Shown here in pieces: positions 1 through 64,000 of a stretch of 64,000 nt of DNA. The stretch is taken from positions 10,930 to 74,929 of the forward strand of contig JBHPFX010000002.1 of the NCBI GenBank assembly GCA_042570925.1. Direction: 5' to 3'. The stretch comes from Patescibacteria group bacterium (GTDB lineage Bacteria > Patescibacteriota > Patescibacteriia > UBA10025). The notes under the pieces were generated by a model. That model had not been told where the DNA came from. It worked only from the letters and a program-made list of their open reading frames with translations, and made no database searches. Made by a program: the position numbers and the translations under genes. Position 1 is the first letter of the stretch, and each line of letters begins with the position of its first letter.

Positions 1-675
1 GTATTTGTATCATCTGGAGGTGTCCTGGATAAAGCGGATGTAAAATTTCTTGAGTCACATACAATCGCTAAGGCTATAGAGGTAAATAGATTTAATGTTC
101 AAAATTTAACTTCACCGGTAAAAATTAATTTACATGAATTCAAAATGGCAACTGTTATGGATTTATTTAATGATTTTGAATTATTAATAACCGTATTAGG
201 GTTTAATATTTTTGAACCATTAAAAGAGGATGTCCCGAGCATAGCTAGTAAAAAAGGGGAAATGGAAAAGAAAGAAACAGACACTAGAGAATATGACACT
301 ATCATTGGTCCTTCAATAGGTAGTGGGCGAAAAAATGCCTTTGAAAAAGAGAATGCTTGGTGGGCAGTTAGAATAGGAAAAAATAATATTAAAAAATTAA
401 AATATGTTGGACTTTATGAAGCTGCTCCGGTAAGTGCAATTAGAGTTTATGCAAAAATTACGAAAATTGAACCCTATCATGATTCTCCTGGCAAATATAT
501 TATTCATCATGACGGGAATATACATAAATTAGAAAATCCTATTATTTTGGGGAATCATCCTGAATTAGCATTATTTGGACCACGTTATTATAAACTTGGA
601 GATATTATAAGTTCTAAAACAATGGCTGAATTAACAGATAAAGCATTTGGGACCAATTATCAGGAGAGTAAATAA
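1..675 (+). CDS. hypothetical protein, 5' end outside the window
   Basis: Frame 1 is open from nt 1 to TAA 673-675, so the ORF listed from ATG 145 is probably the C-terminal part of a longer protein. No family recognised. Confidence 0.45.
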   Translation, partial: VFVSSGGVLDKADVKFLESHTIAKAIEVNRFNVQNLTSPVKINLHEFKMATVMDLFNDFELLITVLGFNIFEPLKEDVPSIASKKGEMEKKETDTREYDTIIGPSIGSGRKNAFEKENAWWAVRIGKNNIKKLKYVGLYEAAPVSAIRVYAKITKIEPYHDSPGKYIIHHDGNIHKLENPIILGNHPELALFGPRYYKLGDIISSKTMAELTDKAFGTNYQESK

Positions 676-832
676 GGATAAGTATTTTTCTAGCCAATCA
701 TGAAATTTGGGTTGATTTTTTGCTGCATTAAGCGTAAAGTAAGAGCATACTTTTATTAATGCGTGATGTTTATTAATAACCCGTAAATATAAGGAGGCGG
801 GTTTATTTATTTAATAATTAATTAGAAAAACT

Positions 833-1498
833 ATGAAAAAAGTAATGATAACAGGTTTGGTAGTAATTTGCGCGTTGTTTATTACTACAACAAGCGTGAA
901 AGGGTTACAACTTGTTGCAGAAACACTGGATCTCGAAACAGTGTGGAATAATGAAGTTGTACTAAGAGGCGGTAATCCTTTCACGGCCCTTTGGCAAGCC
1001 CTGGCTAATCTGCAGGAGCAAATTGATAACATCCAGCTCATCCCCGGACCAGAGGGACCTCAAGGCCCCCAAGGTGAGACAGGCCCCCAGGGTCCAGCAG
1101 GGGAAGGGTGGGATGAAGAGCGCTTTGTGGCATTAGAAGCTCGAGTTGAATACCTTGAAAGCCTTCACGCCTCAATTCCTCCTAATGTCATTCTTTGGGA
1201 TAATTATCATCCAACCACTGATCTTACAACAGGTGAAATATTAAATATAAAGGATTATTCAAATGCACAGCTTGAATTTGATTGGCAGGGTACACCAGCT
1301 GGGCATACTTGCCAGTATGCGTATACATATTACGACAATAATCAGGTTGAAACATATTACAGCACTTTTCTTTATCTAGATGGCGGTTGCCAAGGAACAG
1401 CAAATATTTCTATACCCGAAGACGTTGTTTTCATGAGGATTGATGCATGGACACCAGCCTGGGGAACACTAAATGGTGTTTTGCATTTGTTTGAGTAA
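833..1498 (+). CDS. secreted protein with a short collagen-like Gly-X-Y repeat
   Basis: N-terminal hydrophobic signal/anchor (MKKVMITGLVVICALFITTTSV). Seven consecutive GXY triplets (GPEGPQGPQGETGPQGPAGEG), then a Cys/Trp/Tyr-rich C-terminal domain. Confidence 0.6.
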   Translation: MKKVMITGLVVICALFITTTSVKGLQLVAETLDLETVWNNEVVLRGGNPFTALWQALANLQEQIDNIQLIPGPEGPQGPQGETGPQGPAGEGWDEERFVALEARVEYLESLHASIPPNVILWDNYHPTTDLTTGEILNIKDYSNAQLEFDWQGTPAGHTCQYAYTYYDNNQVETYYSTFLYLDGGCQGTANISIPEDVVFMRIDAWTPAWGTLNGVLHLFE

Positions 1499-1521
1499 TA
1501 TTAACCTATAACTAAAAAACG

Positions 1522-1551
1522 CTCGAGCTGTAAATTGCTCGGGTGTTTTTT
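1522..1551 (+). terminator. intrinsic terminator after the collagen-like gene
   Basis: CTCGAGC (1522-1528) pairs with GCTCGGG (1537-1543, one G-U), followed by a T-run at 1546-1551. Confidence 0.5.
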
Positions 1552-1659
1552 AATACTAAATGTTAGTAGATTAGTTTTTTTGTTGCGGAATGCAAATTTT
1601 TCAGCTTGACTTTTTTTGGAAAATAACATATTATAAAAGTGTCTTTAACAACCTAACAT

Positions 1660-1766
1660 AATTATCAAGAGTGCAGCGAGGGAACTAGCCCCACAACCTG
1701 CCGGCAACCCTAAGGCAATCCACTTAGAAGGTGCCAATTCTAGCCCGAAAAGGGAAAAGATAAAGG
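1660..1766 (+). promoter_or_regulatory. SAM-I (S-box) riboswitch aptamer
   Basis: Collinear match to S-box core elements: TTATCAAGAG...GAGGGA.CTAGCCC...CC.GGCAACC...AAGGTGCCAATTC.AGC...AGATAA. The P1 halves TTATC/GATAA are at 1662-1666 and 1759-1763. Confidence 0.85.
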
Positions 1767-1793
1767 TCGATTTTTTATTTGTGAAAATAAAAG

Positions 1794-1824
1794 AATCTTT
1801 CTTTTTCCGGGAAAGATTGTTTTA
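1794..1824 (+). terminator. putative riboswitch expression-platform terminator
   Basis: AATCTTTC (1794-1801) pairs with GAAAGATT (1811-1818), followed by GTTTTAT. It lies between the aptamer and ATG 1842. Confidence 0.5.
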
Positions 1825-1841
1825 TCATTAACATTAAAATT

Positions 1842-2252
1842 ATGGGCATTGATGAGTTTAATAAAAAACGTAGTTTTTTTAGCTTTATTCCCGAGCATCT
1901 GCAAATTCAAAACAAACCGGAATTTGACGACTTTCCCTTGAGAGTCATGTTTATGAAATTCAAAATGCAAAACGGAAAAACCATCAGCGGCACGGCACTG
2001 TATGATCCTGATTTGTTATCATACAAACAAGCAGGGGACAAAAGATCAATGGAGTACCGCAATATATATGGCGGTGACGGTCGGCTGATTATTGAATATA
2101 ATATCCTGAAAAAATCATACTATGGTGAAAAATTTGTCAACGGCAAATCTGTTTTGAAAGCGATGGGCCCGAACTGGAAAATATTTTTTATTCACCTGAC
2201 CATGGCGGGGTTAACAAAAGGGGAGCGCTGTATGTTTGAGCAGGTTTTATAA
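1842..2252 (+). CDS. hypothetical protein downstream of the SAM-I riboswitch
   Basis: 136-aa ORF, soluble-looking, no motif recognised. First ORF after the riboswitch and terminator. Confidence 0.55.
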   Translation: MGIDEFNKKRSFFSFIPEHLQIQNKPEFDDFPLRVMFMKFKMQNGKTISGTALYDPDLLSYKQAGDKRSMEYRNIYGGDGRLIIEYNILKKSYYGEKFVNGKSVLKAMGPNWKIFFIHLTMAGLTKGERCMFEQVL

Positions 2253-2287
2253 TTTTTCTTAAAATCCAATTATTTATTGGGGCCTGC

Positions 2288-2327
2288 TTCCACACCAATG
2301 TATATTGGTGTGTGGAGTTGATTTTAT
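2288..2327 (+). terminator. intrinsic terminator
   Basis: CCACACCAAT (2290-2299) pairs with ATTGGTGTGTGG (2304-2315, 2-nt bulge), followed by a T-rich tract. Confidence 0.55.
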
Positions 2328-2381
2328 TGAGTGAAAGTGGGATGATGGGGGTACATGAATGACAATTATGTACACTAAACT

Positions 2382-2882
2382 ATGATAAATAAACAAACTA
2401 AGATTAATACAAAGGATGCGACAAATCGTAGAGCCACATACAACATCACTGGCGTAGCAGGAGAGTATTTTATTGCAGCTGAACTTTCAAGACGGGGATG
2501 GATCGCAACTATGACGTTAAAGAATACTCCAAATATAGACGTAATTGCAACCACTCCTGATGGAGCTAGAACTCTAAATGTCCAAGTTAAAACTAGATCA
2601 GTTGGAAATAGGCAAGGATGGATTTTAAATAAGGGAATAGAGACTATAGTGCCCGGTAATAATTTTTTTATTGCTTTTGTTGATTTAAAAGGAAAAAATG
2701 AAAGGCCAGATTATTTTTTAATTCCAAAAAATTTGTTTGCAAAATGGATGGCAAAACAACATCAAGAATGGTTAGCCACACCAGGACGTCAAGGACGTCC
2801 ACACGTAGACAATCCTATTAGAGCGTTTGATAAGCCACAGTTTGGCGAATTCGATAAATATCATAATAATTGGGATATTTAA
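2382..2882 (+). CDS. small PD-(D/E)XK-like nuclease-fold protein (DUF4365-like)
   Basis: GEYFIAAELSRRGW ... NIDVIATTPDG ... LNVQVKTRS fits a D...(E/Q)xK nuclease core. The stop lies 10 nt before the next gene's ATG. Confidence 0.45.
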   Translation: MINKQTKINTKDATNRRATYNITGVAGEYFIAAELSRRGWIATMTLKNTPNIDVIATTPDGARTLNVQVKTRSVGNRQGWILNKGIETIVPGNNFFIAFVDLKGKNERPDYFLIPKNLFAKWMAKQHQEWLATPGRQGRPHVDNPIRAFDKPQFGEFDKYHNNWDI

Positions 2883-2892
2883 CACAAAAAAC

Positions 2893-4065
2893 ATGACAAA
2901 AAGAATAAAGAGAGTCTGGCATAAAGAGTTTCTAAAATATATGAATTTTATAGTCAAACACTCTAATTACGAAGGAATGCCTGAGCCATATAAGAAAGAT
3001 GGTGACATACGATGGGTAACTACCGTAAAAAGTAAAATTGGACAACAAAGATTAGAATGGTGGGATAAAAAACGTAAGTCATTAGAAATGGAGAAAGGTA
3101 ATGCTTGGATTTCTAAAGTCGCTAGGGCCATTCACCCAACTGGTGAAAAACCTTGTCAAATTTGCGGAAAAACTAAAAGTCTTGATTATATTTATCCAAA
3201 TAAAAGAGGTGGAAAAAGTCCTGGAGCAATGAGTGACGCCCCGGATCGTTATGATGGGTATCATACATATAACAGCTGTTGTAGATCCACACAAGATACT
3301 GGTAGACATAAAGATAATTTAAATCGTTACGGAGAAGATAGGAGGGCGTACGAAAACTGGTCCGACGGAGACTGGAAGGCTGCTAGTTGGTTGATGAAAG
3401 AATTTAATAAGCACAATTTAAGTCCTGATCATATTGGACCAATATCACTTGGCTTTGCTCATAGACCAAAATTTAATCCACTTACGGCAGCAGCTAACTC
3501 GGCAAAAAATAATCGAATGACCTTACAGGATGTTCGGACTCTTATAAATGATGAAAAAAATGGTGAAGCTGTTGTATCTTGGCACTCAAAATATATTTGG
3601 GATAAATTAAAGTATTTAGTAAAAACAGATGTGGATGCGCTAAAGTTGAGTAAAATAATGAGAGAAAATTTGCATTACGTACTAATAACACTTTCAACAA
3701 TATCAGCTGCTGGTTACAACGACTTTCTTGTTAAAACTTTTCTTCATCCTGAATATGCATATTATTTACCTAGAATTATTGGATTTGATCCGAAAAACGG
3801 TACGTATGCAAAGCTAAAGAAAGTTAAAGGTGCTAAAAAACAGTATAAGAACAATGCAAAAAGGTATATCAGAATATCCATTGAGTCACTTAAGCACTAC
3901 AAAGAAAAAAATAATAGAAAAATTAAAATAATGAAATCAAAAGAATATTCGAACGAACTTGATAAAACTATAAGCTCACTCAATAATAAAGATAATAGTC
4001 TAGCAGAAAGACATTTAAAAAACTCGTTAGAGTATTTAGCCGAAGAGTTATTAAAAAGATTTTAA
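2893..4065 (+). CDS. putative restriction endonuclease with an HNH (beta-beta-alpha-Me)-like motif
   Basis: CQICGK and CC Cys pairs. SPDHIGPISLGFAHRPKFNPLTAAANSAKNNRMT reads as an H-N-N motif. Converges on two DNA MTase genes, and the stop codons overlap at 4062-4065. ATG 2893 chosen over 2827 to avoid overlapping the upstream gene. Confidence 0.55.
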   Translation: MTKRIKRVWHKEFLKYMNFIVKHSNYEGMPEPYKKDGDIRWVTTVKSKIGQQRLEWWDKKRKSLEMEKGNAWISKVARAIHPTGEKPCQICGKTKSLDYIYPNKRGGKSPGAMSDAPDRYDGYHTYNSCCRSTQDTGRHKDNLNRYGEDRRAYENWSDGDWKAASWLMKEFNKHNLSPDHIGPISLGFAHRPKFNPLTAAANSAKNNRMTLQDVRTLINDEKNGEAVVSWHSKYIWDKLKYLVKTDVDALKLSKIMRENLHYVLITLSTISAAGYNDFLVKTFLHPEYAYYLPRIIGFDPKNGTYAKLKKVKGAKKQYKNNAKRYIRISIESLKHYKEKNNRKIKIMKSKEYSNELDKTISSLNNKDNSLAERHLKNSLEYLAEELLKRF

Positions 4066-5177
4066 TTTGTAGAGTAGAGTTTAGGTGAGATTGTACCAGC
4101 AAGAAATTCCTGATATCTGTTTTTTGGTTTAAGCTTAACTTTCCTTACATTAATACCTCCGTTGACCTTAATTGATGGCAGGTTTCCTATAGCAGTTTTT
4201 ACACTAGAAAAGTTATTTTCATCACGTATAATTGGCTCAGGAAAGCATTTTTCTGGGTCACCTTTAAGTACGCCAATCATAATCACTCTTTTTCTTTTTT
4301 GTGGAACCCCAAATTGAGCTGTATTCATCTTTTTACCTAGTAATCTATAGCCAAGATCAGAAAAATTATCTTTTATATTTTTATAAGTATTTCCATTATC
4401 ACTTGTTAATACTCCTTCAACATTTTCTATCAAAATTGCCCTGGGTTTAGTCTTTTTCACTATATAAACAAATTCTTTATAGAGAAAATTTCTTGGGTCA
4501 TCAATAAGACGCTTTCCAGCATGAGAAAATCCTTGGCATGGCGGTCCACCTATTACAATGTCAATTTTCTTTTTTCTTATAGTGTTTAATAATACTTTTT
4601 TTATTTGTTTCGTTGTAATATCTCCTTCCAGAAAAAGAGTTTTCTTGTGGTTACGTCTATAAGTTTCGCAGGCAGCTGGAAAATTATCATTGGCTGCTAT
4701 TATTTTATAACCAGCCCACTTGAACCCTAAGCTTAAGCCCCCGGAACCACAAAACAAGTCTAGTACATTATTAGTGTTTGTGACCTTTTTGATCTCCTTA
4801 GCTATATGATAAGCAAGCAATGGCGGGACAGCATTTCCGATTTGTTTAGGTAAGGATGTTTTTGATCCATAGAAAAAATAGTTATCTGGAAATGATTGTA
4901 ATCGTGCAGCTTCTCTAGCACTTATGACTCTATTATCTTTAGGATGAATATATGAGCCATTACCCGGTCTGTTAAAATAAGTGGTTATTGTGTAACTGGG
5001 TTTTGACCACATAAGTCTACCGTATAAAGTGGTTCTGCCGCCATTTTTTCTAATCTGCTCAAGTCTTTTGGAGGGAATACTTTTAGGAATATTTTTCCAG
5101 TTTCCTCCTTCTGGTATCGACTTAACCATTTTTAAGTCATTTGAACTGAGAGAGTACGTTACATGGTTATAAAGCAT
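4062..5177 (-). CDS. DNA (cytosine-5) methyltransferase, circularly permuted motif order
   Basis: N to C order: motif IX (RVISAREAARLQSFPDNY), X (QIGNAVPPLL), I (DLFCGSGGLSLGF), IV (GGPPCQGFSHAGKR), VI (ILIENVEG), VIII (QFGVPQKRKRVIMIG). Confidence 0.85.
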   Translation of the reverse strand: MLYNHVTYSLSSNDLKMVKSIPEGGNWKNIPKSIPSKRLEQIRKNGGRTTLYGRLMWSKPSYTITTYFNRPGNGSYIHPKDNRVISAREAARLQSFPDNYFFYGSKTSLPKQIGNAVPPLLAYHIAKEIKKVTNTNNVLDLFCGSGGLSLGFKWAGYKIIAANDNFPAACETYRRNHKKTLFLEGDITTKQIKKVLLNTIRKKKIDIVIGGPPCQGFSHAGKRLIDDPRNFLYKEFVYIVKKTKPRAILIENVEGVLTSDNGNTYKNIKDNFSDLGYRLLGKKMNTAQFGVPQKRKRVIMIGVLKGDPEKCFPEPIIRDENNFSSVKTAIGNLPSIKVNGGINVRKVKLKPKNRYQEFLAGTISPKLYSTN

Positions 5178-7692
5178 AGTTTTGTGTTTGTTTGATTATA
5201 TAGGTGATTAATTCATTTTGTTTATACTTACTAAAAACATGTTTTATCTCATTTTTTGAAATGTTATATATCTTAAATACTAAAATATTTAACTTACTTA
5301 ATCTTTTGATGTCCGTACTATTAATATTTTTAACTAATTGACAAATATATTCAATATTTTTTTTGTTTGTATGAGCAATCGGGAGATCGTTAAGTTCATA
5401 ATTACTAATATGATTATTAGAGTTAGTCAGATTAAACCTCCAATCAAGTAAGTATGAGTTTAAAAGTCCTAATAGATAATCTAACTTGATATCATCGCCA
5501 ATTTGTAGTTTATTCTCTTTTGAAATAAAATTACATGAGTTGCCTAAAATAAATCCTTTCGGGACTTTTACAAATTTTAATCTTTTATCTGAATTTATAT
5601 TTGAAATTTGTTGACAAACTAATCGCTCCTGTTTAATGTATTGACTTTTACTGCTTAATTTTGCAATAAATTCCTCCTTAATAAATTTGTTACTCTTACT
5701 AAAGTTGAACTCATTAATATTTATTCCCTTTAAAAGCGGATATGAGGTAGCTTCATTTGTTACATATTTTTTATCTAGAGTTAAATCAAGTTCACCGCGT
5801 AAATTATTTATTGATAGAAGTTGTTTAATTTTATTATGTTTGGAGATTTTATTTAATATTTTCCAGCCTATGCTATTTTCAGCAATTATTGGAATTGTTG
5901 ATGAAATATTTATTAAATCATTTATATTGATGTCAATTTTATCATTATGAATTTTATTAATACTATCAACATCATTTACAACTGAGAAATTATCTCCAGA
6001 ATAACTTTTATTAATTCCAAAAAAGCAAAAAGATTGAGTTATGTCAGGAAAGAACTTGTTTTTTTCTGGAATTATATATATATTACTAATTTTGTAGTTA
6101 TAAAAAATTCTCTTCCGAAGTTTTTCGCTTTGAAGGTCGTTTAATAATGTTATTGGAATTAGTAGTCCAATACGACTGTCATCATGTGAGTAGTTTTCAA
6201 TAATTTCTTCTACAAATAGCTTATAATAATTTAAAGTACCTTGGTTATATTTATAGAAATTATTATTTTTAATAAATTGAATAATATTTTTTATTTGTTC
6301 ATGATATCCATTATTTGTTTTTTTGCCATATTTATCACCGTTTGCTTTTAATAGTTTATATGGTGGATTTGTTATAATAATGTCAAATCCATCTTTTACA
6401 TTAAATATATTTCGTGGGTCAATTTTTATTATTTGCGATCCATTGATGTCGAATAATAAATCACCAATGTAATAATTATTATCAACAAGTTTGATTTGAT
6501 AATTATATTTCCTGTAAATATACTTTTTTAAAATGATTTTTAATAATTCTATTGCTTCATCGTCAATGTCGGCACAGTAAATGTTATTCAGCACTTTTTG
6601 GAGATCATGTTGAGAGCAATTCTTATTTATTTTAAACAAATAATCGATATATGCAATTATAAAGATACCGTTTCCTGCACAGGGCTCAAGAAACTTCTTT
6701 TCAAGCAGCTGTTTGAAAGTAAGACCCTGAAGAGATTCAATGATTATTTGCTCTGCAATTTGATAGTCGGTGTAGTAAATACCAAAATGTTTTCTTTCAT
6801 TTGTGTTATAAAGTTTCTTTTTTTCTTTTTCTTTTTGATGGGTTATACCAATAAGTTGAATTAGCTTAATTAAATCAACATGATTATTATTGCTAATTGA
6901 TTTATATATATAATCTTCAAGAGTATTGTTGATCTGGAGTGGCTTTGAAAAGAATGAAAATAAAATATCTAACAGTTGTTGTTTAGAAATACTCTTTAAA
7001 TTAATATTATTATAGATATCAATTAATAGAATATTTTTTGAAATACTAAACCTTTTATTAAGTAATTGATGTTGATTATTTGCTGTCTTATTGTCAAAAT
7101 TCCTAATAATCTTTACTACTAAACCTCTTATTTCAACTTCGTTTCTATAAATTGGCAAAAATGTAGGATTAGCTGGTTGAAGTCTAAATCTATTACCTTC
7201 TCGATACAATTTTTTGAGAGTTGCTTCATTATCATCAATAATTGCGACAACAGTTTGTCCATTATCTGCAATTTTCTGTTGACGGATAATTACAATATCT
7301 CCATCAAAAATTCCTTCTTTTATCATGCTATCGCCTTTAACTCTAAGCGCATAATGATTTCTTAATAAGTTAATTTCTTCTTTAGGAATTGATACGCTAG
7401 AATCGGGTATCTCTATAGCCTCAATTGGTTCTCCGGCAGCTATCGTCCCTTTGATTGCAATTTCTATTAAGTTACTGCCACTTTTGCTTAGCTCAACTCC
7501 TCTTGCTGAATGATTATTTCTAGTCAGAAATCCTTTCGACAATAAAGCTTCAATATGCTGATGTACAGTTGATGGCGCAGATAACTTAAAATGACGGCGT
7601 ATTTCCTCAAAGGTAGGGGAGTAGCCGTTTTCGCTTATGTATTTAGTAAGATAATCGAGTATTTGCTTTTGTCTCTTGGTGGGCGTAGCCAT
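5167..7692 (-). CDS. LexA repressor (wHTH + S24 peptidase) fused to a gamma-class N6-adenine DNA methyltransferase
   Basis: LexA part: wHTH, IAAGEPIEA cleavage context, GDSM Ser and TLKKL Lys. MTase part: LEPCAGNGIF (motif I), IIITNPPY (motif IV) and a TaqI-like C-terminal region (LLGLLNSYLLDWRF). One uninterrupted ORF. ATG 7692 (MATPTKRQ) preferred over 7776. Confidence 0.8.
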   Translation of the reverse strand: MATPTKRQKQILDYLTKYISENGYSPTFEEIRRHFKLSAPSTVHQHIEALLSKGFLTRNNHSARGVELSKSGSNLIEIAIKGTIAAGEPIEAIEIPDSSVSIPKEEINLLRNHYALRVKGDSMIKEGIFDGDIVIIRQQKIADNGQTVVAIIDDNEATLKKLYREGNRFRLQPANPTFLPIYRNEVEIRGLVVKIIRNFDNKTANNQHQLLNKRFSISKNILLIDIYNNINLKSISKQQLLDILFSFFSKPLQINNTLEDYIYKSISNNNHVDLIKLIQLIGITHQKEKEKKKLYNTNERKHFGIYYTDYQIAEQIIIESLQGLTFKQLLEKKFLEPCAGNGIFIIAYIDYLFKINKNCSQHDLQKVLNNIYCADIDDEAIELLKIILKKYIYRKYNYQIKLVDNNYYIGDLLFDINGSQIIKIDPRNIFNVKDGFDIIITNPPYKLLKANGDKYGKKTNNGYHEQIKNIIQFIKNNNFYKYNQGTLNYYKLFVEEIIENYSHDDSRIGLLIPITLLNDLQSEKLRKRIFYNYKISNIYIIPEKNKFFPDITQSFCFFGINKSYSGDNFSVVNDVDSINKIHNDKIDININDLINISSTIPIIAENSIGWKILNKISKHNKIKQLLSINNLRGELDLTLDKKYVTNEATSYPLLKGININEFNFSKSNKFIKEEFIAKLSSKSQYIKQERLVCQQISNINSDKRLKFVKVPKGFILGNSCNFISKENKLQIGDDIKLDYLLGLLNSYLLDWRFNLTNSNNHISNYELNDLPIAHTNKKNIEYICQLVKNINSTDIKRLSKLNILVFKIYNISKNEIKHVFSKYKQNELITYIIKQTQNYAL

Positions 7693-7800
7693 TATATATT
7701 GACAAACTTTAATGGTAATATTACACTTCCAGTATACCGAAAATCTACCGAAGTTGAAATAGGGAGTTATCCACAATATTTAAGATTAATAAATACTGCT

Positions 7801-8505
7801 GTGAGCAACGTTAATCGTACTTCCGGCGATCTAAAAAAAGAGCTAGTAGATCAGCTAGAACTATTAAAAAAATTAGTCGAACTATATGATAAGGGAACTA
7901 TTGTTGCCGCAAAGTCTATTGCGACTACTATTAGAGTACTTGTCCATGACACCACTAACTCACGTTCGCTAGCTGGGCAGTTAGACATGAAGAAGCTACC
8001 ATTTTTTGATACTATTGCTTTTCTTAGGGTTCCTTCAGGTCCAAATATAATCCGAGCCGGAAGTTTTGCAGGACTTTTATATCGTAGTAATAAGGGTCCT
8101 ACCCCAATGCTAGATAGAATTCCAAGAGGTGAAGCTAAATATGTTCCATTTAGTCACTTCTGGAATAGAGTCGTTTTTACAGATAATTATAGCGTCAACT
8201 TTACGCGAAGCGATGTTATACTTGATCTAGCTAATAAGGACGGTGGTGCCCATGTAGACCCAAAGTTAGATGAAAAGTATATCAACATAGCTCGAAAAAA
8301 TTCGATGGGGTGGTTTAGATCTTCCGATGGGAAAAGCTGGTTTGCGGAAGAAGGTGTTATCTATGCTACCGTACGTCAGATTGGCCATGAAATACTACGA
8401 TCATTTGTGCTAGACTATCCAAAAAAGCAGCCGGCGGTGGAACAGGGAATATTAATGAGCGGTCAGGGTATATATATTGAGGTAATAAAGTCCAGGAAGA
8501 AATAA
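7801..8505 (+). CDS. hypothetical protein, start uncertain
   Basis: The ORF is open from 7591, but that start overlaps the divergent LexA-MTase gene. In-frame GTG 7801 or TTG 7699 are alternatives. No family recognised. Confidence 0.4.
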   Translation: MSNVNRTSGDLKKELVDQLELLKKLVELYDKGTIVAAKSIATTIRVLVHDTTNSRSLAGQLDMKKLPFFDTIAFLRVPSGPNIIRAGSFAGLLYRSNKGPTPMLDRIPRGEAKYVPFSHFWNRVVFTDNYSVNFTRSDVILDLANKDGGAHVDPKLDEKYINIARKNSMGWFRSSDGKSWFAEEGVIYATVRQIGHEILRSFVLDYPKKQPAVEQGILMSGQGIYIEVIKSRKK

Positions 8506-8638
8506 CTCTTAGTTGCTTTTCTACCAGTAGCTTTCTCATGGGCTCATTTTCTTATCCCCCAAAAATTACCGCAATGTTTCACAACCTCAATCCCTCCAAA
8601 GTCTAAGAAAATTTACCCTAGTTTATAAATATTAAAAA

Positions 8639-8664
8639 CTCTTCTTTTCAGAAGAGGTTTTTTT
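8639..8664 (+). terminator. intrinsic terminator
   Basis: CTCTTCT (8639-8645) pairs with AGAAGAG (8650-8656), followed by a T-run at 8658-8664. Confidence 0.65.
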
Positions 8665-8709
8665 GAATTATAGCGTTTACAGGAAGAAGGATTCTGCACG
8701 AATGCCAAC

Positions 8710-8820
8710 TTTTTGCTATACTCATCCTAAGGCAGACGTTAGTACTATCCTGACGGCTACTTTAAGAATCAGTTTTTTATCTATTTCCTAACGTAATTCA
8801 TATTTCACATACCCAAAGAT
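8710..8820 (+). repeat. decayed copy of the ABC-F promoter, leader and first codons (partner 11895-12005)
   Basis: About 111 bp aligns at roughly 90 percent identity with 11895-12005, including the TGCTATACT -10 box. The start codon reads ATA here versus ATG in the functional copy. Confidence 0.8.
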
Positions 8821-8873
8821 CTGGAGTGCACTGGTATCTGGTGGAAACAGAAGGTTAGTAAAAAGTATACAGA

Positions 8874-9110
8874 ATGACAAAACACATTTCGCTCGACAAT
8901 AAGGAAGTCACGTATACATTGCGCAAGAGTAGACGGGCCCGTAGAATGCGCCTTGCGGTATTTGTCGATGGTTCAGTTGTTGTTACGACGCCGTATAATC
9001 TTCGTGAGAATATTGACAGCTTTGTTGACAACTTAGATTTATTAATGTATACTAAAGTTGTCAACTACCCATATGGATATTCGAAAGCGTATTCTCAAAG
9101 AAATACATAA
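8874..9110 (+). pseudogene. truncated 5' fragment of a DUF45/YgjP-type metallohydrolase gene
   Basis: The first 142 nt duplicate the start of the intact gene at 10154. The last 73 bp (8943-9015 vs 10223-10295) differ at one position, after which the sequences diverge. Confidence 0.7.
9024..9065 (+). promoter_or_regulatory. sigma70-like promoter inside an 11-bp inverted repeat
   Basis: TTGACA (9025-9030), 17-nt spacer, TATACT (9048-9053). GTTGACAACTT (9024-9034) and AAGTTGTCAAC (9055-9065) are perfect inverted repeats. Confidence 0.55.
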
Positions 9111-10107
9111 TACCGGCGAAGTCCGGTCTGCAGATATCGTCCATGAAACCGGCTTTTCTCGCGAATATGTCGGTCGTTTTTTGCGCAAGCTCCAGCAGGA
9201 AGGAAAAATCATGTTAATCGGTAGGGCAAATCAGGCGCGGTATATTTCCACTTCGCCACAGGCGGTGGAAAATGCTAAGCGCAATATCCTGCAAAAACAA
9301 CTGATCCTAAAGAACAAAAACCACGATCTGAGCGAAGATCGTGTACTGGAGAGACTCAAGAGAGAAACAGGTATATGGGTGAAACTCGCCACCCAAGCAT
9401 CCGCTATACTTGACTACGGGTTCACCGAGATGCTCAATAATGCCATTGATCATTCAGGATCGCGATTGATCAGTATACGCCTCGATCGTGAGAAAGATAT
9501 GGTCTTTTTCGAAGTGATTGATGAGGGCGTCGGGATATTCCGAAATATTATGAGGACACGAAAGCTACGTAATGAAGAAGAAGCGATTGAGGAGCTGATG
9601 AAAGGAAAGCAAACAACGATGCCGAAGGCTCATTCCGGAGAAGGAATCTTTTTCACTTCAAAAGCTGCTGACATTTTGATTATCCAGAGTGGAAGCACGA
9701 AGCTAGAGTTCAATAATGTTGTAGGTGATATCTTTGTAAAAAAGAGACAGAACCCCCTCAAAGGTACGCGCGTCTCATTTATGCTCCGACTTCCTACGCG
9801 AAAGTCATTGAACCAGATATTTCGTCGGTACAGTGATAAAACGATGTCATTTTCAAAAACTCAGGTACGTGTCAAAATGTTCATGGCTGGGAGTGAGTAC
9901 ATCTCAAGGTCGCAGGGTAGGAGATTGACAGCTGGTCTTGATAAGTTTAAGACGATTTCCCTTGATTTTAAGGGAGTGACATCAGTCGGTCAGGCTTTTG
10001 TTGACGAGGTATTTCGGGTATTTCAGATGCGATATCCAAAAATTACTATAAAACCGATTAACATGAATAAGGCAGTAACATTCATGATTGAACGAGCGAA
10101 GCGGTAA
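9073..10107 (+). CDS. wHTH + GHKL-type ATPase + STAS-like (DUF4325) domain protein
   Basis: N-terminal wHTH (SADIVHETGFSREYVGRFLRKLQQEGKI). N-box MLNNAIDHSG, G1 box IDEGVGIF, G2-like GEGIFFTSK. C-terminal DFKGVTSVGQAFVDEVFRVF. Confidence 0.6.
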   Translation: MDIRKRILKEIHNTGEVRSADIVHETGFSREYVGRFLRKLQQEGKIMLIGRANQARYISTSPQAVENAKRNILQKQLILKNKNHDLSEDRVLERLKRETGIWVKLATQASAILDYGFTEMLNNAIDHSGSRLISIRLDREKDMVFFEVIDEGVGIFRNIMRTRKLRNEEEAIEELMKGKQTTMPKAHSGEGIFFTSKAADILIIQSGSTKLEFNNVVGDIFVKKRQNPLKGTRVSFMLRLPTRKSLNQIFRRYSDKTMSFSKTQVRVKMFMAGSEYISRSQGRRLTAGLDKFKTISLDFKGVTSVGQAFVDEVFRVFQMRYPKITIKPINMNKAVTFMIERAKR

Positions 10108-10153
10108 TGGACAGGCTGGTGCACGTAGGTGCTATCAGTAAAGATTTCAAAGC

Positions 10154-10723
10154 ATGACAAGAAACATATCCTTCGATAATAAGAATATTTCGTATACATT
10201 ACGCAAGAGTAAACGGGTCCGCAGAATGCGCCTTGCGGTATTTGTCGACGGTTCAGTTGTTGTTACGACGCCGTATAATCTTCGTGAGAATATTGCGGAG
10301 AAATTTATCCGGGAAAAAAGTAGGTGGCTTTTTACAAAATTGGATTATTTTAGACAATTCAAACTCAAACCCGTTGCTCGACATAGTCAGGGGAGCTACT
10401 TAAAAAGTAGAGATGATTCATATAGATTTGTAATAGAGCGTGTTCAACATTTCAATAATGAATATACATATCCTTTTAAACGAGTTAGTATACGAAATCA
10501 AAAAACACGGTGGGGAAGCTGCTCTAAAAAAGGCAATCTTAGCTTTAACTATAAAATCACCTCGTTACCACCACGATTGGCTGATTACATTATCGTCCAT
10601 GAACTATGTCATTTGAAGGAGTTTAATCATTCCAAGAAGTTTTGGAGCTTGGTTGGACAAACCTTTCCGGATTACAAAGAAATAAAGAAAACGCTAAAAC
10701 AGTATAGCTTGAGTTTAGGATAG
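10154..10723 (+). CDS. DUF45/YgjP-family (M48-like) metal-dependent hydrolase
   Basis: WGSCSKKGNLSFNYK and the HExxH motif in IIVHELCHLKEFNHSKKFW. Confidence 0.75.
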   Translation: MTRNISFDNKNISYTLRKSKRVRRMRLAVFVDGSVVVTTPYNLRENIAEKFIREKSRWLFTKLDYFRQFKLKPVARHSQGSYLKSRDDSYRFVIERVQHFNNEYTYPFKRVSIRNQKTRWGSCSKKGNLSFNYKITSLPPRLADYIIVHELCHLKEFNHSKKFWSLVGQTFPDYKEIKKTLKQYSLSLG

Positions 10724-10918
10724 TTGATTCAACACCTCATGCCCTACACCCAATGAGTCAGTTTTGGGGTAGGGTGGTAGTGTTTTCTAACCACTCCGGG
10801 CATCGATAGAGGGTGTCATTTTTATAGGTTTACACTTTAAAGTTATAAAGTATTGACTTCTAGTGATTTTAATCATAAATAGTCAAAATAACGTGAATCC
10901 TACTTCAATTATGGGTAA

Positions 10919-10959
10919 ATTCACGGTTTATTGACAAAATACCGTGAATAGTGTAGTAT
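10919..10959 (+). promoter_or_regulatory. Fic gene promoter bracketed by a 9-bp inverted repeat
   Basis: TTGACA (10931-10936), 17-nt spacer, TAGTAT (10954-10959). ATTCACGGT (10919-10927) and ACCGTGAAT (10941-10949) are inverted repeats. A third CGTGAAT lies at 10892-10898. The ATG is 6 nt after the -10. Confidence 0.5.
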
Positions 10960-10965
10960 AACAGT

Positions 10966-11841
10966 ATGGTAACTCCAAATCATGTTCAAAAGCGGATCAA
11001 TAAGCTAAAAAAAGAGTATGAAACGCTCCGGAAAGGAAAAACGGAACTTTTGAAGTTGATTGAGGAAGCTGAAGTCCCTGAGAGCGTGTATAATTCAAAC
11101 GCTATTGAAAACTCTACTCTGACACTGAAGGAGACTGAGAAAATCCTCCTCGAGATGGAGGTAGAAAGAAATATCGACTTGCGAGAGGTGTTTGAAGCCA
11201 AGAACCTGGCACGCATTATGGAGTACTTGCGAAACAAGGATTTTTGGGGAGGAGTGCTGGATGTGGGAAAAATCCTACTGCTCCATAAAATGCTTCTGGA
11301 AAACATCAGTCCCAATATAGCCGGACGCCTAAGAAAAAAAGGCGAGTACGTCCGGGTCGGCACGCATGTCGCTCCCGCGCCCGAAAAGGTCGAAGGGTTG
11401 TTACAGCAGGCAATGATTGATTTTGCCAGTGACGATCGATCCTACTTTTTAGATAGTATAGCTAATTTCCACTTGGACTTTGAGACAGTGCATCCGTTTA
11501 ATGACGGGAACGGTCGTATCGGTCGCGCGCTGATCAATTTACAGTTGAGAAAATTTGGGTACCCCCCGATAATAATCCATAATAAGGATAAAAAGGGCTA
11601 TTACCGTGCTTTCAGGGAGTACCGCTATGATAGAAAACTCAAAACGATGTCGAGTTTGCTCGCGCTCTCATTGCTCGAATCCCTCCACAAACGTATTACT
11701 CATCTTCAGTCAAAACAGATTTCTCCGCTCTCTGACTACGCAAAACACAATAAACGATCGTTACGTTCGCTACTGAATAGTGCCAAGCGACAAACAATAC
11801 CGGCGTTTCGGCACAAAGGTGTCTGGCATATTGGCCAGTGA
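10966..11841 (+). CDS. Fic family protein (AMPylase-type) with N-terminal inhibitory motif
   Basis: Fic motif HPFNDGNGRIGRAL. SNAIEN matches the (S/T)xxxE(G/N) inhibitory-helix motif. Confidence 0.85.
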   Translation: MVTPNHVQKRINKLKKEYETLRKGKTELLKLIEEAEVPESVYNSNAIENSTLTLKETEKILLEMEVERNIDLREVFEAKNLARIMEYLRNKDFWGGVLDVGKILLLHKMLLENISPNIAGRLRKKGEYVRVGTHVAPAPEKVEGLLQQAMIDFASDDRSYFLDSIANFHLDFETVHPFNDGNGRIGRALINLQLRKFGYPPIIIHNKDKKGYYRAFREYRYDRKLKTMSSLLALSLLESLHKRITHLQSKQISPLSDYAKHNKRSLRSLLNSAKRQTIPAFRHKGVWHIGQ

Positions 11842-11894
11842 GACGCAGCTTGGTTGCTCAGGGTGGTGGAGAAGGGTTCGGCACAAAAGCCGAG

Positions 11895-12005
11895 TTTTTG
11901 CTATACTTATCCCAAGGCAGACGTTAGTACTATGCTAACGGCTACTTTAAGACTCGGTTTTTTATCTATTTCCTAAAGAAACTCATATTTCACATGCCCA
12001 AAGAT
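11895..12005 (+). repeat. functional ABC-F promoter, leader and start (partner of 8710-8820)
   Basis: TGCTATACT extended -10 at about 11899-11907, an ~85-nt leader with hairpin CGTTAG/CTAACG, and ATG 11994. Confidence 0.75.
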
Positions 12006-13457
12006 AATGTAGTTCTCAGTTTCTCTGATGTTACCTTCGCCTATGGCGGGGGAAAGCCATTGCTTGAGGAGGTAAGCTTCTCTGTCCGTACGGGGAGTCG
12101 CATCACCCTGATGGGTCAGAATGGAGCGGGGAAAAGTTCAATTTTCAAGCTGATCACGGACGAGATTAAACCGACTGATGGCCGGGTATCCCGTACTCCA
12201 CCGAGTGCCAGTGTCGCCATAGCCCGTCAAGTCATGCCTAAGGAGGCGCTTGATTTAAATGTTCGCGACTACTTTGAAACCGCGTTTACTGATGTACAGC
12301 ACAAACTGGATAAAATGATTCAGGAAGTATTTGATATCGTTCATCTCTCACTGCCTTTGGATCGCATCATCCGCCAACTGTCCGGCGGACAGCAGGCCCG
12401 ATTGCTTTTAGCACATGCTTTGATTCAGAAGCCGGATATTCTGTTGCTCGACGAGCCGACAAACAATCTCGACCAGTACGGTATCGACCATCTAACCGGT
12501 TTTCTTGTGATGTACGAAAAAACATGTCTCGTCATTTCCCATGATGCTGATTTTTTAAACGCTTTTTCGGATGGCGTGCTCTATCTCGATGTCCACACTA
12601 AGAAGGTAGAACAATATATGGGAAATTACACGGATGTCGTGGAGGAGATTACGAAGCGGATTGAACGCGAGAATTTACAGAACGCGCGGATGCAGAGGCA
12701 GATCAGAGAAAAGCGTGCACAGGCTGAGGTGTTTGCCCATAAGGGCGGCAAGCTTCGTGGCGTAGCAAAACGTATGCGTGAATCTGCGGAGGAAGCTGAA
12801 GAAAATATAGTGAGTGTGCGCAGAGAAGACAAACCAATTCGGAAATTTACTATTCCCAGTCAGGACTTCGGTCCGCATTTTGGCGGGACAGTTGTCCAGC
12901 TTCACGCGGCTACGGTTATACGCGACCACAAAGCTAAGGAGCGGAAGCTCGACGTTACTGTCCGTAAAGGTGATCATGTGGTTATAGCAGGACCGAATGG
13001 TATCGGCAAAAGCACCCTGCTGGCAAAAATTGCCGGAGGGTCATCCGATTTTGCTACTGTGGCACCGGAGGCTTTAGTCGGGTACTATCAACAAGATTTC
13101 GGCAACCTCGACAGCGACCAACTTGCTTTCGATGCGTTGAAGGCGGTTATGTTTGAGGATGATGAGCACCTGTTGAGATCAACAGCGGCCGGATTCTTAC
13201 TTGATGGCAAATTGCTCACCCAGCCTATCGGCGCACTGTCTGAAGGGCAAAAAGGTCTGCTGTCATTGTGCCGGTTTGTCCTGCAGAAACCAGGCTTGCT
13301 CGTCCTCGACGAACCGACAAACCATATCAACTTTCGCCATCTGCCGATCTTAGCCAAGGCTCTCGATGAGTATAGTGGTGCCTTGATCATGGTGTCCCAT
13401 ATCCCGGAGTTTGTCAGTCAGATACGGATTGATACTGTGGTTGACCTGGATCGTTGA
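11994..13457 (+). CDS. ABC-F family ATPase (two ABC domains, no TM domain)
   Basis: Walker A GQNGAGKSS and GPNGIGKST. Signatures LSGGQQARL and LSEGQKGLL. Walker B LLLDEPTNNLD and LVLDEPTNHIN. Charged inter-domain linker. Confidence 0.85.
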   Translation: MPKDNVVLSFSDVTFAYGGGKPLLEEVSFSVRTGSRITLMGQNGAGKSSIFKLITDEIKPTDGRVSRTPPSASVAIARQVMPKEALDLNVRDYFETAFTDVQHKLDKMIQEVFDIVHLSLPLDRIIRQLSGGQQARLLLAHALIQKPDILLLDEPTNNLDQYGIDHLTGFLVMYEKTCLVISHDADFLNAFSDGVLYLDVHTKKVEQYMGNYTDVVEEITKRIERENLQNARMQRQIREKRAQAEVFAHKGGKLRGVAKRMRESAEEAEENIVSVRREDKPIRKFTIPSQDFGPHFGGTVVQLHAATVIRDHKAKERKLDVTVRKGDHVVIAGPNGIGKSTLLAKIAGGSSDFATVAPEALVGYYQQDFGNLDSDQLAFDALKAVMFEDDEHLLRSTAAGFLLDGKLLTQPIGALSEGQKGLLSLCRFVLQKPGLLVLDEPTNHINFRHLPILAKALDEYSGALIMVSHIPEFVSQIRIDTVVDLDR

Positions 13458-13508
13458 TCGAGAAAAGGGTCGGGCACAAGAACCGGGCTTTTTTGGTATA
13501 CTCACTTT

Positions 13509-14084
13509 ATGAATAAACCAACTAAGATAATCCTCATCCATGGAAATGGTGGAGGCACAGGCACCGACTACTGGTTTCCATATGTGAAAGCCCAGTTTGA
13601 ATCACTCGACATACCTGTGATCGCGGAGACATTTCCAGATAGCGTAGAAGCGAAGGCGGCTGTGTGGCTGCCGCATTTAGAAAAGCTTGGTGCGGATGAG
13701 CATACTATTCTCATCGGCCATTCATCCGGGGCGGTGGCGACTTTGCGGTATGCGGAAAATCACAAACTATACGGCTCGGTGCTTGTGGGTGTGAATCATA
13801 CTGACCTTGGACTGGAAAGCGAAAAGATCAGCGGGTACTATGACCATCCATGGAAGTGGGACGTTATTAATAAAAATCAGAAGTGGATTATTCTTTTTGC
13901 CTCAAAGGACGATCCGTATATCCCCATCGACGAACCTCGCTATATTCACCGACAGCTTAAATGCGAATACAATGAGTATACTGACAAGGGACACTTTGGT
14001 ACTGTTGATTCAAAGAGAGGATATGACAGGCCTATGACGGAGTTTCCGGAGCTGGTCGCATCGGTGAAAGGGAAATTGTCTTAA
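13509..14084 (+). CDS. alpha/beta serine hydrolase (YdeN/RBBP9-like)
   Basis: ILIHGNGGG, nucleophile elbow GHSSG, and a C-terminal D...H. Confidence 0.6.
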   Translation: MNKPTKIILIHGNGGGTGTDYWFPYVKAQFESLDIPVIAETFPDSVEAKAAVWLPHLEKLGADEHTILIGHSSGAVATLRYAENHKLYGSVLVGVNHTDLGLESEKISGYYDHPWKWDVINKNQKWIILFASKDDPYIPIDEPRYIHRQLKCEYNEYTDKGHFGTVDSKRGYDRPMTEFPELVASVKGKLS

Positions 14085-14100
14085 ACAAAAAAAACTTATA

Positions 14101-14195
14101 CAAAGATCATGCGTGTTCCCATCCGAAAACCAGGAAAGAGAGTTAGGCCGAGTGGCCAGCTTTTTGGTATACTCACTATATCAATAAACCCCAAA
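14101..14195 (+). repeat. mosaic scar: copy of the greA 5' end joined to a copy of the hydrolase promoter/start
   Basis: 14101-14138 matches 14727-14764 (greA start, 33/38). 14158-14190 matches 13487-13520 (TGGTATACT promoter plus start; ATG reads ATC here). Confidence 0.7.
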
Positions 14196-14315
14196 AAACA
14201 ACCCCTTAAATTTCGGGACATAAAATAAATATAAAATAACCCTCATGACTAACCTCCACCTCGCCGAAAAAGAAGCCACTTAGTTAAGAATTGATAAACT
14301 AATATACTCTATGCT

Positions 14316-14672
14316 ATGGAAACCAATGGTATGAGCGAAAACAACCAGAAGCCCACGGTTGGGAAAGACCCGCTACATTTCATAAAAGGCGTGTTGTGGG
14401 TGTTGCTCTTGATCAGTTTTGCCATGATTGCCATTTCCTTTACCTCCGTTGGCCTTAAGATTCCCTACATATATACAGGGTATGCTCTTCTCCCGGGTGT
14501 TGCGATCATTCTAGGAGTTCTTGAGCTATTGAGTCACGGCGCCCACATACGGTTGGAACAAAAGAAACCAACTAGCTCGAAGATTGCCTCTAAAGTCGCT
14601 TTTTGGTTTATTATTGTTTGCTTCGCCGTACTCGCATTTTCAATTCTTGGTACGTCGGTGGGCTGGTGGTAG
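14316..14672 (+). CDS. small membrane protein
   Basis: Three or four predicted hydrophobic helices. TATACT lies 7 nt upstream of the ATG. Confidence 0.5.
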   Translation: METNGMSENNQKPTVGKDPLHFIKGVLWVLLLISFAMIAISFTSVGLKIPYIYTGYALLPGVAIILGVLELLSHGAHIRLEQKKPTSSKIASKVAFWFIIVCFAVLAFSILGTSVGWW

Positions 14673-14734
14673 AGGGTAAAGGCTAGAGTTTATTTATGCC
14701 ACACTAAAATCACTTTGCCCAAAATTCCAAGATC

Positions 14735-15232
14735 ATGCGTATTCCTATCCGAAAACCCGGAAAATATACTCATTCTAAAACGGACCTGCATCTCACTCAG
14801 GCTAAGCTTGATGAGATGAAAAAGGAGTTAGAGAGGTTAGTAAGTATTCTCCGTCCCAAATCGATGAAGGAAGTCAGCCGGCTTGCCGAGATGGGGGACT
14901 TTTCTGAGAATGCGGCGTATCAGATCTCTAAAGGCCGCTTGCGAGGGATCAACGCGCGAATCTTGGATCTGGAAGAACGTATAGGAAAGGTGGTAATTAT
15001 TGAACCAAAAGACAATGCCCACATTCAAATTGGACACCGGGTGACTGTCGAAGCAAATAGAAAACAGCTCACGTATCTGATACTGGGATCTACGGAGTCT
15101 GATCCCGGTCAGAGTGTTATTTCACATACGTCTCCACTTGGTGCCGCATTGATCGGGAAGGCGGTCGGGGATACTGTGACGGTAAAACTGAAGGAAAAAG
15201 ACGTAAAGTATGAAATTATAAAGGTAGAATAA
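14735..15232 (+). CDS. greA: transcription elongation factor GreA
   Basis: N-terminal coiled-coil region with AEMGDFSENAAYQ, and a C-terminal FKBP-like domain. Confidence 0.85.
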   Translation: MRIPIRKPGKYTHSKTDLHLTQAKLDEMKKELERLVSILRPKSMKEVSRLAEMGDFSENAAYQISKGRLRGINARILDLEERIGKVVIIEPKDNAHIQIGHRVTVEANRKQLTYLILGSTESDPGQSVISHTSPLGAALIGKAVGDTVTVKLKEKDVKYEIIKVE

Positions 15233-15239
15233 GAAGGAC

Positions 15240-17033
15240 TTACTTCTTCCTCGCAGCCCGGACTCGATCGGATTCTTTTAACATCTGTTTACGAAGTCTG
15301 GTGCTCTTTGGAGTAATCTCCAGATATTCATCATCATTCATTATTTCCATCCCACTTTCGATCGTTATCTCCAATGGCGGAGTGAGAGAAATGGCGTCAT
15401 CAGAACCGGATGCGCGCATATTTGTTAAACGTTTTCCTTTGATAGGGTTCACTTCCATATCATCTCCTTTTGATACATTTCCGATAATCATACCTTCGTA
15501 TACTTCCACATTTGGTCCGATGTACAGCTGTCCGCGAGTTTGCAGGTTATATAGTGAAAACCCCAGAGCTTTTCCTTGTGCCATAGAAATCATAGAGCCG
15601 GTACTTCGTTTTTCAATTTTTCCCGCGTGAGGCTTGAAATCAATAACACGTGAAGCCATAATTCCATGCCCTCGCGTATCGATGATAAACTCACCTCTGT
15701 ATCCAAGAAGTCCTCTAGTGGGAATTTCAAAGAGTAAACGGGTCTGGGTGTCGTGCTGGTGCATATTTGTCATCTTCCCGCCGCGGTTGGATAGTATTTC
15801 AATCACTGCTCCGGAGAATTCATTTGGAATATCAATCGTTACTTCTTCGAATGGTTCATGTAATTTTCCGCTAATTTCTTTTGTAATCACTTGCGGTTGT
15901 GAAATTTGCATTTCGTATCCTTCACGCCTCATGTTTTCCAGTAAAATAGCGATGTGCATCTCACCTCGTCCATGGATTCGATAACGATCCTTTTCGGTAA
16001 AATCAATGGCCAGACCGACATTTACTTCCAGTTCTTTTTTTAACCGGTCATGAAGCTGGCTGTTTGTCACGTACTTTCCTTCTTGGCCCGCAAAAGGCGA
16101 GTTATTTACAAGTAAGTCGAGAGAGATAGTCGGCTCGTCAATTGAAATTGCGGGCAGGGCTTCTTGGTCTTCAGACTCACAAATTGTCTCACCGATATCT
16201 ATGTCCGCTATTCCTGATGCCATCATTATGTCGCCGGCTTTGGCTGTCTGGACTTCTTGTCTTTCAAAACCATGAAAAGTGAAGAGCTTAGTGATCGTTG
16301 CTTTTCTGTTTTCACCTTTAGAGTTTTTCACAATGATTTCCTGTGCTTTGGAAATCGTACCCTCATATATTCGTCCAATTGCAAGGCGTCCTAGATAATC
16401 GTCATATCCTAAGTTAAATGGCTGCATTCGAAGTTTGAGTGATGTGTCATGGGGAGAAGGAGGTACATGTTCTAAGATAGTATCTAAGAGCGGGGACATG
16501 TCTGTTGATTCGTCCGTCATTTTTTTCTTAGCCATACCTTGAGTGCCAATTGCATATACGGTGATGAAATCCAGTTGCTCATCGTGTGCTCCGAGATCCA
16601 TAAATAGTTCTAATACTTTATCATGAGCTTTATCAGGATCTGCGGCCGGCTTGTCAATTTTATTTAGAACAACAATAGGTTTTAATCCAATCTCTAAGGA
16701 TTTTTTTAACACAAAACGAGTCTGGGGCATCGGGCCTTCCTGCGCGTCAACAATTAAAAGAACAGAATCAATTGAGCGTAATACGCGTTCTACTTCAGAG
16801 CTAAAATCAGCGTGACCGGGAGTGTCCACGATGTTTATTTTTGTGTCCTTGTATATGAGAGAAGCGTTCTTCGCATATATAGTAATGCCGCGTTCCTGCT
16901 CGAGAGTATTGGAGTCCATAGTTTCACCCTCTTTTACCATGCCCGTTTGCTTCATCATCGCATCAACCAAAGTAGTCTTCCCATGATCAACGTGGGCAAT
17001 GATTGCGATATTTCTTGTTTCTTTGTACTCCAT
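15240..17033 (-). CDS. typA: translational GTPase TypA/BipA
   Basis: [18 protein letters not shown] (G1), DTPGHADF (G3), NKIDK (G4), EF-G-like domains. ATG 17033 ([12 protein letters not shown]) preferred. Confidence 0.9.
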
Positions 17034-17252
17034 GAATTGGGTAAAAAATAAAATGGCCGCTTTGGCCAACCTTGTTATGAAGATAGACTATACCAGTACA
17101 TATAACTTGTGTCAATAATACGAGGCACTAGTTGGTGTTATTACAGTGAGACCCTGAATAGAACCTGATATCCATCAGGACTAAAGGTTCAGGGTGGTTA
17201 GATGGGTTCAGGGTGGTTGAATAAGTTAAAAATGGTAAGAGGGATGTGGCGA

Positions 17253-17308
17253 TTGACAGGATGGTTAACATATGTTAACCTATAGAGGTAAATAACTTAT
17301 TGGTTAAC
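17253..17308 (+). promoter_or_regulatory. promoter/operator of the Doc toxin-antitoxin operon
   Basis: TTGACA at 17253-17258. Perfect 18-bp palindrome GGTTAACATATGTTAACC at 17263-17280, plus an extra half-site GGTTAAC at 17302-17308. Confidence 0.6.
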
Positions 17309-17318
17309 ATAGCTAAAC

Positions 17319-17576
17319 ATGCCGGAAAAAGAATACATTTCCACTATTGAAGCTGCAACGATACTTGGTATCAGCCGTGTTGCGGTATTTAAGAAAATTA
17401 AAAAAGGCGATTTAAAAGCAAAGAAGGTTGGTCGGAATTATGTTATTGACCGTGAAGCTGTGCTCGCACACCAAGGTGTCAAACTTGACGAGCGGGCCAA
17501 GGTAGAGATTGGCAGGGCGGTAGACAAAACGGTGAAAGAATACGGAGAAACATTAAAAATGCTCGGTGATGCCTAG
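17319..17576 (+). CDS. excisionase/MerR-type HTH antitoxin
   Basis: ISTIEAATILGISRVAVFKKIKKGDLKAKKVGRNYVI. Overlaps the toxin start. Confidence 0.7.
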   Translation: MPEKEYISTIEAATILGISRVAVFKKIKKGDLKAKKVGRNYVIDREAVLAHQGVKLDERAKVEIGRAVDKTVKEYGETLKMLGDA

Positions 17577-17997
17577 GAAAAGTACGCAACTTTCCGTTGA
17601 AGAAGTGAAACTTATCGCGCATAAACTTGCGAGACTGCATTTGACGTTCAATGAACCGATACCGGATTTCTCGACTCGGTTTCCGGGAAAGCTGGAAAGT
17701 TGTCTTGCTACGCCGTTTCAGAAGTATTCGAAGAAATCACTCTACCAGGGCCTCACGAAGAAAGCGGCTGTGATGTTTTATCTTATGGTCAAAAACCATC
17801 CTTTTCAAAACGGCAATAAACGGATTGCAATGACCAGCGTGTTTGTTTTACTGCATAAAAACGACAAGTGGCTGAAAGTTGATACAAAAGAGCTTTACAA
17901 TTTCGCCTTGTGGGTTGCGGAGAGCAATTCAAAATTGAAAGATGAAGTGATTGCGGCAACTGAGAAATTCTTGAATTCATACATTGTTGATTTGTAA
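17569..17997 (+). CDS. doc: Doc (death-on-curing) family toxin
   Basis: Doc-type Fic motif HPFQNGNKRIAM. 8-nt overlap with the antitoxin gene. Confidence 0.8.
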   Translation: MPRKSTQLSVEEVKLIAHKLARLHLTFNEPIPDFSTRFPGKLESCLATPFQKYSKKSLYQGLTKKAAVMFYLMVKNHPFQNGNKRIAMTSVFVLLHKNDKWLKVDTKELYNFALWVAESNSKLKDEVIAATEKFLNSYIVDL

Positions 17998-18140
17998 TAC
18001 TGACCATTTAAAAAAATATGATGAGCAGCTTGGCTATGAAATTATCATTGAGTGTGCTAATGTATGTCCGTGAAGAGCATAATTCGTGATACATGGCAGG
18101 GCATGGCACTTTGCCCGTATTCTTTAATTATCAAATATAC

Positions 18141-19448
18141 ATGACAAACGAACAACAATTAAATTTCCACGGACTCGGGATTGCCCCGAAACTGCTCCAA
18201 ATACTGGATCAAAATCGTTTTATGAAGCCGACGCCTATTCAGGCAAAAACAATTCCAATGGGAATCGAAGGGAAAGACCTGATAGGTATCGCGCAAACAG
18301 GTACGGGAAAGACGCTGGCATTTGGGATTCCTATGATGCAAAACATTGCGCGTCATAAAACACGGGGACTTGTAATTGTTCCAACACGCGAACTTGCTGC
18401 CCAAGTCGATGAGATGCTTATGCGTTTTGGCAGGTCACTTGGATTTAGAACCGCCGTCATCGTAGGAGGAGCGTCTGCGCCACAGCAGATTCGCGCGCTT
18501 AAAAATAAGCCGCACATCATCGTAGCGACACCGGGGAGGCTCATTGACCATCTTTCACATAATCAGGGACTCCTTCGGGAAATTGGCATACTTATTTTGG
18601 ATGAAGCTGACAGGATGCTTGATATGGGTTTTGCACCTCAGATAGAAAAGATTCTTGCTCGCACGCCCAAACAGCGTCAGACCCTGCTTTTTTCTGCGAC
18701 GATGCCGCAGTCAATCGTATCGATCGCGAGCCGGCACATGCACCTGCCGTTGCGTGTTGAAATCGCGAAATCCGGGACCACCGTCAAGGAAGTCGATCAG
18801 GAAGTGATTTTCCTTACTCAAAACAACAAGCAGACAATGCTGAAGATTCTCCTCGGAAGACACGCAGGTTCAATACTTGTTTTTACCCGGACGAAGTGGG
18901 GAGCTAAGAAGCTTGCCCGTTCGATCCGTTCTATGGGATTTACGGCAGCTGAAATACATTCAAACCTCAGTCTCGGTCAGCGCCGTCAGGCAATTTCGGG
19001 ATTTAAAAACGGCAAGCACCGGATTCTTGTCGCGACAGACATCGCAGCCCGTGGCATCGATGTGAACAACATTGAGATCGTCATTAATTACGATTTGCCG
19101 AGCACGCCTGATGATTATGTGCACCGCATCGGTCGTACGGCACGAGCCGGAAAAAAAGGAAAAGCAATTTCGTTTGCTACTCCTGATCAGCATCGTGATG
19201 TCAGGGATATCGAAAGACTTATTCGTACACAGCTTGTAGTTCAAAAAGAAGATTCACTGCCGAAGTCGGCTCCTCATCAAACACCTTATATTCAGCAGCG
19301 GCAGCATTCTCAAAACCGTTCGCAGCCATCCCATTACCGTAAACGACATTATAGTCATGGCTCAAGCTCAAACCGGTCTTATCAGTATCCAAAGAGAAAA
19401 CGTTCCCGGAACCGACCAGGCTCGAGTCAAAGACGACGAAATTTCTAA
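18141..19448 (+). CDS. DEAD-box ATP-dependent RNA helicase
   Basis: Q motif (F..LG...TPIQ), AQTGTGKT, PTRELA, DEAD, SAT, HRIGRTARAG. Basic, Ser/Arg-rich C-terminal tail. Confidence 0.9.
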   Translation: MTNEQQLNFHGLGIAPKLLQILDQNRFMKPTPIQAKTIPMGIEGKDLIGIAQTGTGKTLAFGIPMMQNIARHKTRGLVIVPTRELAAQVDEMLMRFGRSLGFRTAVIVGGASAPQQIRALKNKPHIIVATPGRLIDHLSHNQGLLREIGILILDEADRMLDMGFAPQIEKILARTPKQRQTLLFSATMPQSIVSIASRHMHLPLRVEIAKSGTTVKEVDQEVIFLTQNNKQTMLKILLGRHAGSILVFTRTKWGAKKLARSIRSMGFTAAEIHSNLSLGQRRQAISGFKNGKHRILVATDIAARGIDVNNIEIVINYDLPSTPDDYVHRIGRTARAGKKGKAISFATPDQHRDVRDIERLIRTQLVVQKEDSLPKSAPHQTPYIQQRQHSQNRSQPSHYRKRHYSHGSSSNRSYQYPKRKRSRNRPGSSQRRRNF

Positions 19449-19492
19449 AAAGTCCTCGTAAGTCTGATACGTATCGGCGTGTTTAGGTTTTT

Positions 19493-20341
19493 TTAGTTAC
19501 ACGCGACTCTACTCCCATCCAAATCTAAATTCATTTTGAGCCAGCTAAAATTCATACTGGCAGCCGTTTCACAGAACTCGTCAGTATCAAGATTGTATTC
19601 TACCCCAAGGACTGCCTTGTTATTCTGAATAAAAGGCAGTAATGTCTCGCATTCATCATATTCAAAACATTGTTCGTTTATCGCAAAATCAAAATAACCC
19701 ACCAGATCATCCACCTGATCCAAATCATTCTTCAACGCAATCGAAAGATTTCGTTTATGTGCTTCTGATGCGAGCCATTGATTGTAATTTCTTTGATCTT
19801 CGTATGTTAAATCAAATCCACTGTCATTTTGATATCCGTCAACATTATCGGGCTCCACGCCGTCGCATTTTTTTTGAACTGCTGTATCGAGACGCTGACG
19901 TATTGTTGACGCAAAATTTTCATAGTTAGAAATATCAAGCCATTTTTCATCCTGCCATCCGTCGAGCGTTTTTCCGATAACTTCATCAGGAAAGTCCGAC
20001 GCATCTTCACGAAATGATTCCCAGCTGCCCGCGGAAAAATAGCATATAACCTTACTGCCGTTACTGTGCAGTTGGTCGATCGTTGCTTGAGGAGTATTTA
20101 TGAGATCAATATCATAAAGCGCAACATCGTGTGTCGTATTGATAGCGCCGGATAATTGCCACTGCCATGTAATCCCTGGCTGCGGAATGTACCACGTTGC
20201 TTGTGTATTGATGTTCGTATTTGCATTGCTAGTATTAACATTTGTATTTGCTTCTTCAGATTCCTGCTGAGTCAGAATTATATAACCGATCACAAGCAAA
20301 ATGAACAGTATGATAAGGGAAATAAAAATTGTTTTTTTCAT
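19493..20341 (-). CDS. secreted GH114-like glycoside hydrolase (endo-alpha-1,4-polygalactosaminidase family)
   Basis: N-terminal TM/signal and an Asn/Thr-rich linker. WQWQLSG, ICYFSAGSWE, CDGVEPDNVDGY and ALKND are typical of the family. Confidence 0.6.
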   Translation of the reverse strand: MKKTIFISLIILFILLVIGYIILTQQESEEANTNVNTSNANTNINTQATWYIPQPGITWQWQLSGAINTTHDVALYDIDLINTPQATIDQLHSNGSKVICYFSAGSWESFREDASDFPDEVIGKTLDGWQDEKWLDISNYENFASTIRQRLDTAVQKKCDGVEPDNVDGYQNDSGFDLTYEDQRNYNQWLASEAHKRNLSIALKNDLDQVDDLVGYFDFAINEQCFEYDECETLLPFIQNNKAVLGVEYNLDTDEFCETAASMNFSWLKMNLDLDGSRVACN

Positions 20342-20477
20342 GTTTGTAGTATATCATTAATATATACATTTTGTATTAATTAAGATAGAATGTACTGAAT
20401 ATGTTTTCGTCACAAGACACTTCTCTATGTGAGGTGTTTTTGGTATACTAACAATAGTAAGAATTAACTCTCTACAT

Positions 20478-20813
20478 ATGATTGGCATGGAAAGAATGGG
20501 GTCAGCATTTAGGGAAATGATAAGTGGGAGAGGCAGTAAGAAAGAGCAAGAGCCGGAGGTTCATGTTGATGAACTTCATTCCCAATTTCTTAATGGAGCC
20601 ATTGGACAAAGAGAATTATTTGCCGCTTTGCCACCTGATAAAGTTGAAGAATTTATTCAACATCATAAGTCTGTAGCTTCAACCATAGATACTTCACAAA
20701 ATCGTCAGTTATTCTTCAGACTTAATCAGTTAAATAATCTCATCGATAAAGGCGGTTTTGAAAAAGGAGTCAATGGAGCACATGGTGTCAATGTTGTCGA
20801 ACGGTGGAATTAA
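20478..20813 (+). CDS. hypothetical protein
   Basis: 111-aa ORF with no recognised motif. Confidence 0.4.
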   Translation: MIGMERMGSAFREMISGRGSKKEQEPEVHVDELHSQFLNGAIGQRELFAALPPDKVEEFIQHHKSVASTIDTSQNRQLFFRLNQLNNLIDKGGFEKGVNGAHGVNVVERWN

Positions 20814-20841
20814 TATTAACCTTATAATTAATTAAAAATAT

Positions 20842-20964
20842 ATGAATGATATTTATTCAGTTCTCGGCTGGGGGTCGCCAATCGGCATCGGGCTCTTTCT
20901 CGTTCTTCTGGCAGGTTTTATCTACATCTTGTCAAAGATAAAGGACGATAAGAAGGATAAATAA
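20842..20964 (+). CDS. possible 40-aa single-pass membrane peptide
   Basis: MNDIYSVLGWGSPIGIGLFLVLLAGFIYILSKIKDDKKDK. Below the ORF-track size cut-off; fills an otherwise empty gap. Confidence 0.35.
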   Translation: MNDIYSVLGWGSPIGIGLFLVLLAGFIYILSKIKDDKKDK

Positions 20965-20984
20965 TCCACACAGAAATTCAAAGT

Positions 20985-21191
20985 ATGAAACATCTACCGG
21001 GATTCGTACCAGTTCAATTTAGGGTAGTAGGAGTGATACTATTAGTTATTGGGATTATTTTACTTGCACTGCTGGGCGTTGACTATGTTGCAGAATGGGA
21101 TCTTTTTCCTAATGAGATTCTGTATGTCGGTATCGGATTATTAATTATTGGACTGTATATACGATTAGCCGCTCAAAAAGAGAAAGTATAG
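20985..21191 (+). CDS. small two-helix membrane protein
   Basis: Two hydrophobic segments in 68 aa. Confidence 0.45.
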   Translation: MKHLPGFVPVQFRVVGVILLVIGIILLALLGVDYVAEWDLFPNEILYVGIGLLIIGLYIRLAAQKEKV

Positions 21192-21280
21192 TAATCGCGC
21201 AGTGTCCTTACGCTATAAAGTCAGGCCTCGTGAAAAAGCACTCAGCGCGTTTGAGTGTTTTTTGATATAATGAATTTAAT

Positions 21281-22003
21281 ATGAAAAATCAAAAGAGCGA
21301 CGAAAAAAAACAGGATATCATGAGAGAATATTATAATTCTTCAGAATACTACGAGGATGAGGATTTTTTACATTCTAAAAAACCCTCACCATTTCTCCAG
21401 CACATGATTAATAATGTTATGAGTATTTATCGTCCCGAAAAAAGAGAACGCATACTCGATCTGGGTTGCGGGTGGGGAAACATATCACTCACTCTCCAGA
21501 AAGAAGGACACAACGTGACCGGTCTAGACTACTCAACAAAATCAATAGACATGTGCAGAAAGAGTGCCCGTACCCTTGGACTTGATGATAAGAAATTCGT
21601 TTGCAGAGACGCAGTACATACAGAATTCGATAATGCGTCTTTTGATGTCGTGTACTGTGCTGATCTAGTGGAACATTTATATCCAGATGTGTATCTAGAC
21701 ATGTTGAAGGAAGTGCAGCGAATTCTCAAACCAGATGGAAAATTTGTTATATATACCCCGAATCCCTCACATATAATTGAATTCATGAGAAGTCATAATA
21801 TTATTCTCAAGCAGTATCACAGCCATGTGGATCTCAAAAGTATGGAGCAGTTGAAACAATCACTCCAAAATAACCACTTCACTGTTAAGAAGGCGTTTTA
21901 CATGGAATCTCATTTACCGGTAATTAGTTTGATTGAAAAACTTCTTCAGTCTTTTATTCCGCTATTCAGGAGAAGAAATGCCGTATTGGCAGTAAAAAAT
22001 TAA
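21281..22003 (+). CDS. class I SAM-dependent methyltransferase
   Basis: Motif I ILDLGCGWGNISL, acidic loop, post-I and post-II motifs. Confidence 0.75.
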   Translation: MKNQKSDEKKQDIMREYYNSSEYYEDEDFLHSKKPSPFLQHMINNVMSIYRPEKRERILDLGCGWGNISLTLQKEGHNVTGLDYSTKSIDMCRKSARTLGLDDKKFVCRDAVHTEFDNASFDVVYCADLVEHLYPDVYLDMLKEVQRILKPDGKFVIYTPNPSHIIEFMRSHNIILKQYHSHVDLKSMEQLKQSLQNNHFTVKKAFYMESHLPVISLIEKLLQSFIPLFRRRNAVLAVKN

Positions 22004-22024
22004 ATCTGCGACTAAGAAGAATAT

Positions 22025-22711
22025 ATGAGAGAACGATTTATTCCGGAAACCACCGAGAGAGAAAAAAAGAAAAATATCTTCGAAGATCCTGAATGGAGAA
22101 AGTTTAGGGCCGACTATTTGCTTAAATCATTAGGTCTGGAATATGAAGATTTGCGAGATAAGCAAGTGCTTGATGTGGGCGCTGGTCCACGTTTTGTAGA
22201 GCGAGAAGCTGACAAACGGGATATACGCGTTCATTCGTTAGATCGATCAAGGGAAGCAATTATGTTTCCTCCGAAGTTAGAAGGAGGTATTGTGGCTGAT
22301 GCCGAAGCTCTTCCGATAAAGGAAAAGTCAATTGATGTGGTGATTTCTGCAGGGGCTGCGCCACCATTTTCCAGAAGCGAAAAAGAAACCATTGCATATA
22401 TGAATGAAATTGAAAGAACTCTGTCTGATGAAGGAGAGGCACGAATTGCCGCAAAACCTTATCCTTTCATTGCAGAAAAAATAATTCCTGAAAGGTTACA
22501 TGGACCCGTGAAGTTTCTTAGTGTTGAAGAAAGAGATGAACTCGAGACATTAAAGCAAAAAGCACAACAGGAGAGTTTTGAATTTTTACAAAATGAGGGT
22601 TATCATATTGAAAGTCAACAAGCTGAGTTTACTATGAGTGATCCAACTCAAAAGAAGGAGCAGGATTATTCAAAGGAATATTGGATTCTTAGAAAGCGTA
22701 AAAAAAAGTAA
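22025..22711 (+). CDS. putative SAM-dependent methyltransferase
   Basis: VLDVGAGPRF glycine-rich motif and DVVIS motif. Confidence 0.5.
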   Translation: MRERFIPETTEREKKKNIFEDPEWRKFRADYLLKSLGLEYEDLRDKQVLDVGAGPRFVEREADKRDIRVHSLDRSREAIMFPPKLEGGIVADAEALPIKEKSIDVVISAGAAPPFSRSEKETIAYMNEIERTLSDEGEARIAAKPYPFIAEKIIPERLHGPVKFLSVEERDELETLKQKAQQESFEFLQNEGYHIESQQAEFTMSDPTQKKEQDYSKEYWILRKRKKK

Positions 22712-23310
22712 TGAATATCTCATCTATCTTTGGATTTCTTGCAGGTATTACCGCGTTGGTAGCGTACGGACTTTATTTTAAGCAGGCATTTAAAAATCAA
22801 TCCACGCCAAATCCAGCAACATGGTCGATCTGGTTTTTTATCGGCATTATTAATACCGTAACATTTTTTTCTGTCACGAATAATAATATCTGGCAAAGCT
22901 TTATTGTTATCGCCGTGACGTTTTCACTTTTTATCGTTGTTCTCTATGCTTTTTTAAGAGGTAAATTTTCGAAAATAACCAAAATTGAGATAGTAGTTTT
23001 TGTTCTCGCTCTTGCGATCGGTATTTTCTGGCAAATTACTTCTAATGACAGAATGTCAAACTTACTCCTGCAGGGCATATATGTTATTTCGTACATTCCA
23101 ACAGTTACAGGAATTATTACTGGTCGGGTTAAGGAGCATCAAGCAGCTTGGGCCACAGTTGTTATAGCATATTCATTTTCCACATTAGCACTAGTTTTTG
23201 GAACTCAAATTGATTGGGTCGCGTTTGTACATCCAATAGTCAATGGTTTATTGGGCAACGGTGTCATTGTTGCGCTGATACTACTAAAAAAATCAGGAAA
23301 GATTAAGTAG
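22711..23310 (+). CDS. polytopic membrane protein
   Basis: Six or seven hydrophobic helices. The start overlaps the upstream stop (TAATG). Confidence 0.5.
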   Translation: MNISSIFGFLAGITALVAYGLYFKQAFKNQSTPNPATWSIWFFIGIINTVTFFSVTNNNIWQSFIVIAVTFSLFIVVLYAFLRGKFSKITKIEIVVFVLALAIGIFWQITSNDRMSNLLLQGIYVISYIPTVTGIITGRVKEHQAAWATVVIAYSFSTLALVFGTQIDWVAFVHPIVNGLLGNGVIVALILLKKSGKIK

Positions 23311-23333
23311 TGATTATTTGATATACTGAATAT

Positions 23334-23876
23334 ATGGACATGAAAAAAATTGGATATAACCATGGAAGATTCCAGCCATTGCATAATGGACATTTTAATA
23401 CATTTTTAAAGATATTAAAGAAATATGATGAACTTTGGGTTGGAATAGCAAATCCACTTCGTAATATTCCGCCAAATATGGAGAAGCTGAGTGATGATTT
23501 ACGAGAAAGTTTGGAGCGAGCACGGGACCCTAAGAATAATCCTTATTCGTTTATTGAGAGATATGAAATGATACGTAATGCTTTGTTTGAACATGGAGTT
23601 GATATGAACCGCGTGCATATCCTGCCGCACTTTGGATTTTATGAGGCTGAAAATTGGAAGGAGTTTATTCCTAAAGGTGCAACGATCGTGTTATCCGCAA
23701 AAGATTATCATCATTATTCAAAAATTAAGATATATAAGGATATGGGATGGGAGGTTGACTTTGTTGAACCACTGCCGGGAGTTTCCGGTAGCATTCTTGA
23801 TAAAGAATGGCCAAACGGAACATGGCGTGAATTAGTTCCAAAAGGTGCATGGAAAATATTGGAAAGTCATAAGTAG
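23334..23876 (+). CDS. cytidylyltransferase-fold nucleotidyltransferase (NMN adenylyltransferase-like)
   Basis: GRFQPLHNGHF contains the HxGH motif. Confidence 0.6.
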   Translation: MDMKKIGYNHGRFQPLHNGHFNTFLKILKKYDELWVGIANPLRNIPPNMEKLSDDLRESLERARDPKNNPYSFIERYEMIRNALFEHGVDMNRVHILPHFGFYEAENWKEFIPKGATIVLSAKDYHHYSKIKIYKDMGWEVDFVEPLPGVSGSILDKEWPNGTWRELVPKGAWKILESHK

Positions 23877-23884
23877 TATTTATC

Positions 23885-24079
23885 ATGAACGGCCAACGCC
23901 GAGAAAATATCTATCCGGGATTGCTCGTCGCAATCATCCAAAAAGCTGATCAACGCTCTGGAGAATTAACTGAGGGAATCGTTCAGGACATTCTCACAAA
24001 TTCGCCTTCGCATCCACACGGAATTAAAGTGAGGCTGGAAACGGGAGAAGTGGGGAGAGTGCAGGAAATTGCGGAGTAG
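23885..24079 (+). CDS. YwbE-family small protein (DUF2196)
   Basis: QKADQRSGELTEGIVQDILTNSPSHPHGIKVRLETGEVGRV. Confidence 0.6.
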   Translation: MNGQRRENIYPGLLVAIIQKADQRSGELTEGIVQDILTNSPSHPHGIKVRLETGEVGRVQEIAE

Positions 24080-24210
24080 ATAAGTTTTTTGTATGATGCA
24101 AATGGGGCAAATCACTTTTGCCGTGTTTCTTCGGGATCCTTCCTCTTCGCTTCATTCCCCTAGGAACTGATGTCAGAGTCAGGATGGTTTGGTAAATTTA
24201 AGCAAAAAAT

Positions 24211-24507
24211 ATGAATGACAAGCAGTATTTTGTCTATATTTTAACGAACAAACGGCATACAGTTTTGTATGTCGGCTTTACGAGTGATTTGATCGGTAGA
24301 ATTGAGAATCATAAGTGTAAAATTGTAAAGGGATTCACTAATAAATATAATATTAATAAACTGGTGTATTTCGAGGTTATTGAAGATTATAATACCGCTC
24401 TAGCGAGGGAAAAGCAGATTAAAAATTGGCATCGTGAGTGGAAATGGGGTCTTGTTAAGAAGAAAAATCCTGATCTAAAAGATCTGACAAAAATAATAAA
24501 TTCATAA
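24211..24507 (+). CDS. GIY-YIG nuclease superfamily protein
   Basis: YFVYILTN...LYVGFTSDL..R...H and REKQIKNWHREWK. Confidence 0.8.
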   Translation: MNDKQYFVYILTNKRHTVLYVGFTSDLIGRIENHKCKIVKGFTNKYNINKLVYFEVIEDYNTALAREKQIKNWHREWKWGLVKKKNPDLKDLTKIINS

Positions 24508-24544
24508 AAAATAATACCATGCTGAACTTGATTCAGCATCCCGA

Positions 24545-24660
24545 AGTAAATCAACGGGACTCCGGATCAAGCCCGGAGTGGTGTTATATGAGGAATCCTG
24601 GGGTTATATGCTAATTGCAGTAAATCAACGGGACCCTTCGCTACGCTCAGGGTGGTGTGG
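24545..24660. repeat. two tandem units of AGTAAATCAACGGGA + hairpin + TGGTGT
   Basis: Unit 1 starts at 24545 with hairpin CTCCGG/CCGGAG. Unit 2 starts at 24619 with hairpin ACCCT/AGGGT. GTTATATG is also duplicated (24584 and 24603). Confidence 0.65.
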
Positions 24661-25839
24661 TTGTGGTTTAATGTCTTTCAGAAACAGATAAAAAATCGGT
24701 ACGATAAAGAGTAGGACACCGAATAATTTAAATGCCGCATTTATATCATACAGATCTGCAAAATACCCAAGAAAGGGAGAGGCGAGTGTAATCCCGAGCA
24801 TACTGACGGAACTGTCAATTGAGATAAGTGTTGCCCGTTTACTGGAGTCAATACTCTCATTCAGCCAATAATTAATAGTCGTGTGCCGTAAGCCGAATAA
24901 TATTGTTGGGATTACTATTAGGATTCCCGCAGTCATACTTTGTGTAAATGTTGCAAGCAATATAAATACTGGTACGCCAAATCCTGCGAGAAGGAGGATA
25001 TTTTTGTTTCCGATATTTTTTGCAAGTAAGTATGCACTATATTCACCAATTGCCATAAGTGCTGTCATTCCAGCAACAAGATACCCGATAGACACAACCG
25101 ATATTGTTTTAAATTCGAAAAAAATTGGTGTAAGCTGCAACAATCCTTCACCGAATGCAAAAACCGTAAAACCTGAAATGATAATGAGGAGAATTTGTTT
25201 CTGTGAAATTACACGATTGAGCGTAGAGCGCATTTGCTGAAATACGTTTGAATGTTTCTCCTTATCATATTCTGGCTCAATAAAAAAGAGCGTCACAACG
25301 AGGGCAATGGTTAAGGGGATAAATGTCATTAGAATTGGAAGCCTAAATGAGGATTCCGCCATATATCCTCCCGCGATTGACCCAATCGTTGCGCCTACTG
25401 CCCAAAGAGCATAATACGTACCGATTGTTTTTTGATATATTTTTTCTCTACCCAGCTGCTTCAACGTGTCATAGAGCAATGCACTATCGGCACCTCGCAC
25501 AAGACTTGAGGCGATCGCCAGTATAACTGCAAAAAGAATAAACATCAGCATACTCCCTCCAATAGCCAGAAACACAAGAGCGATAATACCCACGAAGTTT
25601 CCAAGTACGACCGTTTTCTTTCTTCCAAAAAGATCAGCTATTGCTCCTGCCGGGATTTGGAAGAGAACTGATACGATACCCTCGGTTGCATAAATAATTG
25701 CCACATTTGTCAGTGAAAAAAGTGTGCTCTCATAATAGAGAGCGACGATAGGCAAAAAGAACAGCATGCCACCGATGATGGATGAGGTGTATAAAAGCGG
25801 GATATTGCGCGAAAGCTGTTTTGTTTGTGTGGATAGCAT
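24625..25839 (-). CDS. MFS transporter
   Basis: About 12 TM helices and DLFGRKK loop motif. The last codons (HHPERSEGSR) are read from the repeat element. Confidence 0.8.
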   Translation of the reverse strand: MLSTQTKQLSRNIPLLYTSSIIGGMLFFLPIVALYYESTLFSLTNVAIIYATEGIVSVLFQIPAGAIADLFGRKKTVVLGNFVGIIALVFLAIGGSMLMFILFAVILAIASSLVRGADSALLYDTLKQLGREKIYQKTIGTYYALWAVGATIGSIAGGYMAESSFRLPILMTFIPLTIALVVTLFFIEPEYDKEKHSNVFQQMRSTLNRVISQKQILLIIISGFTVFAFGEGLLQLTPIFFEFKTISVVSIGYLVAGMTALMAIGEYSAYLLAKNIGNKNILLLAGFGVPVFILLATFTQSMTAGILIVIPTILFGLRHTTINYWLNESIDSSKRATLISIDSSVSMLGITLASPFLGYFADLYDINAAFKLFGVLLFIVPIFYLFLKDIKPQPHHPERSEGSR

Positions 25840-25915
25840 AAAAACGATCGTTTACATATATGTATGTAGATGTATGGTAAGGCATGAGTAGTTATTAATC
25901 AAGAAATTTGGTAAA

Positions 25916-26629
25916 ATGGGTGATATGAAAAGATCTCTTAGCCAACTGAAGAAAGATTTTTTGAAGCTGGCAAACCCAAAACAGGCAAAATTATTGCAGG
26001 GTTTTTTCAAAACTGGTAAAGGGGAGTATGGCGAGGGGGATGTGTTTCTGGGAATAAAAGTGCCAGTCCAGCGCACGCTGGTTATAAAGTATCGCGATCT
26101 TCCTCGCAAAGATGTTTTAAGCTTGCTTCAAAGTAAGATTCACGAACATCGTTTGACGGCAGTACTCATTCTCGTCGATCAGTTCAAAAGAGCTGATGAA
26201 AAGGATCGGAAGGTTATTTACCGACAATATCTCAAGAATGCAAAAAAGGTGAATAACTGGGATTTAGTGGATTTATCAGCTCCGAACATTGTCGGTACGT
26301 TTCTACTACACAAACCAAGAACGATTCTCTATAAGCTTGCGAAATCAAATAATCTCTGGGAACGCCGTATTGCCGTACTGGCCACGTTTATGTTTATTCG
26401 AAATAATGATTTTACCGATGCGTTAAAAATTACAGATGTTCTTTTGAATGATAAGCATGATTTGATACACAAAGCGGTTGGGTGGATGCTCCGGGAAGTT
26501 GGTAAACGAAATCAGAAAGTTGAGGAGCAGTTTTTGAAGAAGCATTATAAAAAAATGCCCCGAACGATGCTCAGGTACGCGATTGAGAAGTTTCCAGAAG
26601 GGAAGCGAAAAGGATATTTGCTCAAATAA
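25916..26629 (+). CDS. DNA alkylation repair protein (AlkD-like HEAT repeats)
   Basis: [24 protein letters not shown] and [11 protein letters not shown] are typical of the family. Confidence 0.65.
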
Positions 26630-26674
26630 GCTGCTGTTTGATTATTATATAATTTTTTGCTATACTTGATTACT

Positions 26675-27544
26675 ATGAATGTGATCGAGGTTAAAAACTT
26701 TAAGAAATACTTCGGAAAGACAAAAGCCGTTGATGACATTTCCTTTTCCGTGCAGAAGGGAGAGATCTTTGGCTTTCTTGGACCTAATGGAGCAGGGAAA
26801 ACTACCACTATTCGTAGCATGATGGATTTTATTCGACCAACTGGTGGACATATCACAATACTGGGAAAAGATGCACAGAAGGACAGTGTCGAATTAAAGC
26901 GGAGGATAGGGTATTTATCGGGCGAATTACGGTTATATAAAAAATGGACTGGTCATGATCATATTAATTTTGTAAAAAACATACATGGTGGAGAAGTTGT
27001 TGCAAAAGAAATTTCAGAACGTTTTGACTTCGATCCAAGTCTTAAGGTGAAATCGTTATCTTCTGGAAACCGCCAGAAGCTGGGTATCGTCATGGCATTT
27101 ATGACTCAGCCGGAGCTTTTAATAATGGATGAGCCGACTAATGCGCTTGATCCGCTGTTACAGAACGAAATGTATGAATTGATAGAGGAGGTAACACGGC
27201 AGGGCACCACAGTCTTTATGTCCTCACATAATTTAGCTGAAGTTGACCGTGTATGCAGCCGAGTAGCAATTATTAAGCAGGGAAAAATTGTAGCAACGGA
27301 AAGCATCAAGAATTTAAAGGAAAAAAGACTGTATACCATCACTGCTTACTTCAAGGATGCATTTAATAAAAATGATTTTGTGTTTGATGGAGTCAATATA
27401 AAGAAAGAAATTTCGGGTGGATTAATCCTAAGCGCAAAAGGTGATATTAACCCATTGGTAATGAAGCTGGGACAGCATACACTTCGTGACTTGAGGATAG
27501 AACACGCGTCATTGGAAGATATATTTTTAGAATTTTACGAATAA
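26675..27544 (+). CDS. ABC transporter ATP-binding protein (ABC-2 type)
   Basis: GPNGAGKTTT, LSSGNRQKLGI, LIMDEPTNALD, SSHNL. TATACT at 26661-26666 lies 8 nt upstream of ATG 26675. Confidence 0.9.
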   Translation: MNVIEVKNFKKYFGKTKAVDDISFSVQKGEIFGFLGPNGAGKTTTIRSMMDFIRPTGGHITILGKDAQKDSVELKRRIGYLSGELRLYKKWTGHDHINFVKNIHGGEVVAKEISERFDFDPSLKVKSLSSGNRQKLGIVMAFMTQPELLIMDEPTNALDPLLQNEMYELIEEVTRQGTTVFMSSHNLAEVDRVCSRVAIIKQGKIVATESIKNLKEKRLYTITAYFKDAFNKNDFVFDGVNIKKEISGGLILSAKGDINPLVMKLGQHTLRDLRIEHASLEDIFLEFYE

Positions 27545-27548
27545 AAAT

Positions 27549-28352
27549 ATATTTACCTTATTCCTAAGGACAATTAAAGACAGAAAAACCTCGATAATGG
27601 TTTTTAGTGCAGCGGGAGTATTACTGCTCTGGATGTACATTTTGCTTTTCCCTACCATGCAGGAACTGGCAGGCGACTTTTTGAAATTGTTGGAAGGATA
27701 TCCTGAAGCTTTTACGAATCTATTTCCGATCAGCGAGGCAAGTTTCTCCAGCATAGAAAACTTCCTTGCGGTCGAGCAGTATAGCTTAATGGTTCCCTTG
27801 TTAATAATATTCATGCTCGTGGCAATTGCGGGAAGTGCGTTATCGGCCGAGGTTGAACGTGGTACCGCAGAGATATTACTCGCGCGGCCAATTTCTCGTA
27901 TAAAAATATTTTTTGCACGCTATAGCGTTGGTATTTTCTCACTACTGCTCTTTATCATCTTTTCGACGTTTATGATCATCCCATTGGGTGGATTGCATAA
28001 TGTTGAATACACGTTAGCGAATTTTACCTCGATCTCAATATTATGTTTTATTTTTGGATGGGCAATATTCAGTATCGCAATGATGTTGTCAGCGATTTTT
28101 TCTGAAATGAGTAAAGTATATATGATTATGGGCGGAATGCTGGTTGGAATGTACGTGCTCTTGATTATTGCAGGAATAAGCGACAAGTGGCAGAACGTAC
28201 AATATGGGTCATTTTTTTACTATTATGATCACAATCAAGCACTTCTGCATAATACGATTGACGTATTCAATATTATTCTCTTTTCAGTAATCGCCGTCAT
28301 TTGTACTTCAATAGCTGCATATAGATTCAATAAGAGAGATATCGCTGTATAA
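27549..28352 (+). CDS. ABC-2 family permease, paralog 1 (start uncertain: ATA 27549 or ATG 27597)
   Basis: Six TM helices. In-frame homology to paralog 2 extends 16 codons upstream of ATG 27597. Confidence 0.7.
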   Translation: MFTLFLRTIKDRKTSIMVFSAAGVLLLWMYILLFPTMQELAGDFLKLLEGYPEAFTNLFPISEASFSSIENFLAVEQYSLMVPLLIIFMLVAIAGSALSAEVERGTAEILLARPISRIKIFFARYSVGIFSLLLFIIFSTFMIIPLGGLHNVEYTLANFTSISILCFIFGWAIFSIAMMLSAIFSEMSKVYMIMGGMLVGMYVLLIIAGISDKWQNVQYGSFFYYYDHNQALLHNTIDVFNIILFSVIAVICTSIAAYRFNKRDIAV

Positions 28353-28362
28353 AGAATTTGTT

Positions 28363-29166
28363 ATGTGGACAATACTTTTAAGAATTCTCAAAGATAGAAA
28401 AATTTCCCTAGCAGTGTACTGTCTCACTGGCATGGCTCTTTTGTGGATATTCATCGCCATGTTCCCAATTATTCAGGAACAGACAACTGCAATTTTAGAT
28501 GTTGTTGAGGGAATGCCAGAAGGATTTCTTAAGGCTTTTGGTATGGAAGGAGACAGTATAACTACGATAGAAGGATTTTTGGCAGGGAAGCAATACTCAG
28601 CTACCTGGCCGATTATGGTGATATTACTCCTTGTCGCTTTAGCTGGAACAGTGATTGCCGGAGAGATTGAGAAGGGATCCATCGAAATCACCTTATCCAG
28701 ACCAGTGTCGCGGTTGAAAATTTTCTTTGGAAGATACTTAGTCGGCCTATCAAGCTTAGTAGTGTTTACGTTTTTTTCTGTTTTTTCGATAGTCCCTTTG
28801 GCTGCGTTGTATAATATTGATATTGAATTTACCAATATTGTGAAACTTACCATAATCACTTTTTTGTTTGGTTGGGCCATCTTGAGCTTATCAATGTTTT
28901 TATCCACTTTATTTTCAGAAAAGAGCAAAGTATATATGATTGTTGGTGGTCTCATGGTTGGAATGTATATTCTGAATACAATTGCACTGATTAAAGAAAG
29001 TATTGATTACATCAAGTATGCCTCATTTTTTCACTATTTAGACACGGTGGGTGCATTAATATTTGATACTATTGGAACAACTTCGATTATTGTATTTATT
29101 TGTTCGGCGGTGGTATTTACCGTTTTTGGTGCATGGTGGTTTAAGAAGAGAGATATCGCAGTATAA
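28363..29166 (+). CDS. ABC-2 family permease, paralog 2
   Basis: Collinear similarity to the 27597 ORF (LRILKDRK, AGEIEKGSIEITLSRP, LFSEKSKVYMIVGG). Confidence 0.8.
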   Translation: MWTILLRILKDRKISLAVYCLTGMALLWIFIAMFPIIQEQTTAILDVVEGMPEGFLKAFGMEGDSITTIEGFLAGKQYSATWPIMVILLLVALAGTVIAGEIEKGSIEITLSRPVSRLKIFFGRYLVGLSSLVVFTFFSVFSIVPLAALYNIDIEFTNIVKLTIITFLFGWAILSLSMFLSTLFSEKSKVYMIVGGLMVGMYILNTIALIKESIDYIKYASFFHYLDTVGALIFDTIGTTSIIVFICSAVVFTVFGAWWFKKRDIAV

Positions 29167-29700
29167 AAAAAACGGCCGGAAGCAGACCGTAGAGAAAGTC
29201 CTCCCTCACCAGAGGTCTTCCTCGCATTATGAAAAGCTGAGGGTACTGCCCCGGGTCCTACGAACCAAACGGGGTGCCTTTCATTATGGGCCACAAACGC
29301 TTCCAGCCGCGAAACTCATCACTGTTGTCAAAGGTACCATTTCAAGTAGGGGGATGCCCGGAGAATACGATTCTACAATGAAGCTCCTCTCTCACCTAGG
29401 ATCTCCATATGATGTCGCGCGCGTACAAAGCAGGGCTCATCATTCAAGAGAACGAATTCTCCGTTGCCCGCTAGGATTCCCCAGGCATCACCACTCATTT
29501 ACTAGATGTATTTTTTGCCTAAGTAAAGGTAGTTGATGAGTGCTGGGCTGTCAAGTGCCTCATCATCCTAGAAAGGTGCATAAGTAAGAATGTCCGGGAG
29601 CCGCCTTTATTGACGGTCTCCCGGGGGTCGCCCGCTCTATCAAGAACGAACAATCGCTTAGTAAGTGTAGACGGACCTTGACAGATAATCAATATCTGTT
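29166..29700 (-). ncRNA. candidate large structured RNA, class unknown
   Basis: About 530 nt with no credible ORF. G+C looks higher than the flanks (by eye). At least six GC-rich helices. Minus-strand intrinsic terminator: ACGGUC/GGCCGU plus U8, equal to plus-strand 29165-29190. The 5' boundary is uncertain. Confidence 0.5.
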
Positions 29701-29785
29701 AAGGTTCTTTAAGGTAGTGGTTCTTTACATGCTCATTCACATCTCGTGCTCCGAAAGACTTAATTATTAAGTTTAACGGGGCCAT

Positions 29786-29974
29786 ATGATGAATCACGAA
29801 ACTATGGTCCTTCTCGGTGGTGTGTTACTCACATTTTCGCTCCTGCGAAAACGAACACGTCTATCGAAGAGGACTTCAGGAATGATCACATTATCGGTCC
29901 TTCTCGCCGAGTTTCTGGTATTTGCAACAGGCATCAGCTTGTTTCTACTCGGTGTCAAGGAATTCCTGACATAG
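29786..29974 (+). CDS. small two-helix membrane protein
   Basis: 62-aa ORF with two hydrophobic segments separated by a basic loop, followed by a terminator. Confidence 0.4.
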   Translation: MMNHETMVLLGGVLLTFSLLRKRTRLSKRTSGMITLSVLLAEFLVFATGISLFLLGVKEFLT

Positions 29975-29984
29975 TATTCGAAAA

Positions 29985-30019
29985 CCCCCATGCATTCTGT
30001 GCGTGGGGATTTTCTTTTT
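29985..30019 (+). terminator. intrinsic terminator
   Basis: CCCCA (29986-29990) pairs with TGGGG (30004-30008), followed by ATTTTCTTTTT. Confidence 0.5.
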
Positions 30020-30044
30020 ATGCAAAACACAGTATAATAAAAGC

Positions 30045-30974
30045 ATGAAAATAAAACTTCAACATGCAATAGGACTTGCGTTAGCAACGGCAGTAATCTC
30101 TGGCGTAGCAACCTTTGTAGCAAAAAAGGCTGTAACGGTCGTATCTGATCCGGTGGTTTTCACATTATTGAAAAATGCCATTGTAGCTATGCTACTCATC
30201 GGACTGGCGGTAGTTTTTACTAAGTTTAAGGAACTCAAGGGATTAAGAAAAAAAGACTGGACAAAGCTGATTGCCATTGGTGTGGTGGGTGGGAGTATTC
30301 CATTTATTCTTTTCTTTACCGGTCTAACGATGACAACTGCCGTTAGTGCCGGCATGATTCATAAAACCTTGTTTATATGGGTGGCGCTCCTGGCAGTGCC
30401 ATTCTTAAAAGAACGCGTTGGCTGGAAGCAAGCTGCAGCTTTTATCCTGCTTATTGGAGGTTCATTTGCCCTTGGAGGATTTAAGGGTTTTCAATTTGGC
30501 ATAGGGGAGCTGATGGTGCTGGTCGCAACGCTCTTTTGGGCGGTAGAAAATATTATTGCCAAGAAAGCTCTTGCAAATCTTTCAAGTTTATTGGTGGCTG
30601 GAGCCCGGATGGTATTTGGATCTGTAATACTTTTAGCAGTCGTAGGATTTCAGGGAAATCTGTCATTGATTGGAGGGCTTAATGCTGAACAGTGGATTTG
30701 GACACTCATCCCGGCATTATTCCTCATCGGGTATGTGACGACATGGTATACGGCTTTAAAGCATGCTCCCGCATCTCTTGTTGCCAGCTTACTCGTTCCA
30801 GCTGCATTGATCACGAATGTACTCTCACTCGTTTTTCTTGATAAAGCATTAACTGTTGCTGAAATAGGCGGCAGCATATTCTTTATTGCTGCAATTACTT
30901 TACTCGTGTGGGGAGCTAAGAAGACATCGCTCCAACAGCGGTATGCTGAAGCAACTTCCAACAACACTACATGA
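30045..30974 (+). CDS. EamA/DMT family transporter
   Basis: Ten TM helices in two EamA-like halves. TATAAT at 30033-30038 lies 6 nt upstream of ATG 30045. Confidence 0.75.
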   Translation: MKIKLQHAIGLALATAVISGVATFVAKKAVTVVSDPVVFTLLKNAIVAMLLIGLAVVFTKFKELKGLRKKDWTKLIAIGVVGGSIPFILFFTGLTMTTAVSAGMIHKTLFIWVALLAVPFLKERVGWKQAAAFILLIGGSFALGGFKGFQFGIGELMVLVATLFWAVENIIAKKALANLSSLLVAGARMVFGSVILLAVVGFQGNLSLIGGLNAEQWIWTLIPALFLIGYVTTWYTALKHAPASLVASLLVPAALITNVLSLVFLDKALTVAEIGGSIFFIAAITLLVWGAKKTSLQQRYAEATSNNTT

Positions 30975-31701
30975 TGGAGTAGCCCAATGTGCACGATACG
31001 CTTTCGGGCCGAATAAGCTTCGAATGTGCGGACCTGATGCAAATCAGGAGCTTTCTGCATATTTGAAGGAGGATGTGACTGATGGAGGCCTGACCCACAT
31101 TCTTGAGCAGTTTAAAACTCTCCATCCGTATCTACAGTCCATCGCTTCAGTAAATCATATTCGGGATCCCTTCGATGCACGCGTGGTGAAAGCATACTGG
31201 ATTGGCAATGAGTTGCTAGAAATGATTCCTCAAAAATCTTTTTATGCACATCTCACAGAAAAGCTCGCGCTTAAGAAAAAGACTTCGTCTAAAGATTTTG
31301 ATGAGTTGGTACTGAAACTTCCTAAAGGTGCGCGGATGCACCATTCATTTCATGTTTTTAATGTTTATAAGAGAACAGGAAACCTGGAAGTTCTCCACAC
31401 GGTCGAAAGCATGGATGCGTGTCGAATCAGCTGGGGGAAGGTCGTGAGAATTGACAGCCCAGATGTAATTTTGCAAAGAAAGCCCTTAGTACTTAATGGC
31501 AATCAACTATCACTTGGAGCAGAAGAGGAGTATAAAGTACGCCGGAAGCTTGAAGAAGATGATGTGCTTGATGAAGCTCAGGCGGGGGATTGGGTTACAT
31601 TCCACTGGCATCGCCCGTGCGAAATCGTAACGCCAAAAAGCATTGCCTGGCTGGAATATTATACTCTGAAGCATATTGCCCTCGCTAATCAGACACTCTA
31701 A
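30943..31701 (+). CDS. conserved hypothetical protein with N-terminal CxRYAFxPNxLxxCGP motif (possibly DUF6390-like)
   Basis: The start at ATG 30943 keeps the Cys motif and overlaps the EamA 3' end by 32 nt. The family name is from memory and is low-confidence. Confidence 0.45.
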   Translation: MLKQLPTTLHDGVAQCARYAFGPNKLRMCGPDANQELSAYLKEDVTDGGLTHILEQFKTLHPYLQSIASVNHIRDPFDARVVKAYWIGNELLEMIPQKSFYAHLTEKLALKKKTSSKDFDELVLKLPKGARMHHSFHVFNVYKRTGNLEVLHTVESMDACRISWGKVVRIDSPDVILQRKPLVLNGNQLSLGAEEEYKVRRKLEEDDVLDEAQAGDWVTFHWHRPCEIVTPKSIAWLEYYTLKHIALANQTL

Positions 31702-32069
31702 TGAAGGAAGTATGGATTTTTGGAAATCCTGATCTGCCGGAGGATGCGCTTCCGATCAAGATGGTGCCTAAGCTCAAGGAGCTTTTTCCTGATATTCAAT
31801 TTATATTACGCGACCCGCTGGACGAATGGGATATGCCAAAAAAGCTTGTCATTATTGACACGGTTAAGGGGATCAACAAGGTAACTCCATTTACTTCATT
31901 GGAGCATTTTCAGGGTGTGCCGCATGTGACAATGCACGATTTTGACCTTGGTTCGCATTTAGCGTTTATGCAAAAACTGGGCAAACTGCCGGAGTTTGTC
32001 ATTTACGGCGTCCCGGATACTATTTCTGAAGAAGAGGCTTTGAGCCAGCTTGGTTCTTTACTCCGTTGA
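31701..32069 (+). CDS. hydrogenase maturation endopeptidase-like protein (HycI/HyaD family, short)
   Basis: WIFGNPDLPEDALPIKM, VIIDTV and HDFDLGSHL fit the protease pattern. Adjacent to the [NiFe] hydrogenase genes. Confidence 0.55.
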   Translation: MKEVWIFGNPDLPEDALPIKMVPKLKELFPDIQFILRDPLDEWDMPKKLVIIDTVKGINKVTPFTSLEHFQGVPHVTMHDFDLGSHLAFMQKLGKLPEFVIYGVPDTISEEEALSQLGSLLR

Positions 32070-33354
32070 TGTTGACGGTGAGGAAGTGAGATGCGCAACT
32101 CATGCAGGGATCATATGCCCTGATGAGTTTTTCGAGTTCAAGCTGGAATTCATCACGCGTAGGATTCGTCGGGATAAGTTCTTCAACACGTTTTTTTAGA
32201 TCAGCCTCGATATTAATTTGGTTTTGTCCTGTAGGAACTACAATTTCTCCTTCAATGACCTTACCGTCCTTACCAACGACCACCTTGTGATATAACGTAC
32301 CTCGGGGAGCTTCAACAACTCCGATGCCGGTTCCTTCCTCACGTGTCGGCTGAACGAGCGGCTCTTTTACAAACTTCTGGTTTTGAAGAATTTCTATTGA
32401 ATGATCGATGCAATGAAGAATTTCAACCGCCTGAGCGAGATTATTATCGAAAATGTTCGTAGAGGGGAATTTTTTCAACGTTTCTTTCAATGTTTCCCGA
32501 GTTTTAATATGTAACGCGTCTTTCGCAAGATTAATTCTGGCTAGTGCTCCCACCATATAGGATTCTCCTTTAAACGTATATCCAGATGCATGGGAATGGG
32601 GAATAATTGTGTGATCCAGCATTGACCGGTAGTCATGCTCACTTCTGAAATCTCCCGCATCACTGACCACATTTCCCTCATTGAAGCTGAATGGATTGGC
32701 AACGACAGCCATAAAACGAGTTTTTCGATCCAGCTTGAACTTACTTTTTTCAAATCGTTTGACCGTTCTGACTGCCGCTTCTCTGGAATCCTGTAATTTT
32801 TTTATTGCTTTAGTAACTTCTTCTTCTGTCGGCACTTTCAAAAAACCACCAATTGCCGGAGTAACGGCATGGACACTTCGACCGGCGATAATGATAGAAA
32901 GATAATTTCCTGCGGCCTTCAATTCAAATGCATCATGGAGGATTTGATGCTGTTCAGGGTCATTCTCGTCAAATTCAAGGAACGAATCTTTGCCGTACAT
33001 ATCAGGCAGGGTGAATAAGTACAGATGAAGCGCGTGGTCTCGCAGATTGAGTCCGTACATCGTCAGCTTTTTCATGATTTGAGACTGTTGTGTCGGGGTG
33101 ATGCCCATCGCATGCTCACAAGCCTCAATACTGCATAAAAGGTGCGCATTCGAGCATGTTCCGCAAATTCGAGCGAGAAGTGCCGGCAGGGTCTTATAAG
33201 GCTTGCCGCGCATCGCTTGTGTGTAGAAGCGCTTAAATTCAGTTATGCCAAACTTACAGCGTTCAACTTTATTATTTTTTACATTAATATCAAGCGTTGC
33301 GGCGCCTTCTACTTTTGTAATTTCTTGTGTAAGGGAGAGATCAACTTGATGCAT
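32020..33354 (-). CDS. [NiFe] hydrogenase large subunit
   Basis: N-terminal RICGTCSNAH (RxCGxCxxxH) and C-terminal DPCMSCASH (DPCxxCxxH), followed by a 21-aa tail. ATG 33354 preferred. Confidence 0.85.
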   Translation of the reverse strand: MHQVDLSLTQEITKVEGAATLDINVKNNKVERCKFGITEFKRFYTQAMRGKPYKTLPALLARICGTCSNAHLLCSIEACEHAMGITPTQQSQIMKKLTMYGLNLRDHALHLYLFTLPDMYGKDSFLEFDENDPEQHQILHDAFELKAAGNYLSIIIAGRSVHAVTPAIGGFLKVPTEEEVTKAIKKLQDSREAAVRTVKRFEKSKFKLDRKTRFMAVVANPFSFNEGNVVSDAGDFRSEHDYRSMLDHTIIPHSHASGYTFKGESYMVGALARINLAKDALHIKTRETLKETLKKFPSTNIFDNNLAQAVEILHCIDHSIEILQNQKFVKEPLVQPTREEGTGIGVVEAPRGTLYHKVVVGKDGKVIEGEIVVPTGQNQINIEADLKKRVEELIPTNPTRDEFQLELEKLIRAYDPCMSCASHFLTVNINGVKNQAGSKPLLQK

Positions 33355-33853
33355 TGGTTGGTGGGGGAATGTTAAATTCTTTAAGCATGTCACCAACGAC
33401 ACTGAGGAATTTCTTTTCCGTCATGGGACATCCGGGAACATCAACATCAACTTTGATGACATCTGATAACTTTTTTGCCTTAGGAAGATAATCAAAATGT
33501 TCTAAGACAGGCTGAATCTCCTTGAGTCGTTCTTCATCAAAGTCATTTCTTTGAGTCGAGGGAAGGCCACTTACCGCGCATGCGCCGATAGCCACGACTT
33601 TCTTTGACTTTTCACGAATCAATTTAACCCTGTTGATATGTGATTCTGAAGAAAGTGCTCCTTCGATAAATGCCACATCAAGCTCATCTAAAACGTTTTT
33701 TGTCTGTAGAACTCTTGCATGCCGAATGTCAAGAACTTCTTTCCATGCCCGCCAGTGGTCATTGAGAAGTTCAGTAAATACAATCGTACTGTCTTCACAA
33801 CAGCTGAAAGTAAACCAGCCGATGCGTAATTTTTTTCTTTCCTTTTGAGACAT
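33341..33853 (-). CDS. [NiFe] hydrogenase small subunit (short, group-3/4-like)
   Basis: WFTFSCCEDS, FIEGA, IGACAVSG and VPGCP Fe-S ligand motifs. ATG 33853 preferred. 14-nt overlap with the large subunit gene. Confidence 0.8.
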   Translation of the reverse strand: MSQKERKKLRIGWFTFSCCEDSTIVFTELLNDHWRAWKEVLDIRHARVLQTKNVLDELDVAFIEGALSSESHINRVKLIREKSKKVVAIGACAVSGLPSTQRNDFDEERLKEIQPVLEHFDYLPKAKKLSDVIKVDVDVPGCPMTEKKFLSVVGDMLKEFNIPPPTNASS

Positions 33854-33974
33854 CTTTCTTCCCATATGTGGATAGAAGTATAGCATTTTTTTGTACAGCA
33901 GGCCACGTATTCCCGTTGATGATAAGGGGTAGTTTTGATACAATACATACTGTAATTATTAACAAAACATATCT

Positions 33975-34178
33975 ATGGATGAGCAGCAACATGAATATCA
34001 TGGGGACAAGCCCGAACGCTCCAAACCTCGAATCACCTTAGGTCCGATACTGCTAATTGTCGTCGGTGTATTATGGCTTCTCTCGAACCTTGGTTACAGT
34101 TGGGGAGAGGATGTCTGGATACCGGTGATCATCATCATTGTCGGTGTGTGGCTGATATATAAAAATACGAAAAACTAG
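33975..34178 (+). CDS. small membrane protein (DUF5668-like)
   Basis: LGPILLIVVGVLWLLSNLG plus a second TM helix. Confidence 0.45.
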   Translation: MDEQQHEYHGDKPERSKPRITLGPILLIVVGVLWLLSNLGYSWGEDVWIPVIIIIVGVWLIYKNTKN

Positions 34179-34362
34179 ATATCCAAGTTAAGCAAATGAG
34201 GCCCCTGAAAAAGGGGTCTTTTAGTATCTTGACCCCGCCCTTCGCGAGCGGCGGGGTTGACAAAGTTAAGAATTTACATTAAGGTGGCGTATTGATCTTT
34301 GGACAACACATCATTGGTGGTCAACTAAACCAGACAATCTCGAAAAGGGAGCAGGTGACGAT

Positions 34363-34791
34363 ATGGCGAACAGACGAAGAATTAAGGCTGAAAAAGTGGA
34401 CAAACTACCCAAAGTGTTTTACGTAATTAGGTGGGGATGGTTCGATTTTCCTTGGGTGGTGCTGCTTGCTATGACGCATGCAAATCATTGGACGCACGGG
34501 AAAATCTTTATAGCCGAGGGCCTAGTGACATATTGCCTCGCTGCGCTTCCGATATTCCTGGTTGTAAAGGAGCAAGTCAGATTTCGTCAATGGGGTATCA
34601 AAAATCATCCCGGTTGGATACATGTGTGCGCGTGGGTTGGAACCGTTGTGTTATTCAGTGTTCTTGAATCACTCAATATCGGTTATTCCATGCCACCGCA
34701 TGTAATCAAACTCACCATCTTTGTTGTAAGTGCATATGTCGGTGGAGGAATCATGAATGGAAAACTAACTGCGATGTTTGCACAACGCTAA
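34363..34791 (+). CDS. membrane protein
   Basis: Four hydrophobic helices. SD-like GGGAGCAGGTGA upstream. Confidence 0.5.
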   Translation: MANRRRIKAEKVDKLPKVFYVIRWGWFDFPWVVLLAMTHANHWTHGKIFIAEGLVTYCLAALPIFLVVKEQVRFRQWGIKNHPGWIHVCAWVGTVVLFSVLESLNIGYSMPPHVIKLTIFVVSAYVGGGIMNGKLTAMFAQR

Positions 34792-34835
34792 AGCTGGCAA
34801 CCAATGAAATGATTACGACGGTGATCACCATCGAT

Positions 34836-34875
34836 ACGCCCCGTAGCCGAGAGGAAACGGGGCGTCATTTTATTT
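34836..34875 (+). terminator. intrinsic terminator
   Basis: ACGCCCCGT (34836-34844) pairs with ACGGGGCGT (34857-34865), followed by a T-tract. Confidence 0.7.
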
Positions 34876-34933
34876 ACAAAACTGTGGGCGCCTCACGTGT
34901 GAGACGCCCATGATGGGGAATATCGGAAAGGGA

Positions 34934-35170
34934 TCAAACCGCAGAAACGGTTATCGGGCCGTCAACACGAAGACCGTCATTGACGCGCCAGCTTGTTGAA
35001 CCCGAGGGACGAACAAGAACAACTTGTGGCTCTGTACGGAGCCAGAGAGTCTCTTCGGCTCGTATGTGATGCAACCTGGTCACATCGAGAGTACAATCGA
35101 CATACACTTCTACAGCTGATTTGTCATTACCGGTGACTCGCACACGCTGACCACGTTGAAATTCAGGCAT
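34934..35170 (-). CDS. hypothetical protein
   Basis: 78-aa ORF, G+C-rich, followed by a minus-strand hairpin at about 34885-34912. Confidence 0.4.
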   Translation of the reverse strand: MPEFQRGQRVRVTGNDKSAVEVYVDCTLDVTRLHHIRAEETLWLRTEPQVVLVRPSGSTSWRVNDGLRVDGPITVSAV

Positions 35171-35323
35171 GGCTGTTCCCCTATGTAGTGATGGGTGGGC
35201 AGTTTTGTTGTCTATTATATCTCTACATTATTATATTTTTCATTCAAGGTCAAGAGCGGTGCAGGCTTTTATTAACTTCAAAAAAAAGGTAGACTATATA
35301 CAATTACTAATTATTAGGAGGCC

Positions 35324-36259
35324 ATGTATTGCTCGAATTGCGGAAAATTACTCATGACTGATGCGACATACTGTCGGTCGTGCGGAACAAAAGTCAGACA
35401 GGACACACATGCGATTGCTCGTCGTGCCTTGGTGGGAATTGTCGGGTTTATTGTCGTAGCTACAGCAGCCGCTTTAATCTATTTCTTCTCTTCCGGGAAT
35501 ATATCAAATACGAATACAGGTACTCCGATTGCAATCACCAATTCGTTCTCCCTTTCTCCGGTGAGCACTAAGCCAACGTTAACTGAAATTAAGGCTTCAG
35601 TAGTAAATATATTTTGTCCTGACAGTGAAACATTATCATTCGATGTGGAAGGGTATGGTGGATCTGGTACCCTCATTTCGACTGATGGAATAATTCTGAC
35701 AGCATCGCACATTTTCCCTCAAGATGAGGAGTATTTATATATTCCGGAAGAAGGATGTATCGTTACACTACCTGATCCGGACACTGGTTTTCCGGACGAA
35801 ATGTATGTTGCTCAGCCGACTGTCATTCCTGGATTAAGTGATGACTATGATCTGGCGTACATGGAAATTTATGACGCGTATATCGATGAAGATGGGGTAT
35901 CATATGGAAGATACCCCAGAGTATTTCCCGCTTTTGATGATACGCTTCTTTGTGAGGAGGAGTATGTAGAACTCGGAGAGTCAGTTCGCGTACTCGGGTA
36001 TCCTATTACGAGTGGTGGTGAGACATTAACTATCACTGAAGGAGTCGTAAGCAGTTTTCCGGGTGATGGAACAATATTAACATCGGCAAAAATTGATGAA
36101 GGTAATTCCGGAGGCTTGGCAATCGATCATAATGGTTGTGGACTTGGCGTACCCTCTGCAGTAAGTATTGGTGAGTATGAGAATCTCGGCGTTATCATTT
36201 CAGCCGATCTTGTAGCAGAATTTGACGAGGGGGTGTATGAGCTAGGCGAAGGTATTTAA
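35324..36259 (+). CDS. zinc-ribbon / TM-anchored trypsin-like serine protease
   Basis: CSNCG...CRSCG zinc ribbon, one TM helix, GSGTLIS...TASH, D, and GNSGG serine motif. AGGAGG SD. Confidence 0.65.
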   Translation: MYCSNCGKLLMTDATYCRSCGTKVRQDTHAIARRALVGIVGFIVVATAAALIYFFSSGNISNTNTGTPIAITNSFSLSPVSTKPTLTEIKASVVNIFCPDSETLSFDVEGYGGSGTLISTDGIILTASHIFPQDEEYLYIPEEGCIVTLPDPDTGFPDEMYVAQPTVIPGLSDDYDLAYMEIYDAYIDEDGVSYGRYPRVFPAFDDTLLCEEEYVELGESVRVLGYPITSGGETLTITEGVVSSFPGDGTILTSAKIDEGNSGGLAIDHNGCGLGVPSAVSIGEYENLGVIISADLVAEFDEGVYELGEGI

Positions 36260-36406
36260 TAGTAAAGCGATTTAATAATAACAAGACTACCTCTTATAAA
36301 AGAGGTTGCTTTTGTATCTTGCTCGCTAAGTGAGTTTATGATAAGGTGATATCCAACTTCAAACAAAAAGTAAATAGCTGATCATTCACATTATGGGGAG
36401 GATGCG

Positions 36407-37318
36407 ATGAGCATGATCGAGTTTCAGCAATTAAACGACAGAGGCCTTATACTATTGCACCGGCCAGACTTCAACTATTTCAACACAGGAATGTGCAGTG
36501 AATTGGGAGCCCAACTCACAAGCTGCGCAACAATGGGATTAAAGGGACTGGTCATTGGTACACGGCTGAGGCACTGGAGTGTTGGTGCGGACATTGACGA
36601 ACACTTCCCGGGGCCGGATAACGTCGAAAGGATGCTCCCGGCGTTTCACTCACTGATTCGACGAATAGCTACGTTCCCGATCCCGATTATCGCAGCCATC
36701 AATGGCGCCGTAATGGGCGGAGGGTATGAAGTCGCGCGTGCTTGCCGGTGGGTCGTAGCGATTGATCCGGATCACACGAAGATCGCTCTTCCAGAAATAA
36801 CGCTGGCATGCTTCCCGCCCTTTGGGGTTGCGACCTTGCTACACATCACGGATGATCCTGATGTACGAAGGCAGATTCTTCGTTTCATCATGCTTGGGCA
36901 TGTACTGAAGTGCAAGGAGCCCGATGACCTTCGTCTGATAAAAGATGCTGGGCTCATCGATGACGTATCAGTCGCTTCGCTCAATGAATTCGCTTCTGGA
37001 TTCAATTTTGATCTTCTCAACAATATTCCCAACGTGAGCGATCGATGTAATAACCCGCTCGATGTTACCGTGGGATGGATCCAGGGTGTGCTTGCCGACG
37101 ATGGTGAGGCACTCAGGTCATTAAGCCGACATGCGCTTCTTACTACGTGCGATGCACTTGGTGCAGCTGCGGCCGCATCGAATTTCAACGATGCGCTCAG
37201 TACGGCAGAAACCGAGTACCTGAACCGCATCGTTCCGCATCCTGACTATACCGAGGGATTGACGGCTGCTGGGAGGGGCCGTATACCTGTTTGGAAAGCA
37301 TCCGGATTTCCCGGATAA
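36407..37318 (+). CDS. enoyl-CoA hydratase/isomerase (crotonase) family protein
   Basis: SVGADIDE, IIAAINGAVMGGGYEVARAC and LPEITLACFPPFG. GGGGAGGA SD. Confidence 0.65.
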   Translation: MSMIEFQQLNDRGLILLHRPDFNYFNTGMCSELGAQLTSCATMGLKGLVIGTRLRHWSVGADIDEHFPGPDNVERMLPAFHSLIRRIATFPIPIIAAINGAVMGGGYEVARACRWVVAIDPDHTKIALPEITLACFPPFGVATLLHITDDPDVRRQILRFIMLGHVLKCKEPDDLRLIKDAGLIDDVSVASLNEFASGFNFDLLNNIPNVSDRCNNPLDVTVGWIQGVLADDGEALRSLSRHALLTTCDALGAAAAASNFNDALSTAETEYLNRIVPHPDYTEGLTAAGRGRIPVWKASGFPG

Positions 37319-37342
37319 ACTACGTGCGTGAATAACGCATTC

Positions 37343-37382
37343 AACCCAGTAGCAGAGAGCGATCTCGCTACTGGGTTTTTAT
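37343..37382 (+). terminator. intrinsic terminator
   Basis: AACCCAGTAGC (37343-37353) pairs with GCTACTGGGTT (37367-37377), followed by a T-run. Confidence 0.75.
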
Positions 37383-37477
37383 TATGGGTTGACTCGGGTA
37401 TATAACGGGAGTAAGGTTATCTGTTATAATTTAATCAAATACAAAGGGAACTTTTCATTCATGCTGGGAGGCAGGAT

Positions 37478-37903
37478 ATGAAGCAGAAGGGGTTCTTCAT
37501 CGGGATGGGCGGATGTGTATCCGGCCTGTTGGCGTACCGGGGATTCAGTTTTTGTCTGTGGCTGTTAGATGTGCCACTCACATACGGAGTCTGGATCATC
37601 TTCGGAGTGATGACGGTAATTGCCGCGATCTACCTGTTCAAGACCGGCCCATTGCTCTATGTGGGTCAGCTTTTCTGGGCGACGTTCTTTTTAGCACCTT
37701 TGTCATATAAGGTGATTGGCGGCGCTGTGGGTTACTTCATTAAGTCTGGACCTGACACCGGGGGATTTGTACCACTGATAGCTTTTAGCTTGCGATTCGT
37801 CATTATGCAAATAGTGACACTCATCGTAATCGGTTGTATCGCTGGGTGGTACGACAAGAAGCAACTAATATCGGAATTGTCCAGAACAAGCAAGCTATGC
37901 TGA
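37478..37903 (+). CDS. membrane protein
   Basis: Four hydrophobic helices. GGGAGG SD. Confidence 0.5.
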   Translation: MKQKGFFIGMGGCVSGLLAYRGFSFCLWLLDVPLTYGVWIIFGVMTVIAAIYLFKTGPLLYVGQLFWATFFLAPLSYKVIGGAVGYFIKSGPDTGGFVPLIAFSLRFVIMQIVTLIVIGCIAGWYDKKQLISELSRTSKLC

Positions 37904-38021
37904 TCAGTAGGACGCACAATGATCGCTTTTGCCCGCCGGCTCTCATGAGTTCGGCGGGCGATTACTTGTATGTTGCATTTCAATATTTAGATGTATACTA
38001 TAACCGATTATTACCCTACCT

Positions 38022-39314
38022 ATGGAAAAAAAGAAATTTCTATTTGTATCCCAGAGTGCTCTCATCTCCGATATTGCTTGGCAAACGGTGCGTGAGGGCC
38101 ACGAGGTGAAATATGGCATTGATGACCCTAAGGAGAAAAGCGGGGGGGACGGATTTGTGCCAAAAGTTGCCGATTGGAGAAAAGAAGTAGACTGGGCTGA
38201 CGTCATCATTTTTGATGATGTGCTCGGGCAAGGTCGGGAAGCTGAACGCTTGAGAAAAAAAGGAAAAAGAGTTGTTGGAGGGACGGCCTATACCGACCGT
38301 CTTGAAGATGAAAGATCATTTGGACAGGAAGAACTTAAAAAAAACGGCGTCAACATATTATCATACAAAGAATTTACTGATTTTGATGAAGCAATAGAGT
38401 TTGTAAAGCAAAAACCCGACGAATATGTTGTGAAACCGAGTGGTGAAGCACAAAACATGAAAAACTTGCTTTTTGTCGGAATGGAAAAAGACGGTGCGGA
38501 TGTAATTAGGGTGCTGGAAGCGTACCGGCGTGTGTGGGCGCAGAAAATCAAAGTATTTCAACTTCAGCGAAAAATGACTGGTGTTGAAGTGGCGGTCGGG
38601 GCATTTTTTAATGGAAAGGAATTCGTGTACCCGATAAATATTAATTTTGAACATAAGAAGCTTTTCCCCAGCAATATTGGCCCTTCAACGGGAGAAATGG
38701 GGACAAGTATGTTTTGGTCGGGCCCCAATAAACTCTTTAACAGCACGCTAAAGAAGCTTGAGAAAAAATTGGCAGAGGAGGGGTATGTTGGATATATAGA
38801 TCTCAACTGCATTGTAAACGGATATGGGATATACCCCCTTGAATTCACCGCGCGGTTTGGGTATCCGACAATCAGTATTCAGCAGGACAGTATGGTAACA
38901 ATGATCGGAGAATTCCTGTATTTGTTGGGATCCGGTGAATTACAGCATTTCAAAGTGAAAAAAGGATTTCATGTCGGCGTTCGATTGGTCGTTCCACCGT
39001 ATCCTTATCAGGACACAAATACTTTTGATGTATATTCAAAAGGTGCGATTGTTGTTTTTAAGGGAAAAAATATTGAAGGTATCCACATTGAAGACGTAAA
39101 ACTTGTTAACGGTGAATGGATTCTCACAGGCTCAGCGGGTGTTGCGCTCATCGTTGTGGGATCAGGACTTACCATGAAGCAGGCTCGCGACCAGGTGTAT
39201 AATCGCATTAAAAACATACTTATTCCCAATATGTATTACCGAACTGACATCGGTGAACGATGGTTAGAAGACAGCGATAAACTTCATAGCTGGGGATATC
39301 TTAGAGAGAATTAA
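38022..39314 (+). CDS. PurD-like ATP-grasp protein
   Basis: VVKPSGEAQ, FEHKKLFPSNIGPSTGEMGT and GYIDLNCIV...LEFTARFGYP parallel the PurD motifs. Divergent. Confidence 0.55.
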   Translation: MEKKKFLFVSQSALISDIAWQTVREGHEVKYGIDDPKEKSGGDGFVPKVADWRKEVDWADVIIFDDVLGQGREAERLRKKGKRVVGGTAYTDRLEDERSFGQEELKKNGVNILSYKEFTDFDEAIEFVKQKPDEYVVKPSGEAQNMKNLLFVGMEKDGADVIRVLEAYRRVWAQKIKVFQLQRKMTGVEVAVGAFFNGKEFVYPININFEHKKLFPSNIGPSTGEMGTSMFWSGPNKLFNSTLKKLEKKLAEEGYVGYIDLNCIVNGYGIYPLEFTARFGYPTISIQQDSMVTMIGEFLYLLGSGELQHFKVKKGFHVGVRLVVPPYPYQDTNTFDVYSKGAIVVFKGKNIEGIHIEDVKLVNGEWILTGSAGVALIVVGSGLTMKQARDQVYNRIKNILIPNMYYRTDIGERWLEDSDKLHSWGYLREN

Positions 39315-39420
39315 CAAATTGTCTCCGATATATACTGGTGCAAGAATCAGAGTATTTTGTATCTCTTATTATCGCCTAATGAAAGAAATGATGCTACGGT
39401 GTTGTATTATATAACGTACT

Positions 39421-39987
39421 ATGGATCCGAAGAATCTGAGTGACGAGGAGCTTGTGAAACGCGTTCAGTCAGATGATCAGGAGCTCTATCGCAATATTAT
39501 TGAAAGATACGAGAAAAAACTTCGCAGGTATGCGATGACGTTTGTGCGTGATGCTGATATAGCGGATGATGTTCTTCAAAATTCCTTCATCAAAGCGTTT
39601 ATTAATCTACGAGGATTTAATACAAAAAAGAAATTTTCAAGCTGGATATATCGGATTGTTCATAATGAAGCTTTAAATGAAATTAAAAAGCACAAAAAAG
39701 AATTACGACTCGAAGACGTAGTGGAGTATAAAGATATTCTCTCGAAGGATATTGATATTGCTGAGGAAGTGGATAAGAATAAAGCAAAAGAAATGCTTGA
39801 CGAGTGCTTGGTAAAATTGCCAATAACATATAGAGAACCACTGGTCCTTTTTTACCTTGAGGAACGATCGTACAACGAGATTAGCGATATTTTGCGAATG
39901 CCCATCGGAACAGTCGGAACGAGAATTAAACGCGGGCTCGTAATTTTAAATAAAATTTTTACAAAAATGCCTTCTAAAAACGTATGA
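39421..39987 (+). CDS. ECF-type RNA polymerase sigma factor
   Basis: Region 2 (FSSWIYRIVHNEALNEIKK) and region 4 HTH (SYNEISDILRMPIGTVGTRIKRG). Confidence 0.85.
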   Translation: MDPKNLSDEELVKRVQSDDQELYRNIIERYEKKLRRYAMTFVRDADIADDVLQNSFIKAFINLRGFNTKKKFSSWIYRIVHNEALNEIKKHKKELRLEDVVEYKDILSKDIDIAEEVDKNKAKEMLDECLVKLPITYREPLVLFYLEERSYNEISDILRMPIGTVGTRIKRGLVILNKIFTKMPSKNV

Positions 39988-40739
39988 CCGAAAAGAAATC
40001 ACTAGCTGATACTATAGACGAATCGATTAAGCAACATAAAATTTCTATGCGGCCGAAAGCGTTTTTTATTGTCGGATCAGTCGCTTTTGGCATCGGGCTC
40101 GCAGCATCGGCGCTCGTGACAATATTCTTTGTTGGCGTAATAACGTTTCGTATGCGTGTTCATACGCCGTTTGAATTCTTAGGTGCTGGCGGTCGCGGAT
40201 ATGAGGCATTTATTGCTAATATTCCATGGATACCTTTATTGATCGCGATTGTAGGAATTTCTGTGGGAATTATTCTTATTAAAAAATATGATTTCAGCTA
40301 CAAACGCGCTTTTGTTGGAGTTGTCGCTGGTTTTGTAGTGACGCTCGTTGCTTGTGGATTCTTTGCGGATGCGGTAGGAATTCCAGAGCGGGCTGATTCA
40401 TTTGGTCCTTTAAAACCCTTTACGCAACAAAAATATTCCAACGGTCAGTGGGCGATCGGAACGGTGCAGGATATTTCAGATAGTCGTTTGATTCTTAAAG
40501 CTCCTAGAGGGGAAATGATCGTTGTAGAGATAGATAATGAAACGGTTATTAAACCACAGAAGAATATTCAAGAGGGCGAATGGATAAAAGTTATTGGAGA
40601 AATGAAGGATGATATTTTCTATGCTGATCATATTATGCATGGAGTACCGCCCAGAGGTGCGAAGCATTTTATGCAGCAGCCACCCTCACCCTGCTTTTCA
40701 TCACCTTGTAATGAAAGAATGCCTCCCCCTGTATTGTAG
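39984..40739 (+). CDS. putative membrane anti-sigma factor
   Basis: ATGA overlap with the sigma gene and four TM helices. Role inferred from position only. Confidence 0.45.
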   Translation: MTEKKSLADTIDESIKQHKISMRPKAFFIVGSVAFGIGLAASALVTIFFVGVITFRMRVHTPFEFLGAGGRGYEAFIANIPWIPLLIAIVGISVGIILIKKYDFSYKRAFVGVVAGFVVTLVACGFFADAVGIPERADSFGPLKPFTQQKYSNGQWAIGTVQDISDSRLILKAPRGEMIVVEIDNETVIKPQKNIQEGEWIKVIGEMKDDIFYADHIMHGVPPRGAKHFMQQPPSPCFSSPCNERMPPPVL

Positions 40740-40768
40740 TACAAGCAGAAAGGGGGTGATAACATATT

Positions 40769-41293
40769 ATGAACAATAAAACACTTTTCGCCATCGTAGC
40801 CATAGCAGGGGTCATCGGGGCCACTGCACTGGTCACAACAGCTGTATCCGCGTTTGGGCCGTTTGGCACCAAAGCGCTCGAGGATAAAGCTGAAGTCATA
40901 GGATTGAGCGTTGAAGAACTTGAAACACAACTTGAGGATAAGACTTTCCCTCAAATACTGGATGAACAGGGAATATCTCATACCCAGCTTTTTGAGCATC
41001 GACAAGGTCAGATGCTTGAAAGAAAGGCGGAACTTCTTGGGATGACGATAGAAGAGCTTGAAACACAGCTCGAAGAAAAGCCATTCCATGAAATCCTTGA
41101 TGAGCATGGAATAACACATGAGCAATTCTCTCAGGATCGTCATGAACAGATGCAAGCTCAAATGACCGATCATCTTCAGTCATTAGTTGACGAAGGTACG
41201 ATTACCGAGGAGCAAATGCAGAAAAAGTTGGGCTTCATGGGTGACAAGGGTCCAATGCACGGCGGAGGTCTTCGTGGTCATATGTTCAAATAA
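40769..41293 (+). CDS. secreted protein with a tandem ~41-aa helical repeat
   Basis: Signal peptide. The unit EELETQLE(D/E)K.F..ILDE.GI.H.Q.. occurs twice. Confidence 0.55.
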   Translation: MNNKTLFAIVAIAGVIGATALVTTAVSAFGPFGTKALEDKAEVIGLSVEELETQLEDKTFPQILDEQGISHTQLFEHRQGQMLERKAELLGMTIEELETQLEEKPFHEILDEHGITHEQFSQDRHEQMQAQMTDHLQSLVDEGTITEEQMQKKLGFMGDKGPMHGGGLRGHMFK

Positions 41294-41396
41294 CGAACGA
41301 CGAAAGGTGAACAGATAAAAGCTGTTGCGCACTCGAGAGCAATGGCTTTTTGATTTTTTGACTTAGTTTATCCCGCGGAGTATCATAGAAGTAGTA

Positions 41397-41825
41397 ATGG
41401 GTACTAATAATAACAAACTAACTCCTATCCGCCTCGTTGGCGGTGTTGTAGTATGTGATAACGGAAAATTTTTACTCGTTCAAGAAAAGCAAAAAGATGT
41501 ATATGGAAAATGGAATGTGCCTGCCGGAGAGGTTGAAAAAGGGGACAACCCTGAGGAGACAGCGATAAGAGAAGCAAAAGAGGAAACAGGGTATGATGTT
41601 GAGCTTCAATATCTTATCAAAGTGTGCTATAAGATGGGGAACAGGGCGGCAAAATTTATTTATAAAGCAAAGATCATTGGCGGAGCAGTCGCTATTCGCA
41701 AAAACGAAATTCTGGACGTACAGTGGTTTACATTGGATGAAATGCGCGCAATGAAAGACCAACTACGAAGACCATGGGTTCTCACCGTTGCAGAAATAGC
41801 TGCGGATGCGTGTAAATGTAAATAA
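41397..41825 (+). CDS. NUDIX hydrolase
   Basis: Nudix box GEVEKGDNPEETAIREAKEETGY. Confidence 0.85.
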   Translation: MGTNNNKLTPIRLVGGVVVCDNGKFLLVQEKQKDVYGKWNVPAGEVEKGDNPEETAIREAKEETGYDVELQYLIKVCYKMGNRAAKFIYKAKIIGGAVAIRKNEILDVQWFTLDEMRAMKDQLRRPWVLTVAEIAADACKCK

Positions 41826-41837
41826 TATGACATAGCT

Positions 41838-42326
41838 ATGGAAACGTTTCCGTATATCATCGCCGGCATTGGCGTTATTCTTGCGGGAGCTGGGGTTTTT
41901 TATGTTAGGAATTTCCTTGAAAAAAAGGATGAAACGATTGGTACTCCGGAAAAGAAAGAGGATTCTATCGGTACGATGAAAAAACCTTGGGAGCAGCCTT
42001 CACAGCCCGCATCTCAGGGATATCAATTTACTCCTGATCAAAAACGTAATGCAATTATCATTGCTATTATAGCTTTTGTGATTATTTCTATTATCGGTGT
42101 TACGTATTACAATCAAGCTACACTCCGATCTGATTCGTCTCAGGACTTTTGGAGTGTACTATCAGTATTTCCTTTTTGGGTCATTGTACTTATACCAATT
42201 CTTGCTTCACGAAAAAAGAAACAGGGAAGACAACCCACACAGCGGCAGAATCTCCGTGCAGCGATAATTATTGGCGGTGCAGTATTATTGATACTCGGTA
42301 TCGTTGTTTTTTGGGTAAGCCAATAA
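41838..42326 (+). CDS. membrane protein
   Basis: Four TM helices and a charged loop. Confidence 0.5.
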   Translation: METFPYIIAGIGVILAGAGVFYVRNFLEKKDETIGTPEKKEDSIGTMKKPWEQPSQPASQGYQFTPDQKRNAIIIAIIAFVIISIIGVTYYNQATLRSDSSQDFWSVLSVFPFWVIVLIPILASRKKKQGRQPTQRQNLRAAIIIGGAVLLILGIVVFWVSQ

Positions 42327-42392
42327 AAAAAAGACCCTTTTGGATTGCTCCACGGCATATGGGTCGGAAGCCGTTGATCGGGGTGAACCGAC

Positions 42393-42716
42393 TTATTGCG
42401 GAAAAGGCTCGAGGTCGATGTGAGCTGGAACAGTTACACCGGGTTTGACACATACGGTGCCGTACCAGTCCGCGTACCCGTCCTTGCGGAGGAGTAACAT
42501 ATATCTACCGGGTTCAATCTCGGTAAATGTGTGCGGGGTGACTTCCTCAGTGTTGTTGTAATTCCAGCCGATTTGAGCACCATCAGGAGTGGTAGTGACT
42601 ACGACTGAGCCGAGTGCAGGCTCAGGTTCTACAGGCGTCCTTTCCTGACCGCAACCAGCGATCATAATAGTCACGAAGACCATGACCAGCATTAGTGGCA
42701 GGTGCCAATTTCTCAT
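42393..42716 (-). CDS. PEGA-domain lipoprotein
   Basis: Lipobox IAGC after the signal peptide. PDGAQI...PG.Y...L.K.GY..W pattern. Confidence 0.6.
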   Translation of the reverse strand: MRNWHLPLMLVMVFVTIMIAGCGQERTPVEPEPALGSVVVTTTPDGAQIGWNYNNTEEVTPHTFTEIEPGRYMLLLRKDGYADWYGTVCVKPGVTVPAHIDLEPFPQ

Positions 42717-42819
42717 GTGAACCTCCCCGGGTTCTTTTTGTTGTCAATCGTTATTTTCTGTTTTGTATCGTGTCACTATATTCACTTAATCAAGATTTGT
42801 CAAGAGCTGCAACATCTCG

Positions 42820-43127
42820 TTGATTTAATTCATACACGAGAATATACTTAACGAGCCCAGTCACTAAGGCCGGGTATCGCACCTTCACCCTCAACAGGAG
42901 ACATTCTTATGAAACGAATGTCGGGTATCGTCATCGCCTAACCCAACCCGTCGCTAACCGCATATTTGTGGTCTGTGCGCTATGAATATAGCGGGATGCA
43001 AAGGCAATGGTCCGCAATGACGGATCTCACGAGCGGAGGTGGATGACGATCGATGTAGTATTTCCGCATGCACAGAAGGCCTTTGTCCCGTGATTAGAAC
43101 GTTAGATCACGGGACATATTTATTATT
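42820..43127 (+). ncRNA. candidate small transcript (promoter to terminator), function unknown
   Basis: TTGATT (42820-42825), 17-nt spacer, TATACT (42843-42848). Terminator GTCCCGTGAT/ATCACGGGAC at 43085-43115 plus a T-rich tail. Contains only a 10-codon ORF with an AGGAGA SD (ATG 42909). Confidence 0.35.
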
Positions 43128-43173
43128 CACCCGCAGTAAGGTATACTGTATTCAAAGCTTTAATACGAACACT

Positions 43174-43947
43174 ATGCCAAATGAAGTTGAGACCCCAAAG
43201 CCACGTGAGCAGGAGGAGGCTGAAATACTGAAACCAAAAGAACAAGATACAGAAATTCACAAACCAAAAAAGAAAAAGCATCCTTTTCGAACTTTTCTCA
43301 TCGTTTTAGTGATTATTATTGTGGTACTTATTCTTGGATTAGCGGCAACAGGATTATATAATGTTCCTGGAATATCCGCTGCATTTGGTTTTAATGAACC
43401 AAAGGATTTAGGAGTAGAAACAAGTACACAAGCTTTGGCGAGTCTAAAAGAAAAGATTCCAATGACCATTACGGGAGAAAAGACGGATTTTTCTTCAGGA
43501 ACAGATATATTTTCTGGAGAAATTGCTGTCGACACCACGATCACTGCCGAGGAAGCCTCTTCGTGGCTCCAACGTCATCAGCGGCCTGATCCAATTATTT
43601 CTCAATTAACCATTCGTCAAATGGAGGGAGGTATGGAGATCTCAGGAATGGTAAACCAATATATCAAAGCACCTGTCTACGCAAAAGTAATGATAAACTT
43701 GGTTGATACGAATACAATTGATCTTAATATACAGGAAGGAAAACTGGGAATGTTTTCAGTTCCAGATAGATATTTAGTTGAAGCTGAAGAGTTGCTCGAG
43801 GATAAAGTGAATTCATTAATCAACAACATTCCGGGATTCAGCATCGAAACATACGAACTGCATGATGGATACTCTAACTTTAAGGGGACATTTCCAGAAA
43901 ATGTGAAACCTTCTCCGCTTGGGTGGAGTGATCTGCTGAATTATTAA
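43174..43947 (+). CDS. membrane-anchored protein with a Lys/Glu/Pro-rich N-terminus
   Basis: ATG 43174 follows the GGTATACT promoter. ORF-track start 43039 lies inside the upstream terminator region. Confidence 0.5.
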   Translation: MPNEVETPKPREQEEAEILKPKEQDTEIHKPKKKKHPFRTFLIVLVIIIVVLILGLAATGLYNVPGISAAFGFNEPKDLGVETSTQALASLKEKIPMTITGEKTDFSSGTDIFSGEIAVDTTITAEEASSWLQRHQRPDPIISQLTIRQMEGGMEISGMVNQYIKAPVYAKVMINLVDTNTIDLNIQEGKLGMFSVPDRYLVEAEELLEDKVNSLINNIPGFSIETYELHDGYSNFKGTFPENVKPSPLGWSDLLNY

Positions 43948-43957
43948 TTCAGGAACG

Positions 43958-44512
43958 ATGGATCTTTCAACATTTGGACTTGGCACGACAGGATTATCAA
44001 GTTCAATCATTACCGCACAGCTGATTTTACAGTTTAGTTCGCTCATTGCCGTCATTGTATTTATTGTTGGATTTATAATGGCTCGCATATGGAATGCTCG
44101 TCTCATGAAATTCGAAGTAGAAAAAGGGATCAAGCACCCAGATGGTAAGCTCGGAGCATTTCAGCGGCAGGTCAGAATTGCTGAAGTGGCAATTATTTTC
44201 TCAGTAATTTTTCTCATATTAGGTTTTTTTCTGGCGTTCATCAAGGCCATTTTATTCGTCGTATTCTTTTTTATTGGGATCATCTTGTTCATCATCAATA
44301 TATTAACGAGACGACGACTCAAGAAAACAATGGACACTATAGATGTGAGTAAGCTGTCTTCAGACGATATGAACAGAAGAACAATAATTAAAAAAAAGAT
44401 ATCTTTCTATACGACAATTGCCACCCTTGGTATTATGGGAACCCTGATACTACTTGTCGTAGCGGCAATCACGCTATTTGTCGTCGATATCCCTGAATTA
44501 GAATTAACATAA
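43958..44512 (+). CDS. membrane protein
   Basis: Four hydrophobic helices. Confidence 0.5.
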   Translation: MDLSTFGLGTTGLSSSIITAQLILQFSSLIAVIVFIVGFIMARIWNARLMKFEVEKGIKHPDGKLGAFQRQVRIAEVAIIFSVIFLILGFFLAFIKAILFVVFFFIGIILFIINILTRRRLKKTMDTIDVSKLSSDDMNRRTIIKKKISFYTTIATLGIMGTLILLVVAAITLFVVDIPELELT

Positions 44513-44517
44513 CACGC

Positions 44518-45147
44518 ATGAAACCACAAAAGACATTTACAGCCAAAAGAATTATTCCTGCATTATTAGTGGTGGGAATTGCAGTATATATATTTTTTGC
44601 CGCTGATTTGCCACTAACCTCTGTGCCGAATGATAATAGTAATGACAATACTACTACGACCGCAAATACAACTGGAGCAAGTGGAGGCTCGACTGCAATG
44701 ACATTCGATGAGTGTGTTGCAGAGCAAGGCGTGGGAGGAGGTACTATTGTGCAGGAAAGTTATCCAAGAAAGTGCGTAACACCCGATGGTGAGACATTTA
44801 CCGAAGATATTGGCAACGAGCTCGAAAAAACTGATCAGATTCGCATAACGAGTCCAAGGCCGAATGACACAGTGAACAGCCCGTTGACGATCGAAGGCGA
44901 GGCTTTGGGGCTGTGGTTTTTTGAAGGGTCGTTTCCAATAACTATTCTAGATGCAAATGGAGAAACACTGGGAAGTACCGTTGGTCAAGCAGAGGGTAAT
45001 TGGATGAGTGAAAACTTTGTGTCATTCACTGCAGAAATTACATTTACACGTCCGGAAACTGAAAAAGGAACGCTCATACTAAGCAAAGACAACCCTTCAG
45101 GATTAAATGAAAATTCAGACGAACTACGTGTGCCAGTTGACTTTTAA
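44518..45147 (+). CDS. secreted protein with a Gmad2-type Ig-like domain
   Basis: TM/signal. IRITSPRPNDTVNSPLTIEGEA...FEGSFPITILDANGE... Confidence 0.55.
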   Translation: MKPQKTFTAKRIIPALLVVGIAVYIFFAADLPLTSVPNDNSNDNTTTTANTTGASGGSTAMTFDECVAEQGVGGGTIVQESYPRKCVTPDGETFTEDIGNELEKTDQIRITSPRPNDTVNSPLTIEGEALGLWFFEGSFPITILDANGETLGSTVGQAEGNWMSENFVSFTAEITFTRPETEKGTLILSKDNPSGLNENSDELRVPVDF

Positions 45148-45166
45148 ACAATTCAGCAAAAAGCGT

Positions 45167-46468
45167 GTGAAGATATCCAGGCTCCACATCAATAAATATA
45201 AAAGCATCACTAAGCCGTTCACCCTTAACGAACCGGGGAAGCTCCATTTTTTTATAGGGTCAAATAATGCCGGAAAGACGAATATTCTTGATGCTATTAC
45301 TCAACTCTATCATGATGAAGTAATTCGGCTTAGCGATAAAGAAACAAAGCTTTCGGTGACTTTTTCATTACGAAGTAAATCTGGGAATATATTGCACGTT
45401 GAACAGCAATCCGGTAGTAAATCGTTCACTCTTGATAAGAAAAAAGTGCAATCGGAGAAAGCAGAAAAAGTGCTGAACCATCATATTATCAGGTTGTGCG
45501 CCACGACACCGATTTCGCTCACAAAGTTAGAGGAAGATTTCAATACATTTAAAAAGAAATATCCCCGTGTTTTCCAGGCATTTTATTCGATCCTCAAGAA
45601 ATACATACCTAAAATTACCCTCACAGCCGACTTATTAAAAAGTTATACAGTAAAAGATGATAAATCAATTCAGCCATTTGAGCGGCTGGGAGCTGGATTT
45701 CAGCAGGTTTTTATGATACTTATGTATCTGTTTCACCCGCAATACACTATTTTGCTTCTCGAAGAACCAGAAATTCATCTTCATCCCGCCCTTGTTAAGA
45801 AACTTTTGCGGGTTATCGAGAATGAAAACCGGTATAATCAGATTTTTTTGACAACTCATTCACCTTTGTTTGTTCGCACAACGAACTTACATCGTCTTTT
45901 TCGCGTGACTAAAGAACAGGGGTCAACAAAAGTATTTTCTCCACGATTGCAAGGACAGCATATTAACTACAATCGTCTTAAGCAGGAATTGAATGCGGAC
46001 AACACTGAAATGTTTTTTGCTGATAAAGTTCTCCTTGTTGAAGGTCCTTCAGATCATTTACTTATGCGAGGTCTTATTGATCGCTTTTATGTGGGTGACA
46101 AGGATATAAAAGTAATTCAAACATATGGCAAGAGTAATATCGATATATATGCCGAGCTGTTAAATATGTTTAATATTCCATATTTTGTTTTGTTGGATCG
46201 CGACGCTCTTCATGACACAGGATTACAACTTTTACAAAGGGAACGAAAGGTCTTGTTCAAATCTTCACATGCTCTTACGAACAAACTCAAGCGCCAAGGT
46301 ATCTACGTACTACCCAACGGCAGTATAGAAAATAATTATCCAAGAAAATACCAGCGCCGCAGAAAGCATAAAACTCAAAACGCCCTCTACGCGGCATCAA
46401 ATATTTCCCGGTCAGAATACAATTCACCGACGATGAAATACTTAAAAGAAGTGATTGAATCAATATAA
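45167..46468 (+). CDS. OLD-family ATP-dependent nuclease (ABC-type ATPase + Toprim)
   Basis: Walker A GSNNAGKTN, Walker B ILLLEEPEIHLHP, LTTHSP. Toprim Glu in LLVEGPSD and DxD in VLLDRDA. GTG 45167 (VKISRLHINKYKSI) preferred as the start. Confidence 0.75.
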   Translation: MKISRLHINKYKSITKPFTLNEPGKLHFFIGSNNAGKTNILDAITQLYHDEVIRLSDKETKLSVTFSLRSKSGNILHVEQQSGSKSFTLDKKKVQSEKAEKVLNHHIIRLCATTPISLTKLEEDFNTFKKKYPRVFQAFYSILKKYIPKITLTADLLKSYTVKDDKSIQPFERLGAGFQQVFMILMYLFHPQYTILLLEEPEIHLHPALVKKLLRVIENENRYNQIFLTTHSPLFVRTTNLHRLFRVTKEQGSTKVFSPRLQGQHINYNRLKQELNADNTEMFFADKVLLVEGPSDHLLMRGLIDRFYVGDKDIKVIQTYGKSNIDIYAELLNMFNIPYFVLLDRDALHDTGLQLLQRERKVLFKSSHALTNKLKRQGIYVLPNGSIENNYPRKYQRRRKHKTQNALYAASNISRSEYNSPTMKYLKEVIESI

Positions 46469-46476
46469 GTAGCAAT

Positions 46477-46962
46477 ATGGAAAATCCAGAAATGAGCCCA
46501 AAAAGGAGCGAAACGAATGAAAAGGTAACACCTGACCAAGTTGATCGGGGTGGTGAACAACAAGTAGAAAAATCACTTACCTTAGATGAAAGAACGAAAA
46601 TCGAAAAAGATGATACAATGCGCCTAAATGATGCGAAAGCGGCAATTCAAACTTTACCAGATGGTCCCAAACCTCCAAGATATGTCTCAAAGGATGAGAT
46701 GGGTCCAGCTTATGGCTGGGATACTGATCCGCCTACAATCCGTGAAGACTTGCCTTCGAGCGTTAAATCATTTGTAGGGGCGCATGAGCGATACCACATC
46801 AAGAACCCCACGGATAACTGGCTAAGAGGAGAGATTAAAGCAAGTATCGCTGGTGCATTGAGACATCCAATAGGATTTGCTCGAACCGCTTGGATGAGTC
46901 TTACGAGCAGAGAACGTTTACGATTTTATCGAAATCAAATCAGGCAACACTACGGGGTTTAA
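46477..46962 (+). CDS. hypothetical protein with HERYH motif, partner of the OLD nuclease
   Basis: 8-nt gap after the OLD gene. GAHERYHIKNP is a possible HExxH. No family recognised. Confidence 0.45.
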   Translation: MENPEMSPKRSETNEKVTPDQVDRGGEQQVEKSLTLDERTKIEKDDTMRLNDAKAAIQTLPDGPKPPRYVSKDEMGPAYGWDTDPPTIREDLPSSVKSFVGAHERYHIKNPTDNWLRGEIKASIAGALRHPIGFARTAWMSLTSRERLRFYRNQIRQHYGV

Positions 46963-46971
46963 AATATCTTT

Positions 46972-47000
46972 AAAAGCCCGCTAAAGAGAACGGGCTTTTT
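46972..47000. terminator. bidirectional intrinsic terminator
   Basis: AAAAGCCCG (46972-46980) pairs with CGGGCTTTT (46991-46999) between convergent genes. Confidence 0.75.
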
Positions 47001-47013
47001 AAGATTATTGTAA

Positions 47014-50000
47014 TTACGTTACTTGGCTTGGTACTTTTTTTCGTGATAGCTTATTTTTTAACCACGAACCGACTGAACACCACATGGAATACAAGACGGG
47101 GATTGCAATAAGCGTTCCAAGTGTAGAAAAAATCAGTCCAGCGATGATTGCAGTACCAAGACCGGTCCAAAATGGATCGTAAATTGTAAGTGGAAGAATC
47201 CCACCGATAGTTGTAATTGACGTGGAGAAAATTGGTTTAAATCTTGTATGTCCGGTGCGAACGAGCCGTTCGTACATACCTTCTTCAGGGTATTCGATCT
47301 TATATCGGTTGAATGTTGTAATCAATACAATAGCGTCGTTTACAACAATTCCAACGAGCGCAATCACCCCAAGACCGGAAATCATATTGAGAGTGCTTCC
47401 GACAGTGAATAATCCGGGAAAAACTCCAATAAGTGCAAGCGGTACTGCAAAAAGGATAAGAGCCGGCTGGAAGTAAGAATTAAATTGAAACACTAAGATA
47501 AGGTAGACTGCAAGCATTGCTAGAAGAAATACAATCTGTAGTCTGCTGTAGTCACTTTCAAATGCGGCGAATTCACCTCCATAGCTAATTCCGTCTTTCG
47601 GAAGTCCAAGTGCTATCAATTTATCTTCAGAGAGGTAGTTCCGAATTTCTGTGTCTAATGCAGCTCGATCAACTCCTTCTTCAAGTGAAAGACTAAATGT
47701 TGCTACACGATTTCCTTTAAGTCTCCGAATAGAAACAGAATTCTCGACTTGATCTACTTCTGCCACATCAGTGAGCTGAACAACTCCTCGTGTCGCAGAG
47801 GGAATAAACAGGGCGCGGAGATCATCAACTGAGTCAGTAGACTGCTCTGAAAAGTTCATAACAACTTCATCCGAGACACCATCTTCTCGTACCACAATGG
47901 TACCAATGTTTTGCGGAGTAAAGATCGCGTTGATCGTGCCGGCCGCTACAAGTGAATTGACGCCATTTTGCGTGAGTTTGTCCTGATTAAGATTCACATT
48001 AATTGACGAGACAAGTGATTCGCGCGGCCCATGATAGGTTTCCCTTATTCCTTCTTTTTCAGATACGAATGATTCCAGATCATTGACTGCGTTTACCAAT
48101 GCATCACTATTATTTCCAAGGAATTCCACAGTTATGTCGTATGCATCTGCAGGCGGACCATACGATACGGCTTGACCGAGAACGTCTATATCATCACCAA
48201 TATCACTTTGAATGGCTTCAATACGCTGAGTGAATTGATTCTCGAGGTCGAAGATAGTTGTATCATCTGCGCGGTCTATGGGATCAGCGAAAGTCGCAAA
48301 AACCGTATTTCCGAAAGTATAAAACGTATGAAAGTAGGGCAGCTCAATAATTTCATTTTGCACTTTTAAGAAAGCTTCTTTCTTTGTATCGAACGGCGTA
48401 CCAGCGGGGAAGGTCAGATCTACCTGAATATTCGATCCATCTTTTGATGGAAACTGTTCAAATTCAAGCATCGGAGCAAAATAACCAAAGCTCACTCCGA
48501 GAAGTATTATTGTCACCACTATTACAACGAGTTTGCGCCATCTACTTGGATAGATGGTCCTCATCATTGCACGGTATCCACGACTCAACCAATCAATAAC
48601 ATTTTGCCCTTTATGAATAAATGCAGGAATGAGTAATATCTGTTCCCACTTTTTAATTACTGCTTTTCGACGGTCTTCATATGTTTGTTCTTTAAGTATC
48701 CACCATCCGAGCAAAGGAGTAATTGACATTGCCAACAGATACGAAATTGCCAGAACAATCATTATGGTAAACGGGATGTACTTGAGGAAGTCACCCATAA
48801 TGCCGCCAATTGATGCAAAAGGGATAAATACGACGATAGTTGTCAGTGTTGCAGCAGTAACAGCGGGACCTAGTTTTTTTATACTAGTGAGAGCAGCCTC
48901 TTTTTTCGCTGCTCCTTTTTCTAGCTCATGAACCATACCTTCGGCAATAACAATTGCATTGTCAACCAAAATACCGAGTGTCAGAATCATCGCAAAGAGT
49001 GTTAGGATATTTAGTGAATAGCCAATGGCTACCAGCACAAAGAGTGTAACCAAGAATGCCGTTGGAATGATTAAGGCAACAACAAGCGCTGTTCTAAAAT
49101 TAATAAAGAATAAAAGAACGACAAGAATTAATCCCAAACCAAGAAGGCCGTTGTTTAGCAAACTGTCTATCTGGTCAGATACATATGGCGAGATATCGTA
49201 TCCGGTAACAATATCAACATCATCAGGAATGATTCCTGCTTCCTTGATGTTGTTGATTTCTTCATGAGTTGCTTCGGAAATCCGAACCACATCCCCATCA
49301 GATTTTTTAGACACGAGTATATATACCGATTCCTTAGCATAAGGTTCCCCGTCTTTGAGATATCCTACAAAATGAATCTGCTCACTATCTTTCGGTGTTC
49401 GAACGATCGAAGCAACATCTGATAATTTTACTTTTCCAAGTGGTATATTTCCGATGTCTTCGAGAGACTGAATCGGGGCATTGACGGTAATAGATTCTTT
49501 TCTACCTTCACTCGTCTCCACACTCCCGCCTGGAAGGGAAATGATTTGAGATTGGATGGCACTTTTAATGAGGTCGTAATTCAAACTGTTTTGTGCGAGC
49601 TTTTGTCCATCAAGCGTGATTTGCACTTCATATTCATTAGAAGGGGACACCTCGACACTTTTTATTTCAGGAGAAGCTGTTTCTAATCGGGAACGAATAA
49701 TATCGGCATACTGCAGCAGTTCAGCGGTATCTTGTCCGTTTTGCCCAACAATGCCAAAAGCAACAGTAGGACCCGCTGCTTCGATCGTTTGAACTTCAGA
49801 TTCTACTGTCTCGGGTAGACCAAGCTTTCCGATTTCATCGGAAAGCGTTGAGGCAACCGTATCGGTAAAATCGCCGCTCTCAACAAACACTTCAACACTC
49901 CCAAAGCTATTACCGGCGGTTGAACGAACGTAATCAACACCTTCGATTGCAGTTGAAGCTTGTTCAATGGGAATCAAGACTTCACGCTCAATATCAGCTG

Positions 50001-50190
50001 GGGAAGCCCCAGGGTATACAGCAGTGACGTAAAGGAAGTTAATGGGAATTGATGGAAAATCCTGACGTTGGTTATTTGTCGCACCCCAAATTCCAGCTAG
50101 TAAAATTGCAATTAAAATTAGAATACTGACACGATAGCGTGAAATAAAAAATCGGGACCAGCGGACAAGAAATGATTCGTTATGAGACAT
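47014..50190 (-). CDS. RND-family efflux transporter permease (AcrB-like)
   Basis: 1058 aa with 12-TM topology and two large periplasmic-type loops. No adjacent MFP or OMP gene. Confidence 0.85.
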   Translation of the reverse strand: MSHNESFLVRWSRFFISRYRVSILILIAILLAGIWGATNNQRQDFPSIPINFLYVTAVYPGASPADIEREVLIPIEQASTAIEGVDYVRSTAGNSFGSVEVFVESGDFTDTVASTLSDEIGKLGLPETVESEVQTIEAAGPTVAFGIVGQNGQDTAELLQYADIIRSRLETASPEIKSVEVSPSNEYEVQITLDGQKLAQNSLNYDLIKSAIQSQIISLPGGSVETSEGRKESITVNAPIQSLEDIGNIPLGKVKLSDVASIVRTPKDSEQIHFVGYLKDGEPYAKESVYILVSKKSDGDVVRISEATHEEINNIKEAGIIPDDVDIVTGYDISPYVSDQIDSLLNNGLLGLGLILVVLLFFINFRTALVVALIIPTAFLVTLFVLVAIGYSLNILTLFAMILTLGILVDNAIVIAEGMVHELEKGAAKKEAALTSIKKLGPAVTAATLTTIVVFIPFASIGGIMGDFLKYIPFTIMIVLAISYLLAMSITPLLGWWILKEQTYEDRRKAVIKKWEQILLIPAFIHKGQNVIDWLSRGYRAMMRTIYPSRWRKLVVIVVTIILLGVSFGYFAPMLEFEQFPSKDGSNIQVDLTFPAGTPFDTKKEAFLKVQNEIIELPYFHTFYTFGNTVFATFADPIDRADDTTIFDLENQFTQRIEAIQSDIGDDIDVLGQAVSYGPPADAYDITVEFLGNNSDALVNAVNDLESFVSEKEGIRETYHGPRESLVSSINVNLNQDKLTQNGVNSLVAAGTINAIFTPQNIGTIVVREDGVSDEVVMNFSEQSTDSVDDLRALFIPSATRGVVQLTDVAEVDQVENSVSIRRLKGNRVATFSLSLEEGVDRAALDTEIRNYLSEDKLIALGLPKDGISYGGEFAAFESDYSRLQIVFLLAMLAVYLILVFQFNSYFQPALILFAVPLALIGVFPGLFTVGSTLNMISGLGVIALVGIVVNDAIVLITTFNRYKIEYPEEGMYERLVRTGHTRFKPIFSTSITTIGGILPLTIYDPFWTGLGTAIIAGLIFSTLGTLIAIPVLYSMWCSVGSWLKNKLSRKKVPSQVT

Positions 50191-50359
50191 GATTGTTGAT
50201 TAAATAATTATTTAAACGAGAAATGACGAGTTACAATGTCAAAATAGTATATTATCGAATGAAAACTATGTCAAACGTCTATGTAACACGTGGAATGTGG
50301 ATAGATTTGACAAATATTTTGATCTGTAGTAGTGTTCCAAATAAGATATTTAACAACTT

Positions 50360-50572
50360 TAAAACCCTTGATCGGGTCCCCACAATAGTGGGGATTGGGC
50401 TCGATTTACCCAGCATTGCTGGGGGGTGGTTTCTGCGATAGTGGAAATCCGGCTTCCTCCGTAATCAAAGGATATCTGATGTCGCCCTGAGCGAACCGAA
50501 CTAAGTTCGGTGAGTCGAAGGGGACTGAGTCAGTAAAGTGGTCTCGAATCCGTTTACTGACGGATTTTTTTA
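50360..50572 (+). ncRNA. candidate structured RNA or leader ending in an intrinsic terminator
   Basis: Hairpins TCCCCAC/GTGGGGA, CCCAGC/GCTGGG and ACCGAAC/GTTCGGT nested in CCCT/AGGG. Terminator TCCGT/ACGGA plus T7 at about 50550-50572. Class not identified. Confidence 0.3.
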
Positions 50573-50589
50573 AATCTGTCAAAACATCG

Positions 50590-50680
50590 AGATAGAAAGG
50601 TGGCACCACGAAGGTAATAGTAAGACCCCCGTCCTTTCAATGCATATCATTGTGTATGCATGAGAAGATGGGGGTTTTTG
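50590..50680 (+). promoter_or_regulatory. possible attenuator/riboswitch-like leader
   Basis: GAAAGG/CCTTTC helix (50595-50637) competes for the C-run used by the terminator ACCCCC/GGGGGT plus TTTTTG (50625-50680). Lies directly upstream of an SD-led small ORF. Confidence 0.3.
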
Positions 50681-50725
50681 TTTAGAAAAAATGAGAAAAC
50701 AAACATACAAAAGGAGCTCTTTGAG

Positions 50726-50884
50726 ATGAATGATCAAGATCGAAAAGACAAAGATCGAGATCGACAGACAGATGAAAGTTATGTCCCAGTAAGGGATGAT
50801 CAGGGTGACAAACAACCCGAAAAGAAACGCCCTGTGCTGTCTGTAAGGAGGGAATACAAAATTCCTCCGGGAGCCTATTGCTGA
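50726..50884 (+). CDS. 52-aa highly charged small protein
   Basis: AAGGAG SD 9 nt upstream of ATG 50726. MNDQDRKDKDRDRQTDE... Terminator follows at about 50914-50950. Confidence 0.45.
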   Translation: MNDQDRKDKDRDRQTDESYVPVRDDQGDKQPEKKRPVLSVRREYKIPPGAYC

Positions 50885-50971
50885 CAATAAGGTGATGGGT
50901 CGATCGTACATAAGGGGGTGGTAGCGATACCGCCCTCCTTTTTTTACTAATTTTTGTTATACTACATATAT

Positions 50972-51511
50972 ATGGTAACAATTATTTTTGAATCACACGG
51001 CACGACATTCGACAATGAAAATAAAATTTCATCGGGTCTTCATGACTCGGATCTTTCCCCATCGGGTGAAAAGCAGGCTAAAGAGCTTGGAGATCGGAGA
51101 AAAAAGGATAAGTTTGACGCAATATTCTGCTCTGATTTGATAAGATCGCGTCGAACTGCTGAAATTGCATTCGCTGGGTCGAAGATTCCGATTTTTAACG
51201 ACGCACGACTACAAGAATGTGATTATGGGGATTTCAACGGCTATCCGACTGATGAAGTAGAACCGCTTAAAAGGGATCATATATACAGACCGTTTCCCAA
51301 AGGTGAAAGCTATGAGGAGACATCAGACAGAATGAAAAAATTTCTTGACGATTTATTGATAAGCTTTGACGGAAAAAAAGTTCTGATCATAGGTCATCGG
51401 GCTACCCAATACGGACTCGACAGATGGGCCGATGAAGTTGATTTAAAAGAAGCCGTAACACGGCCATGGAAATGGCAGCCAGGGTGGGAATACCATTATC
51501 CAAAAAAATAA
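50972..51511 (+). CDS. histidine phosphatase (phosphoglycerate mutase-like) family protein
   Basis: ESHGTT (RHG-like), SDLIRSRRTAE and GHRATQ. TATACT lies 8 nt upstream of ATG 50972. Confidence 0.6.
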   Translation: MVTIIFESHGTTFDNENKISSGLHDSDLSPSGEKQAKELGDRRKKDKFDAIFCSDLIRSRRTAEIAFAGSKIPIFNDARLQECDYGDFNGYPTDEVEPLKRDHIYRPFPKGESYEETSDRMKKFLDDLLISFDGKKVLIIGHRATQYGLDRWADEVDLKEAVTRPWKWQPGWEYHYPKK

Positions 51512-51573
51512 ATCTTCTTGACTATACGGTATCGTCATCGTACAGTACAGGTACAGAACTTTAAGGCTATTAT

Positions 51574-52428
51574 ATGGAAGATCAAACATTTGTTTCATCA
51601 CTTGTTGATTGGCTCAGTTCATCAGGAGTGAGAATCTTGATCATTATTGTCGGTGCATTTATCGTTGATAAAGTTATTGACGGGATTGTTGATCGTGCAA
51701 TCGTAAAATATGTAAAGTCGAGACAGAAAGATCGCGACCAGGAGGAAATAACCCAGCGCGCGAAGACCCTCAGTGATGTATTCAATACTACTTCTTCAGT
51801 TGTTTTAGCAATCGTGGCAATAATGATGATTCTACCGGAGCTTGGTATCCAAATCGGACCGTTATTGGCTGGAGCCGGTATAGTCGGTTTGGCAGTCGGA
51901 TTCGGTGCCCAAAATCTCGTACGTGATTTTTTCTCCGGAGTATTCATCGTTATGGAGAATCAGTTTGCTAAGGGGGACATTATTAAAATTAATAATACAA
52001 CAGCCGGATCGGTTGAGGACTTTACTCTCCGAAGAACAGTATTACGAGATTTAGACGGTGTTCAGCACCATATTCCCAATGGGGAGATTACTGCCGTGGC
52101 TAATTTGAGCCAAGATTGGTCTCGCATGAATCTGGATATATCTGTCTCTTATGATACTGATTTAGAGAAAGCGATCAAAGTCATTACTGAGACGGGTGAT
52201 ACGATGTATCAGGACAAAGAGTTCAGGGAACGAATGCTTGAGGCTCCACAGGTGTTGGGAGTGAATAAGTTTGCTGATTCGAGCATTGATATCAAGGTAA
52301 TATGCAAAACCCGTCCGGGAAAAGTATGGGAAGTAACTCGAGAATTCAGGCTTCGCATTAAACAGGCATTTGATAAAGCAGGAATTGAAATTCCATTTCC
52401 GCAAGTTGACGTTCATCAGAAGAGATAA
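51574..52428 (+). CDS. mechanosensitive ion channel (MscS family)
   Basis: Three TM helices and the signature GAQNLVRDFFSGVFIVMENQFAKGD. Confidence 0.85.
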   Translation: MEDQTFVSSLVDWLSSSGVRILIIIVGAFIVDKVIDGIVDRAIVKYVKSRQKDRDQEEITQRAKTLSDVFNTTSSVVLAIVAIMMILPELGIQIGPLLAGAGIVGLAVGFGAQNLVRDFFSGVFIVMENQFAKGDIIKINNTTAGSVEDFTLRRTVLRDLDGVQHHIPNGEITAVANLSQDWSRMNLDISVSYDTDLEKAIKVITETGDTMYQDKEFRERMLEAPQVLGVNKFADSSIDIKVICKTRPGKVWEVTREFRLRIKQAFDKAGIEIPFPQVDVHQKR

Positions 52429-52441
52429 CTAACACCGAACA

Positions 52442-53386
52442 GTGGATCGCACCACATACAATAAACCCAATCTGGTTATCCTTTTTAAGGAAGGGGATCT
52501 TTCGTCATACCCATTCAGCATTCCGGCATATAAACAATCGTATAGGGACTTTTTTTCTATCGCAGAAAAGTATTTTTCAATTTACATTGTTCGTGGAATT
52601 TCGAAATTTCGTGGAAACGGATTATTCACCAGCGGCTATCGATGGAATGGAAGGTCGTTTGCTGCGTATAAAAAAAACATTAATGCACGAATTGTGTATA
52701 ATAAAGGCCAATTATTTTCATCCGGCGGAAAAGAGTGGGCAATGATCAATAAAGGCGGATTACATACTATTGCGATTTTTAAGGACGTAACACATGCAAC
52801 GTTCCCAAAGATCATGAAGCGCGGTTTTCGCGTGAGAAACAAGCAGGATGCTAAGCGAAAGATAAAAAGAATTCGAACTGTTCAGGCAGTATATAAGCCC
52901 ATTGACGGTTTCGAAGGAAAGGGGATTGTTATTACTGATAAAAACCTTCTTATCGCTAAGCTCCGCAAATGTGATGGGCTCCTTGAAGAATTTCTTGATA
53001 CATCAAAAGGCATCCCAGGATTGACCCAATCATATCACGATGTACGGATGACCATCATGGACGGCAAGCTTGTGCAAACGTACATTCGTATTCCAAAAAA
53101 AGGTTCACTTCTTGCAAATGTAGCACGGGGTGGTTCATTGCATGAGTTTTCTTTCCAGAAACTCCCACAAAGTGCCAGAAAGATTATTAGCACTGTTGAT
53201 AAGAAGTTACGGCGTTATGGTCATCGGGTGTATTCAATTGACATTGGATTTGAAGGGAATACTCCGTATGTAATTGAAATTAATGACCAGCCTGGCTTAC
53301 CCTATAAGAAGTGGAAGCAATATTATCGTATGTGGCATGCATCATTGCTTACAGTATTTCGAAATGCTGCGGCAGAGCTGTCTTGA
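52442..53386 (+). CDS. RimK-like ATP-grasp ligase
   Basis: GTG start. YKPIDGFEGKGIVI, DVRMTIMDGKLV, ARGGS and YSIDIGFEGNTPYVIEINDQPG. Confidence 0.65.
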   Translation: MDRTTYNKPNLVILFKEGDLSSYPFSIPAYKQSYRDFFSIAEKYFSIYIVRGISKFRGNGLFTSGYRWNGRSFAAYKKNINARIVYNKGQLFSSGGKEWAMINKGGLHTIAIFKDVTHATFPKIMKRGFRVRNKQDAKRKIKRIRTVQAVYKPIDGFEGKGIVITDKNLLIAKLRKCDGLLEEFLDTSKGIPGLTQSYHDVRMTIMDGKLVQTYIRIPKKGSLLANVARGGSLHEFSFQKLPQSARKIISTVDKKLRRYGHRVYSIDIGFEGNTPYVIEINDQPGLPYKKWKQYYRMWHASLLTVFRNAAAELS

Positions 53387-53401
53387 CGGCAATTTCTTTC
53401 T

Positions 53402-54961
53402 ATGGTCATATATAAGGATTCTACAACCGTGTTATATCGCATCACATCTCTTGCATTTTCAATAGTGTTTTTAGCTGGACTGATTGCTCCGGCGACAAGT
53501 CATGCCCAGGAGTTTTTAGAAGATTCAGAACAACCGCAGGCAAGTATTATACCAGTCATCACATCAGAAGATTTTATATTACTAGAAAAGTCTGAGCTTT
53601 TTGATGCAGGGGAATCAACAATACTTCCTCCTCCAGCTTCAACTCCTATTTATAGATGGTCTTTCTCTGATACGACTGTTCAAAAAACCGGCAAAGAGCT
53701 TATTCGGTCATTTAATCAGACGGGAAGACATCAGGTGACACTCACTATTACGCAGGGAACGCAGCAGGAGCAGGTAAGTAAGATTATCTTCGTCTATGAT
53801 ACGCGGATTCTTCTCATAACTGATCAGGATAAAGAGAGCGGTCTGGATCAAATTGTCGAGCAGGCAGCTGATAACGGAGTATTATTAAAAATTATATCTG
53901 CTGCAGAAGAGGCAACGGGCTTCTTAACTGAAGAAGCCATTGTAAAACGCATAAGCGAAGAAAGCGAATTTATTGATTCAGCTGACGCTTTCATATTCTA
54001 TACAGAATCATCAATAGGATTACAGTCGTTTACGCGGTACTGGCGAGGATTAGAAGATCAAGAGCGCAAGCAGGCATTGCAAGGACAATTTTACGCTCAT
54101 ATATCGGATGAGAATATGGATATCACAGCTCAGATTTCTCTTCAGTCATTTAAAGTAATTCAGCCCTCATATATACTTCTTACACGACGTGAAGCGTTAA
54201 ACCCGATATTTGAAGCAGGGGATTTTACGCATGTCACCTCATCCTTGAGTAGTCGTGCAATCGAATATCGTGTTGTTGATGAACGAAGCGAAAAATCAAG
54301 GTTTTTTATACTTTCTCGATTGGTAACTAATTTTGTTGCGCAGGGAGTTCCATCAAATACGATTTACCTCATATTGGCATTTCCGTTTGTTGCTTTTATC
54401 ATTGCTTTTGCCCGACAGATACTTGGCCTGTCGGCATTTGGAGTTTATACGCCTGCTATGATTGCCATATCTTTTTTAATATTGGGAATCAATTTTGGAA
54501 TGGCAACACTGCTCATAGTAATTGTTGCTGCATGGATTCTTAGATGGCTGCTGAATAAAATTGAACTTTTATTCATTCCTCGTACTGCACTTGTCATTTC
54601 ATCAATTGCATTGTCGTTTCTGGGGGTTATATGGTTTTTGTTGTATTACGGAAGTTCAATTGCTATTTCTCTTGCCATTTTTCCCATGCTGGTTATGTCG
54701 ACTGTCACGGAAAAGTTTATGTCAGCACAATCAGAAGAAGGTTTGCGTTCGGCGCTTTTTGGAGTATTGAGAACCATTATCGTGGCTGGGGGAGCATATT
54801 ATTTTGTCGTATGGCCGGCATTTGCCGATATTCTCACTTCAACACCAGAATTGGTGTTACTGCCGTTATTCCTTCTTATTATACTTGGGAAGTTTACTGG
54901 ATTACGACTTGGGGAGTATTTTCGATTTAAGGCTTTACTACGAGAGGGAACAGAAGAGTAA
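53402..54961 (+). CDS. PKD-like extracellular domain + C-terminal 7TM domain (7TM_transglut-like)
   Basis: N-terminal anchor. YRWSFSDTT...GRHQVTLTI is PKD-like. Seven C-terminal helices ending in GLRLGEYFRF. Confidence 0.6.
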   Translation: MVIYKDSTTVLYRITSLAFSIVFLAGLIAPATSHAQEFLEDSEQPQASIIPVITSEDFILLEKSELFDAGESTILPPPASTPIYRWSFSDTTVQKTGKELIRSFNQTGRHQVTLTITQGTQQEQVSKIIFVYDTRILLITDQDKESGLDQIVEQAADNGVLLKIISAAEEATGFLTEEAIVKRISEESEFIDSADAFIFYTESSIGLQSFTRYWRGLEDQERKQALQGQFYAHISDENMDITAQISLQSFKVIQPSYILLTRREALNPIFEAGDFTHVTSSLSSRAIEYRVVDERSEKSRFFILSRLVTNFVAQGVPSNTIYLILAFPFVAFIIAFARQILGLSAFGVYTPAMIAISFLILGINFGMATLLIVIVAAWILRWLLNKIELLFIPRTALVISSIALSFLGVIWFLLYYGSSIAISLAIFPMLVMSTVTEKFMSAQSEEGLRSALFGVLRTIIVAGGAYYFVVWPAFADILTSTPELVLLPLFLLIILGKFTGLRLGEYFRFKALLREGTEE

Positions 54962-54963
54962 CC

Positions 54964-57294
54964 ATGTCAATTTTTACACGAGCAAAGGGAATTCTCGGAA
55001 TAAACGCTCGGAATCTTCTCTACGTTGCCCGTCTTAATTCACGGGCTGCCAAGCGTTTTGCTGATAATAAAATTTACACGAAACAATTTCTTTCGTCGAG
55101 AAGTATCGGAGTGGCAAAAATATACACCGTCATTCGTACTCACCAGGAGTTGAGGCGATTTCAAATTTCAAGCCTTCCGCCAAGTTTTGTAATAAAACCA
55201 AACCACGGATATGGAGGAGAGGGTATTATCATTATCTCCGGGAGAAAGAAAGATATATTTTATGGCGTGGGAGATGATCGATGGGAATGGAAGGATTTAT
55301 TTCAACATATGGTCGCAATTCTTGATGGAAAATACGCGATATCTGGATTACGTGATGAAATTGTTATTGAAGAAAGATTATTGCCCCATGACTATTTTAG
55401 AAAATACGCTGAGATGGGATTGCCAGATATACGTGTCATTGTGTTTAATTTGGTTCCCACTCTTGCGATGCTTAGGTTGCCGAGTGCAGAGTCTAAAGGC
55501 AAAGCAAATTTACATCTCGGAGCTATCGGGCTTGGAATTGATCTCGGGACTGGGCGGGCAACCTTTGGTGTCCGACATAATAAATTCATCACTAAGCTTC
55601 CAAATGGAGATCGAATTAATACGATTCAGCTTCCTGACTGGGATGAAGTACTGCTCACAGCGTCCAAGTGTCAAAAATATAGCGGTATCGGATATCTTGC
55701 CGTTGATCTCACTTTGACGAATAAGGGAGTGAAGGTGGTTGAGCTGAATGCGCGAGCCGGACTGTCTGCTCAAATTGCGAATCGAGTTTTCCTTCGATCA
55801 CGGTTAGAAAAAGTTGCAGACCTTAAGATTATTACTCCGGAGCAGGGAATTGAAATTGCCAAGACACTTTTTTCATTCAAAACTGCTCGACCTCAGCAAA
55901 CTTCATCAGGAAAGCCGGTGCTGGGACTATATGAGCTTGTCAGGCTTCTTAATACAGATCGGGAGTCCGTTATAGCTAAAATTGATCCTCACAGCGATGT
56001 AACATTGCTGGATGAATCTATACAGCTCGAAAAAGGGGAGAAACTGTTGGATATAAAAATTAAAGATCAGAAAATAAAAGTTCCGGTAAAATCATCTGTA
56101 TTGCCAAGAGAAAAGTATCAGGTAGTGATTGCAGGGAAACATCTTAAGGGATTTCTCATTGATATTGCATCCGAACAGCCGGTTGGTGCACATGCACAGA
56201 TATTAACGGGGAGAAATGAAAAAATTCTTCAGAATGTTGATCGCAAGCTTACTGAGATTTCATCTAGTATTCATTTTCTTGCGCTTGTAAAGCCGCAGAA
56301 CCTCGAACGGATCAAAGAGCTTTTTCTTAAGCACCCGACATCATCACCCCAGTTTTCGTATAAGCCTTTGGATATTGATATTCACTTGCTGCGTCGCGAG
56401 CTAAAAAAAATGCACAAAACATTTCATCACCCACTGGCCGAACTCATGCTGAGAAAAATCGATGAACTGGAAATACGCCTGAATCTCATTGAAGCGCGGG
56501 GAACGAAAAAAATGATGAATAGCTCAATTCAACTATACGGAGATGTTGCTGAAAATGAATTTACTGAAGCCCATAACCTTGTTGTTAAAGGAAATGTGGA
56601 AAAAGATACAAGTGAAAAGATCAGCGTGCCGAATGTTGTAAAGCAATTACAAGACTATTTAGCTCAACATAACCTTTCAAACTGGAAAGTGATTATTCAA
56701 GAGGAGGCAACAACTGACATGCAGGTAAATAAGCGTGGTACGGTGTTTGTCAGAAAAAAAGCGCAGATTACGAGCAATCGTCTAAAAAGTCTCATTGTCC
56801 ATGAAATTGAAACACATGTGTTTCGCCACGAAAATGGCAAACGTCAGCCTTATAGAATATTTGAGCAGGGAACTGCTGGATATCTCGAAACTGAAGAAGG
56901 TCTGGCAATATTCAATCAGGAACAACTTGGTATACCACTTGGAGAAAAAAAACTATGGAGCGCACTTAATGTCATTGGCATCTGGCATGGCAAGCACATG
57001 GGGTTTTTAGATTTATTTCATCATTTGCTTAAAACATATCCGATTAATCGTGATACCGCATGGCGCGTCTGTGTTAAAGTAAAACGCGGATTACATGATA
57101 CTGATGAACATGCAGCATTTACCAAGGACAGAGTATATTTTTCTGGATACAAAAAAGTAAAGTCACTGTATGATGATCAGGGACTGGGCGGTATCCGACA
57201 GTTATATATCGGGAAGATTGGCATTGATGACCTCGACATATTGACACCGCTTGGGCCGTGGAATGTCAAACTTCTCCCATCATTTTTTACGTAA
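54964..57294 (+). CDS. ATP-grasp (alpha-L-glutamate ligase-like) fused to a DUF1704/QEGLA-type metallopeptidase
   Basis: N-terminus GILGINARNLLYV...FVIKPNHGYGGEGIII...LAVDL...VVELNARAG. C-terminus HEIETH (HExxxH) and ETEEGLA (QEGLA-like). Confidence 0.65.
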   Translation: MSIFTRAKGILGINARNLLYVARLNSRAAKRFADNKIYTKQFLSSRSIGVAKIYTVIRTHQELRRFQISSLPPSFVIKPNHGYGGEGIIIISGRKKDIFYGVGDDRWEWKDLFQHMVAILDGKYAISGLRDEIVIEERLLPHDYFRKYAEMGLPDIRVIVFNLVPTLAMLRLPSAESKGKANLHLGAIGLGIDLGTGRATFGVRHNKFITKLPNGDRINTIQLPDWDEVLLTASKCQKYSGIGYLAVDLTLTNKGVKVVELNARAGLSAQIANRVFLRSRLEKVADLKIITPEQGIEIAKTLFSFKTARPQQTSSGKPVLGLYELVRLLNTDRESVIAKIDPHSDVTLLDESIQLEKGEKLLDIKIKDQKIKVPVKSSVLPREKYQVVIAGKHLKGFLIDIASEQPVGAHAQILTGRNEKILQNVDRKLTEISSSIHFLALVKPQNLERIKELFLKHPTSSPQFSYKPLDIDIHLLRRELKKMHKTFHHPLAELMLRKIDELEIRLNLIEARGTKKMMNSSIQLYGDVAENEFTEAHNLVVKGNVEKDTSEKISVPNVVKQLQDYLAQHNLSNWKVIIQEEATTDMQVNKRGTVFVRKKAQITSNRLKSLIVHEIETHVFRHENGKRQPYRIFEQGTAGYLETEEGLAIFNQEQLGIPLGEKKLWSALNVIGIWHGKHMGFLDLFHHLLKTYPINRDTAWRVCVKVKRGLHDTDEHAAFTKDRVYFSGYKKVKSLYDDQGLGGIRQLYIGKIGIDDLDILTPLGPWNVKLLPSFFT

Positions 57295-57355
57295 CAGCAC
57301 AACTTGTTGAGAATATAATGTTAATGATATAGTGAGATACGTATGGTGAGGCATT

Positions 57356-60300
57356 ATGACAAAAAATAAAAACTCAGTACTGTTCTGGATTCCCAGAATC
57401 CTTGGTTTCATTCTTGCTGGGTTTATTTACTTATTTTTTATTGATGTCGGACAGGTGATCATGCTGACCTTTGTTCACGGATTTGAAAGGGCTGCGGCGG
57501 GTAATTTTGCTGAAATGTTCAACTTGAGAGAGATGCTGGCTTTTCGTGATACAACAGAACCTCCCACAGGATCTGAATTTCTGGGCGCTTCAATTTTAGC
57601 AGTTGCTTTTATTCTCATAGCACTGATTGTGATGGTGATTATGGTAGTGGTTCTCTTGATACGAATGGTCATGCTTTGGATACTTGTTATCCTTTCCCCT
57701 CTTGCGTATATTCTCGCGGTCTTTCCCGGTTCTCAGAAATATGCAAGTCAGTGGTGGAGCAGTTTCTGGAAATACGTCATGATCGGCCCGGTTCTCGCAT
57801 TTTTTGTTTGGCTCGCATTAACAGTAACGGCGACCACAACTCCTGATCTTGTTACCAAAATAGATGTTGAGACGCAAGATGTAGAATCGCAAGTGATTGC
57901 AGGTGATACTGAAGGTGACACGTTCGCCGCATCAGTAAATAAAGCTTCAGAAGGTCAGAGTATCTTGAAATTTGTCCTTGGTATCGCGATGCTTATGGGT
58001 TCTTTGATGGTTGCGCAGCAAATGGGTGGCGTAGCTGGTAACCTTGCAGGGAAAGCCGCGTCTGCCATTCAAAGAGGTGGGGCAAAGGCCGCACTTACTC
58101 CCTTCGCAGCTGCAAGGAGCCTTACTGGGTATGGATCGAGACAGTTATACAGGCATACTGGCGTACAACTGAATCCCCGACATTGGATTCAGGGGATCCG
58201 TCAGAATTTCCAAAGAAGAAGTATTCAAGACATTGAAGCCGGTCGGGTAAAAGCGGGTGAGTCGCTTATGAAAGGAGGCAGTATCGGGAGCATGATTAAG
58301 GGATTCACCGGTGCGACAGAAGACTTTAGTGATTATTACTTCAGGGGCTTTTTAGGCACTCGTGGATTAATTGGTGAGCGTGATAAAAAGACTGGTCAGA
58401 TACGTGGAGGGCGCATATGGAGAAGCATCAGAGGAGGAGAAGAGAAGGTTAGTGAGATTCGAGAAAGTATTAAAGGGGAAAGAGCAGAATTAAAAAAAAG
58501 AAAAGATATTCTTGAGAGACGGGCGACACAAGAAGAGAAACCAGAAATTGCTGCTGAAGTTCAGGAAAAGCGTGCTCGGCTTGCAGCAGCACAAAGACAA
58601 TTATCGAGCAATCAATTTGATGAGAGCAGTCTTCAGTTTTTTCAGGAAAAATTAAACGGACTCGATCAAGCAAGAGCACTGATACCCAAGAAAGAAGATC
58701 GCACAGAAGCAGATACCGCTGCTCTGGAAAAGCTTGATCTTGAAGCAAATCATTTACGAGAAATAATTGAAAAGATTAATTTAAGCGGATCGGTGAGGCA
58801 AAGTGCTGAAATGCACGTAGGAGATTTGAAGCTGAAAATGGATACCGCCCGAATTCAAGCAATGGAAGCAAGAGAAGGCGGTCAACCTGACCTTGAAAAG
58901 ATGTTAACAAAAGAAGCTGAGCAGCACTCACAGGATATCAAGGCTATAACAGAAGCTCTTGAATTCATGGATGATCCTGATCATGATGAAAAAGCCATTG
59001 TCGATGAAGGGTCGATAAAGAAAATTGCGGAAGTGCTTGGACGCGGTGGAAAGACTCAAGCTGCTGCAGATGCTACCACGCTGAGCGATGTCGCAAAAGC
59101 ACGAGTTGAGGCTTCAATGCACCGACGAGATCAAGGAAAGGCAAGGCTCGCTGGTAATGAAATCGATGAAAAGAAATTTGCGAACCTTGCCGCAAACGCT
59201 GAACAGCAAATTCAACAACTCGCTCCTACGATGGGAATCAAGGCAGAATTTTTAAGTGACTGGCAAAAGGGCTTAAAAGAAGATCTTGCAGAGCTTCAAG
59301 AAGAGCTCAATGAGCAAAAGGTGGGTACGTTGGCATATAAGCTGAAATCAGAACCTCTTTCCTCTGAAGAAAAGAAACGATTAGAGGATGAAGCTACGGG
59401 TATTAATAAAAAAATTGATCAGCTTAATGCTGATGCTATAGCTGCTCGCGGTCCTCAAGCATTTTTTGCAATGCGTGGACGTCGGGGACTTATTCAGGAA
59501 GAAATGCGCAAGCTTACCACGACAAACGAAGACGAGCTCATCATGCTTGCAGAGAATGCTGTGAGAACAGGAAATGATTTACAGCTTGCCGCTGTTTCCC
59601 TTCAGGCAGCACGAGTAGGCCACTGGAACGAACTTCTTAATGCATTTAAGACTACGGACGTGAGTAAATATATTGATCAGGAGACGGGGGAATACCACAA
59701 AAAGACGCCATGGGGAGAAAAGATTAATCCTGATCATGCCCCGGTAGACAGTGAAGGGCATTTTATGGCCAATCAGGCCGGTACCAGTGCGTTTGTAAGG
59801 GATGTTATGATGGGACAATTAAAGATGGGTGAACAGGACGCATTTTCAATTCAAAACGATTTAAGTAATATCGCAGAGAGCATTCACCACTGGTTTGCAG
59901 GCCAGAGTATTGGTAGTAAAGATGGATTATTTTATCAGCGTGATGCCCGTGAGCAGCAACAAAGAGTGATGATTGAAATGGGTAAAAGAGATGAAGAAAA
60001 ACTTCTTCGAGAAGGTAACCGCCTTGCATGGACGACAGAAGGCTGGGTTGATCCAAAGGATCATGACAAGGGCAGGGTTTCCAAATTAAGTCCGGTAGGT
60101 ATATGGGCACTTGATACGAAGCACAACACAATTACACAAAATCTGGCACGTGGACGTTTTAATAAGAATATGGCTATGAACCTTATGTCTGAAGGAAATT
60201 GGGCTACTGTTGAAGAGATTTATAGAAGGAAAAAGGGTGATGATAAAAAAGCCTTTGGCAAGTTTATGAGAGATGTCAGAAAATTTGCCGGAGAAGCTGC

Positions 60301-60424
60301 CGCTGATACAGCTGTGACTATGTCAGAACAAGTTGATACATACCTTGATGCAGCCATGGATATTCAGGATCGATTGCGAAAAGGATCGCAAGGGCTCAGA
60401 ACTTCCATGGATGAATATTTATAG
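57356..60424 (+). CDS. large membrane-anchored coiled-coil protein (weak VirB6/TrbL-like N-terminal TM domain)
   Basis: About 6 TM helices in the first 250 aa (LVILSPLAYILAVFPGSQKYASQWW), then ~500 aa rich in E/K/A/Q, then a globular C-terminus. Family assignment is tentative. Confidence 0.5.
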   Translation: MTKNKNSVLFWIPRILGFILAGFIYLFFIDVGQVIMLTFVHGFERAAAGNFAEMFNLREMLAFRDTTEPPTGSEFLGASILAVAFILIALIVMVIMVVVLLIRMVMLWILVILSPLAYILAVFPGSQKYASQWWSSFWKYVMIGPVLAFFVWLALTVTATTTPDLVTKIDVETQDVESQVIAGDTEGDTFAASVNKASEGQSILKFVLGIAMLMGSLMVAQQMGGVAGNLAGKAASAIQRGGAKAALTPFAAARSLTGYGSRQLYRHTGVQLNPRHWIQGIRQNFQRRSIQDIEAGRVKAGESLMKGGSIGSMIKGFTGATEDFSDYYFRGFLGTRGLIGERDKKTGQIRGGRIWRSIRGGEEKVSEIRESIKGERAELKKRKDILERRATQEEKPEIAAEVQEKRARLAAAQRQLSSNQFDESSLQFFQEKLNGLDQARALIPKKEDRTEADTAALEKLDLEANHLREIIEKINLSGSVRQSAEMHVGDLKLKMDTARIQAMEAREGGQPDLEKMLTKEAEQHSQDIKAITEALEFMDDPDHDEKAIVDEGSIKKIAEVLGRGGKTQAAADATTLSDVAKARVEASMHRRDQGKARLAGNEIDEKKFANLAANAEQQIQQLAPTMGIKAEFLSDWQKGLKEDLAELQEELNEQKVGTLAYKLKSEPLSSEEKKRLEDEATGINKKIDQLNADAIAARGPQAFFAMRGRRGLIQEEMRKLTTTNEDELIMLAENAVRTGNDLQLAAVSLQAARVGHWNELLNAFKTTDVSKYIDQETGEYHKKTPWGEKINPDHAPVDSEGHFMANQAGTSAFVRDVMMGQLKMGEQDAFSIQNDLSNIAESIHHWFAGQSIGSKDGLFYQRDAREQQQRVMIEMGKRDEEKLLREGNRLAWTTEGWVDPKDHDKGRVSKLSPVGIWALDTKHNTITQNLARGRFNKNMAMNLMSEGNWATVEEIYRRKKGDDKKAFGKFMRDVRKFAGEAAADTAVTMSEQVDTYLDAAMDIQDRLRKGSQGLRTSMDEYL

Positions 60425-60430
60425 CACCTA

Positions 60431-62332
60431 ATGTATATGACTCCAGATACCTCAAAAAATATATTGCCATCATTACAGCTAAAAGATGAAAATATCCAGA
60501 AGCAATTTCGTCGAAAGCTTGATGAGATTATTTTAAGCCAAAATATCGAGCAGGCATATCTATTTAGTATAGTGTTGCGTGATCAGCTGAATAAATCCGA
60601 AGATTTTAAACGGATTGATCAGACTGCATACGAGCAGTATGAAAAAATGATAATCCAGGCTCAGTGGATCGCCCTGCTTAATATGCGCCAAGAACAAGTT
60701 CGCTCGTTAATTGGGCAGAATTTAGTTGAAGGAATTGAGATGGAAGATTTTGGAATATTGCAGGCGATACGTACACGACTCCTTCTTGAGCTCGATGTAT
60801 TGAAGCGAGATAAGTTTAAGAAAGAGCTTCTCTCTGATTTACGATTAAACACTCAGTCGCTTACAAATGAAGTGATACGCAGTAGAGATAAGCGATATCT
60901 TCCAACAGTGAAACAATGGATTCAGGAGTACATTGAGGAAATTGGTTCAGATAATCTTGGGGACAGATTAAAGCAGGCGCAGTTCTTTTCTGCAAATTCA
61001 AATGTTAGAAAATTGTCTCCCGAAGAAAAGCGTCGTCTTGAGATTGTGGTGCATATATATGAACGTCTCGCGGCAGACTCGTCCTCCAAAGAGGGCATCG
61101 AGGAAGCAATACCAATCGATGACCCAAAACGAAAGGGAGTTCTCCGAGAAGGTATCTTTGAAGAAATAAAGCCATACGAAATGGAGAAAGAGTTAAAATA
61201 TGCGGAAAGTATTGCAGAGGCTGTCGAAAAACGAGTACAAGAAGGAGTTGGTAAACAACCGACTTCACTTGAAGCACAGGAGCGTCATCACATTGCAGAT
61301 ATGCCCCGTATCCGAGAACAGGTAGCGAAGATTGTACCAAGAACTAAGGGCCAAATTGATAAAATCGAGGAGATATTTGTTAAAGCAATTAAAGATGAAG
61401 ATACGTATTCAGTTTTGGCGGCACTGTATTATTTAGCAGGAAAGAAAGCTTTTCAGAATTTCTTGTTATCTCGAAAAGACTGGGTGCAGAAAGTATCTGC
61501 ATATATTGCTATTCAATACCCAGGAAAAAAGATCTCGGCATTCATTACAAACAATCTCTCTAGTCCTGAGGTTATACAGGGACTTATACGATATATTCTT
61601 CAAGATCAAATGCGCTTGCCTGAATACCGAGTTGCACTTATCGCTATTGATATCGGAAAATTGCTAGGCAGTGAGTATGAAAAGATGGCATATCCGGATT
61701 CTGAAAAGAAGTCATATGTATGGACAAAGATAAAAGCAGAGGGTGAAAAGTTGATTCTCGAAGAACCTCCCAAAATGACGATATCAGAGGAAGAAGTGCT
61801 TGAAGAGGAAGAAGTGTACGGAGAGAGCTTGGATGAACTTCTCGAGTTTGCGAAAAAGCGCATGAAAGAAACGTTTGTCGCAGAAAGCGTATTAATGGGC
61901 AAGGTTGGAGAAAACGCTGTCGAGCTTAAGAAACAACTGGTAAACGCGTTAAAAACTCGTGACGCAGATAAAGCGGTTGGCGCATTACTCATTCTTTCGA
62001 AGATCGGCAAACTACAGCAAGCCCTTAAAGAAAGCGGCAATTGGAGGGAAACCCTGAAAAATTATATTGCTGATAAGTACAATTCACAGGCACTTAAGCA
62101 GTTTGTTGAAGAGAATCCGACTGATCCGACTGTCGTAAGTGAATTTCTGCAATACGTTCTGCAGGACCGTCTTGGCTTCAAGGAAAGTGAGGCGGCTGTC
62201 GTAGGTATGGAAGTCGGTGACAGAATGGGCGGTAAGTATCAGACAATGTCTGCGGCTGATGAAGAAAATAACATGTTTTCATGGATTCCAAATAAGGTTG
62301 AAGACGGGAAACTGGTACCTGAAGTGAAGTAA
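60431..62332 (+). CDS. hypothetical helical protein
   Basis: 6-nt gap after the upstream gene. 633 aa with no TM helix and no recognised motif. Confidence 0.5.
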   Translation: MYMTPDTSKNILPSLQLKDENIQKQFRRKLDEIILSQNIEQAYLFSIVLRDQLNKSEDFKRIDQTAYEQYEKMIIQAQWIALLNMRQEQVRSLIGQNLVEGIEMEDFGILQAIRTRLLLELDVLKRDKFKKELLSDLRLNTQSLTNEVIRSRDKRYLPTVKQWIQEYIEEIGSDNLGDRLKQAQFFSANSNVRKLSPEEKRRLEIVVHIYERLAADSSSKEGIEEAIPIDDPKRKGVLREGIFEEIKPYEMEKELKYAESIAEAVEKRVQEGVGKQPTSLEAQERHHIADMPRIREQVAKIVPRTKGQIDKIEEIFVKAIKDEDTYSVLAALYYLAGKKAFQNFLLSRKDWVQKVSAYIAIQYPGKKISAFITNNLSSPEVIQGLIRYILQDQMRLPEYRVALIAIDIGKLLGSEYEKMAYPDSEKKSYVWTKIKAEGEKLILEEPPKMTISEEEVLEEEEVYGESLDELLEFAKKRMKETFVAESVLMGKVGENAVELKKQLVNALKTRDADKAVGALLILSKIGKLQQALKESGNWRETLKNYIADKYNSQALKQFVEENPTDPTVVSEFLQYVLQDRLGFKESEAAVVGMEVGDRMGGKYQTMSAADEENNMFSWIPNKVEDGKLVPEVK

Positions 62333-62432
62333 CACATTTAATTAGATAATTCACAAGCGCACTTTAATCTGGGTGCGTTTGTTTGTTTGCATTGACAAAA
62401 GGCTCCAAAATCGGGAGAATAAAATATAACCT

Positions 62433-63986
62433 ATGCCAAGTAATAAGAAAAAAGAAATATGGGTAAAGGGAGCTGAGGTGATTCAAACCAGCATTTTTTT
62501 CATGAGTGAACCGACAAAGTTTTTGGTGCAAGAATGGCCAAAATTCGGCTTAGGTAATAAAATCCAACACTATATTTCATATATGGTGGAGGATTTTTGC
62601 AGAATGTATTTCATTCGCCATGAGTTTGATAGCGGTGCTGAGTTCTTGACACGTAAGATGTTTCGAGATCCAGTCTGGGCCTTACGACTGATTGATAAAA
62701 TCGAGCGGTGGTCAAAACTGTTTATGAACGAATCGAAGAATATTCTTTCAAGTCGTATGAGGACGATGACCGATAAGCAGCTGATTAAATTATACACAGA
62801 CTGTCTTCACTATCATGCTCTGCAGAATGGCGTTGGTGCTTCGGTGAGCTGGCTGGCAGATGCGGAGAAGGAACGTTTTACCAAAGGTTTATGGAGACGT
62901 CTTGAAGAACATATGCAGACAGTTGGGAGCATGCATAACATTGCCGAGGTGTTTAGTATTCTCACTACACCAAGAGAAGAAAGCTTTGTCGCAAAAGAAG
63001 AGCGCGACTTCCTCGCTATAGCGATTACTATTTATCACAGATCACGAGTACGAAACATCTTCCGATCAAACAAAATTAGTAATATTTTGCCACAAATTCA
63101 TACTGTAGATAAAAAGCTTTTTCAGCGAATACGTAATCATCATGCTAAGTATTGTTGGCTGAGTTACCAATATCGCGGTCCAGCTAGCCCCATTGAAGAA
63201 TATCTCGAGAGATGGAAAGAAATGATAAAGGGAAAAAGTAATCCCCAGGCGTTACTCACAAAGTATATTCGTGACAGAAAACAAATACTCGCACGCCAAA
63301 GCTGGCTGGTAAAACACTTGGAGATAACCCCTTCTCTTAAGAAGTTGATTCTTCTTGGGCAACGAATGGTATTTATCAAGGCATTTCGCAAAGAAGCCGT
63401 CTATCATGGCATGTATGCATATGACCCCCTTCTTCGGGAAATGGGTAGGAGGCTCGGACTCACAATTGCTCAAATGTGGGCGATGAAAACTGAAGAAGTG
63501 ACGGATGCTCTACTGAACCACGCATTCAATGTGGATGAATTAAACGATCGTCAAAAACTGGCAGTTGTCTTCATTGATCGTAAACATCACACGATTTATT
63601 CTGGAAAAAAGGCAAAAGTATTTCTTAAAAAACTTTCATTTGAGAAGGCTTACGCAGGGAAAGTAAGAGAGTTTCAAGGTACGCCCGCATGTCCAGGCAA
63701 AGTGCGTGGCATTGTGAAAATAGTCAACATTCCCGAGGAGATGAAAAAGATGAAAAAAGGTGATGTGATGGTCGCGCACAATACGAATCCAAATCTCGTT
63801 CCAGCTATGAAAAAGGCCGCTGCTCTGGTAAGTGAGTCAGGAGGACTAACATGTCATACGGCTATTGTTGCCCGTGAGCTGCGGATTCCATGCATTGTGG
63901 GTGTTATAGGAGCCGATAAACTATTAAAAGATGGCGACAAAGTAGAGGTTAATGCCACTACAGGAATCATTTGTAAGATAAAATGA
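62433..63986 (+). CDS. protein with a C-terminal PEP-utilising-enzyme mobile (phosphohistidine swivel) domain
   Basis: GTPACPGKVRG...GDVMVAHNTNPNLVPAMKKAAALVSESGGLTCHTAIVARELRIPCIVGV. The ~400-aa N-terminal region is not recognised. Confidence 0.65.
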   Translation: MPSNKKKEIWVKGAEVIQTSIFFMSEPTKFLVQEWPKFGLGNKIQHYISYMVEDFCRMYFIRHEFDSGAEFLTRKMFRDPVWALRLIDKIERWSKLFMNESKNILSSRMRTMTDKQLIKLYTDCLHYHALQNGVGASVSWLADAEKERFTKGLWRRLEEHMQTVGSMHNIAEVFSILTTPREESFVAKEERDFLAIAITIYHRSRVRNIFRSNKISNILPQIHTVDKKLFQRIRNHHAKYCWLSYQYRGPASPIEEYLERWKEMIKGKSNPQALLTKYIRDRKQILARQSWLVKHLEITPSLKKLILLGQRMVFIKAFRKEAVYHGMYAYDPLLREMGRRLGLTIAQMWAMKTEEVTDALLNHAFNVDELNDRQKLAVVFIDRKHHTIYSGKKAKVFLKKLSFEKAYAGKVREFQGTPACPGKVRGIVKIVNIPEEMKKMKKGDVMVAHNTNPNLVPAMKKAAALVSESGGLTCHTAIVARELRIPCIVGVIGADKLLKDGDKVEVNATTGIICKIK

Positions 63987-64000
63987 TATACTAATACCGT

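Follow-up and report, generated by a model that had tools for sequence, protein, structure and literature searches.

A LexA repressor fused in frame to an m6A DNA methyltransferase in a Type IIS restriction-modification locus of a Patescibacteria genome

Results

The fusion gene

The window (the whole 64-kb stretch of DNA analysed in this work) carries an uninterrupted minus-strand ORF of 841 codons (7692 to 5167, translation table 11, TAA stop at 5169-5167), which encodes in this order a full LexA, a 20-aa linker and a complete m6A methyltransferase (Table 1). Pfam recognised LexA_DNA_bind at residues 4-65 (E 1e-16), Peptidase_S24 at residues 82-193 (E 3e-28) and the Eco57I methyltransferase at residues 369-548 (E 2e-11). 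The motifs quoted in the initial annotation were all present (AAGEP at 85, GDSM at 120, TLKKL at 158, LEPCAGNG at 335 and TNPPY at 441), and the in-frame architecture proposed there, with an S24/LexA domain within residues 1-225, was borne out by the Pfam and NCBIfam profile searches. Among the four profiles named for this protein, TaqI_C was the one that Pfam did not detect at E ≤ 0.01; it is present in most of the homologues. The protein has already been deposited (MFC1687086.1), with 'LexA' as its sole annotation.

The LexA module is the only LexA/S24 in the 64-kb window, and it scored 186.9 bits against the NCBIfam lexA equivalog TIGR00498 (cutoff 110.95, residues 3-199). The Ala-Gly, Ser and Lys residues are kept in 80-81 of 81 related LexA sequences, a set in which 76 members are fused or run off the contig end. 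Like canonical LexA, the module has a winged HTH and an S24 domain above cutoff, the Ala-Gly site with the Ser/Lys dyad, an equivalog-level score and an SOS-type box at its own promoter. Unlike known LexA proteins, which are stand-alone and approximately 200 aa long, it carries a C-terminal DNA methyltransferase of 620 aa and lies inside a restriction-modification (R-M) cassette.

The linker is similar to those of other LexA-methyltransferase fusions (approximately 10-25 aa). There is no in-frame ATG, GTG or TTG between residues 190 and 340; the methyltransferase half therefore lacks a start codon of its own and can be made only as a fusion. Total GC falls by 0.109 at the junction, and none of 67 other fusions shows so large a drop, but GC3 is continuous (0.24 vs. 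0.20), indicating that the step is mostly due to amino-acid composition. The fusion of LexA to the methyltransferase is genuine.

Table 1. Positions of the genes, protein features and promoter elements at the fusion locus.
Feature	Position	Strand	Remarks
166-aa ORF just upstream of the REase gene	2382..2882	+	GC3 0.23, like the R-M genes
Type IIS restriction enzyme (REase), convergent	2893..4065 (ATG 2893; ORF opens TTG 2827)	+	PF09665 RE_Alw26IDE, E 2e-121
m5C DNA methyltransferase, circularly permuted	4062..5177	-	PF00145, E 1e-73, two stretches
Gamma-class m6A DNA methyltransferase module (residues 220-841), complete, Alw26I/Eco31I/Esp3I type, plus stop codon	5167..7035	-	
Linker, 20 aa, polar (DNKTANNQHQLLNKRFSISK)	7036..7095	-	No stop codon, no start codon
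LexA module (residues 1-199), winged HTH + S24	7096..7692	-	Pfam, NCBIfam
Catalytic Lys160	7215-7213	-	Aligned to E. coli LexA K156
Catalytic Ser122	7329-7327	-	Aligned to E. coli LexA S119
Cleavage site Ala86-Gly87	7437-7432	-	Aligned to E. coli LexA A84/G85
Palindrome GTAATATTAC	7715..7724	.	Present, without conservation
-10 hexamer TATACT	7731..7736	-	Overlaps the final T of the second repeat; within GGTATACT of the initial annotation (7731-7738)
Candidate LexA (SOS) operator, direct repeat TTCGGT-N5-TTCGGT, 11-bp period	7736..7752	-	Fills the -35/-10 spacer
DnaA-box-like 9-mer TGTGGATAA, upstream of the promoter	7767..7775	-	Single copy in the 64-kb window

The restriction-modification locus

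The m6A module matched met_A_Alw26 (NCBIfam TIGR02987; 322.6 bits vs. a cutoff of 353.5, fusion residues 301-827) and PADLOC MTase_II. It aligned over its full length with ten standalone methyltransferases of 612-626 aa (49-54% identity); standalone homologues begin at fusion residues ~220-222. Identity was 47-54% across the top 119 hits, many of which are named Alw26I/Eco31I/Esp3I family by JGI. The initial annotation was also correct in that the end of the fusion gene overlaps the next methyltransferase gene by 11 nt (ATGCTTTATAA), and that the pair converges on a nuclease gene. The same 11-nt overlap was found in relatives, and the two methyltransferase genes are probably translationally coupled. 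In the m5C methyltransferase the motif X region (QIGNAVPP) is N-terminal and comes before motif I (DLFCGSGG) and motif IV (GPPCQGFS), so that motifs IX-X precede motif I.

The REase scored 407 bits against PF09665 (cutoff 23) and 381.9 against NCBIfam TIGR02986 (cutoff 443.85). The sequence TTTAA at 4061-4065 contains the stop codons of both the REase and the m5C methyltransferase genes, and no terminator-like site was predicted at this 3' junction. The locus appears to hold the same three enzyme families as the Alw26I/Eco31I/Esp3I Type IIS systems (m6A methyltransferase, permuted m5C methyltransferase and REase). Unlike in that family, the m6A methyltransferase and the REase score below the curated NCBIfam cutoffs, so that a recognition sequence other than GTCTC is possible. 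GTCTC sites were mildly under-represented (62 observed vs. 81 ± 9 expected), which is the sole hint at recognition of a GTCTC-containing site. To our knowledge, the characterised Alw26I/Eco31I/Esp3I prototypes have not been reported to carry LexA.

Neither an SOS box nor a C-protein (HTH_3) ORF of at least 30 aa was found upstream of the REase gene in the window. The 166-aa ORF at this position had no match in Pfam, NCBIfam or PADLOC; its C-terminus (…NWDI) is weakly similar to a PDDEXK_5 partner protein in locus L006. GC3 in the LexA-M-M-R block was 0.20-0.26 vs. 0.35-0.52 in the sampled host genes, and the block reads as foreign.

The promoter of the fusion gene

The direct repeat at 7752-7736 is the sole exact match to TTCGGT-N5-TTCGGT in the 64-kb window. 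An unbiased scan recovered TTCGG at a period of 11 in 41 of 79 related promoters and no other comparable element. A loose form of the direct-repeat box, abutting the -10, was present in 75/78 promoters (96%) vs. 73/4407 background tiles (1.7%), and in the alignment almost every related promoter has TATAAT at the place of the window's TATACT. The exact box with a -10 lies upstream of standalone (approximately 20) and fused (approximately 30) lexA genes, and the same box was also found 5' of a Y-family polymerase gene and of a Pol III alpha-like (DnaE2-like) gene. As it is common to fused lexA, standalone lexA and translesion-polymerase genes, we read it as an SOS box. Direct-repeat LexA boxes of the same 11-bp period are documented for alphaproteobacterial LexA (GTTC-N7-GTTC; PMC8565304). 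REase promoters had the direct-repeat box at 2 of 57 loci.

The operator had been placed by the initial annotation at the palindrome GTAATATTAC. This palindrome exists, but its role as operator is not supported: a perfect palindrome of 10 bp is found by chance in 7-11% of 80-nt tiles, and 0/78 related promoters carry this one. What is conserved is the direct repeat including GGTATACT. The DnaA-box-like TGTGGATAA was located within 150 nt upstream of lexA at 41/78 genome loci vs. 18/4407 background tiles. At metagenome loci it was found upstream of 25/29 fused lexA and 10/20 standalone lexA genes, and at 1/13 box-bearing non-lexA promoters.

Recurrence of the fusion and its unfused relatives

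The reading frame continued past LexA at 75 of the 80 closest LexA loci (species-representative genomes, code 11). The partners were mostly DNA methyltransferases, from at least nine unrelated families; 68 of the 70 clusterable extensions fell into six methyltransferase families, the other two were singletons, and all the representatives were confirmed by Pfam as methyltransferases. LexA with S24 was detected in 42/42 long cluster representatives (50% identity), with DNA methyltransferase families as the sole partners detected, and the LexA-methyltransferase architecture recurred in different genomes, as 67 complete ORFs. The LexA-methyltransferase fusion is a common design in Patescibacteria and forms a large family, but the exact pairing in the window, LexA with an Alw26I-type methyltransferase, is a singleton among 5.8 billion clustered proteins, known from one MAG contig. 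No description of the design was found in the searchable literature, and it is apparently undescribed to date.

The next gene was convergent in 59/65 fusions, with 3' ends overlapping or no more than 10 nt apart in 57 of the 59, and these convergent neighbours were of REase families wherever classified. The outer flanks of the fusion loci were not conserved, and serine recombinases were found nearby at some of them. On the LexA tree, the methyltransferase partner changed at least 20 times on 78 taxa, and 22 of 81 LexA sequences had a nearest neighbour of a different partner class. Fused or standalone status was phylogenetically coherent (5 changes vs. ~23 expected with shuffled labels).

A LexA-type gene was located directly upstream of the M operon in all seven sampled unfused relatives of the R-M family (7/7), all of which shared the order m6A, m5C (11-nt overlap) and convergent REase. 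Unfused lexA-M arrangements in relatives have gaps of 10-24 nt. The LexA-type genes of the unfused relatives belong to at least three different LexA sub-clades. Identity of the neighbouring unfused LexA genes is just 24-45%, too low for the fusion to have arisen by the recent collapse of such an arrangement. A C-protein-like HTH_3 gene was present upstream of the REase in 5/7 of these relatives and missing in the window. The earlier proposal that LexA replaces the C-protein needs changing, as relatives hold both LexA-type and C-like genes, at different promoters. As in C-protein R-M systems, a dedicated transcription factor would time M vs. R expression; C-proteins, however, are small Xre-type HTH proteins acting mainly at the R/C promoter without damage input, while the LexA module is predicted to act at the M promoter.

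Discussion

A genuine fusion, conserved cleavage residues and an SOS-type operator at the promoter are together best read as tying the M operon to RecA/LexA signalling, as the initial annotation had suggested when it linked methylation to DNA damage. On this sequence evidence, we consider it fairly probable that the LexA half represses its own promoter, and with it the methyltransferase operon, until RecA prompts its cleavage. With the LexA-methyltransferase design, protection of the cell from its own restriction enzyme probably becomes responsive to DNA damage. The protein would be bifunctional, the N-terminal half working as a LexA repressor and the C-terminal half as the m6A enzyme of a Type IIS R-M system that has two methyltransferases. 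As an S24-mediated dimer, the LexA half is predicted to bind TTCGGT-N5-TTCGGT at its own promoter and to repress the lexA::M(m6A)-M(m5C) operon, the kind of autorepression also used by SsoII/EcoRII-type enzymes. A naive host would contain no repressor, and the M operon would fire first. Its transcription would probably continue antisense into the REase gene, as suggested by the gene geometry (convergent 3' ends that overlap without a terminator between them). RecA filaments on single-stranded DNA, which would form upon genotoxic damage or when under-methylated DNA is cut by the cell's own REase, would trigger the self-cut of the LexA half at Ala86-Gly87, with loss of the DNA-binding domain. 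The promoter would then be derepressed, giving more methyltransferase and possibly less REase, and newly synthesised or repaired unmethylated DNA may be protected in this way.

Some points count against this explanation. An operon suffices for transcriptional SOS control, and the selection of a protein fusion is not fully explained. A resident host LexA with the same box would repress the incoming M operon on arrival, which argues against the timing proposed for establishment. Moreover, the pairing of LexA with an Alw26I-type methyltransferase comes from one MAG.

Autorepression by methyltransferases with an N-terminal HTH is an established mode of R-M control (PMC3874152), and the closest functional analogues of the fusion are M.EcoRII, M.SsoII, M.Ecl18kI, M.ScrFIA and M.MspI. 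As in the M.EcoRII/M.SsoII group, there is an N-terminal DNA-binding domain on a methyltransferase, an operator overlapping its own promoter and self-repression of the antidote (PMC3874152). The regulatory part of those enzymes, however, is a short HTH without signal input, from unrelated HTH families, while the window has a complete LexA of approximately 200 aa, with an S24 domain for dimerisation and self-cleavage, and an operator of the SOS type. RecA and DNA damage should therefore be able to lift the repression, and the fusion would work like this group without being a member of it.

The proposed outcome, a lower restriction-to-modification ratio while repair makes unmodified sites, resembles that in Type I R-M systems, where DNA damage leads to restriction alleviation through the degradation of HsdR by ClpXP. 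The analogy is functional only, since the mechanism (proteolysis of the restriction subunit) and the R-M type are different. CapH/CapP, CapW and other WYL repressors, and CapK/CapS likewise repress an immune operon until DNA damage or ssDNA is signalled, as we propose here; in CapH/CapP the operon is freed when the repressor is cut proteolytically (bioRxiv 10.1101/2022.04.27.489752; PMC11662680; PMC13373217). Those regulators are separate genes of other protein families and switch on the whole immune operon, whereas the sensor-repressor in the window is a LexA, covalent with the antidote enzyme, and its operator lies on the modification side only. The papers examined on these regulators make no mention of LexA.

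The fusion might instead control the enzyme and not the promoter, so that methylation capacity shifts within minutes without new transcription. We regard this as rather unlikely, although it is compatible with transcriptional control by the LexA half and the two are not mutually exclusive. As long as it is intact, the LexA-methyltransferase would be inhibited, dimerised or tethered at SOS boxes; cleavage stimulated by RecA would then free the S24-methyltransferase fragment or, alternatively, destabilise it via exposed degrons. Such a switch would account for a covalent fusion over a lexA-M operon, which is also present in relatives, and it agrees with the strictly conserved cleavage residues, the short linkers and the exclusive choice of DNA methyltransferases as partners. 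However, the sequences give no sign of methyltransferase inhibition or destabilisation in either state, S24 remains on the methyltransferase after cleavage, which is thus not really freed, and an effect on transcription is to be expected already from the conserved operator at the promoter of the fusion gene.

It is improbable that the fusion reflects selfish hitch-hiking, with the LexA half an ordinary SOS repressor and no adaptive link between damage and methylation. R-M systems are known to behave as addiction modules (PMC3874152). An antidote gene repeatedly fused to lexA would gain steady expression, and loss of the cassette would come at a cost, as its deletion would damage or remove lexA. 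The many partner swaps on a slowly diverging LexA, the unconserved outer flanks, the serine recombinases and the foreign GC3 of the block agree with this. By contrast, the unfused relatives keep a LexA-type gene, from several sub-clades, before the M operon, which suggests selection for S24-repressor control itself, and the coherence of the fused or standalone status fits a maintained functional design.

Joining a DNA-binding domain to a DNA-modifying enzyme is a classic targeting design, and the partners are exclusively DNA methyltransferases, but it is very improbable that the LexA domain brings the methyltransferase to SOS boxes or their vicinity for an epigenetic control of SOS promoters independent of restriction. 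Where the next gene downstream could be called, it is for nearly all fusions either convergent (and of a REase family where classified) or a second methyltransferase, and the methyltransferases must therefore protect all genomic sites. Moreover, at least nine methyltransferase families of differing specificity share one operator, which holds none of the expected target sites, and GTCTC/GAGAC is absent from the window promoter region (7693-7830). That an assembly chimera or an indel joined separate lexA and methyltransferase genes in the MAG, or that a decayed stop codon gave a read-through product without function, is hardly credible: the unique pairing on a single contig, the drop in total GC and the unfused arrangements of relatives would fit, but the continuous GC3, the missing start codon, the ordinary linker, the 67 complete ORFs of the same architecture and the low identity of the neighbouring unfused LexA genes argue against it.

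A wider reading, which we offer only tentatively as a whole, is that the fusion is the only LexA of the cell in many Patescibacteria. If so, the SOS master switch would be the R-M antidote enzyme itself. Breaks made by the cell's own REase when methylation lags would lead to RecA filaments, cleavage of the fusion and more methyltransferase, and convergent antisense transcription would lower the REase, forming a built-in autoimmunity sensor. Loss of the R-M cassette would then mean the loss of SOS control too, and the conserved DnaA box at the fusion promoters would tie the supply of methyltransferase to replication initiation.

A complete LexA within a restriction-modification cassette

Profile searches with Pfam and NCBIfam detected both a LexA and an m6A methyltransferase (MTase) in the fusion protein, in agreement with the initial annotation, and all of the motifs quoted there were found. 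The Pfam domains were LexA_DNA_bind (residues 4-65), Peptidase_S24 (82-193) and an Eco57I-type MTase (369-548). The NCBIfam LexA equivalog model scored 186.9 bits over residues 3-199 (cutoff 111), while the Alw26I/Eco31I/Esp3I m6A MTase model scored 322.6 bits over residues 301-827, somewhat under its cutoff of 353.5. At the sequence level, the protein passes all LexA tests. The 11-nt overlap of the fusion stop with the ATG of the next MTase was confirmed, as was the convergence of the MTase pair on a nuclease gene. The pentamer TTTAA holds the overlapping stop codons of the m5C MTase and restriction endonuclease (REase) genes, and no terminator-like site was predicted between them; generic sigma-70 and terminator scans of the window gave predictions at shuffle level. 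No second LexA was found in the window. An identical protein is in the public databases under MFC1687086.1, where it is titled 'transcriptional repressor LexA [Patescibacteria group bacterium]'; its source is a MAG contig of 111 kb. A search for contigs encoding the protein returned no match.

Features of the window discussed in the text
Feature	Position	Strand	Remark
Fusion ORF	ATG at 7692, TAA at 5169-5167	-	841 codons
Circularly permuted m5C MTase	4062-5177	-	ATG overlaps fusion stop by 11 nt
RE_Alw26IDE endonuclease (REase)	2827/2893-4065	+	convergent with m5C MTase gene
Candidate box and -10, TTCGGTAGATTTTCGGTATACT	7752-7731	-	only exact copy in window
Perfect DnaA-box 9-mer TGTGGATAA	7767-7775	-	just upstream of lexA::MTase promoter
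Palindrome GTAATATTAC	7715-7724		operator proposed initially
GTCAA motif	7700-7704	-	expected Shine-Dalgarno position, <=25 nt before start codon
TTGACA-17-TACACT	7699-7727	+	listed by sigma-70 scan
Low-GC island	1-8700		GC about 0.31-0.40 vs 0.42-0.50 elsewhere in window; left border beyond window
Island ORFs without match in family libraries searched	145-675, 1842-2252, 2382-2882 (orf2382), 7591-8505
Collagen-like Gly-Pro-X repeat protein gene	833-1498		in island; causes local GC spike
159-nt direct repeat, 86% identity	8857-9015, 10137-10295		duplicates YgjP-like metallopeptidase gene 5' end
HTH + HATPase_c + STAS-like DUF4325 gene	9058-10107		flanked by 159-nt repeat
YgjP fragment	8874-9110		78 aa

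The PDDEXK_5 partner of a related locus (L006) was rejected as a homologue of orf2382, the similarity being weak and C-terminal only. GTCTC/GAGAC, the core site of the Alw26I-family prototype, was mildly under-represented in the window (62 occurrences vs. 81 ± 9 in dinucleotide shuffles; 62 or more in 100/100 shuffles). This scarcity agrees weakly with an active GTCTC-type system, whose specificity is unproven since NCBIfam scores fall under cutoff. The repeat-flanked DUF4325 gene region looks like an insertion with target duplication that left the YgjP fragment.

The junction between the two halves

In alignments, standalone MTases of 612-626 aa that share 49-54% identity with the second half begin at fusion residues ~220-222, and the LexA profile match stops at residue 199, so that a polar linker of just 20 aa connects two complete proteins. 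The entire fusion protein has two methionines (M1 and M123), and the stretch from residue 190 to 340 lacks any in-frame ATG, GTG or TTG codon; the MTase can therefore be made solely as a fusion. A frameshift or chimera at the junction was suspected because total GC falls there from 0.35 to 0.24, a step of 0.109 that is the largest in comparison with 67 other fusions. However, GC3 is nearly continuous (0.24 vs. 0.20), indicating that the step is mostly amino-acid composition, and this explanation was rejected given also the lack of an MTase start codon and the wide recurrence of the architecture. GC3 was 0.20-0.26 across the block from orf2382 through the REase, m5C and m6A genes to LexA, compared to 0.35-0.52 in sampled host genes; the block, LexA included, thus looks to have been imported as a single unit.

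LexA-methyltransferase fusions are widespread

The initial annotation knew of no characterised LexA-MTase fusion. The exact pairing of LexA with an Alw26I-type MTase was a singleton (the other 119 top full-protein matches were all unfused MTases), but the LexA-MTase architecture itself proved widespread. Among the best 120 protein matches to the LexA half (53-64% identity), 65 exceeded 205 aa, and their extensions consisted of ~10-25 linker residues followed by recognisable motifs of several different MTase families; most of these long matches end early at short contig borders. Of the LexA genes in 80 species-representative genomes (Patescibacteria MAGs almost throughout, with unreliable taxon labels; a sample skewed toward LexAs resembling the query), 67 continued without a stop (table 11) into 274-427 further codons, 8 left the contig end still in frame and only 5 were standalone. 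The in-frame extensions formed at least 9 unrelated groups, dominated by m5C (30 loci) and PF01555-type (28 loci) enzymes; the smaller ones were two Dam-like, one beta-class and gamma-class groups, plus singletons, of which the window is one. The ~65 nearest clusters of a library at 50% identity were mostly 375-890 aa long. LexA_DNA_bind and Peptidase_S24 were present in 42/42 long cluster representatives, and DNA MTases were the only other families detected. The Ala-Gly cleavage site and the catalytic Ser and Lys were kept in 80-81 of 81 related sequences.

On rough neighbour-joining trees, fused and standalone states required 5 changes (~23 with shuffled labels), whereas the MTase partner, with 11 types, required at least 20. 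On these trees the fusion state is stable and the attached enzyme has been exchanged repeatedly. A LexA gene in locus L002 (1109-1831) carries a short MTase remnant, a 41-aa Dam-like N-terminus, and proteins P0170, P0230 and P0153 are among the LexAs with such remnants or frameshifted MTase tails, indicating that fusions also decay back toward standalone LexA.

The fusion loci are R-M systems of constant layout. The gene following the fusion was convergent in 59/65 complete fusions. Its 3' end overlapped the MTase stop or lay within 10 nt of it in 57 of these 59, the commonest single value being a 4-nt overlap. In the remaining 6, as in the window, the next gene was a second, co-directional MTase. 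Convergent partners included MvaI/BcnI-, Bsp6I- and NgoFVII-like enzymes and PD-(D/E)XK nucleases; Vsr adjoined some m5C fusions, serine recombinases were close by in some loci, and the outer flanks were not conserved.

Unfused relatives of the same family

Seven standalone homologues of the window m6A MTase on long contigs (L203-L209) were compared. In 7/7, a LexA_DNA_bind + Peptidase_S24 gene (202-226 aa) lay directly upstream of the methyltransferase (M) operon, co-directional with gaps of 10-84 nt in six and divergent in one, and the order m6A, m5C, convergent REase was identical. These upstream genes fall into three or more sub-clades and share 24-45% identity with the window LexA; one of them, in L206, has a variant direct-repeat box. 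An S24 repressor was thus recruited repeatedly to this M operon, the window being the covalently fused solution. An origin of the fusion by recent collapse of such a neighbouring lexA-M operon was rejected: given the low identity and the mostly different operators, these LexAs are convergent partners and not ancestors. The initial annotation had LexA replacing the usual C-protein. The window indeed lacks an HTH_3 C-protein-like gene, but such a gene lies upstream of the REase in 5/7 relatives, where the LexA-type gene exists alongside it and no replacement has taken place.

ThiF/E1-like (DUF6791 + ThiF) and Multi_ubiq genes abut the lexA-M-M-R-C cassettes in L205 (2829-4251) and L207 (1848-3282), with BubE also present in L205. 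This suggests that such units reside in defence islands, next to systems of ubiquitin-like conjugation.

A direct repeat is the candidate operator

The palindrome proposed initially as the operator is present, but it occurred in 0/78 related promoters and is statistically ordinary; 10-bp-type palindromes are commonplace in this AT-rich DNA. The sole signal of an unbiased repeated-5-mer scan was TTCGG at an 11-bp period (41/79 promoters). The conserved element is TTCGGT-N5-TTCGGT (the box) running into TATAAT, and a looser form was found in 75/78 promoters vs. 73/4407 background tiles. The octamer initially described as -10-like is part of the window copy. Direct-repeat LexA boxes of the same period are documented (PMC8565304).

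In metagenome contigs, the exact box plus -10 preceded LexA in 53/66 callable downstream genes (~20 standalone, ~30 fused). The non-LexA genes included one for a Y-family polymerase with IMS domains and one encoding a PHP/Pol III alpha protein, the latter read by us as DnaE2-like. Being ahead of fused and standalone lexA and of polymerase genes, the box behaves as an SOS box common to both LexA forms. At the REase promoter it was absent in the window and present in only 2/57 related loci. Other candidate SOS-box promoters in the 64-kb window were chance-level 2-mismatch matches, all within genes, and ten strict matches elsewhere in the genome loci were also chance-like in appearance.

The same box plus -10 occurs in high-GC metagenome contigs (L150, L102 and L115; GC 0.63-0.71), for example 7 nt before a Pol III alpha-like (DnaE2-like) gene that is likely leaderless; this box type is thus not restricted to low-GC Patescibacteria. 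Small homologous proteins of 82 and 94 aa, without Pfam match, directly follow a perfect TTGCATG-TTCGGT-N5-TTCGGTATAAT promoter (boxes at L095 8601-8622 and L112 7510-7531, both minus strand) and represent a candidate uncharacterised SOS-regulated gene.

The DnaA-box 9-mer was strongly over-represented at the promoters of lexA (41/78 genome loci vs. 18/4407 background tiles), in both orientations and at varying positions. In metagenome loci, it was upstream of 25/29 fused lexA, 10/20 standalone lexA and 1/13 non-lexA SOS-box promoters. Through this 9-mer, the expression of LexA/MTase could be tied to replication initiation. GTCAA was present in 12/29 and 23/68 fused lexA leaders and in 0/20 standalone leaders. 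On the opposite strand the motif is TTGAC(A), which might serve as the -35 of a divergent or antisense promoter, and the sigma-70 scan lists such a promoter on the plus strand.

Discussion

The reading with the best support, which we consider reasonably likely, is that the lexA::M-M operon is repressed by a dimer of the LexA half bound to the box. This dimer would occupy the -35/-10 spacer, and a RecA-sensitive release would be added to MTase autorepression. RecA filaments arising from damage or self-restriction would promote cleavage at Ala86-Gly87, derepressing the operon and raising modification capacity, presumably to physiological benefit. Since the convergent REase gene overlaps the operon end without a terminator, the gene geometry suggests that read-through may also lower REase expression by antisense interference. 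As to why selection would favour a protein fusion over an operon, the main rival reading is that cleavage alters the attached MTase post-translationally. Nature's many pairings of LexA with MTases are suited to comparing how self-cleavage affects an enzyme joined to it, and the conserved TTCGGT-N5-TTCGGT is a directly testable candidate operator.

Autorepression by MTases with an N-terminal HTH is established logic (PMC3874152). The fusion would work like the SsoII/EcoRII-type autoregulatory MTases, but its regulatory region is not homologous to theirs. There is a conceptual likeness to the damage-responsive defence-operon regulators CapH/CapP, WYL repressors and CapK/CapS; these are other protein families, unfused to their effector, and the literature examined on them does not mention LexA. 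In the full-text literature searched, neither LexA-MTase fusions nor R-M controllers of LexA type were described, although Sanchez-Osuna et al. 2017 (Environ Microbiol 19:3465), on the Patescibacteria SOS network, may already report the box, the fusion or both. For annotation, proteins now called just 'LexA' mask an MTase and an R-M system.

The balance between a toxic REase and a protective MTase is a central R-M question. Besides the known solutions, namely C-proteins, antisense RNAs and MTases with short HTH extensions, a fourth, widespread and apparently undescribed, would be an entire self-cleaving SOS repressor located within the MTase or directly before it. Type II systems would thereby gain a direct RecA/DNA-damage input, a counterpart of the well-known Type I restriction alleviation. 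To our knowledge, Patescibacteria/CPR are largely without CRISPR, and they presumably rely heavily on R-M.

Follow-up and report, generated by a model that had tools for sequence, protein, structure and literature searches.

The region upstream of the ABC-F gene in an ultra-small Patescibacteria group bacterium is a variable island of defence and accessory genes, and we consider it probable that the repeated 5' gene ends found there were left behind as scars when genes were added, without a recombinase, to a hypervariable tract abutting ABC-F. Foreign DNA appears, on balance, to have been added by one homologous crossover and one illegitimate join, in an insertion-duplication or an HFIR-like event. 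The DNA analysed (GCA_042570925.1 JBHPFX010000002.1:10930-74929, 64,000 nt) is referred to here as the window; all features described are on its + strand. Repeat lengths range from 30 to 159 nt and identities from 86 to 93%. The left copies are 3'-truncated at +12, +142 and +29, and each right copy begins directly after the cargo and continues into an intact gene, which is the architecture predicted by insertion-duplication. Nested pairs with dead left copies and right copies leading into intact genes had been described by an earlier, sequence-only reading, and the repeats and gene layout bear this out.

Both pairs named in that reading were recovered in a repeat search of the window. The outer pair is a direct repeat of 136 nt with 88% identity (8685-8820 and 11870-12005; self-BLAST E = 1e-43), in which the longest exact run is 20 nt. 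It contains a terminator hairpin, an extended -10 promoter TTTTTGCTATACT (8710-8722 in the left copy), a leader of ~95 nt and codons 1-4 of ABC-F, and it reaches 25 nt further left than 8710, the start given earlier. From 8710 to 8820 there are 10 mismatches to the right counterpart in 111 nt (91% identity), in agreement with the value of about 90 percent first proposed, and an 18-mer from the leader has two occurrences in the window where 0.02 would be expected. The ABC-F start codon is ATG in the right copy and, as had been noticed, ATA in the left (8809-8811, with the mismatch at 8811). Behind the right copy, with its terminator-promoter module, leader and gene start, lies the intact ABC-F ATPase gene (11994-13457), a conserved anchor that is 96% identical in sister strain L081 and 95% identical in sister strain L082.

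Nested within this pair is a second direct repeat of 159 nt with 86% identity (8857-9015 and 10137-10295; self-BLAST E = 6e-48), running from 17 nt 5' of the DUF45 ATG to coding nucleotide +142. The right copy is the start of an intact gene for a DUF45/YgjP-like (M48/SprT-like) metallopeptidase of 189 aa (10154-10723); the left copy ends at joint 9015|9016. The pair is a mosaic. Its first 86 nt contain 21 mismatches (76% identity) and its last 73 nt only one, at 8969 (99% identity; Fisher p = 1e-5), which upholds the contrast between a conserved junction-proximal part and a diverged 5' part reported from the sequence. In the divergent part there are eight conservative replacements and six synonymous changes, with no indel and no stop, a pattern that indicates two functional alleles joined by a crossover. 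The DUF45 pair is thus a hybrid, with the crossover at ~+70 to +96. A plain single crossover of diverged alleles does not predict identity limited to the joint-proximal side. Between the two left copies is a spacer (8821-8856), directly after the illegitimate joint 8820|8821, which aligns weakly with 10103-10136, 5' of DUF45.

Profile searches confirmed the gene identities as wHTH + HATPase_c + DUF4325, YgjP-like/DUF45, Fic and ABC-F. The inner cargo (9016-10136) comprises a promoter TTGACA-17-TATACT (9025-9053), a palindromic operator GTTGACAAC/GTTGTCAAC and a gene encoding a wHTH domain, a GHKL ATPase and a STAS-like DUF4325 domain (9073-10107; HTH-GHKL). The Fic segment (10919-11841) consists of an operator palindrome (10919-10949), a promoter (10931-10959) and the gene itself (10966-11841), for whose product PADLOC gave two candidate-defence matches, PDC-S04 and SoFic. 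A degenerate REP-like hairpin element GCTCAGGGTGGTGG (11830-11869) closes the cargo on its right side, immediately next to the right leader copy. For DUF45 and HTH-GHKL, no relative exceeded 66% identity. No match to recombinase families was found in the ORFs of 8505-11994 or in the tested ORFs of 1-8505 (Pfam, PADLOC, NCBIfam and PHROGs), so that the claimed lack of an integrase or transposase between the repeats stands. Transposon or IS insertion was rejected: there is no transposase in the screened ORFs around the repeats, no inverted repeats were found at the cargo ends, and repeats of this length and identity are not short exact target-site duplications. An integron cassette array was likewise rejected, with no integrase in the same ORFs and no common imperfect-palindrome site at the borders.

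Sister strain L081 also carries two copies of the ABC-F leader, at 4607-4711 and 7210-7314. Its dead copy starts at a T-run and ends at ~+5, and that of the window spans -125 to +12; its cargo is an HTH-GHKL allele 66% identical in DNA, together with two unrelated genes. The different end points and different cargo point to an independent occurrence at the ABC-F leader. In L082 only one leader is present, 89 nt downstream of a PIF1-like helicase gene; this strain is an empty site and shares this helicase context with the more distant relatives L091-L093 (83% identity), where the gene order is PDDEXK-PIF1-ABC-F. An empty site with ABC-F directly after the gene at 8505, as the sequence-only reading had predicted, was not found. 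Neither the donor configuration nor the exact pre-insertion allele of the window strain was found among the relatives compared. In 1.4 Mb of Patescibacteria loci we counted 69 short direct-repeat pairs, and in ~10 of these only the right copy lies on a + strand gene start, for example in L095 (84 nt) and at bipA in L091 (32 nt), the latter with a divergence gradient like that of the DUF45 pair. The dead 5' copy is a general but rare phenomenon in these loci.

To judge which copy was imported, five leader copies were compared over 102 nt. The live right copy of the window is the outlier, with 9-10 differences to each of the others and four private changes. The dead left copy has two private changes, one of which destroys the ATG, and differs from the orthologous leaders of L081 and L082 at five positions each. 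This fits a right copy brought in together with the cargo to serve as a replacement 5' end, and the hybrid DUF45 pair agrees with the same proposal, made first in the sequence-only reading. Several observations weigh against insertion-duplication. The private-change counts that make the right copy an outlier are small (4 vs 2), and in ABC-F, 3' of the right copy, no divergence step marks an imported tract. The cargo of both strains begins with an HTH-GHKL gene behind ~200 nt of unrelated sequence, which would be a coincidence if fragment ends were random. Moreover, both window copies lose homology to the sister strains at one common position, the left edge of the terminator-promoter module, and for the left copy this is not predicted by a simple model in which it is resident in its ancestral context. 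Finally, the leader copies are 5-10% divergent throughout, against pS = 0.26 at synonymous sites, and this low divergence may reflect selection or gene conversion on the left copies.

Such conservation would also be expected if the left copies were a maintained functional module, a mobile promoter placing the HTH-GHKL cassette under ABC-F control. Left copies stand 5' of an HTH-GHKL-type gene in two strains and differ between them at 7 of 102 positions, against 26% at synonymous sites; the promoter TTTTTGCTATACT is perfectly kept; the start codons of two dead copies are lost (ATA and ATC), which would silence junk peptides; and the motif TTTTGNTATACT is enriched (16 matches against 2.65 expected). 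Promoter propagation has been described, putative mobile promoters being promoter segments at least 80% identical before non-homologous genes in one genome (PMC3488235). Judged by length (50-100+ nt) and identity (≥ 80%), the ABC-F and Ser-hydrolase modules are candidates for this class: 8685-8820 (88%) precedes DUF45'/HTH-GHKL and not ABC-F, and 14125-14190 precedes a 118-aa gene and not Ser-hydrolase. Unlike mobile promoters, however, the present copies extend through the leader into the coding sequence of the source gene and sit at insertion borders, which suggests a by-product of recombination rather than promoter mobilisation, and there is no regulatory rationale for the copied ABC-F coding nucleotides. 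A near-consensus promoter of HTH-GHKL itself, with an operator, lies 200-230 nt downstream of the left copy, and the leader has no significant fold (z-scores -2.5 to +0.5) and no Rfam match at E ≤ 1. Since the end points differ, young independent events explain the low divergence equally well. We regard a maintained module as quite unlikely.

The dead-5'-end signature recurs 2 kb downstream of the ABC-F pair. A dead greA 5' copy (14098-14137), comprising 11 nt upstream and the first 29 coding nucleotides, ends at joint 14137|14138, and its live counterpart (14724-14763) leads into greA (14735-15232). A dead Ser-hydrolase terminator-promoter module (14125-14190), whose promoter copy with 11 coding nucleotides and an ATG to ATC change occupies 14161-14190, lies 5' of the cargo gene; its live counterpart (13452-13519) is a second terminator-promoter module, homologous to 11860-11914, with the first 11 nt of the Ser-hydrolase gene. 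The cargo of this site (14191-14723) encodes a predicted membrane protein of 118 aa (14316-14672) and is absent from L081, which at greA has neither the insert nor the dead copies and carries other genes instead. The Ser-hydrolase stub at 14161-14190 may go back to a classical deleting HFIR event in the donor.

That the signature is not unique, recurring at greA/Ser-hydrolase and in other Patescibacteria loci, had been missed in the sequence-only reading.

At this second site the copies of the greA and Ser-hydrolase pairs alternate (d1 < c1 < d2 < c2), the end of one unit exactly meets the start of another at the novel joint, and the unit lengths are similar (648 vs 603 nt). These features would follow from in-situ tandem duplication, by illegitimate recombination, of a segment that began 5' of the cargo and ended shortly after the start of the downstream gene, with the resident promoter captured by the second cargo copy and the first unit later deleted or replaced. 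Tandem duplication via microhomology, activating horizontally transferred genes, is documented (PMC11111574), and the promoters of the left copies are intact. The unit interiors are nevertheless unrelated (Ser-hydrolase vs 118-aa membrane protein), and no copy of the cargo was found left of 8685. Tandem duplication further predicts that the dead left copy should be the more diverged, whereas the outlier is the live right ABC-F leader, and the divergent half of the DUF45 pair resembles two functional alleles. For these reasons we think this origin unlikely.

The joints themselves share no motif or core among the five junctions compared. At 9015|9016 a candidate microhomology, GAAT(A/G)TTG, was seen in a comparison with L081, GAATATTG (9008-9015) matching GAATGTTG directly 5' of the HTH-GHKL promoter there (4936-4943). 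GGAAA at 14137|14138 is a second candidate microhomology. Four junctions do coincide with the module's purine-rich left edge (8682, 11869/70, 13457/62 and 14137/38), as might be expected if the insertions were made by machinery encoded elsewhere, either a recombinase working in trans or a GIY-YIG nuclease together with REP-like hairpins, that recognised the module or the hairpin. The motif GCTCAGGGTGGTT is over-represented (6 occurrences, 0.6 expected) and lies on cassette borders, immediately to the left of the right leader copy and beside small GIY-YIG genes, and in L091 the hairpin element is the whole insert between the dead bipA 5' copy and bipA. On the other side, the right-hand junctions (+12, +142, +29, +11 and ~+5) have no common sequence, the hairpin at 11830-11869 is degenerate and is absent from the remaining junctions, Chi-like motifs are not enriched near the joints, and the search for a recombinase in the cargo and in the tested ORFs of the adjoining left-hand island was negative. 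Insertion by such machinery is very unlikely.

The genome is a metagenome-assembled one, and the sister strains are ~8-9% divergent, near the 12% between the copies, so that a chimeric contig from co-existing strains differing upstream of ABC-F has to be considered. The novel joints 8820|8821 and 9015|9016, however, have no shared sequence of k-mer length that could mis-join an assembly graph, and there are no Ns. L081, an independent single-run assembly from another run, has an analogous leader duplication, and such pairs are also present in other Patescibacteria assemblies. An assembly artefact is highly improbable.

We therefore return to recombinase-free additive gain. Incoming DNA from a related strain would have brought cargo genes and, behind them, its version of the promoter and 5' end of the downstream resident gene. 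A single homologous crossover within the 5' region of the resident gene, presumably RecA-dependent, would have been paired with an illegitimate join of the other end a few to ~140 nt further into that gene, either by Campbell-type single crossover of a circularised fragment or by an HFIR-like event bridging sister chromatids. The product would be a dead resident promoter and 5' stub on the left, the cargo in the middle and a rebuilt, partly imported intact gene on the right, the imported copy probably being the right one. As a by-product, the dead left copy would retain an intact promoter facing the cargo, which may be active to judge from its sequence. At least two nested events would have occurred at ABC-F/DUF45, with others at Ser-hydrolase/greA and, independently, at the ABC-F leader of L081.

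The proposed mechanism is of a known kind and mechanistically ordinary. Single crossover of a circular molecule containing part of a target gives target duplications of 109-950 bp around the insert (PMC3240628). As in such Campbell-type insertion-duplication, direct repeats of a target segment flank the insert, one copy is truncated, the gene is rebuilt opposite and no dedicated recombinase is involved; the repeats here, at 40-160 nt, are at or just below the experimental range, and the events are natural, nested and between strains. The 40-nt greA repeat is very short for a RecA-dependent crossover. HFIR and transformation-induced merodiploidy share with our loci one homologous anchor, one illegitimate joint, which here shows candidate microhomology, and foreign DNA trapped beside a conserved gene, and a naturally competent lineage is plausible (PMC5361080, PMC3784515, PMC10633639). 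The flanking target-gene repeats have the right polarity for insertion-duplication or HFIR scars, and close relatives hold the empty site. Classical HFIR deletes recipient DNA between anchor and joint, whereas here the joint lies inside the anchor; recipient sequence is thereby duplicated, and a second chromatid or a circular intermediate is needed. Transforming DNA can bridge sister chromatids and so produce duplications (PMC3784515). Natural competence is established in Saccharibacteria, and com genes are a conserved feature of the CPR (PMC10633639); if this competence extends to the present lineage, the DNA plausibly entered by natural transformation.

Sequential displacement arrays, for which HFIR has been proposed, offer a further likeness. 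In arrays of orphan T6SS immunity genes and of Rhs/CDI orphan toxin tips, modules enter by recombination in a conserved gene part (PMC5361080) and older remnants are pushed aside, leaving a readable stack of displaced ends without an integrase. What piles up there is displaced 3' ends, on the downstream side of a single polymorphic gene's constant 5' region; in our locus the displaced parts are 5' ends with their promoters, they pile up upstream, and the genes are mutually unrelated. Genomic islands at tRNA genes, to which the sequence-only reading had likened the locus, also bring a replacement for the displaced part of a gene and leave a partial copy at the far end, and ABC-F, DUF45 and greA are all intact behind their right copies. 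Those islands, however, encode a tyrosine integrase and have an identical core att at a fixed position. Here no integrase was found in the screened ORFs, there is no identical core, the repeats are 86-88% identical and the crossover position differs between the window and L081, where the dead copy has other end points. The analogy does not hold at this level, and a site-specific island of the tRNA type was rejected.

Patescibacteria have tiny genomes with few classical mobile elements, and their accessory and defence content is strongly strain-variable. The scars are a base-level record of gene addition beside a conserved housekeeping gene without an integrase, and they also record the order of the additions and their likely direction, in which the resident copy is on the left and the imported one on the right. 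To judge from the promoters they retain, such additions would automatically give newcomer genes a resident promoter. For annotators, promoter and 5'-end copies with mutated start codons are by-products of recombination and not separate genes or regulatory RNAs. A more far-reaching idea, which we regard as quite unlikely, is that the cassettes are mobile by host RecA alone through the flanking 5'-end repeats, as an integrase-free, integron-like capture system in Patescibacteria. If so, recombination between left and right copies would yield a circle with the cargo and one hybrid promoter and 5' end, which, taken up by a competent relative, could insert again at the same housekeeping gene; with every round the cargo would gain a promoter and the target gene would stay intact. 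In this scheme the ABC-F terminator-promoter module would serve as a lineage-wide landing pad, and the junctions at purine-rich edges and the REP-like/GIY-YIG elements might belong to the system. If the pattern of additive gain extends genome-wide, transformation-driven, homology-anchored recombination would be indicated as one of the main routes of gene gain in the phylum.

A repeat search placed the outer of the two nested pairs of displaced 5' ends at 8685-8820 and 11870-12005 (136 nt, 88% identity), limits slightly wider than those of the sequence-only reading, whose left copy at 8710-8820 is present and 91% identical to its partner. Each copy comprises, from 5' to 3', a purine run, a short G+C hairpin, a T-run, an extended -10 (TTTTTGCTATACT), a leader of ~95 nt and codons 1-4 of ABC-F; the first three of these elements look like an intrinsic terminator. 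The left copy (win_L) has lost the start codon as proposed, with ATA at 8809-8811 where the right copy (win_R), which runs into the intact ABC-F gene, has ATG. Both the outer and the inner pair are far above chance level, given self-BLAST E values of 1e-43 and 6e-48 and two occurrences of the leader 18-mer in the window against 0.02 expected. The ABC-F leader is neither a known nor an evidently structured RNA, as it gave no Rfam match and no significant fold. The terminator-promoter module 5' of ABC-F (11860-11914) is homologous to a module 3' of the gene (13452-13509), and homologous modules of ~50 nt (GAAGAAGGG, hairpin, TTTTTGNTATACT) likewise flank ABC-F in the sister strains L081 (7182-7229 and 8767-8825) and L082 (952-1003 and 2541-2598).

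The inner pair, at 8857-9015 and 10137-10295 (159 nt, 86% identity), also extends a little beyond its first description, starting 17 nt 5' of the DUF45 ATG and ending at coding nt +142. Its uneven divergence was borne out, with 21 mismatches in the first 86 nt and a single one in the last 73 nt (Fisher p = 1e-5). The divergent part contains neither indels nor stops, only eight amino-acid replacements, each conservative, and six synonymous changes, so that it looks like two functional alleles and not like a decaying copy. A conserved patch of the DUF45 family was ruled out as the source of the near-identity in the last 73 nt, as the DUF45 gene of L081 differs all along that stretch. The simplest reading of the alignment is that a crossover at ~+70 to +96 fused an incoming DUF45 allele to the resident gene and that an illegitimate joint formed at +142, in which case the resident stretch between them would have been duplicated. 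The same gradient is found in a pair of bipA 5' ends in the relative L091, with ~65% identity upstream and 94% beside the joint.

The cargo between the repeats consists of genes for a winged-helix, GHKL ATPase and STAS-like DUF4325 protein (HTH-GHKL; 9073-10107), with its own near-consensus promoter and a palindromic operator, a YgjP-like/DUF45 metallopeptidase (10154-10723) and a Fic protein (10966-11841) that matches candidate defence models. PADLOC models match Fic only, and the three genes were rejected as a single defence system. The absence of an integrase or transposase, noted earlier from the sequence, was upheld by domain and profile scans, which matched no recombinase family in any ORF between the repeats or in the tested ORFs to their left. 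No inverted repeats were found at the cargo ends, and blastn gave no match for the cargo in plasmid or phage collections. The operator/promoter palindrome of Fic (10919-10949) is 76% conserved with L081 2507-2580, 5' of an unrelated MerR/HTH_17 gene, and is a further promoter region common to different genes.

The repeats and cargo sit at the right end of a variable defence/accessory island adjoining the conserved ABC-F gene, because positions 1-8500 are of low G+C and encode an Alw26I-like restriction enzyme, a C5 methyltransferase and a LexA/S24-Eco57I-type methyltransferase fusion. In relatives with an 83% identical ABC-F, the content of the stretch from dnaG/rpoD to ABC-F differs genome by genome. 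The fusion is an 869-aa ORF (5167-7776, minus strand; G+C 0.23-0.30) with a LexA DNA-binding domain, an S24 peptidase and an Eco57I-type N6-adenine methyltransferase; it adjoins the restriction enzyme (2827-4065) and the C5 methyltransferase (4062-5177, minus strand), with which it may form an SOS-linked restriction-modification module. A SAM riboswitch (1659-1766; RF00162, 57 bits) also lies within this low-GC island, 5' of a 136-aa ORF without any family match. Further right, two tandem paralogues of 251 and 267 aa (27597-29166) have common stretches of 127 nt and 41 nt at 71-80% identity.

Among 80 species-representative genomes the closest ABC-F to that of this Patescibacterium was 74% identical, and none showed DNA similarity or synteny around the site; exact-protein look-ups with the window ABC-F and DUF45 returned no contig. 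Two close strains were found in the protein collection: L081 (Logan assembly of SRR22387827, ABC-F 96% identical) and L082 (JGI 3300014656, 95%). From the leader onwards to the right, L081 and the window are collinear, with ~91% DNA identity; L081 has two leader copies (4607-4711 and 7210-7314). The segment between them is unlike the window cargo: 232 nt of unrelated sequence, an HTH-GHKL-DUF4325 gene whose DNA is only 66% identical to its window counterpart, and two small secreted or membrane proteins. The dead leader copy of L081 starts at the T-run, not at the terminator, and ends at ~+5 (+12 in the window). The stretch between it and the HTH-GHKL promoter contains a short ORF (4822-4943; MAEISQKRQVIVQAFLEKGEMKLGKVEECC) similar to a winged-helix N-terminus, possibly one more displaced 5' fragment.

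L082 has one leader only, 89 nt behind a PIF1-like helicase gene. As this arrangement is common to L091-L093 (ABC-F 83% identical), which have the same PDDEXK-PIF1-ABC-F order, L082 stands for the ancestral, empty site. The arrangement predicted earlier for such a site, with ABC-F directly after the gene at 8505, was not found, its place in L082 being taken by the helicase gene. A scan of JGI metagenomes with the leader 18-mer returned six loci, of which only L086, identical to the already known L082, was a true relative, the rest being chance matches; viral contigs gave no match. Relatives of DUF45 or HTH-GHKL in the protein collection do not exceed 66% identity, and therefore no donor or pre-insertion allele was recovered.

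The leader copies were compared over 102 nt from T-run to start codon. win_R is 9-10 positions away from each of the others and carries four private changes; win_L is only five positions away from each of the orthologous leaders of L081 and L082 and has two private changes, one of which kills the ATG. With win_R the outlier and win_L close to the sister-strain leaders, these counts, which are small, favour win_L as the original leader of the lineage and win_R as having arrived with the cargo. To that extent the earlier idea that incoming DNA carried a replacement 5' end is retained. Sliding-window divergence across the three strains was flat at ~8%, and no step inside ABC-F marks where an imported tract would end.

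Other loci carry the same signature. In a whole-window repeat search, 40 nt of the greA 5' end (14724-14763) were found copied at 14098-14137 (dead; 88%), and the promoter and 11 coding nt of a Ser-hydrolase gene (13490-13519) recur at 14161-14190 (dead; 93%), with ATG changed to ATC. The dead greA and Ser-hydrolase copies bracket a gene for a 118-aa membrane protein that L081 lacks. In 1.4 Mb of other Patescibacteria loci, ~10 of 69 short direct-repeat pairs have only the right copy over the start of a plus-strand gene, which indicates that displaced 5' ends are general at low frequency; they are concentrated in the window, with four pairs in 6 kb. An 84-nt pair around yjbQ in L095 (736-819 and 1676-1759), the 32-nt bipA pair in L091 (20009-20040 and 20113-20144), bracketing a single hairpin element, and a pair in L056 (6438-6581 and 11448-11590), bracketing a 5-kb segment that includes ABC-F, all have a right copy covering the gene start and a left copy that is a stub.

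These structures are proposed to have formed by additive integration, in which a homologous event and an illegitimate one combine and no dedicated recombinase takes part, the DNA presumably entering by natural transformation. Experiments show that when a circular molecule bearing only part of the target recombines with the chromosome by a single crossover, the insert ends up between duplications of 109-950 bp, an outcome commoner in E. coli conjugation experiments than classical homology-facilitated illegitimate recombination (PMC3240628). The latter is the explanation put forward elsewhere for how T6SS, Rhs and CDI modules are displaced one after another (PMC5361080). As to DNA uptake, Saccharibacteria have been shown to be competent, and the phylum as a whole conserves com genes (PMC10633639). 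The DUF45 mosaic is not what a plain Campbell crossover between diverged alleles would produce. It is expected if donor DNA pairs homologously with one chromatid and is joined illegitimately to the other, or if a duplication is later changed by allelic replacement; in pneumococcus, transformation has been shown to bridge sister chromatids (PMC3784515). Two joints show candidate microhomologies: GAATATTG (9008-9015), which has its match GAATGTTG 5' of the HTH-GHKL promoter of L081, and GGAAA at 14137|14138. No motif is common to the five right-hand junctions, and Chi-like motifs (CTGGTGG, GGTGGTKG) show no enrichment near the joints.

A hot-spot or element-assisted process is a minority explanation for the junctions. 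Four of them (8682, 11869/70, 13457/62 and 14137/38) lie on the terminator-promoter module's purine-rich left edge, win_L and win_R stop resembling the sister strains at one and the same position, and the cargoes of the window and L081 begin with the same kind of gene. A further point in this vein is that all leader copies, dead ones included, are only 5-10% divergent, against 26% at ABC-F synonymous sites (dS 0.32); the dead copies are for this reason young, homogenised by gene conversion, or selected. The element in question would be a REP-like hairpin family enriched at the borders of cassettes and beside small GIY-YIG genes. In L091 one member (20038-20105) makes up all that is inserted between the bipA copies, and a degenerate one ends the window cargo (40 nt, 11830-11869), immediately left of win_R.

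This family, with conserved boxes CGGGACCCTTCG ... GCTCAGGGTGGTT, has no Rfam match; its motif occurs six times in the window against 0.6 expected, nearly all matches being on the plus strand. Other members lie at 17140-17222 and 24545-24658 in the window, where one pair (24545-24584 and 24619-24658) has compensatory changes in the stem, and at 2363-2449, 11354-11454 and 12702-12801 in L081. The window and L081 share a two-gene HTH_17 and Fic/Doc cassette (17253-17996; L081 11566-12309) at 93% identity, placed on opposite sides of bipA; in L081 the hairpin element, in two copies of 89 nt, flanks the cassette together with a GIY-YIG gene.

Set against known systems, the window structure works in the same way as laboratory insertion-duplication, and it resembles the displacement arrays of polymorphic toxin loci, except that it displaces 5' ends with their promoters rather than 3' ends. 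Transposon and integron identity of the repeats and cargo was rejected. Integrase-driven tRNA-type islands, to which the sequence-only reading had likened the repeats, were compared directly, and neither an integrase nor a fixed identical core was found; the observation itself thus holds, and its interpretation holds in part, without the island kinship. By an operational definition (PMC3488235) the dead copies count as putative mobile promoters, but they read best as recombination by-products. The repeats are a natural, nested, multi-strain case of an already known recombination outcome, in a phylum whose routes of gene gain are little documented.

Follow-up and report, generated by a model that had tools for sequence, protein, structure and literature searches.

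Orphan gene fragments in the T6SS effector–immunity arrays of V. cholerae and in Rhs loci have been proposed to arise by displacement of the homology-facilitated illegitimate recombination (HFIR) type (PMC5361080, where the earlier HFIR work of de Vries & Wackernagel 2002 and Prudhomme et al. 2002 is cited). In these T6SS/Rhs-CDI loci the constant part lies 5′ and the orphans are downstream 3′ ends. Integration at a gene start is known for SXT, which enters prfC at its 5′ end (PMC2791158). Natural competence has been shown in Patescibacteria (Saccharibacteria) (PMC10633639).

Here we analyse a 64,000-nt stretch (hereafter the window; contig JBHPFX010000002.1, positions 10,930–74,929) of a metagenome-assembled Patescibacteria (CPR) genome, in which stubs of the starts of two neighbouring genes lie upstream of an intact greA. 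We tentatively read these stubs as the scar of illegitimate, one-sided-homology recombination (HFIR-type, additive integration), giving this reading slightly less than an even chance.

Two gene-start stubs between hyd and greA

The locus is bounded by hyd (13509–14084, + strand), coding for a 191-residue serine hydrolase of the RBBP9/YdeN type (Pfam PF06821 and NCBI name), and an intact greA (14735–15232, +), coding for a 165-residue transcription elongation factor (PF03449 and PF01272). Both products share 90% amino-acid identity with their counterparts in L081, the only close relative in the collections. Between the two genes the order is hyd–G′–hairpin–P′–X–G, with all features on the forward strand. 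G′ (14098–14137) is a displaced greA stub running from −11 to +29, identical over its best ungapped extent at 35 of 40 positions to G, the repeat copy in intact greA (14724–14763). P′ (14160–14190) copies the hyd promoter and 11 nt from the start of hyd, its ATG changed to ATC; its core (14161–14190) agrees at 28 of 30 positions with the resident P (13490–13519, +), which comprises the promoter TTTTTGGTATACT and the first 11 nt of the hyd coding sequence.

The original prediction had paired 14101–14138 with 14727–14764, and re-alignment returned exactly the 33 of 38 identities claimed. Its second pairing (14158–14190 with 13487–13520) also held, with one indel in a T-run and two mismatches, one of these being the ATG>ATC change. 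Against the greA start the spacer 14085–14200 scores 26, and against the hyd promoter 24, far above 1,000 dinucleotide shuffles (means 7.2 and 6.9, maxima 13 and 12, respectively). P′ opens with the generic 13-nt promoter motif of this genome, TTTTTGNTATACT, which occurs 13 times in the window where 0.9 would be expected. The following 17 nt are gene-specific and match at 15 positions, which makes P′ a genuine copy of the promoter and start of hyd. These alignments confirm G′ and P′ as real paralogous fragments.

The −10 element of P ends 6 nt upstream of the ATG at 13509, so the hyd mRNA is probably leaderless. P′ has probably kept its promoter activity and would now drive transcription into X and greA. 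G′ retains an intact ATG (14109), which opens a 39-codon junk ORF.

The two stubs had been described as directly joined; in fact 22 nt lie between them (14138–14159). Homology to greA ends at 14137, and the 22 nt beyond this left junction (14137/14138) are unique in the window, with a possible GAAA-type microhomology at the junction itself. Together with its flanks, the linker folds into a terminator-like hairpin (GAGAGUU-A-GGCC GAGU GGCC-AGCUUUU; 14138–14165, +) that runs into the T-tract forming the upstream part of P′. This hairpin is not homologous to the one upstream of P, and an Rfam search of 8–16 kb gave no match. The right junction is seamless: greA is intact and in frame and runs collinear with its L081 counterpart (87.5% nucleotide identity), and a sliding identity plot has no clear breakpoint within the gene.

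The cargo, X (14191–14723, +; 533 bp), is single copy in the window and among 86 fetched loci, with no similarity to hyd, L081 or any of those loci. It holds memX (14316–14672, +), an orphan ORF of 118 aa with three hydrophobic segments, located where a 118-residue membrane gene had been predicted between the stubs and the real greA. NCBI annotates memX as hypothetical protein ACFL0L_00760, starting at the ATG at 14331, and its coding score is intermediate. A word-indexed search of 5.8 billion proteins and a full phmmer run over 1.84 billion cluster representatives each returned memX itself only. There was no Pfam or PADLOC match, no similarity to the DUF2178 membrane protein of L081 and no record in exact-sequence look-ups of hyd and memX. 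Lacking a relative anywhere searched, X is foreign to the hyd–greA locus.

A short patch copied from a nearby site, with a short flanking duplication, is what a single replication-based template-switching event (MMBIR/FoSTeS) would leave. Replication would have stalled about 30 nt into greA, copied the roughly 30-nt patch from the promoter 670 nt upstream and further sequence from other templates, and resumed 40 nt back, thereby duplicating the greA start. Greatest similarity for such a switch lies at greA +34 to +41 (TATACTCA), whose sequence is that of the −10 region of P, a possible microhomology. A junction at this point is ruled out, the homology of P′ continuing some 10 nt further left. 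Moreover, neither the window nor relatives offer a template for the 533 nt of X, and the whole 12% divergence between G′ and G would have to postdate the event. We consider template switching decidedly improbable.

Reciprocal empty sites in a close relative

L081 has the order ABC-F, hyd, a different 1.4-kb insert (HTH-DUF2178-NUDIX) and an uninterrupted greA. The flanks of its insert, which share the 7-nt repeat AAAAAAC, give window positions 14085–14137 when joined (L081 8557–8564 plus 9979–10029). The hyd stop, the ancestral 24-nt spacer (14085–14108, +; left plus right L081 flank) and G′ are therefore contiguous as in the joined flanks, placing G′ at the original greA start and implying that the hyd–greA gap was filled independently in each lineage. 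L081 greA, uninterrupted at +30, is the empty site for the window insertion; the window hyd–G′ junction is the empty site of the different insertion in L081. These reciprocal empty sites mark the hyd|greA junction as a real hot spot. Consistent with the original prediction, which had turned on whether the membrane-gene segment is absent in relatives, 14191–14723 is missing from L081 and from every database searched; in L081 the absence extends over the whole of 14138–14723.

Wider comparisons added little. An ABC-F query of GTDB species genomes gave 80 loci (best 74% amino-acid identity) in which synteny around ABC-F is not kept, making them of no use for an empty-site test. Among the contexts of greA and hyd homologues (P0003, P0004, P0006 and P0123), only L081 is syntenic. 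The greA start is strongly conserved at the nucleotide level, recurring in genomes with 46–51% GreA identity, which weakens inference from G; a JGI metagenome scan with the greA-start pattern found two distant genomes only.

Divergence from L081 at four-fold sites is 0.22–0.30 for ABC-F, hyd and greA and 0.49 for typA, and an HTH-Fic module lies on opposite sides of typA in the two genomes. By these measures the region reads as a mosaic against L081. A foreign, more diverged origin of the present greA is unsupported: its synonymous divergence (0.24) equals that of ABC-F and hyd, giving no sign of a more distant lineage.

As in genomic islands, the insert is bounded by direct repeats (G′ and G), one of which completes the target gene. 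This geometry raises the prospect that a small circular element or a decayed island integrated here by a Campbell-type or site-specific route, with G′ and G as attL and attR and an attachment region mimicking the greA 5′ end, as in SXT/R391 at prfC. The imperfect repeats and the restoration of greA by the element-side copy would follow, insertion into a gene 5′ end has the SXT precedent (PMC2791158), and a second, different insert occupies the same junction in L081 between its 7-nt repeats. Mobility functions are missing, however. Among the ORFs of 100 aa or longer in 1–20 kb, all scanned against Pfam, none has a transposase domain or codes for a tyrosine or serine recombinase or integrase; intI is absent from 1–20 kb, and no tRNA gene lies within about 15–20 kb of the insert. 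Neither end of X carries an attC-type imperfect palindrome, and the insert termini (14138/14191 and 14723) show no inverted repeats beyond chance 10-mers. The flanking repeat (40 nt, 88% identical) is not a short identical target-site duplication. With an insert of just 586 bp that has no mobility gene, a cargo that is single copy and unmatched elsewhere, and two insertions at different positions relative to greA (−20 in L081, +30 in the window) with different repeats, site-specific integration appears improbable.

Further stubs nearby

Two more stubs lie upstream. A′ (8685–8820, +) is a copy of the ABC-F promoter, its leader of about 95 nt and its start (ATG>ATA), the resident version A being at 11870–12005 (+). 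D′ (8821–9015, +), the stub of a YgjP-like gene from about −50 to +142, directly abuts A′. D′ is a mosaic with respect to D: within 8857–9015, the first 54 nt contain 17 mismatches and the remaining 105 nt contain 5 (p = 1e-5). Such a pattern would be hard to obtain by uniform decay in situ and is typical of recombination between diverged copies.

L081 has A′ as well, in front of the same DUF4325 gene. The orthologous copies differ at 6 of 101 sites, compared with 22% at ABC-F four-fold sites. This presence in both genomes with low divergence indicates that A′ is old and either constrained or gene-converted. The same A′…A architecture in an independent assembly from another data set also speaks against an assembly artefact, in which the contig would chain two strain variants of one locus. 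The metagenomic source of the genome makes this conceivable, but no k-mer is common to both contexts at 14137/14138 for a graph assembler to follow, and the repeats are diverged rather than identical. We regard an artefact as very improbable.

The hyd–greA locus had been presented as a second example of one scar type that, together with the case at 8.7–12 kb, suggested a recurrent mechanism of cassette gain at gene 5′ ends in this genome. The likeness is partial. The geometry of 5′ stub, cargo and intact gene does recur in A′/A and D′/D at 8.7–12 kb, but A′ is no dead scar of equal age, given its presence and small divergence in L081, and P′ falls outside the stub–cargo–gene order because an intact hyd lies upstream of it. 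Recurrence is local: all four stubs sit in a 6-kb stretch (8.6–14.8 kb) bordering a defence island. The other 50 kb of the window has no such stub, and across 1.3 Mb of loci from other Patescibacteria such pairs are sparse. The four stub ends have no common motif, and a dedicated mechanism is not indicated by any recombinase, cassette structure or motif common to the junctions.

A dedicated and hitherto unrecognised route in this Patescibacteria clade, by which resident genes would gain small cassettes just within their 5′ ends, seems to us highly doubtful. The units concerned would each consist of a terminator, a promoter, a short 5′ stub, cargo and the start of the next gene, always with a promoter and a replacement start. 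Such a route would account for four stubs in 6 kb, the double filling of the hyd|greA gap and the lasting conservation of A′. In a weaker variant, memX would be a newborn gene expressed from the captured promoter P′.

Origin of the stubs

One-sided-homology recombination would explain the stubs as follows. The ancestral order would have been ABC-F, P–hyd, the 24-nt spacer and greA, with P driving hyd and greA as one transcript. The incoming DNA, perhaps acquired by transformation, would have come from a related chromosome or from a copy of this interval in another arrangement, and would have carried the terminator hairpin, P′ with its 11 nt of hyd, X and the greA 5′ region. Its right side would have paired with resident greA, giving the seamless in-frame junction, and its left end would have joined without homology about 30 nt inside resident greA. 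The displaced resident start would then remain as G′ while the incoming copy heads the functional gene, an alternative version of the interval thus being stacked behind resident hyd. We infer that the product was viable because the insert supplies its own greA start and promoter: the new hairpin would end hyd transcription, P′ would restart it and the ATG>ATC change would silence a leaderless nine-codon remnant.

Substitution patterns are consistent with one-sided recombination between diverged alleles. By codon position, G′ and G differ at one, zero and three sites (three synonymous changes and one V>I), and D′ and D at five, three and eight, with all replacements conservative. Pooled, 11 of 20 differences fall at third positions (p = 0.04), a bias that would suit alleles diverging under selection, as far as 4–20 substitutions can suggest. 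Where G′ and G differ, G′ has three states in common with L081 greA, an allele affinity drawn from few substitutions; identity to L081 greA is 35 of 37 positions for G′ and 39 of 43 for G.

Other observations bear on the donor. The hyd start in P′ is of the window type (AATAAACC), not the L081 type (GGTAGACC), which a recent copy from within the genome would explain no less well than an imported allele. One-sided recombination also requires an earlier event that left P′ and 11 nt of hyd before X. A donor or intermediate genome (terminator–P′–X–greA without hyd) was not found in collections that hold one close relative.

The main rival, which we judge unlikely but of real weight, is an in-situ tandem duplication of the segment from P through hyd to the greA 5′ end, giving P–hyd–G′/P′–hyd′–greA. 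The second hyd body (+12 of hyd to −12 of greA) would later have been replaced by foreign X, with the stubs decaying in place. In bacteria no spontaneous rearrangement is commoner than tandem duplication, which counts for this account. G′ followed by P′ is exactly a duplication junction, unit end joined to unit start, and the P–P′ and G′–G spacings are similar (671 and 626 nt). The agreement of P′ with the P allele of the window rather than that of L081 would be expected, and a G′–G divergence of 12%, lower than the window–L081 four-fold divergence, allows the event to postdate the split.

Yet no full second unit exists, the repeats being the 30-nt P′ and the 40-nt G only. X is not a decayed second hyd copy (local score 21 versus 19.9 ± 2.5 for shuffles; no tblastx match). 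A second illegitimate replacement with tidy borders is also required. The 22 nt before P′ are unlike the sequence before P and form a different, well-formed hairpin, calling for an extra filler insertion. Functional G has as many derived changes as dead G′, and the neighbouring D′/D mosaic is left unexplained.

Discussion

The kind of scar described here is ordinary and the locus reveals no new system; the hyd–greA site marks a spot of fast gene-content turnover. If our preferred reading of one-sided recombination is correct, the locus offers a clean, base-resolved example of accessory DNA entering a streamlined CPR genome without mobile-element machinery. Insertion before a housekeeping gene would be tolerated because the incoming DNA supplies the gene start and a promoter. 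The short stretch separating hyd from greA has been hit independently in two sister lineages, and stubs that bear promoters are able to persist, as A′ has. For annotation, such stubs account for spurious small ORFs and duplicated promoters, and they are usable as markers of past recombination in metagenome-assembled genomes.

Each of the known systems shares part of this architecture. Like SXT-type 5′-end integrations, the insert lies in a gene 5′ end, flanked by direct repeats, and a replacement start keeps the gene intact; unlike them, it has no integrase, conserved att core or mobility genes, measures 0.6 kb, and has a counterpart at another position in the neighbouring lineage. Tandem-duplication junctions likewise place a unit end (greA +30) before a unit start (the hyd promoter), but here the second copy has unrelated DNA for its body, and the junction is taken up by a terminator hairpin of non-homologous sequence. 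Compared with the HFIR products of T6SS/Rhs-CDI loci, the polarity is mirrored, the anchor here being the downstream gene and the stubs upstream 5′ ends with promoters, and the cargo is a tiny orphan ORF instead of a toxin–immunity pair. Otherwise the two are alike on our reading: one junction is homologous and seamless and the other would be illegitimate, cargo is gained, the displaced resident piece stays as an adjoining stub, and repeated events build arrays of stubs.

Gene context and reality of the displaced gene starts

The locus lies in a portion of a Patescibacteria (CPR) metagenome-assembled genome whose ABC-F ATPase has its relatives in Andersenbacteria- and Doudnabacteria-like MAGs. 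The gene order is ABC-F (11994–13457, +), hyd, an RBBP9/YdeN-type serine hydrolase (13509–14084, +), greA (14735–15232, +) and typA (15240–17069, −), with a 650-nt gap between hyd and greA (14085–14734) that holds memX, a 118-aa ORF (14316–14672). Upstream, at 2.8–12 kb of the window, is a defence-type island encoding an Alw26I-like restriction enzyme, a C5 methylase, a LexA-fused Eco57I-type methylase, a DUF4325/HATPase protein, a YgjP-like peptidase and a Fic protein. An 869-aa ORF (5167–7776, −) fuses LexA DNA-binding and S24 peptidase domains to the Eco57I-type methyltransferase and sits in a 25% GC stretch; a SAM riboswitch (RF00162, 57 bits) is found at 1659–1766 (+), upstream of an ORF at 1842–2252. 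The promoter of the DUF4325 gene (TTGACA-17-TATACT, 9016–9057) is enclosed by a perfect 11-nt inverted repeat (GTTGACAACTT…AAGTTGTCAAC), kept in both the window and its close relative L081 (~4110–4160), which looks like an operator.

The copy of the greA start is as originally predicted, 14101–14138 matching 14727–14764 at 33 of 38 positions; the best extent pairs the displaced stub G′ (14098–14137) with G, the copy belonging to intact greA (14724–14763), at 35/40. The claimed copy of the hyd promoter and start, with ATG changed to ATC, is also present (P′, 14161–14190, against the resident P, 13490–13519; 28/30, with one T-run indel just upstream). Ungapped scores of 26 and 24 compare with maxima of 13 and 12 from 1000 dinucleotide shuffles of the spacer (14085–14200). 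P′ consists partly of the genome's generic promoter motif, TTTTTGNTATACT; over the 17 nt beyond the motif, 15 match the hyd promoter and start, so P′ is a genuine copy. The two stubs had been described as directly joined, but 14138–14159 between them is unique sequence. This segment is part of a terminator-like hairpin (−15.7 kcal/mol, z = −2.2) that also takes in the T-tract of P′ and the A/G-rich end of G′ and is unrelated to the hairpin upstream of P. The first 23 nt of greA (ATGCGTNTTCCNATNCGAAAACC, MR[VI]PIRKP) are conserved at the nucleotide level (window 14735–14757; L085 2794–2816; L086 1146–1168), even where GreA identity is only 46–51% (L085 and L086).

The ancestral hyd–greA junction

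Species-level genomes are too distant for comparison (ABC-F at most 74% identical, synteny lost), and the protein collection yielded only one close relative, Logan contig L081 (amino-acid identity 90% for GreA, 90% for hyd and 96% for ABC-F). The more distant L082, L083 and L084 carry greA or hyd with other neighbours, and a JGI metagenome scan with a greA-start pattern returned distant genomes only. In L081, ABC-F (6465–7928) and hyd (7981–8556) are followed by a small XRE-type HTH-like ORF (8704–8902, read by eye from the sequence), DUF2178 (8923–9567), NUDIX (9583–9990) and greA (10001–10498). The 533-bp cargo of the window, X (14191–14723), is absent from L081, in line with its proposed status as an insert, and the same gap there holds a different 1.4-kb cargo.

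Window 11878–14092 aligns with L081 6349–8564 at 91%, and window 14089–14137 (spacer plus G′) aligns with L081 9979–10029, just before and into L081 greA. In a three-way alignment, the hyd stop, 24 nt and G′ of the window equal the left and right flanks of L081 joined together, the borders of the L081 insertion sharing a common 7-nt repeat, AAAAAAC. The ancestor thus had hyd followed by greA 24 nt on, and the flank match places G′ exactly at the former beginning of greA. Each genome is the empty site for the other's insertion, so the same few dozen bases were filled independently in the window and L081 lineages. The L081 insertion (8565–9978) comprises the HTH-like ORF, DUF2178 and NUDIX, with the AAAAAAC direct repeat supplying the last codons of the NUDIX gene; HTH–DUF2178 modules occur at other sites too, in L082 and L084.

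Routes to the insertion

There is no indication of a dedicated cassette system. We found no transposase, integrase or recombinase domains in ORFs of at least 100 aa (1–20 kb), no tRNA genes (1–30 kb), no terminal inverted repeats at the insert ends and no Rfam families (8–16 kb), and the four stub ends (GAT/CTGG, TTG/ACAG, AAA/GAGA and ACC/CCAA, read from the sequence) have no common motif. Target-site duplication is ruled out because the flanking repeat is 40 nt long and 88% identical.

The locus reads as a resident 5′ stub, new DNA and an intact gene whose start was brought by the new DNA. Tentatively, we favour an event resembling homology-facilitated illegitimate recombination (HFIR), in which incoming DNA would pair homologously on one side, inside greA, while its other end would be attached by illegitimate joining ~30 nt into the resident greA. 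Several features lean this way. G′ and G differ by three synonymous changes and one V>I; replacements between the YgjP-like gene D and its stub D′ are all conservative, and third codon positions hold 11/20 substitutions when both pairs are pooled (p=0.04). G′ has the L081 state at three G′/G difference sites, and identity to L081 is 35/37 for G′ and 39/43 for G. Mismatches between D′ and D form a mosaic pattern, 17 falling within 54 nt and 5 in the 105 nt that follow (p=1e-5). The region is also mosaic relative to L081, with four-fold-site divergence of 0.22–0.30 in ABC-F, hyd and greA and 0.49 in typA, and an HTH–Fic module that lies on one side of typA in the window and on the other in L081. 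Counting against HFIR, no donor arrangement was found, P′ has the window-type hyd start and not that of L081, greA synonymous-site divergence is no greater than that of its neighbours, and the substitution counts behind the favourable arguments are small.

The main rival, which we consider unlikely, is in situ tandem duplication of a segment from P through hyd to the greA 5′ end, with later replacement of the second hyd body. Its junction would likewise read G′ then P′, but it must add filler that by chance makes a good terminator hairpin and needs a tidy replacement by DNA without any trace of hyd; neither at the DNA level nor in translation does X resemble hyd, L081 or any fetched locus. The remaining probability is shared among template switching, misassembly and the integration of a decayed island or small circle.

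Expression and the cargo ORF

Ancestral greA would have been co-transcribed from P, because it lay 24 nt behind hyd with no terminator between them. In the present order a hairpin follows G′, and P′ comes immediately afterwards. The ATC of P′ would block translation of the 9-codon remnant, and transcription from P′ would continue through X into greA; such read-through would account both for the tolerance of an insertion before a housekeeping gene and for the nearly intact state of P′. In the hyd promoter 6 nt separate the end of the −10 element from the ATG, and several further TTTTTGNTATACT copies lie 6–9 nt from a start codon, spacings at which the mRNAs are probably leaderless. The window has 13 copies of TTTTTGNTATACT, which combines a T-tract with an extended −10, where 0.9 would be expected (positions include 13490, 14161, 20437, 21259, 23315, 26654 and 50951). 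Many of them merge with the T-run of a terminator hairpin just upstream and stand 6–9 nt from ATG, a placement that suggests widespread leaderless mRNAs.

The product of memX (NCBI MFC1687094.1, locus tag ACFL0L_00760, on a 111-kb contig) has no homologue but itself in a 5.8-billion-protein index, was likewise the only match when 1.84 billion cluster representatives were scanned in full with phmmer, and has no Pfam or PADLOC match. It contains three hydrophobic segments. Its codon-usage score is 0.10 (real genes of the window, 0.23 ± 0.06; out-of-frame shadow ORFs, −0.02 ± 0.10), its own frame being clearly the best of three. On this sequence evidence, memX may encode a real, lineage-specific small membrane protein.

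A local pattern of gene-start repeats

The original prediction suggested a recurrent mechanism in this genome. When the window and 84 fetched Patescibacteria loci (1.38 Mb together) were each searched for internal repeats, the window gave six short direct-repeat pairs, of which four join an intergenic copy to the 5′ end of a plus-strand gene: G′/G, P/P′, D′/D and A′/A, the last being the ABC-F promoter, leader and start, with A′ abutting D′. All four lie within 8.6–14.8 kb and such pairs are sparse elsewhere, which makes the pattern local to the defence-island border, within the scope of the window, rather than genome-wide. The four pairs bear out a shared scar type in part, but the stubs are not alike: A′ is old, and P′ departs from the stub–cargo–gene order because intact hyd lies upstream of it. 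It is highly improbable that this clade adds cassettes systematically at 5′ ends, or that memX was born on a captured promoter.

L081 too has A′ upstream of its orthologous DUF4325 gene, and the orthologous copies differ at 6/101 sites, against 22% at ABC-F four-fold sites (p=1e-5). Its low divergence and presence in L081 show that A′ is old, and either functional (promoter plus ~95-nt leader) or kept similar by gene conversion. The doubled promoter and leader (window 8685–8820 and 11870–12005; L081 3763–3867 and 6366–6470), whose extra copy precedes the DUF4325/HATPase gene in both genomes, comprises four copies 88–94% alike, a conservation well above that of four-fold sites. The leader hairpin has one pair-preserving change (U·G to U-A), and Rfam has no match to the leader, which may be a regulatory element put to use again for a second gene. 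In another locus, L039, the ABC-F upstream region is repeated three times.

Beyond greA, the HTH17–Fic module (window 17253–17996; L081 10722–11465) is 93% identical, typA only 82%. Repeats of 40–110 nt (…CAGTAAATCAACGGGACCCTTCG…CTCAGGGTGGT…) flank small GIY-YIG genes (window 24100–24660; L081 1509–1613, 10505–10618, 11852–11965 and 20217–20254), and in L081 they bracket an HTH17–Fic–GIY-YIG block inserted between greA and typA. The family has no Rfam match; a small element, either mobile or structured, is a possible identity.

Patescibacteria have been shown to be capable of natural competence (PMC10633639), and HFIR is the proposed origin of displaced orphan fragments at Rhs loci and in the T6SS arrays of V. 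cholerae (PMC5361080). The recombination scar described here is real and well resolved, and it sits at a local gene-turnover hot spot in a CPR genome. It is another instance of an already known kind of event.
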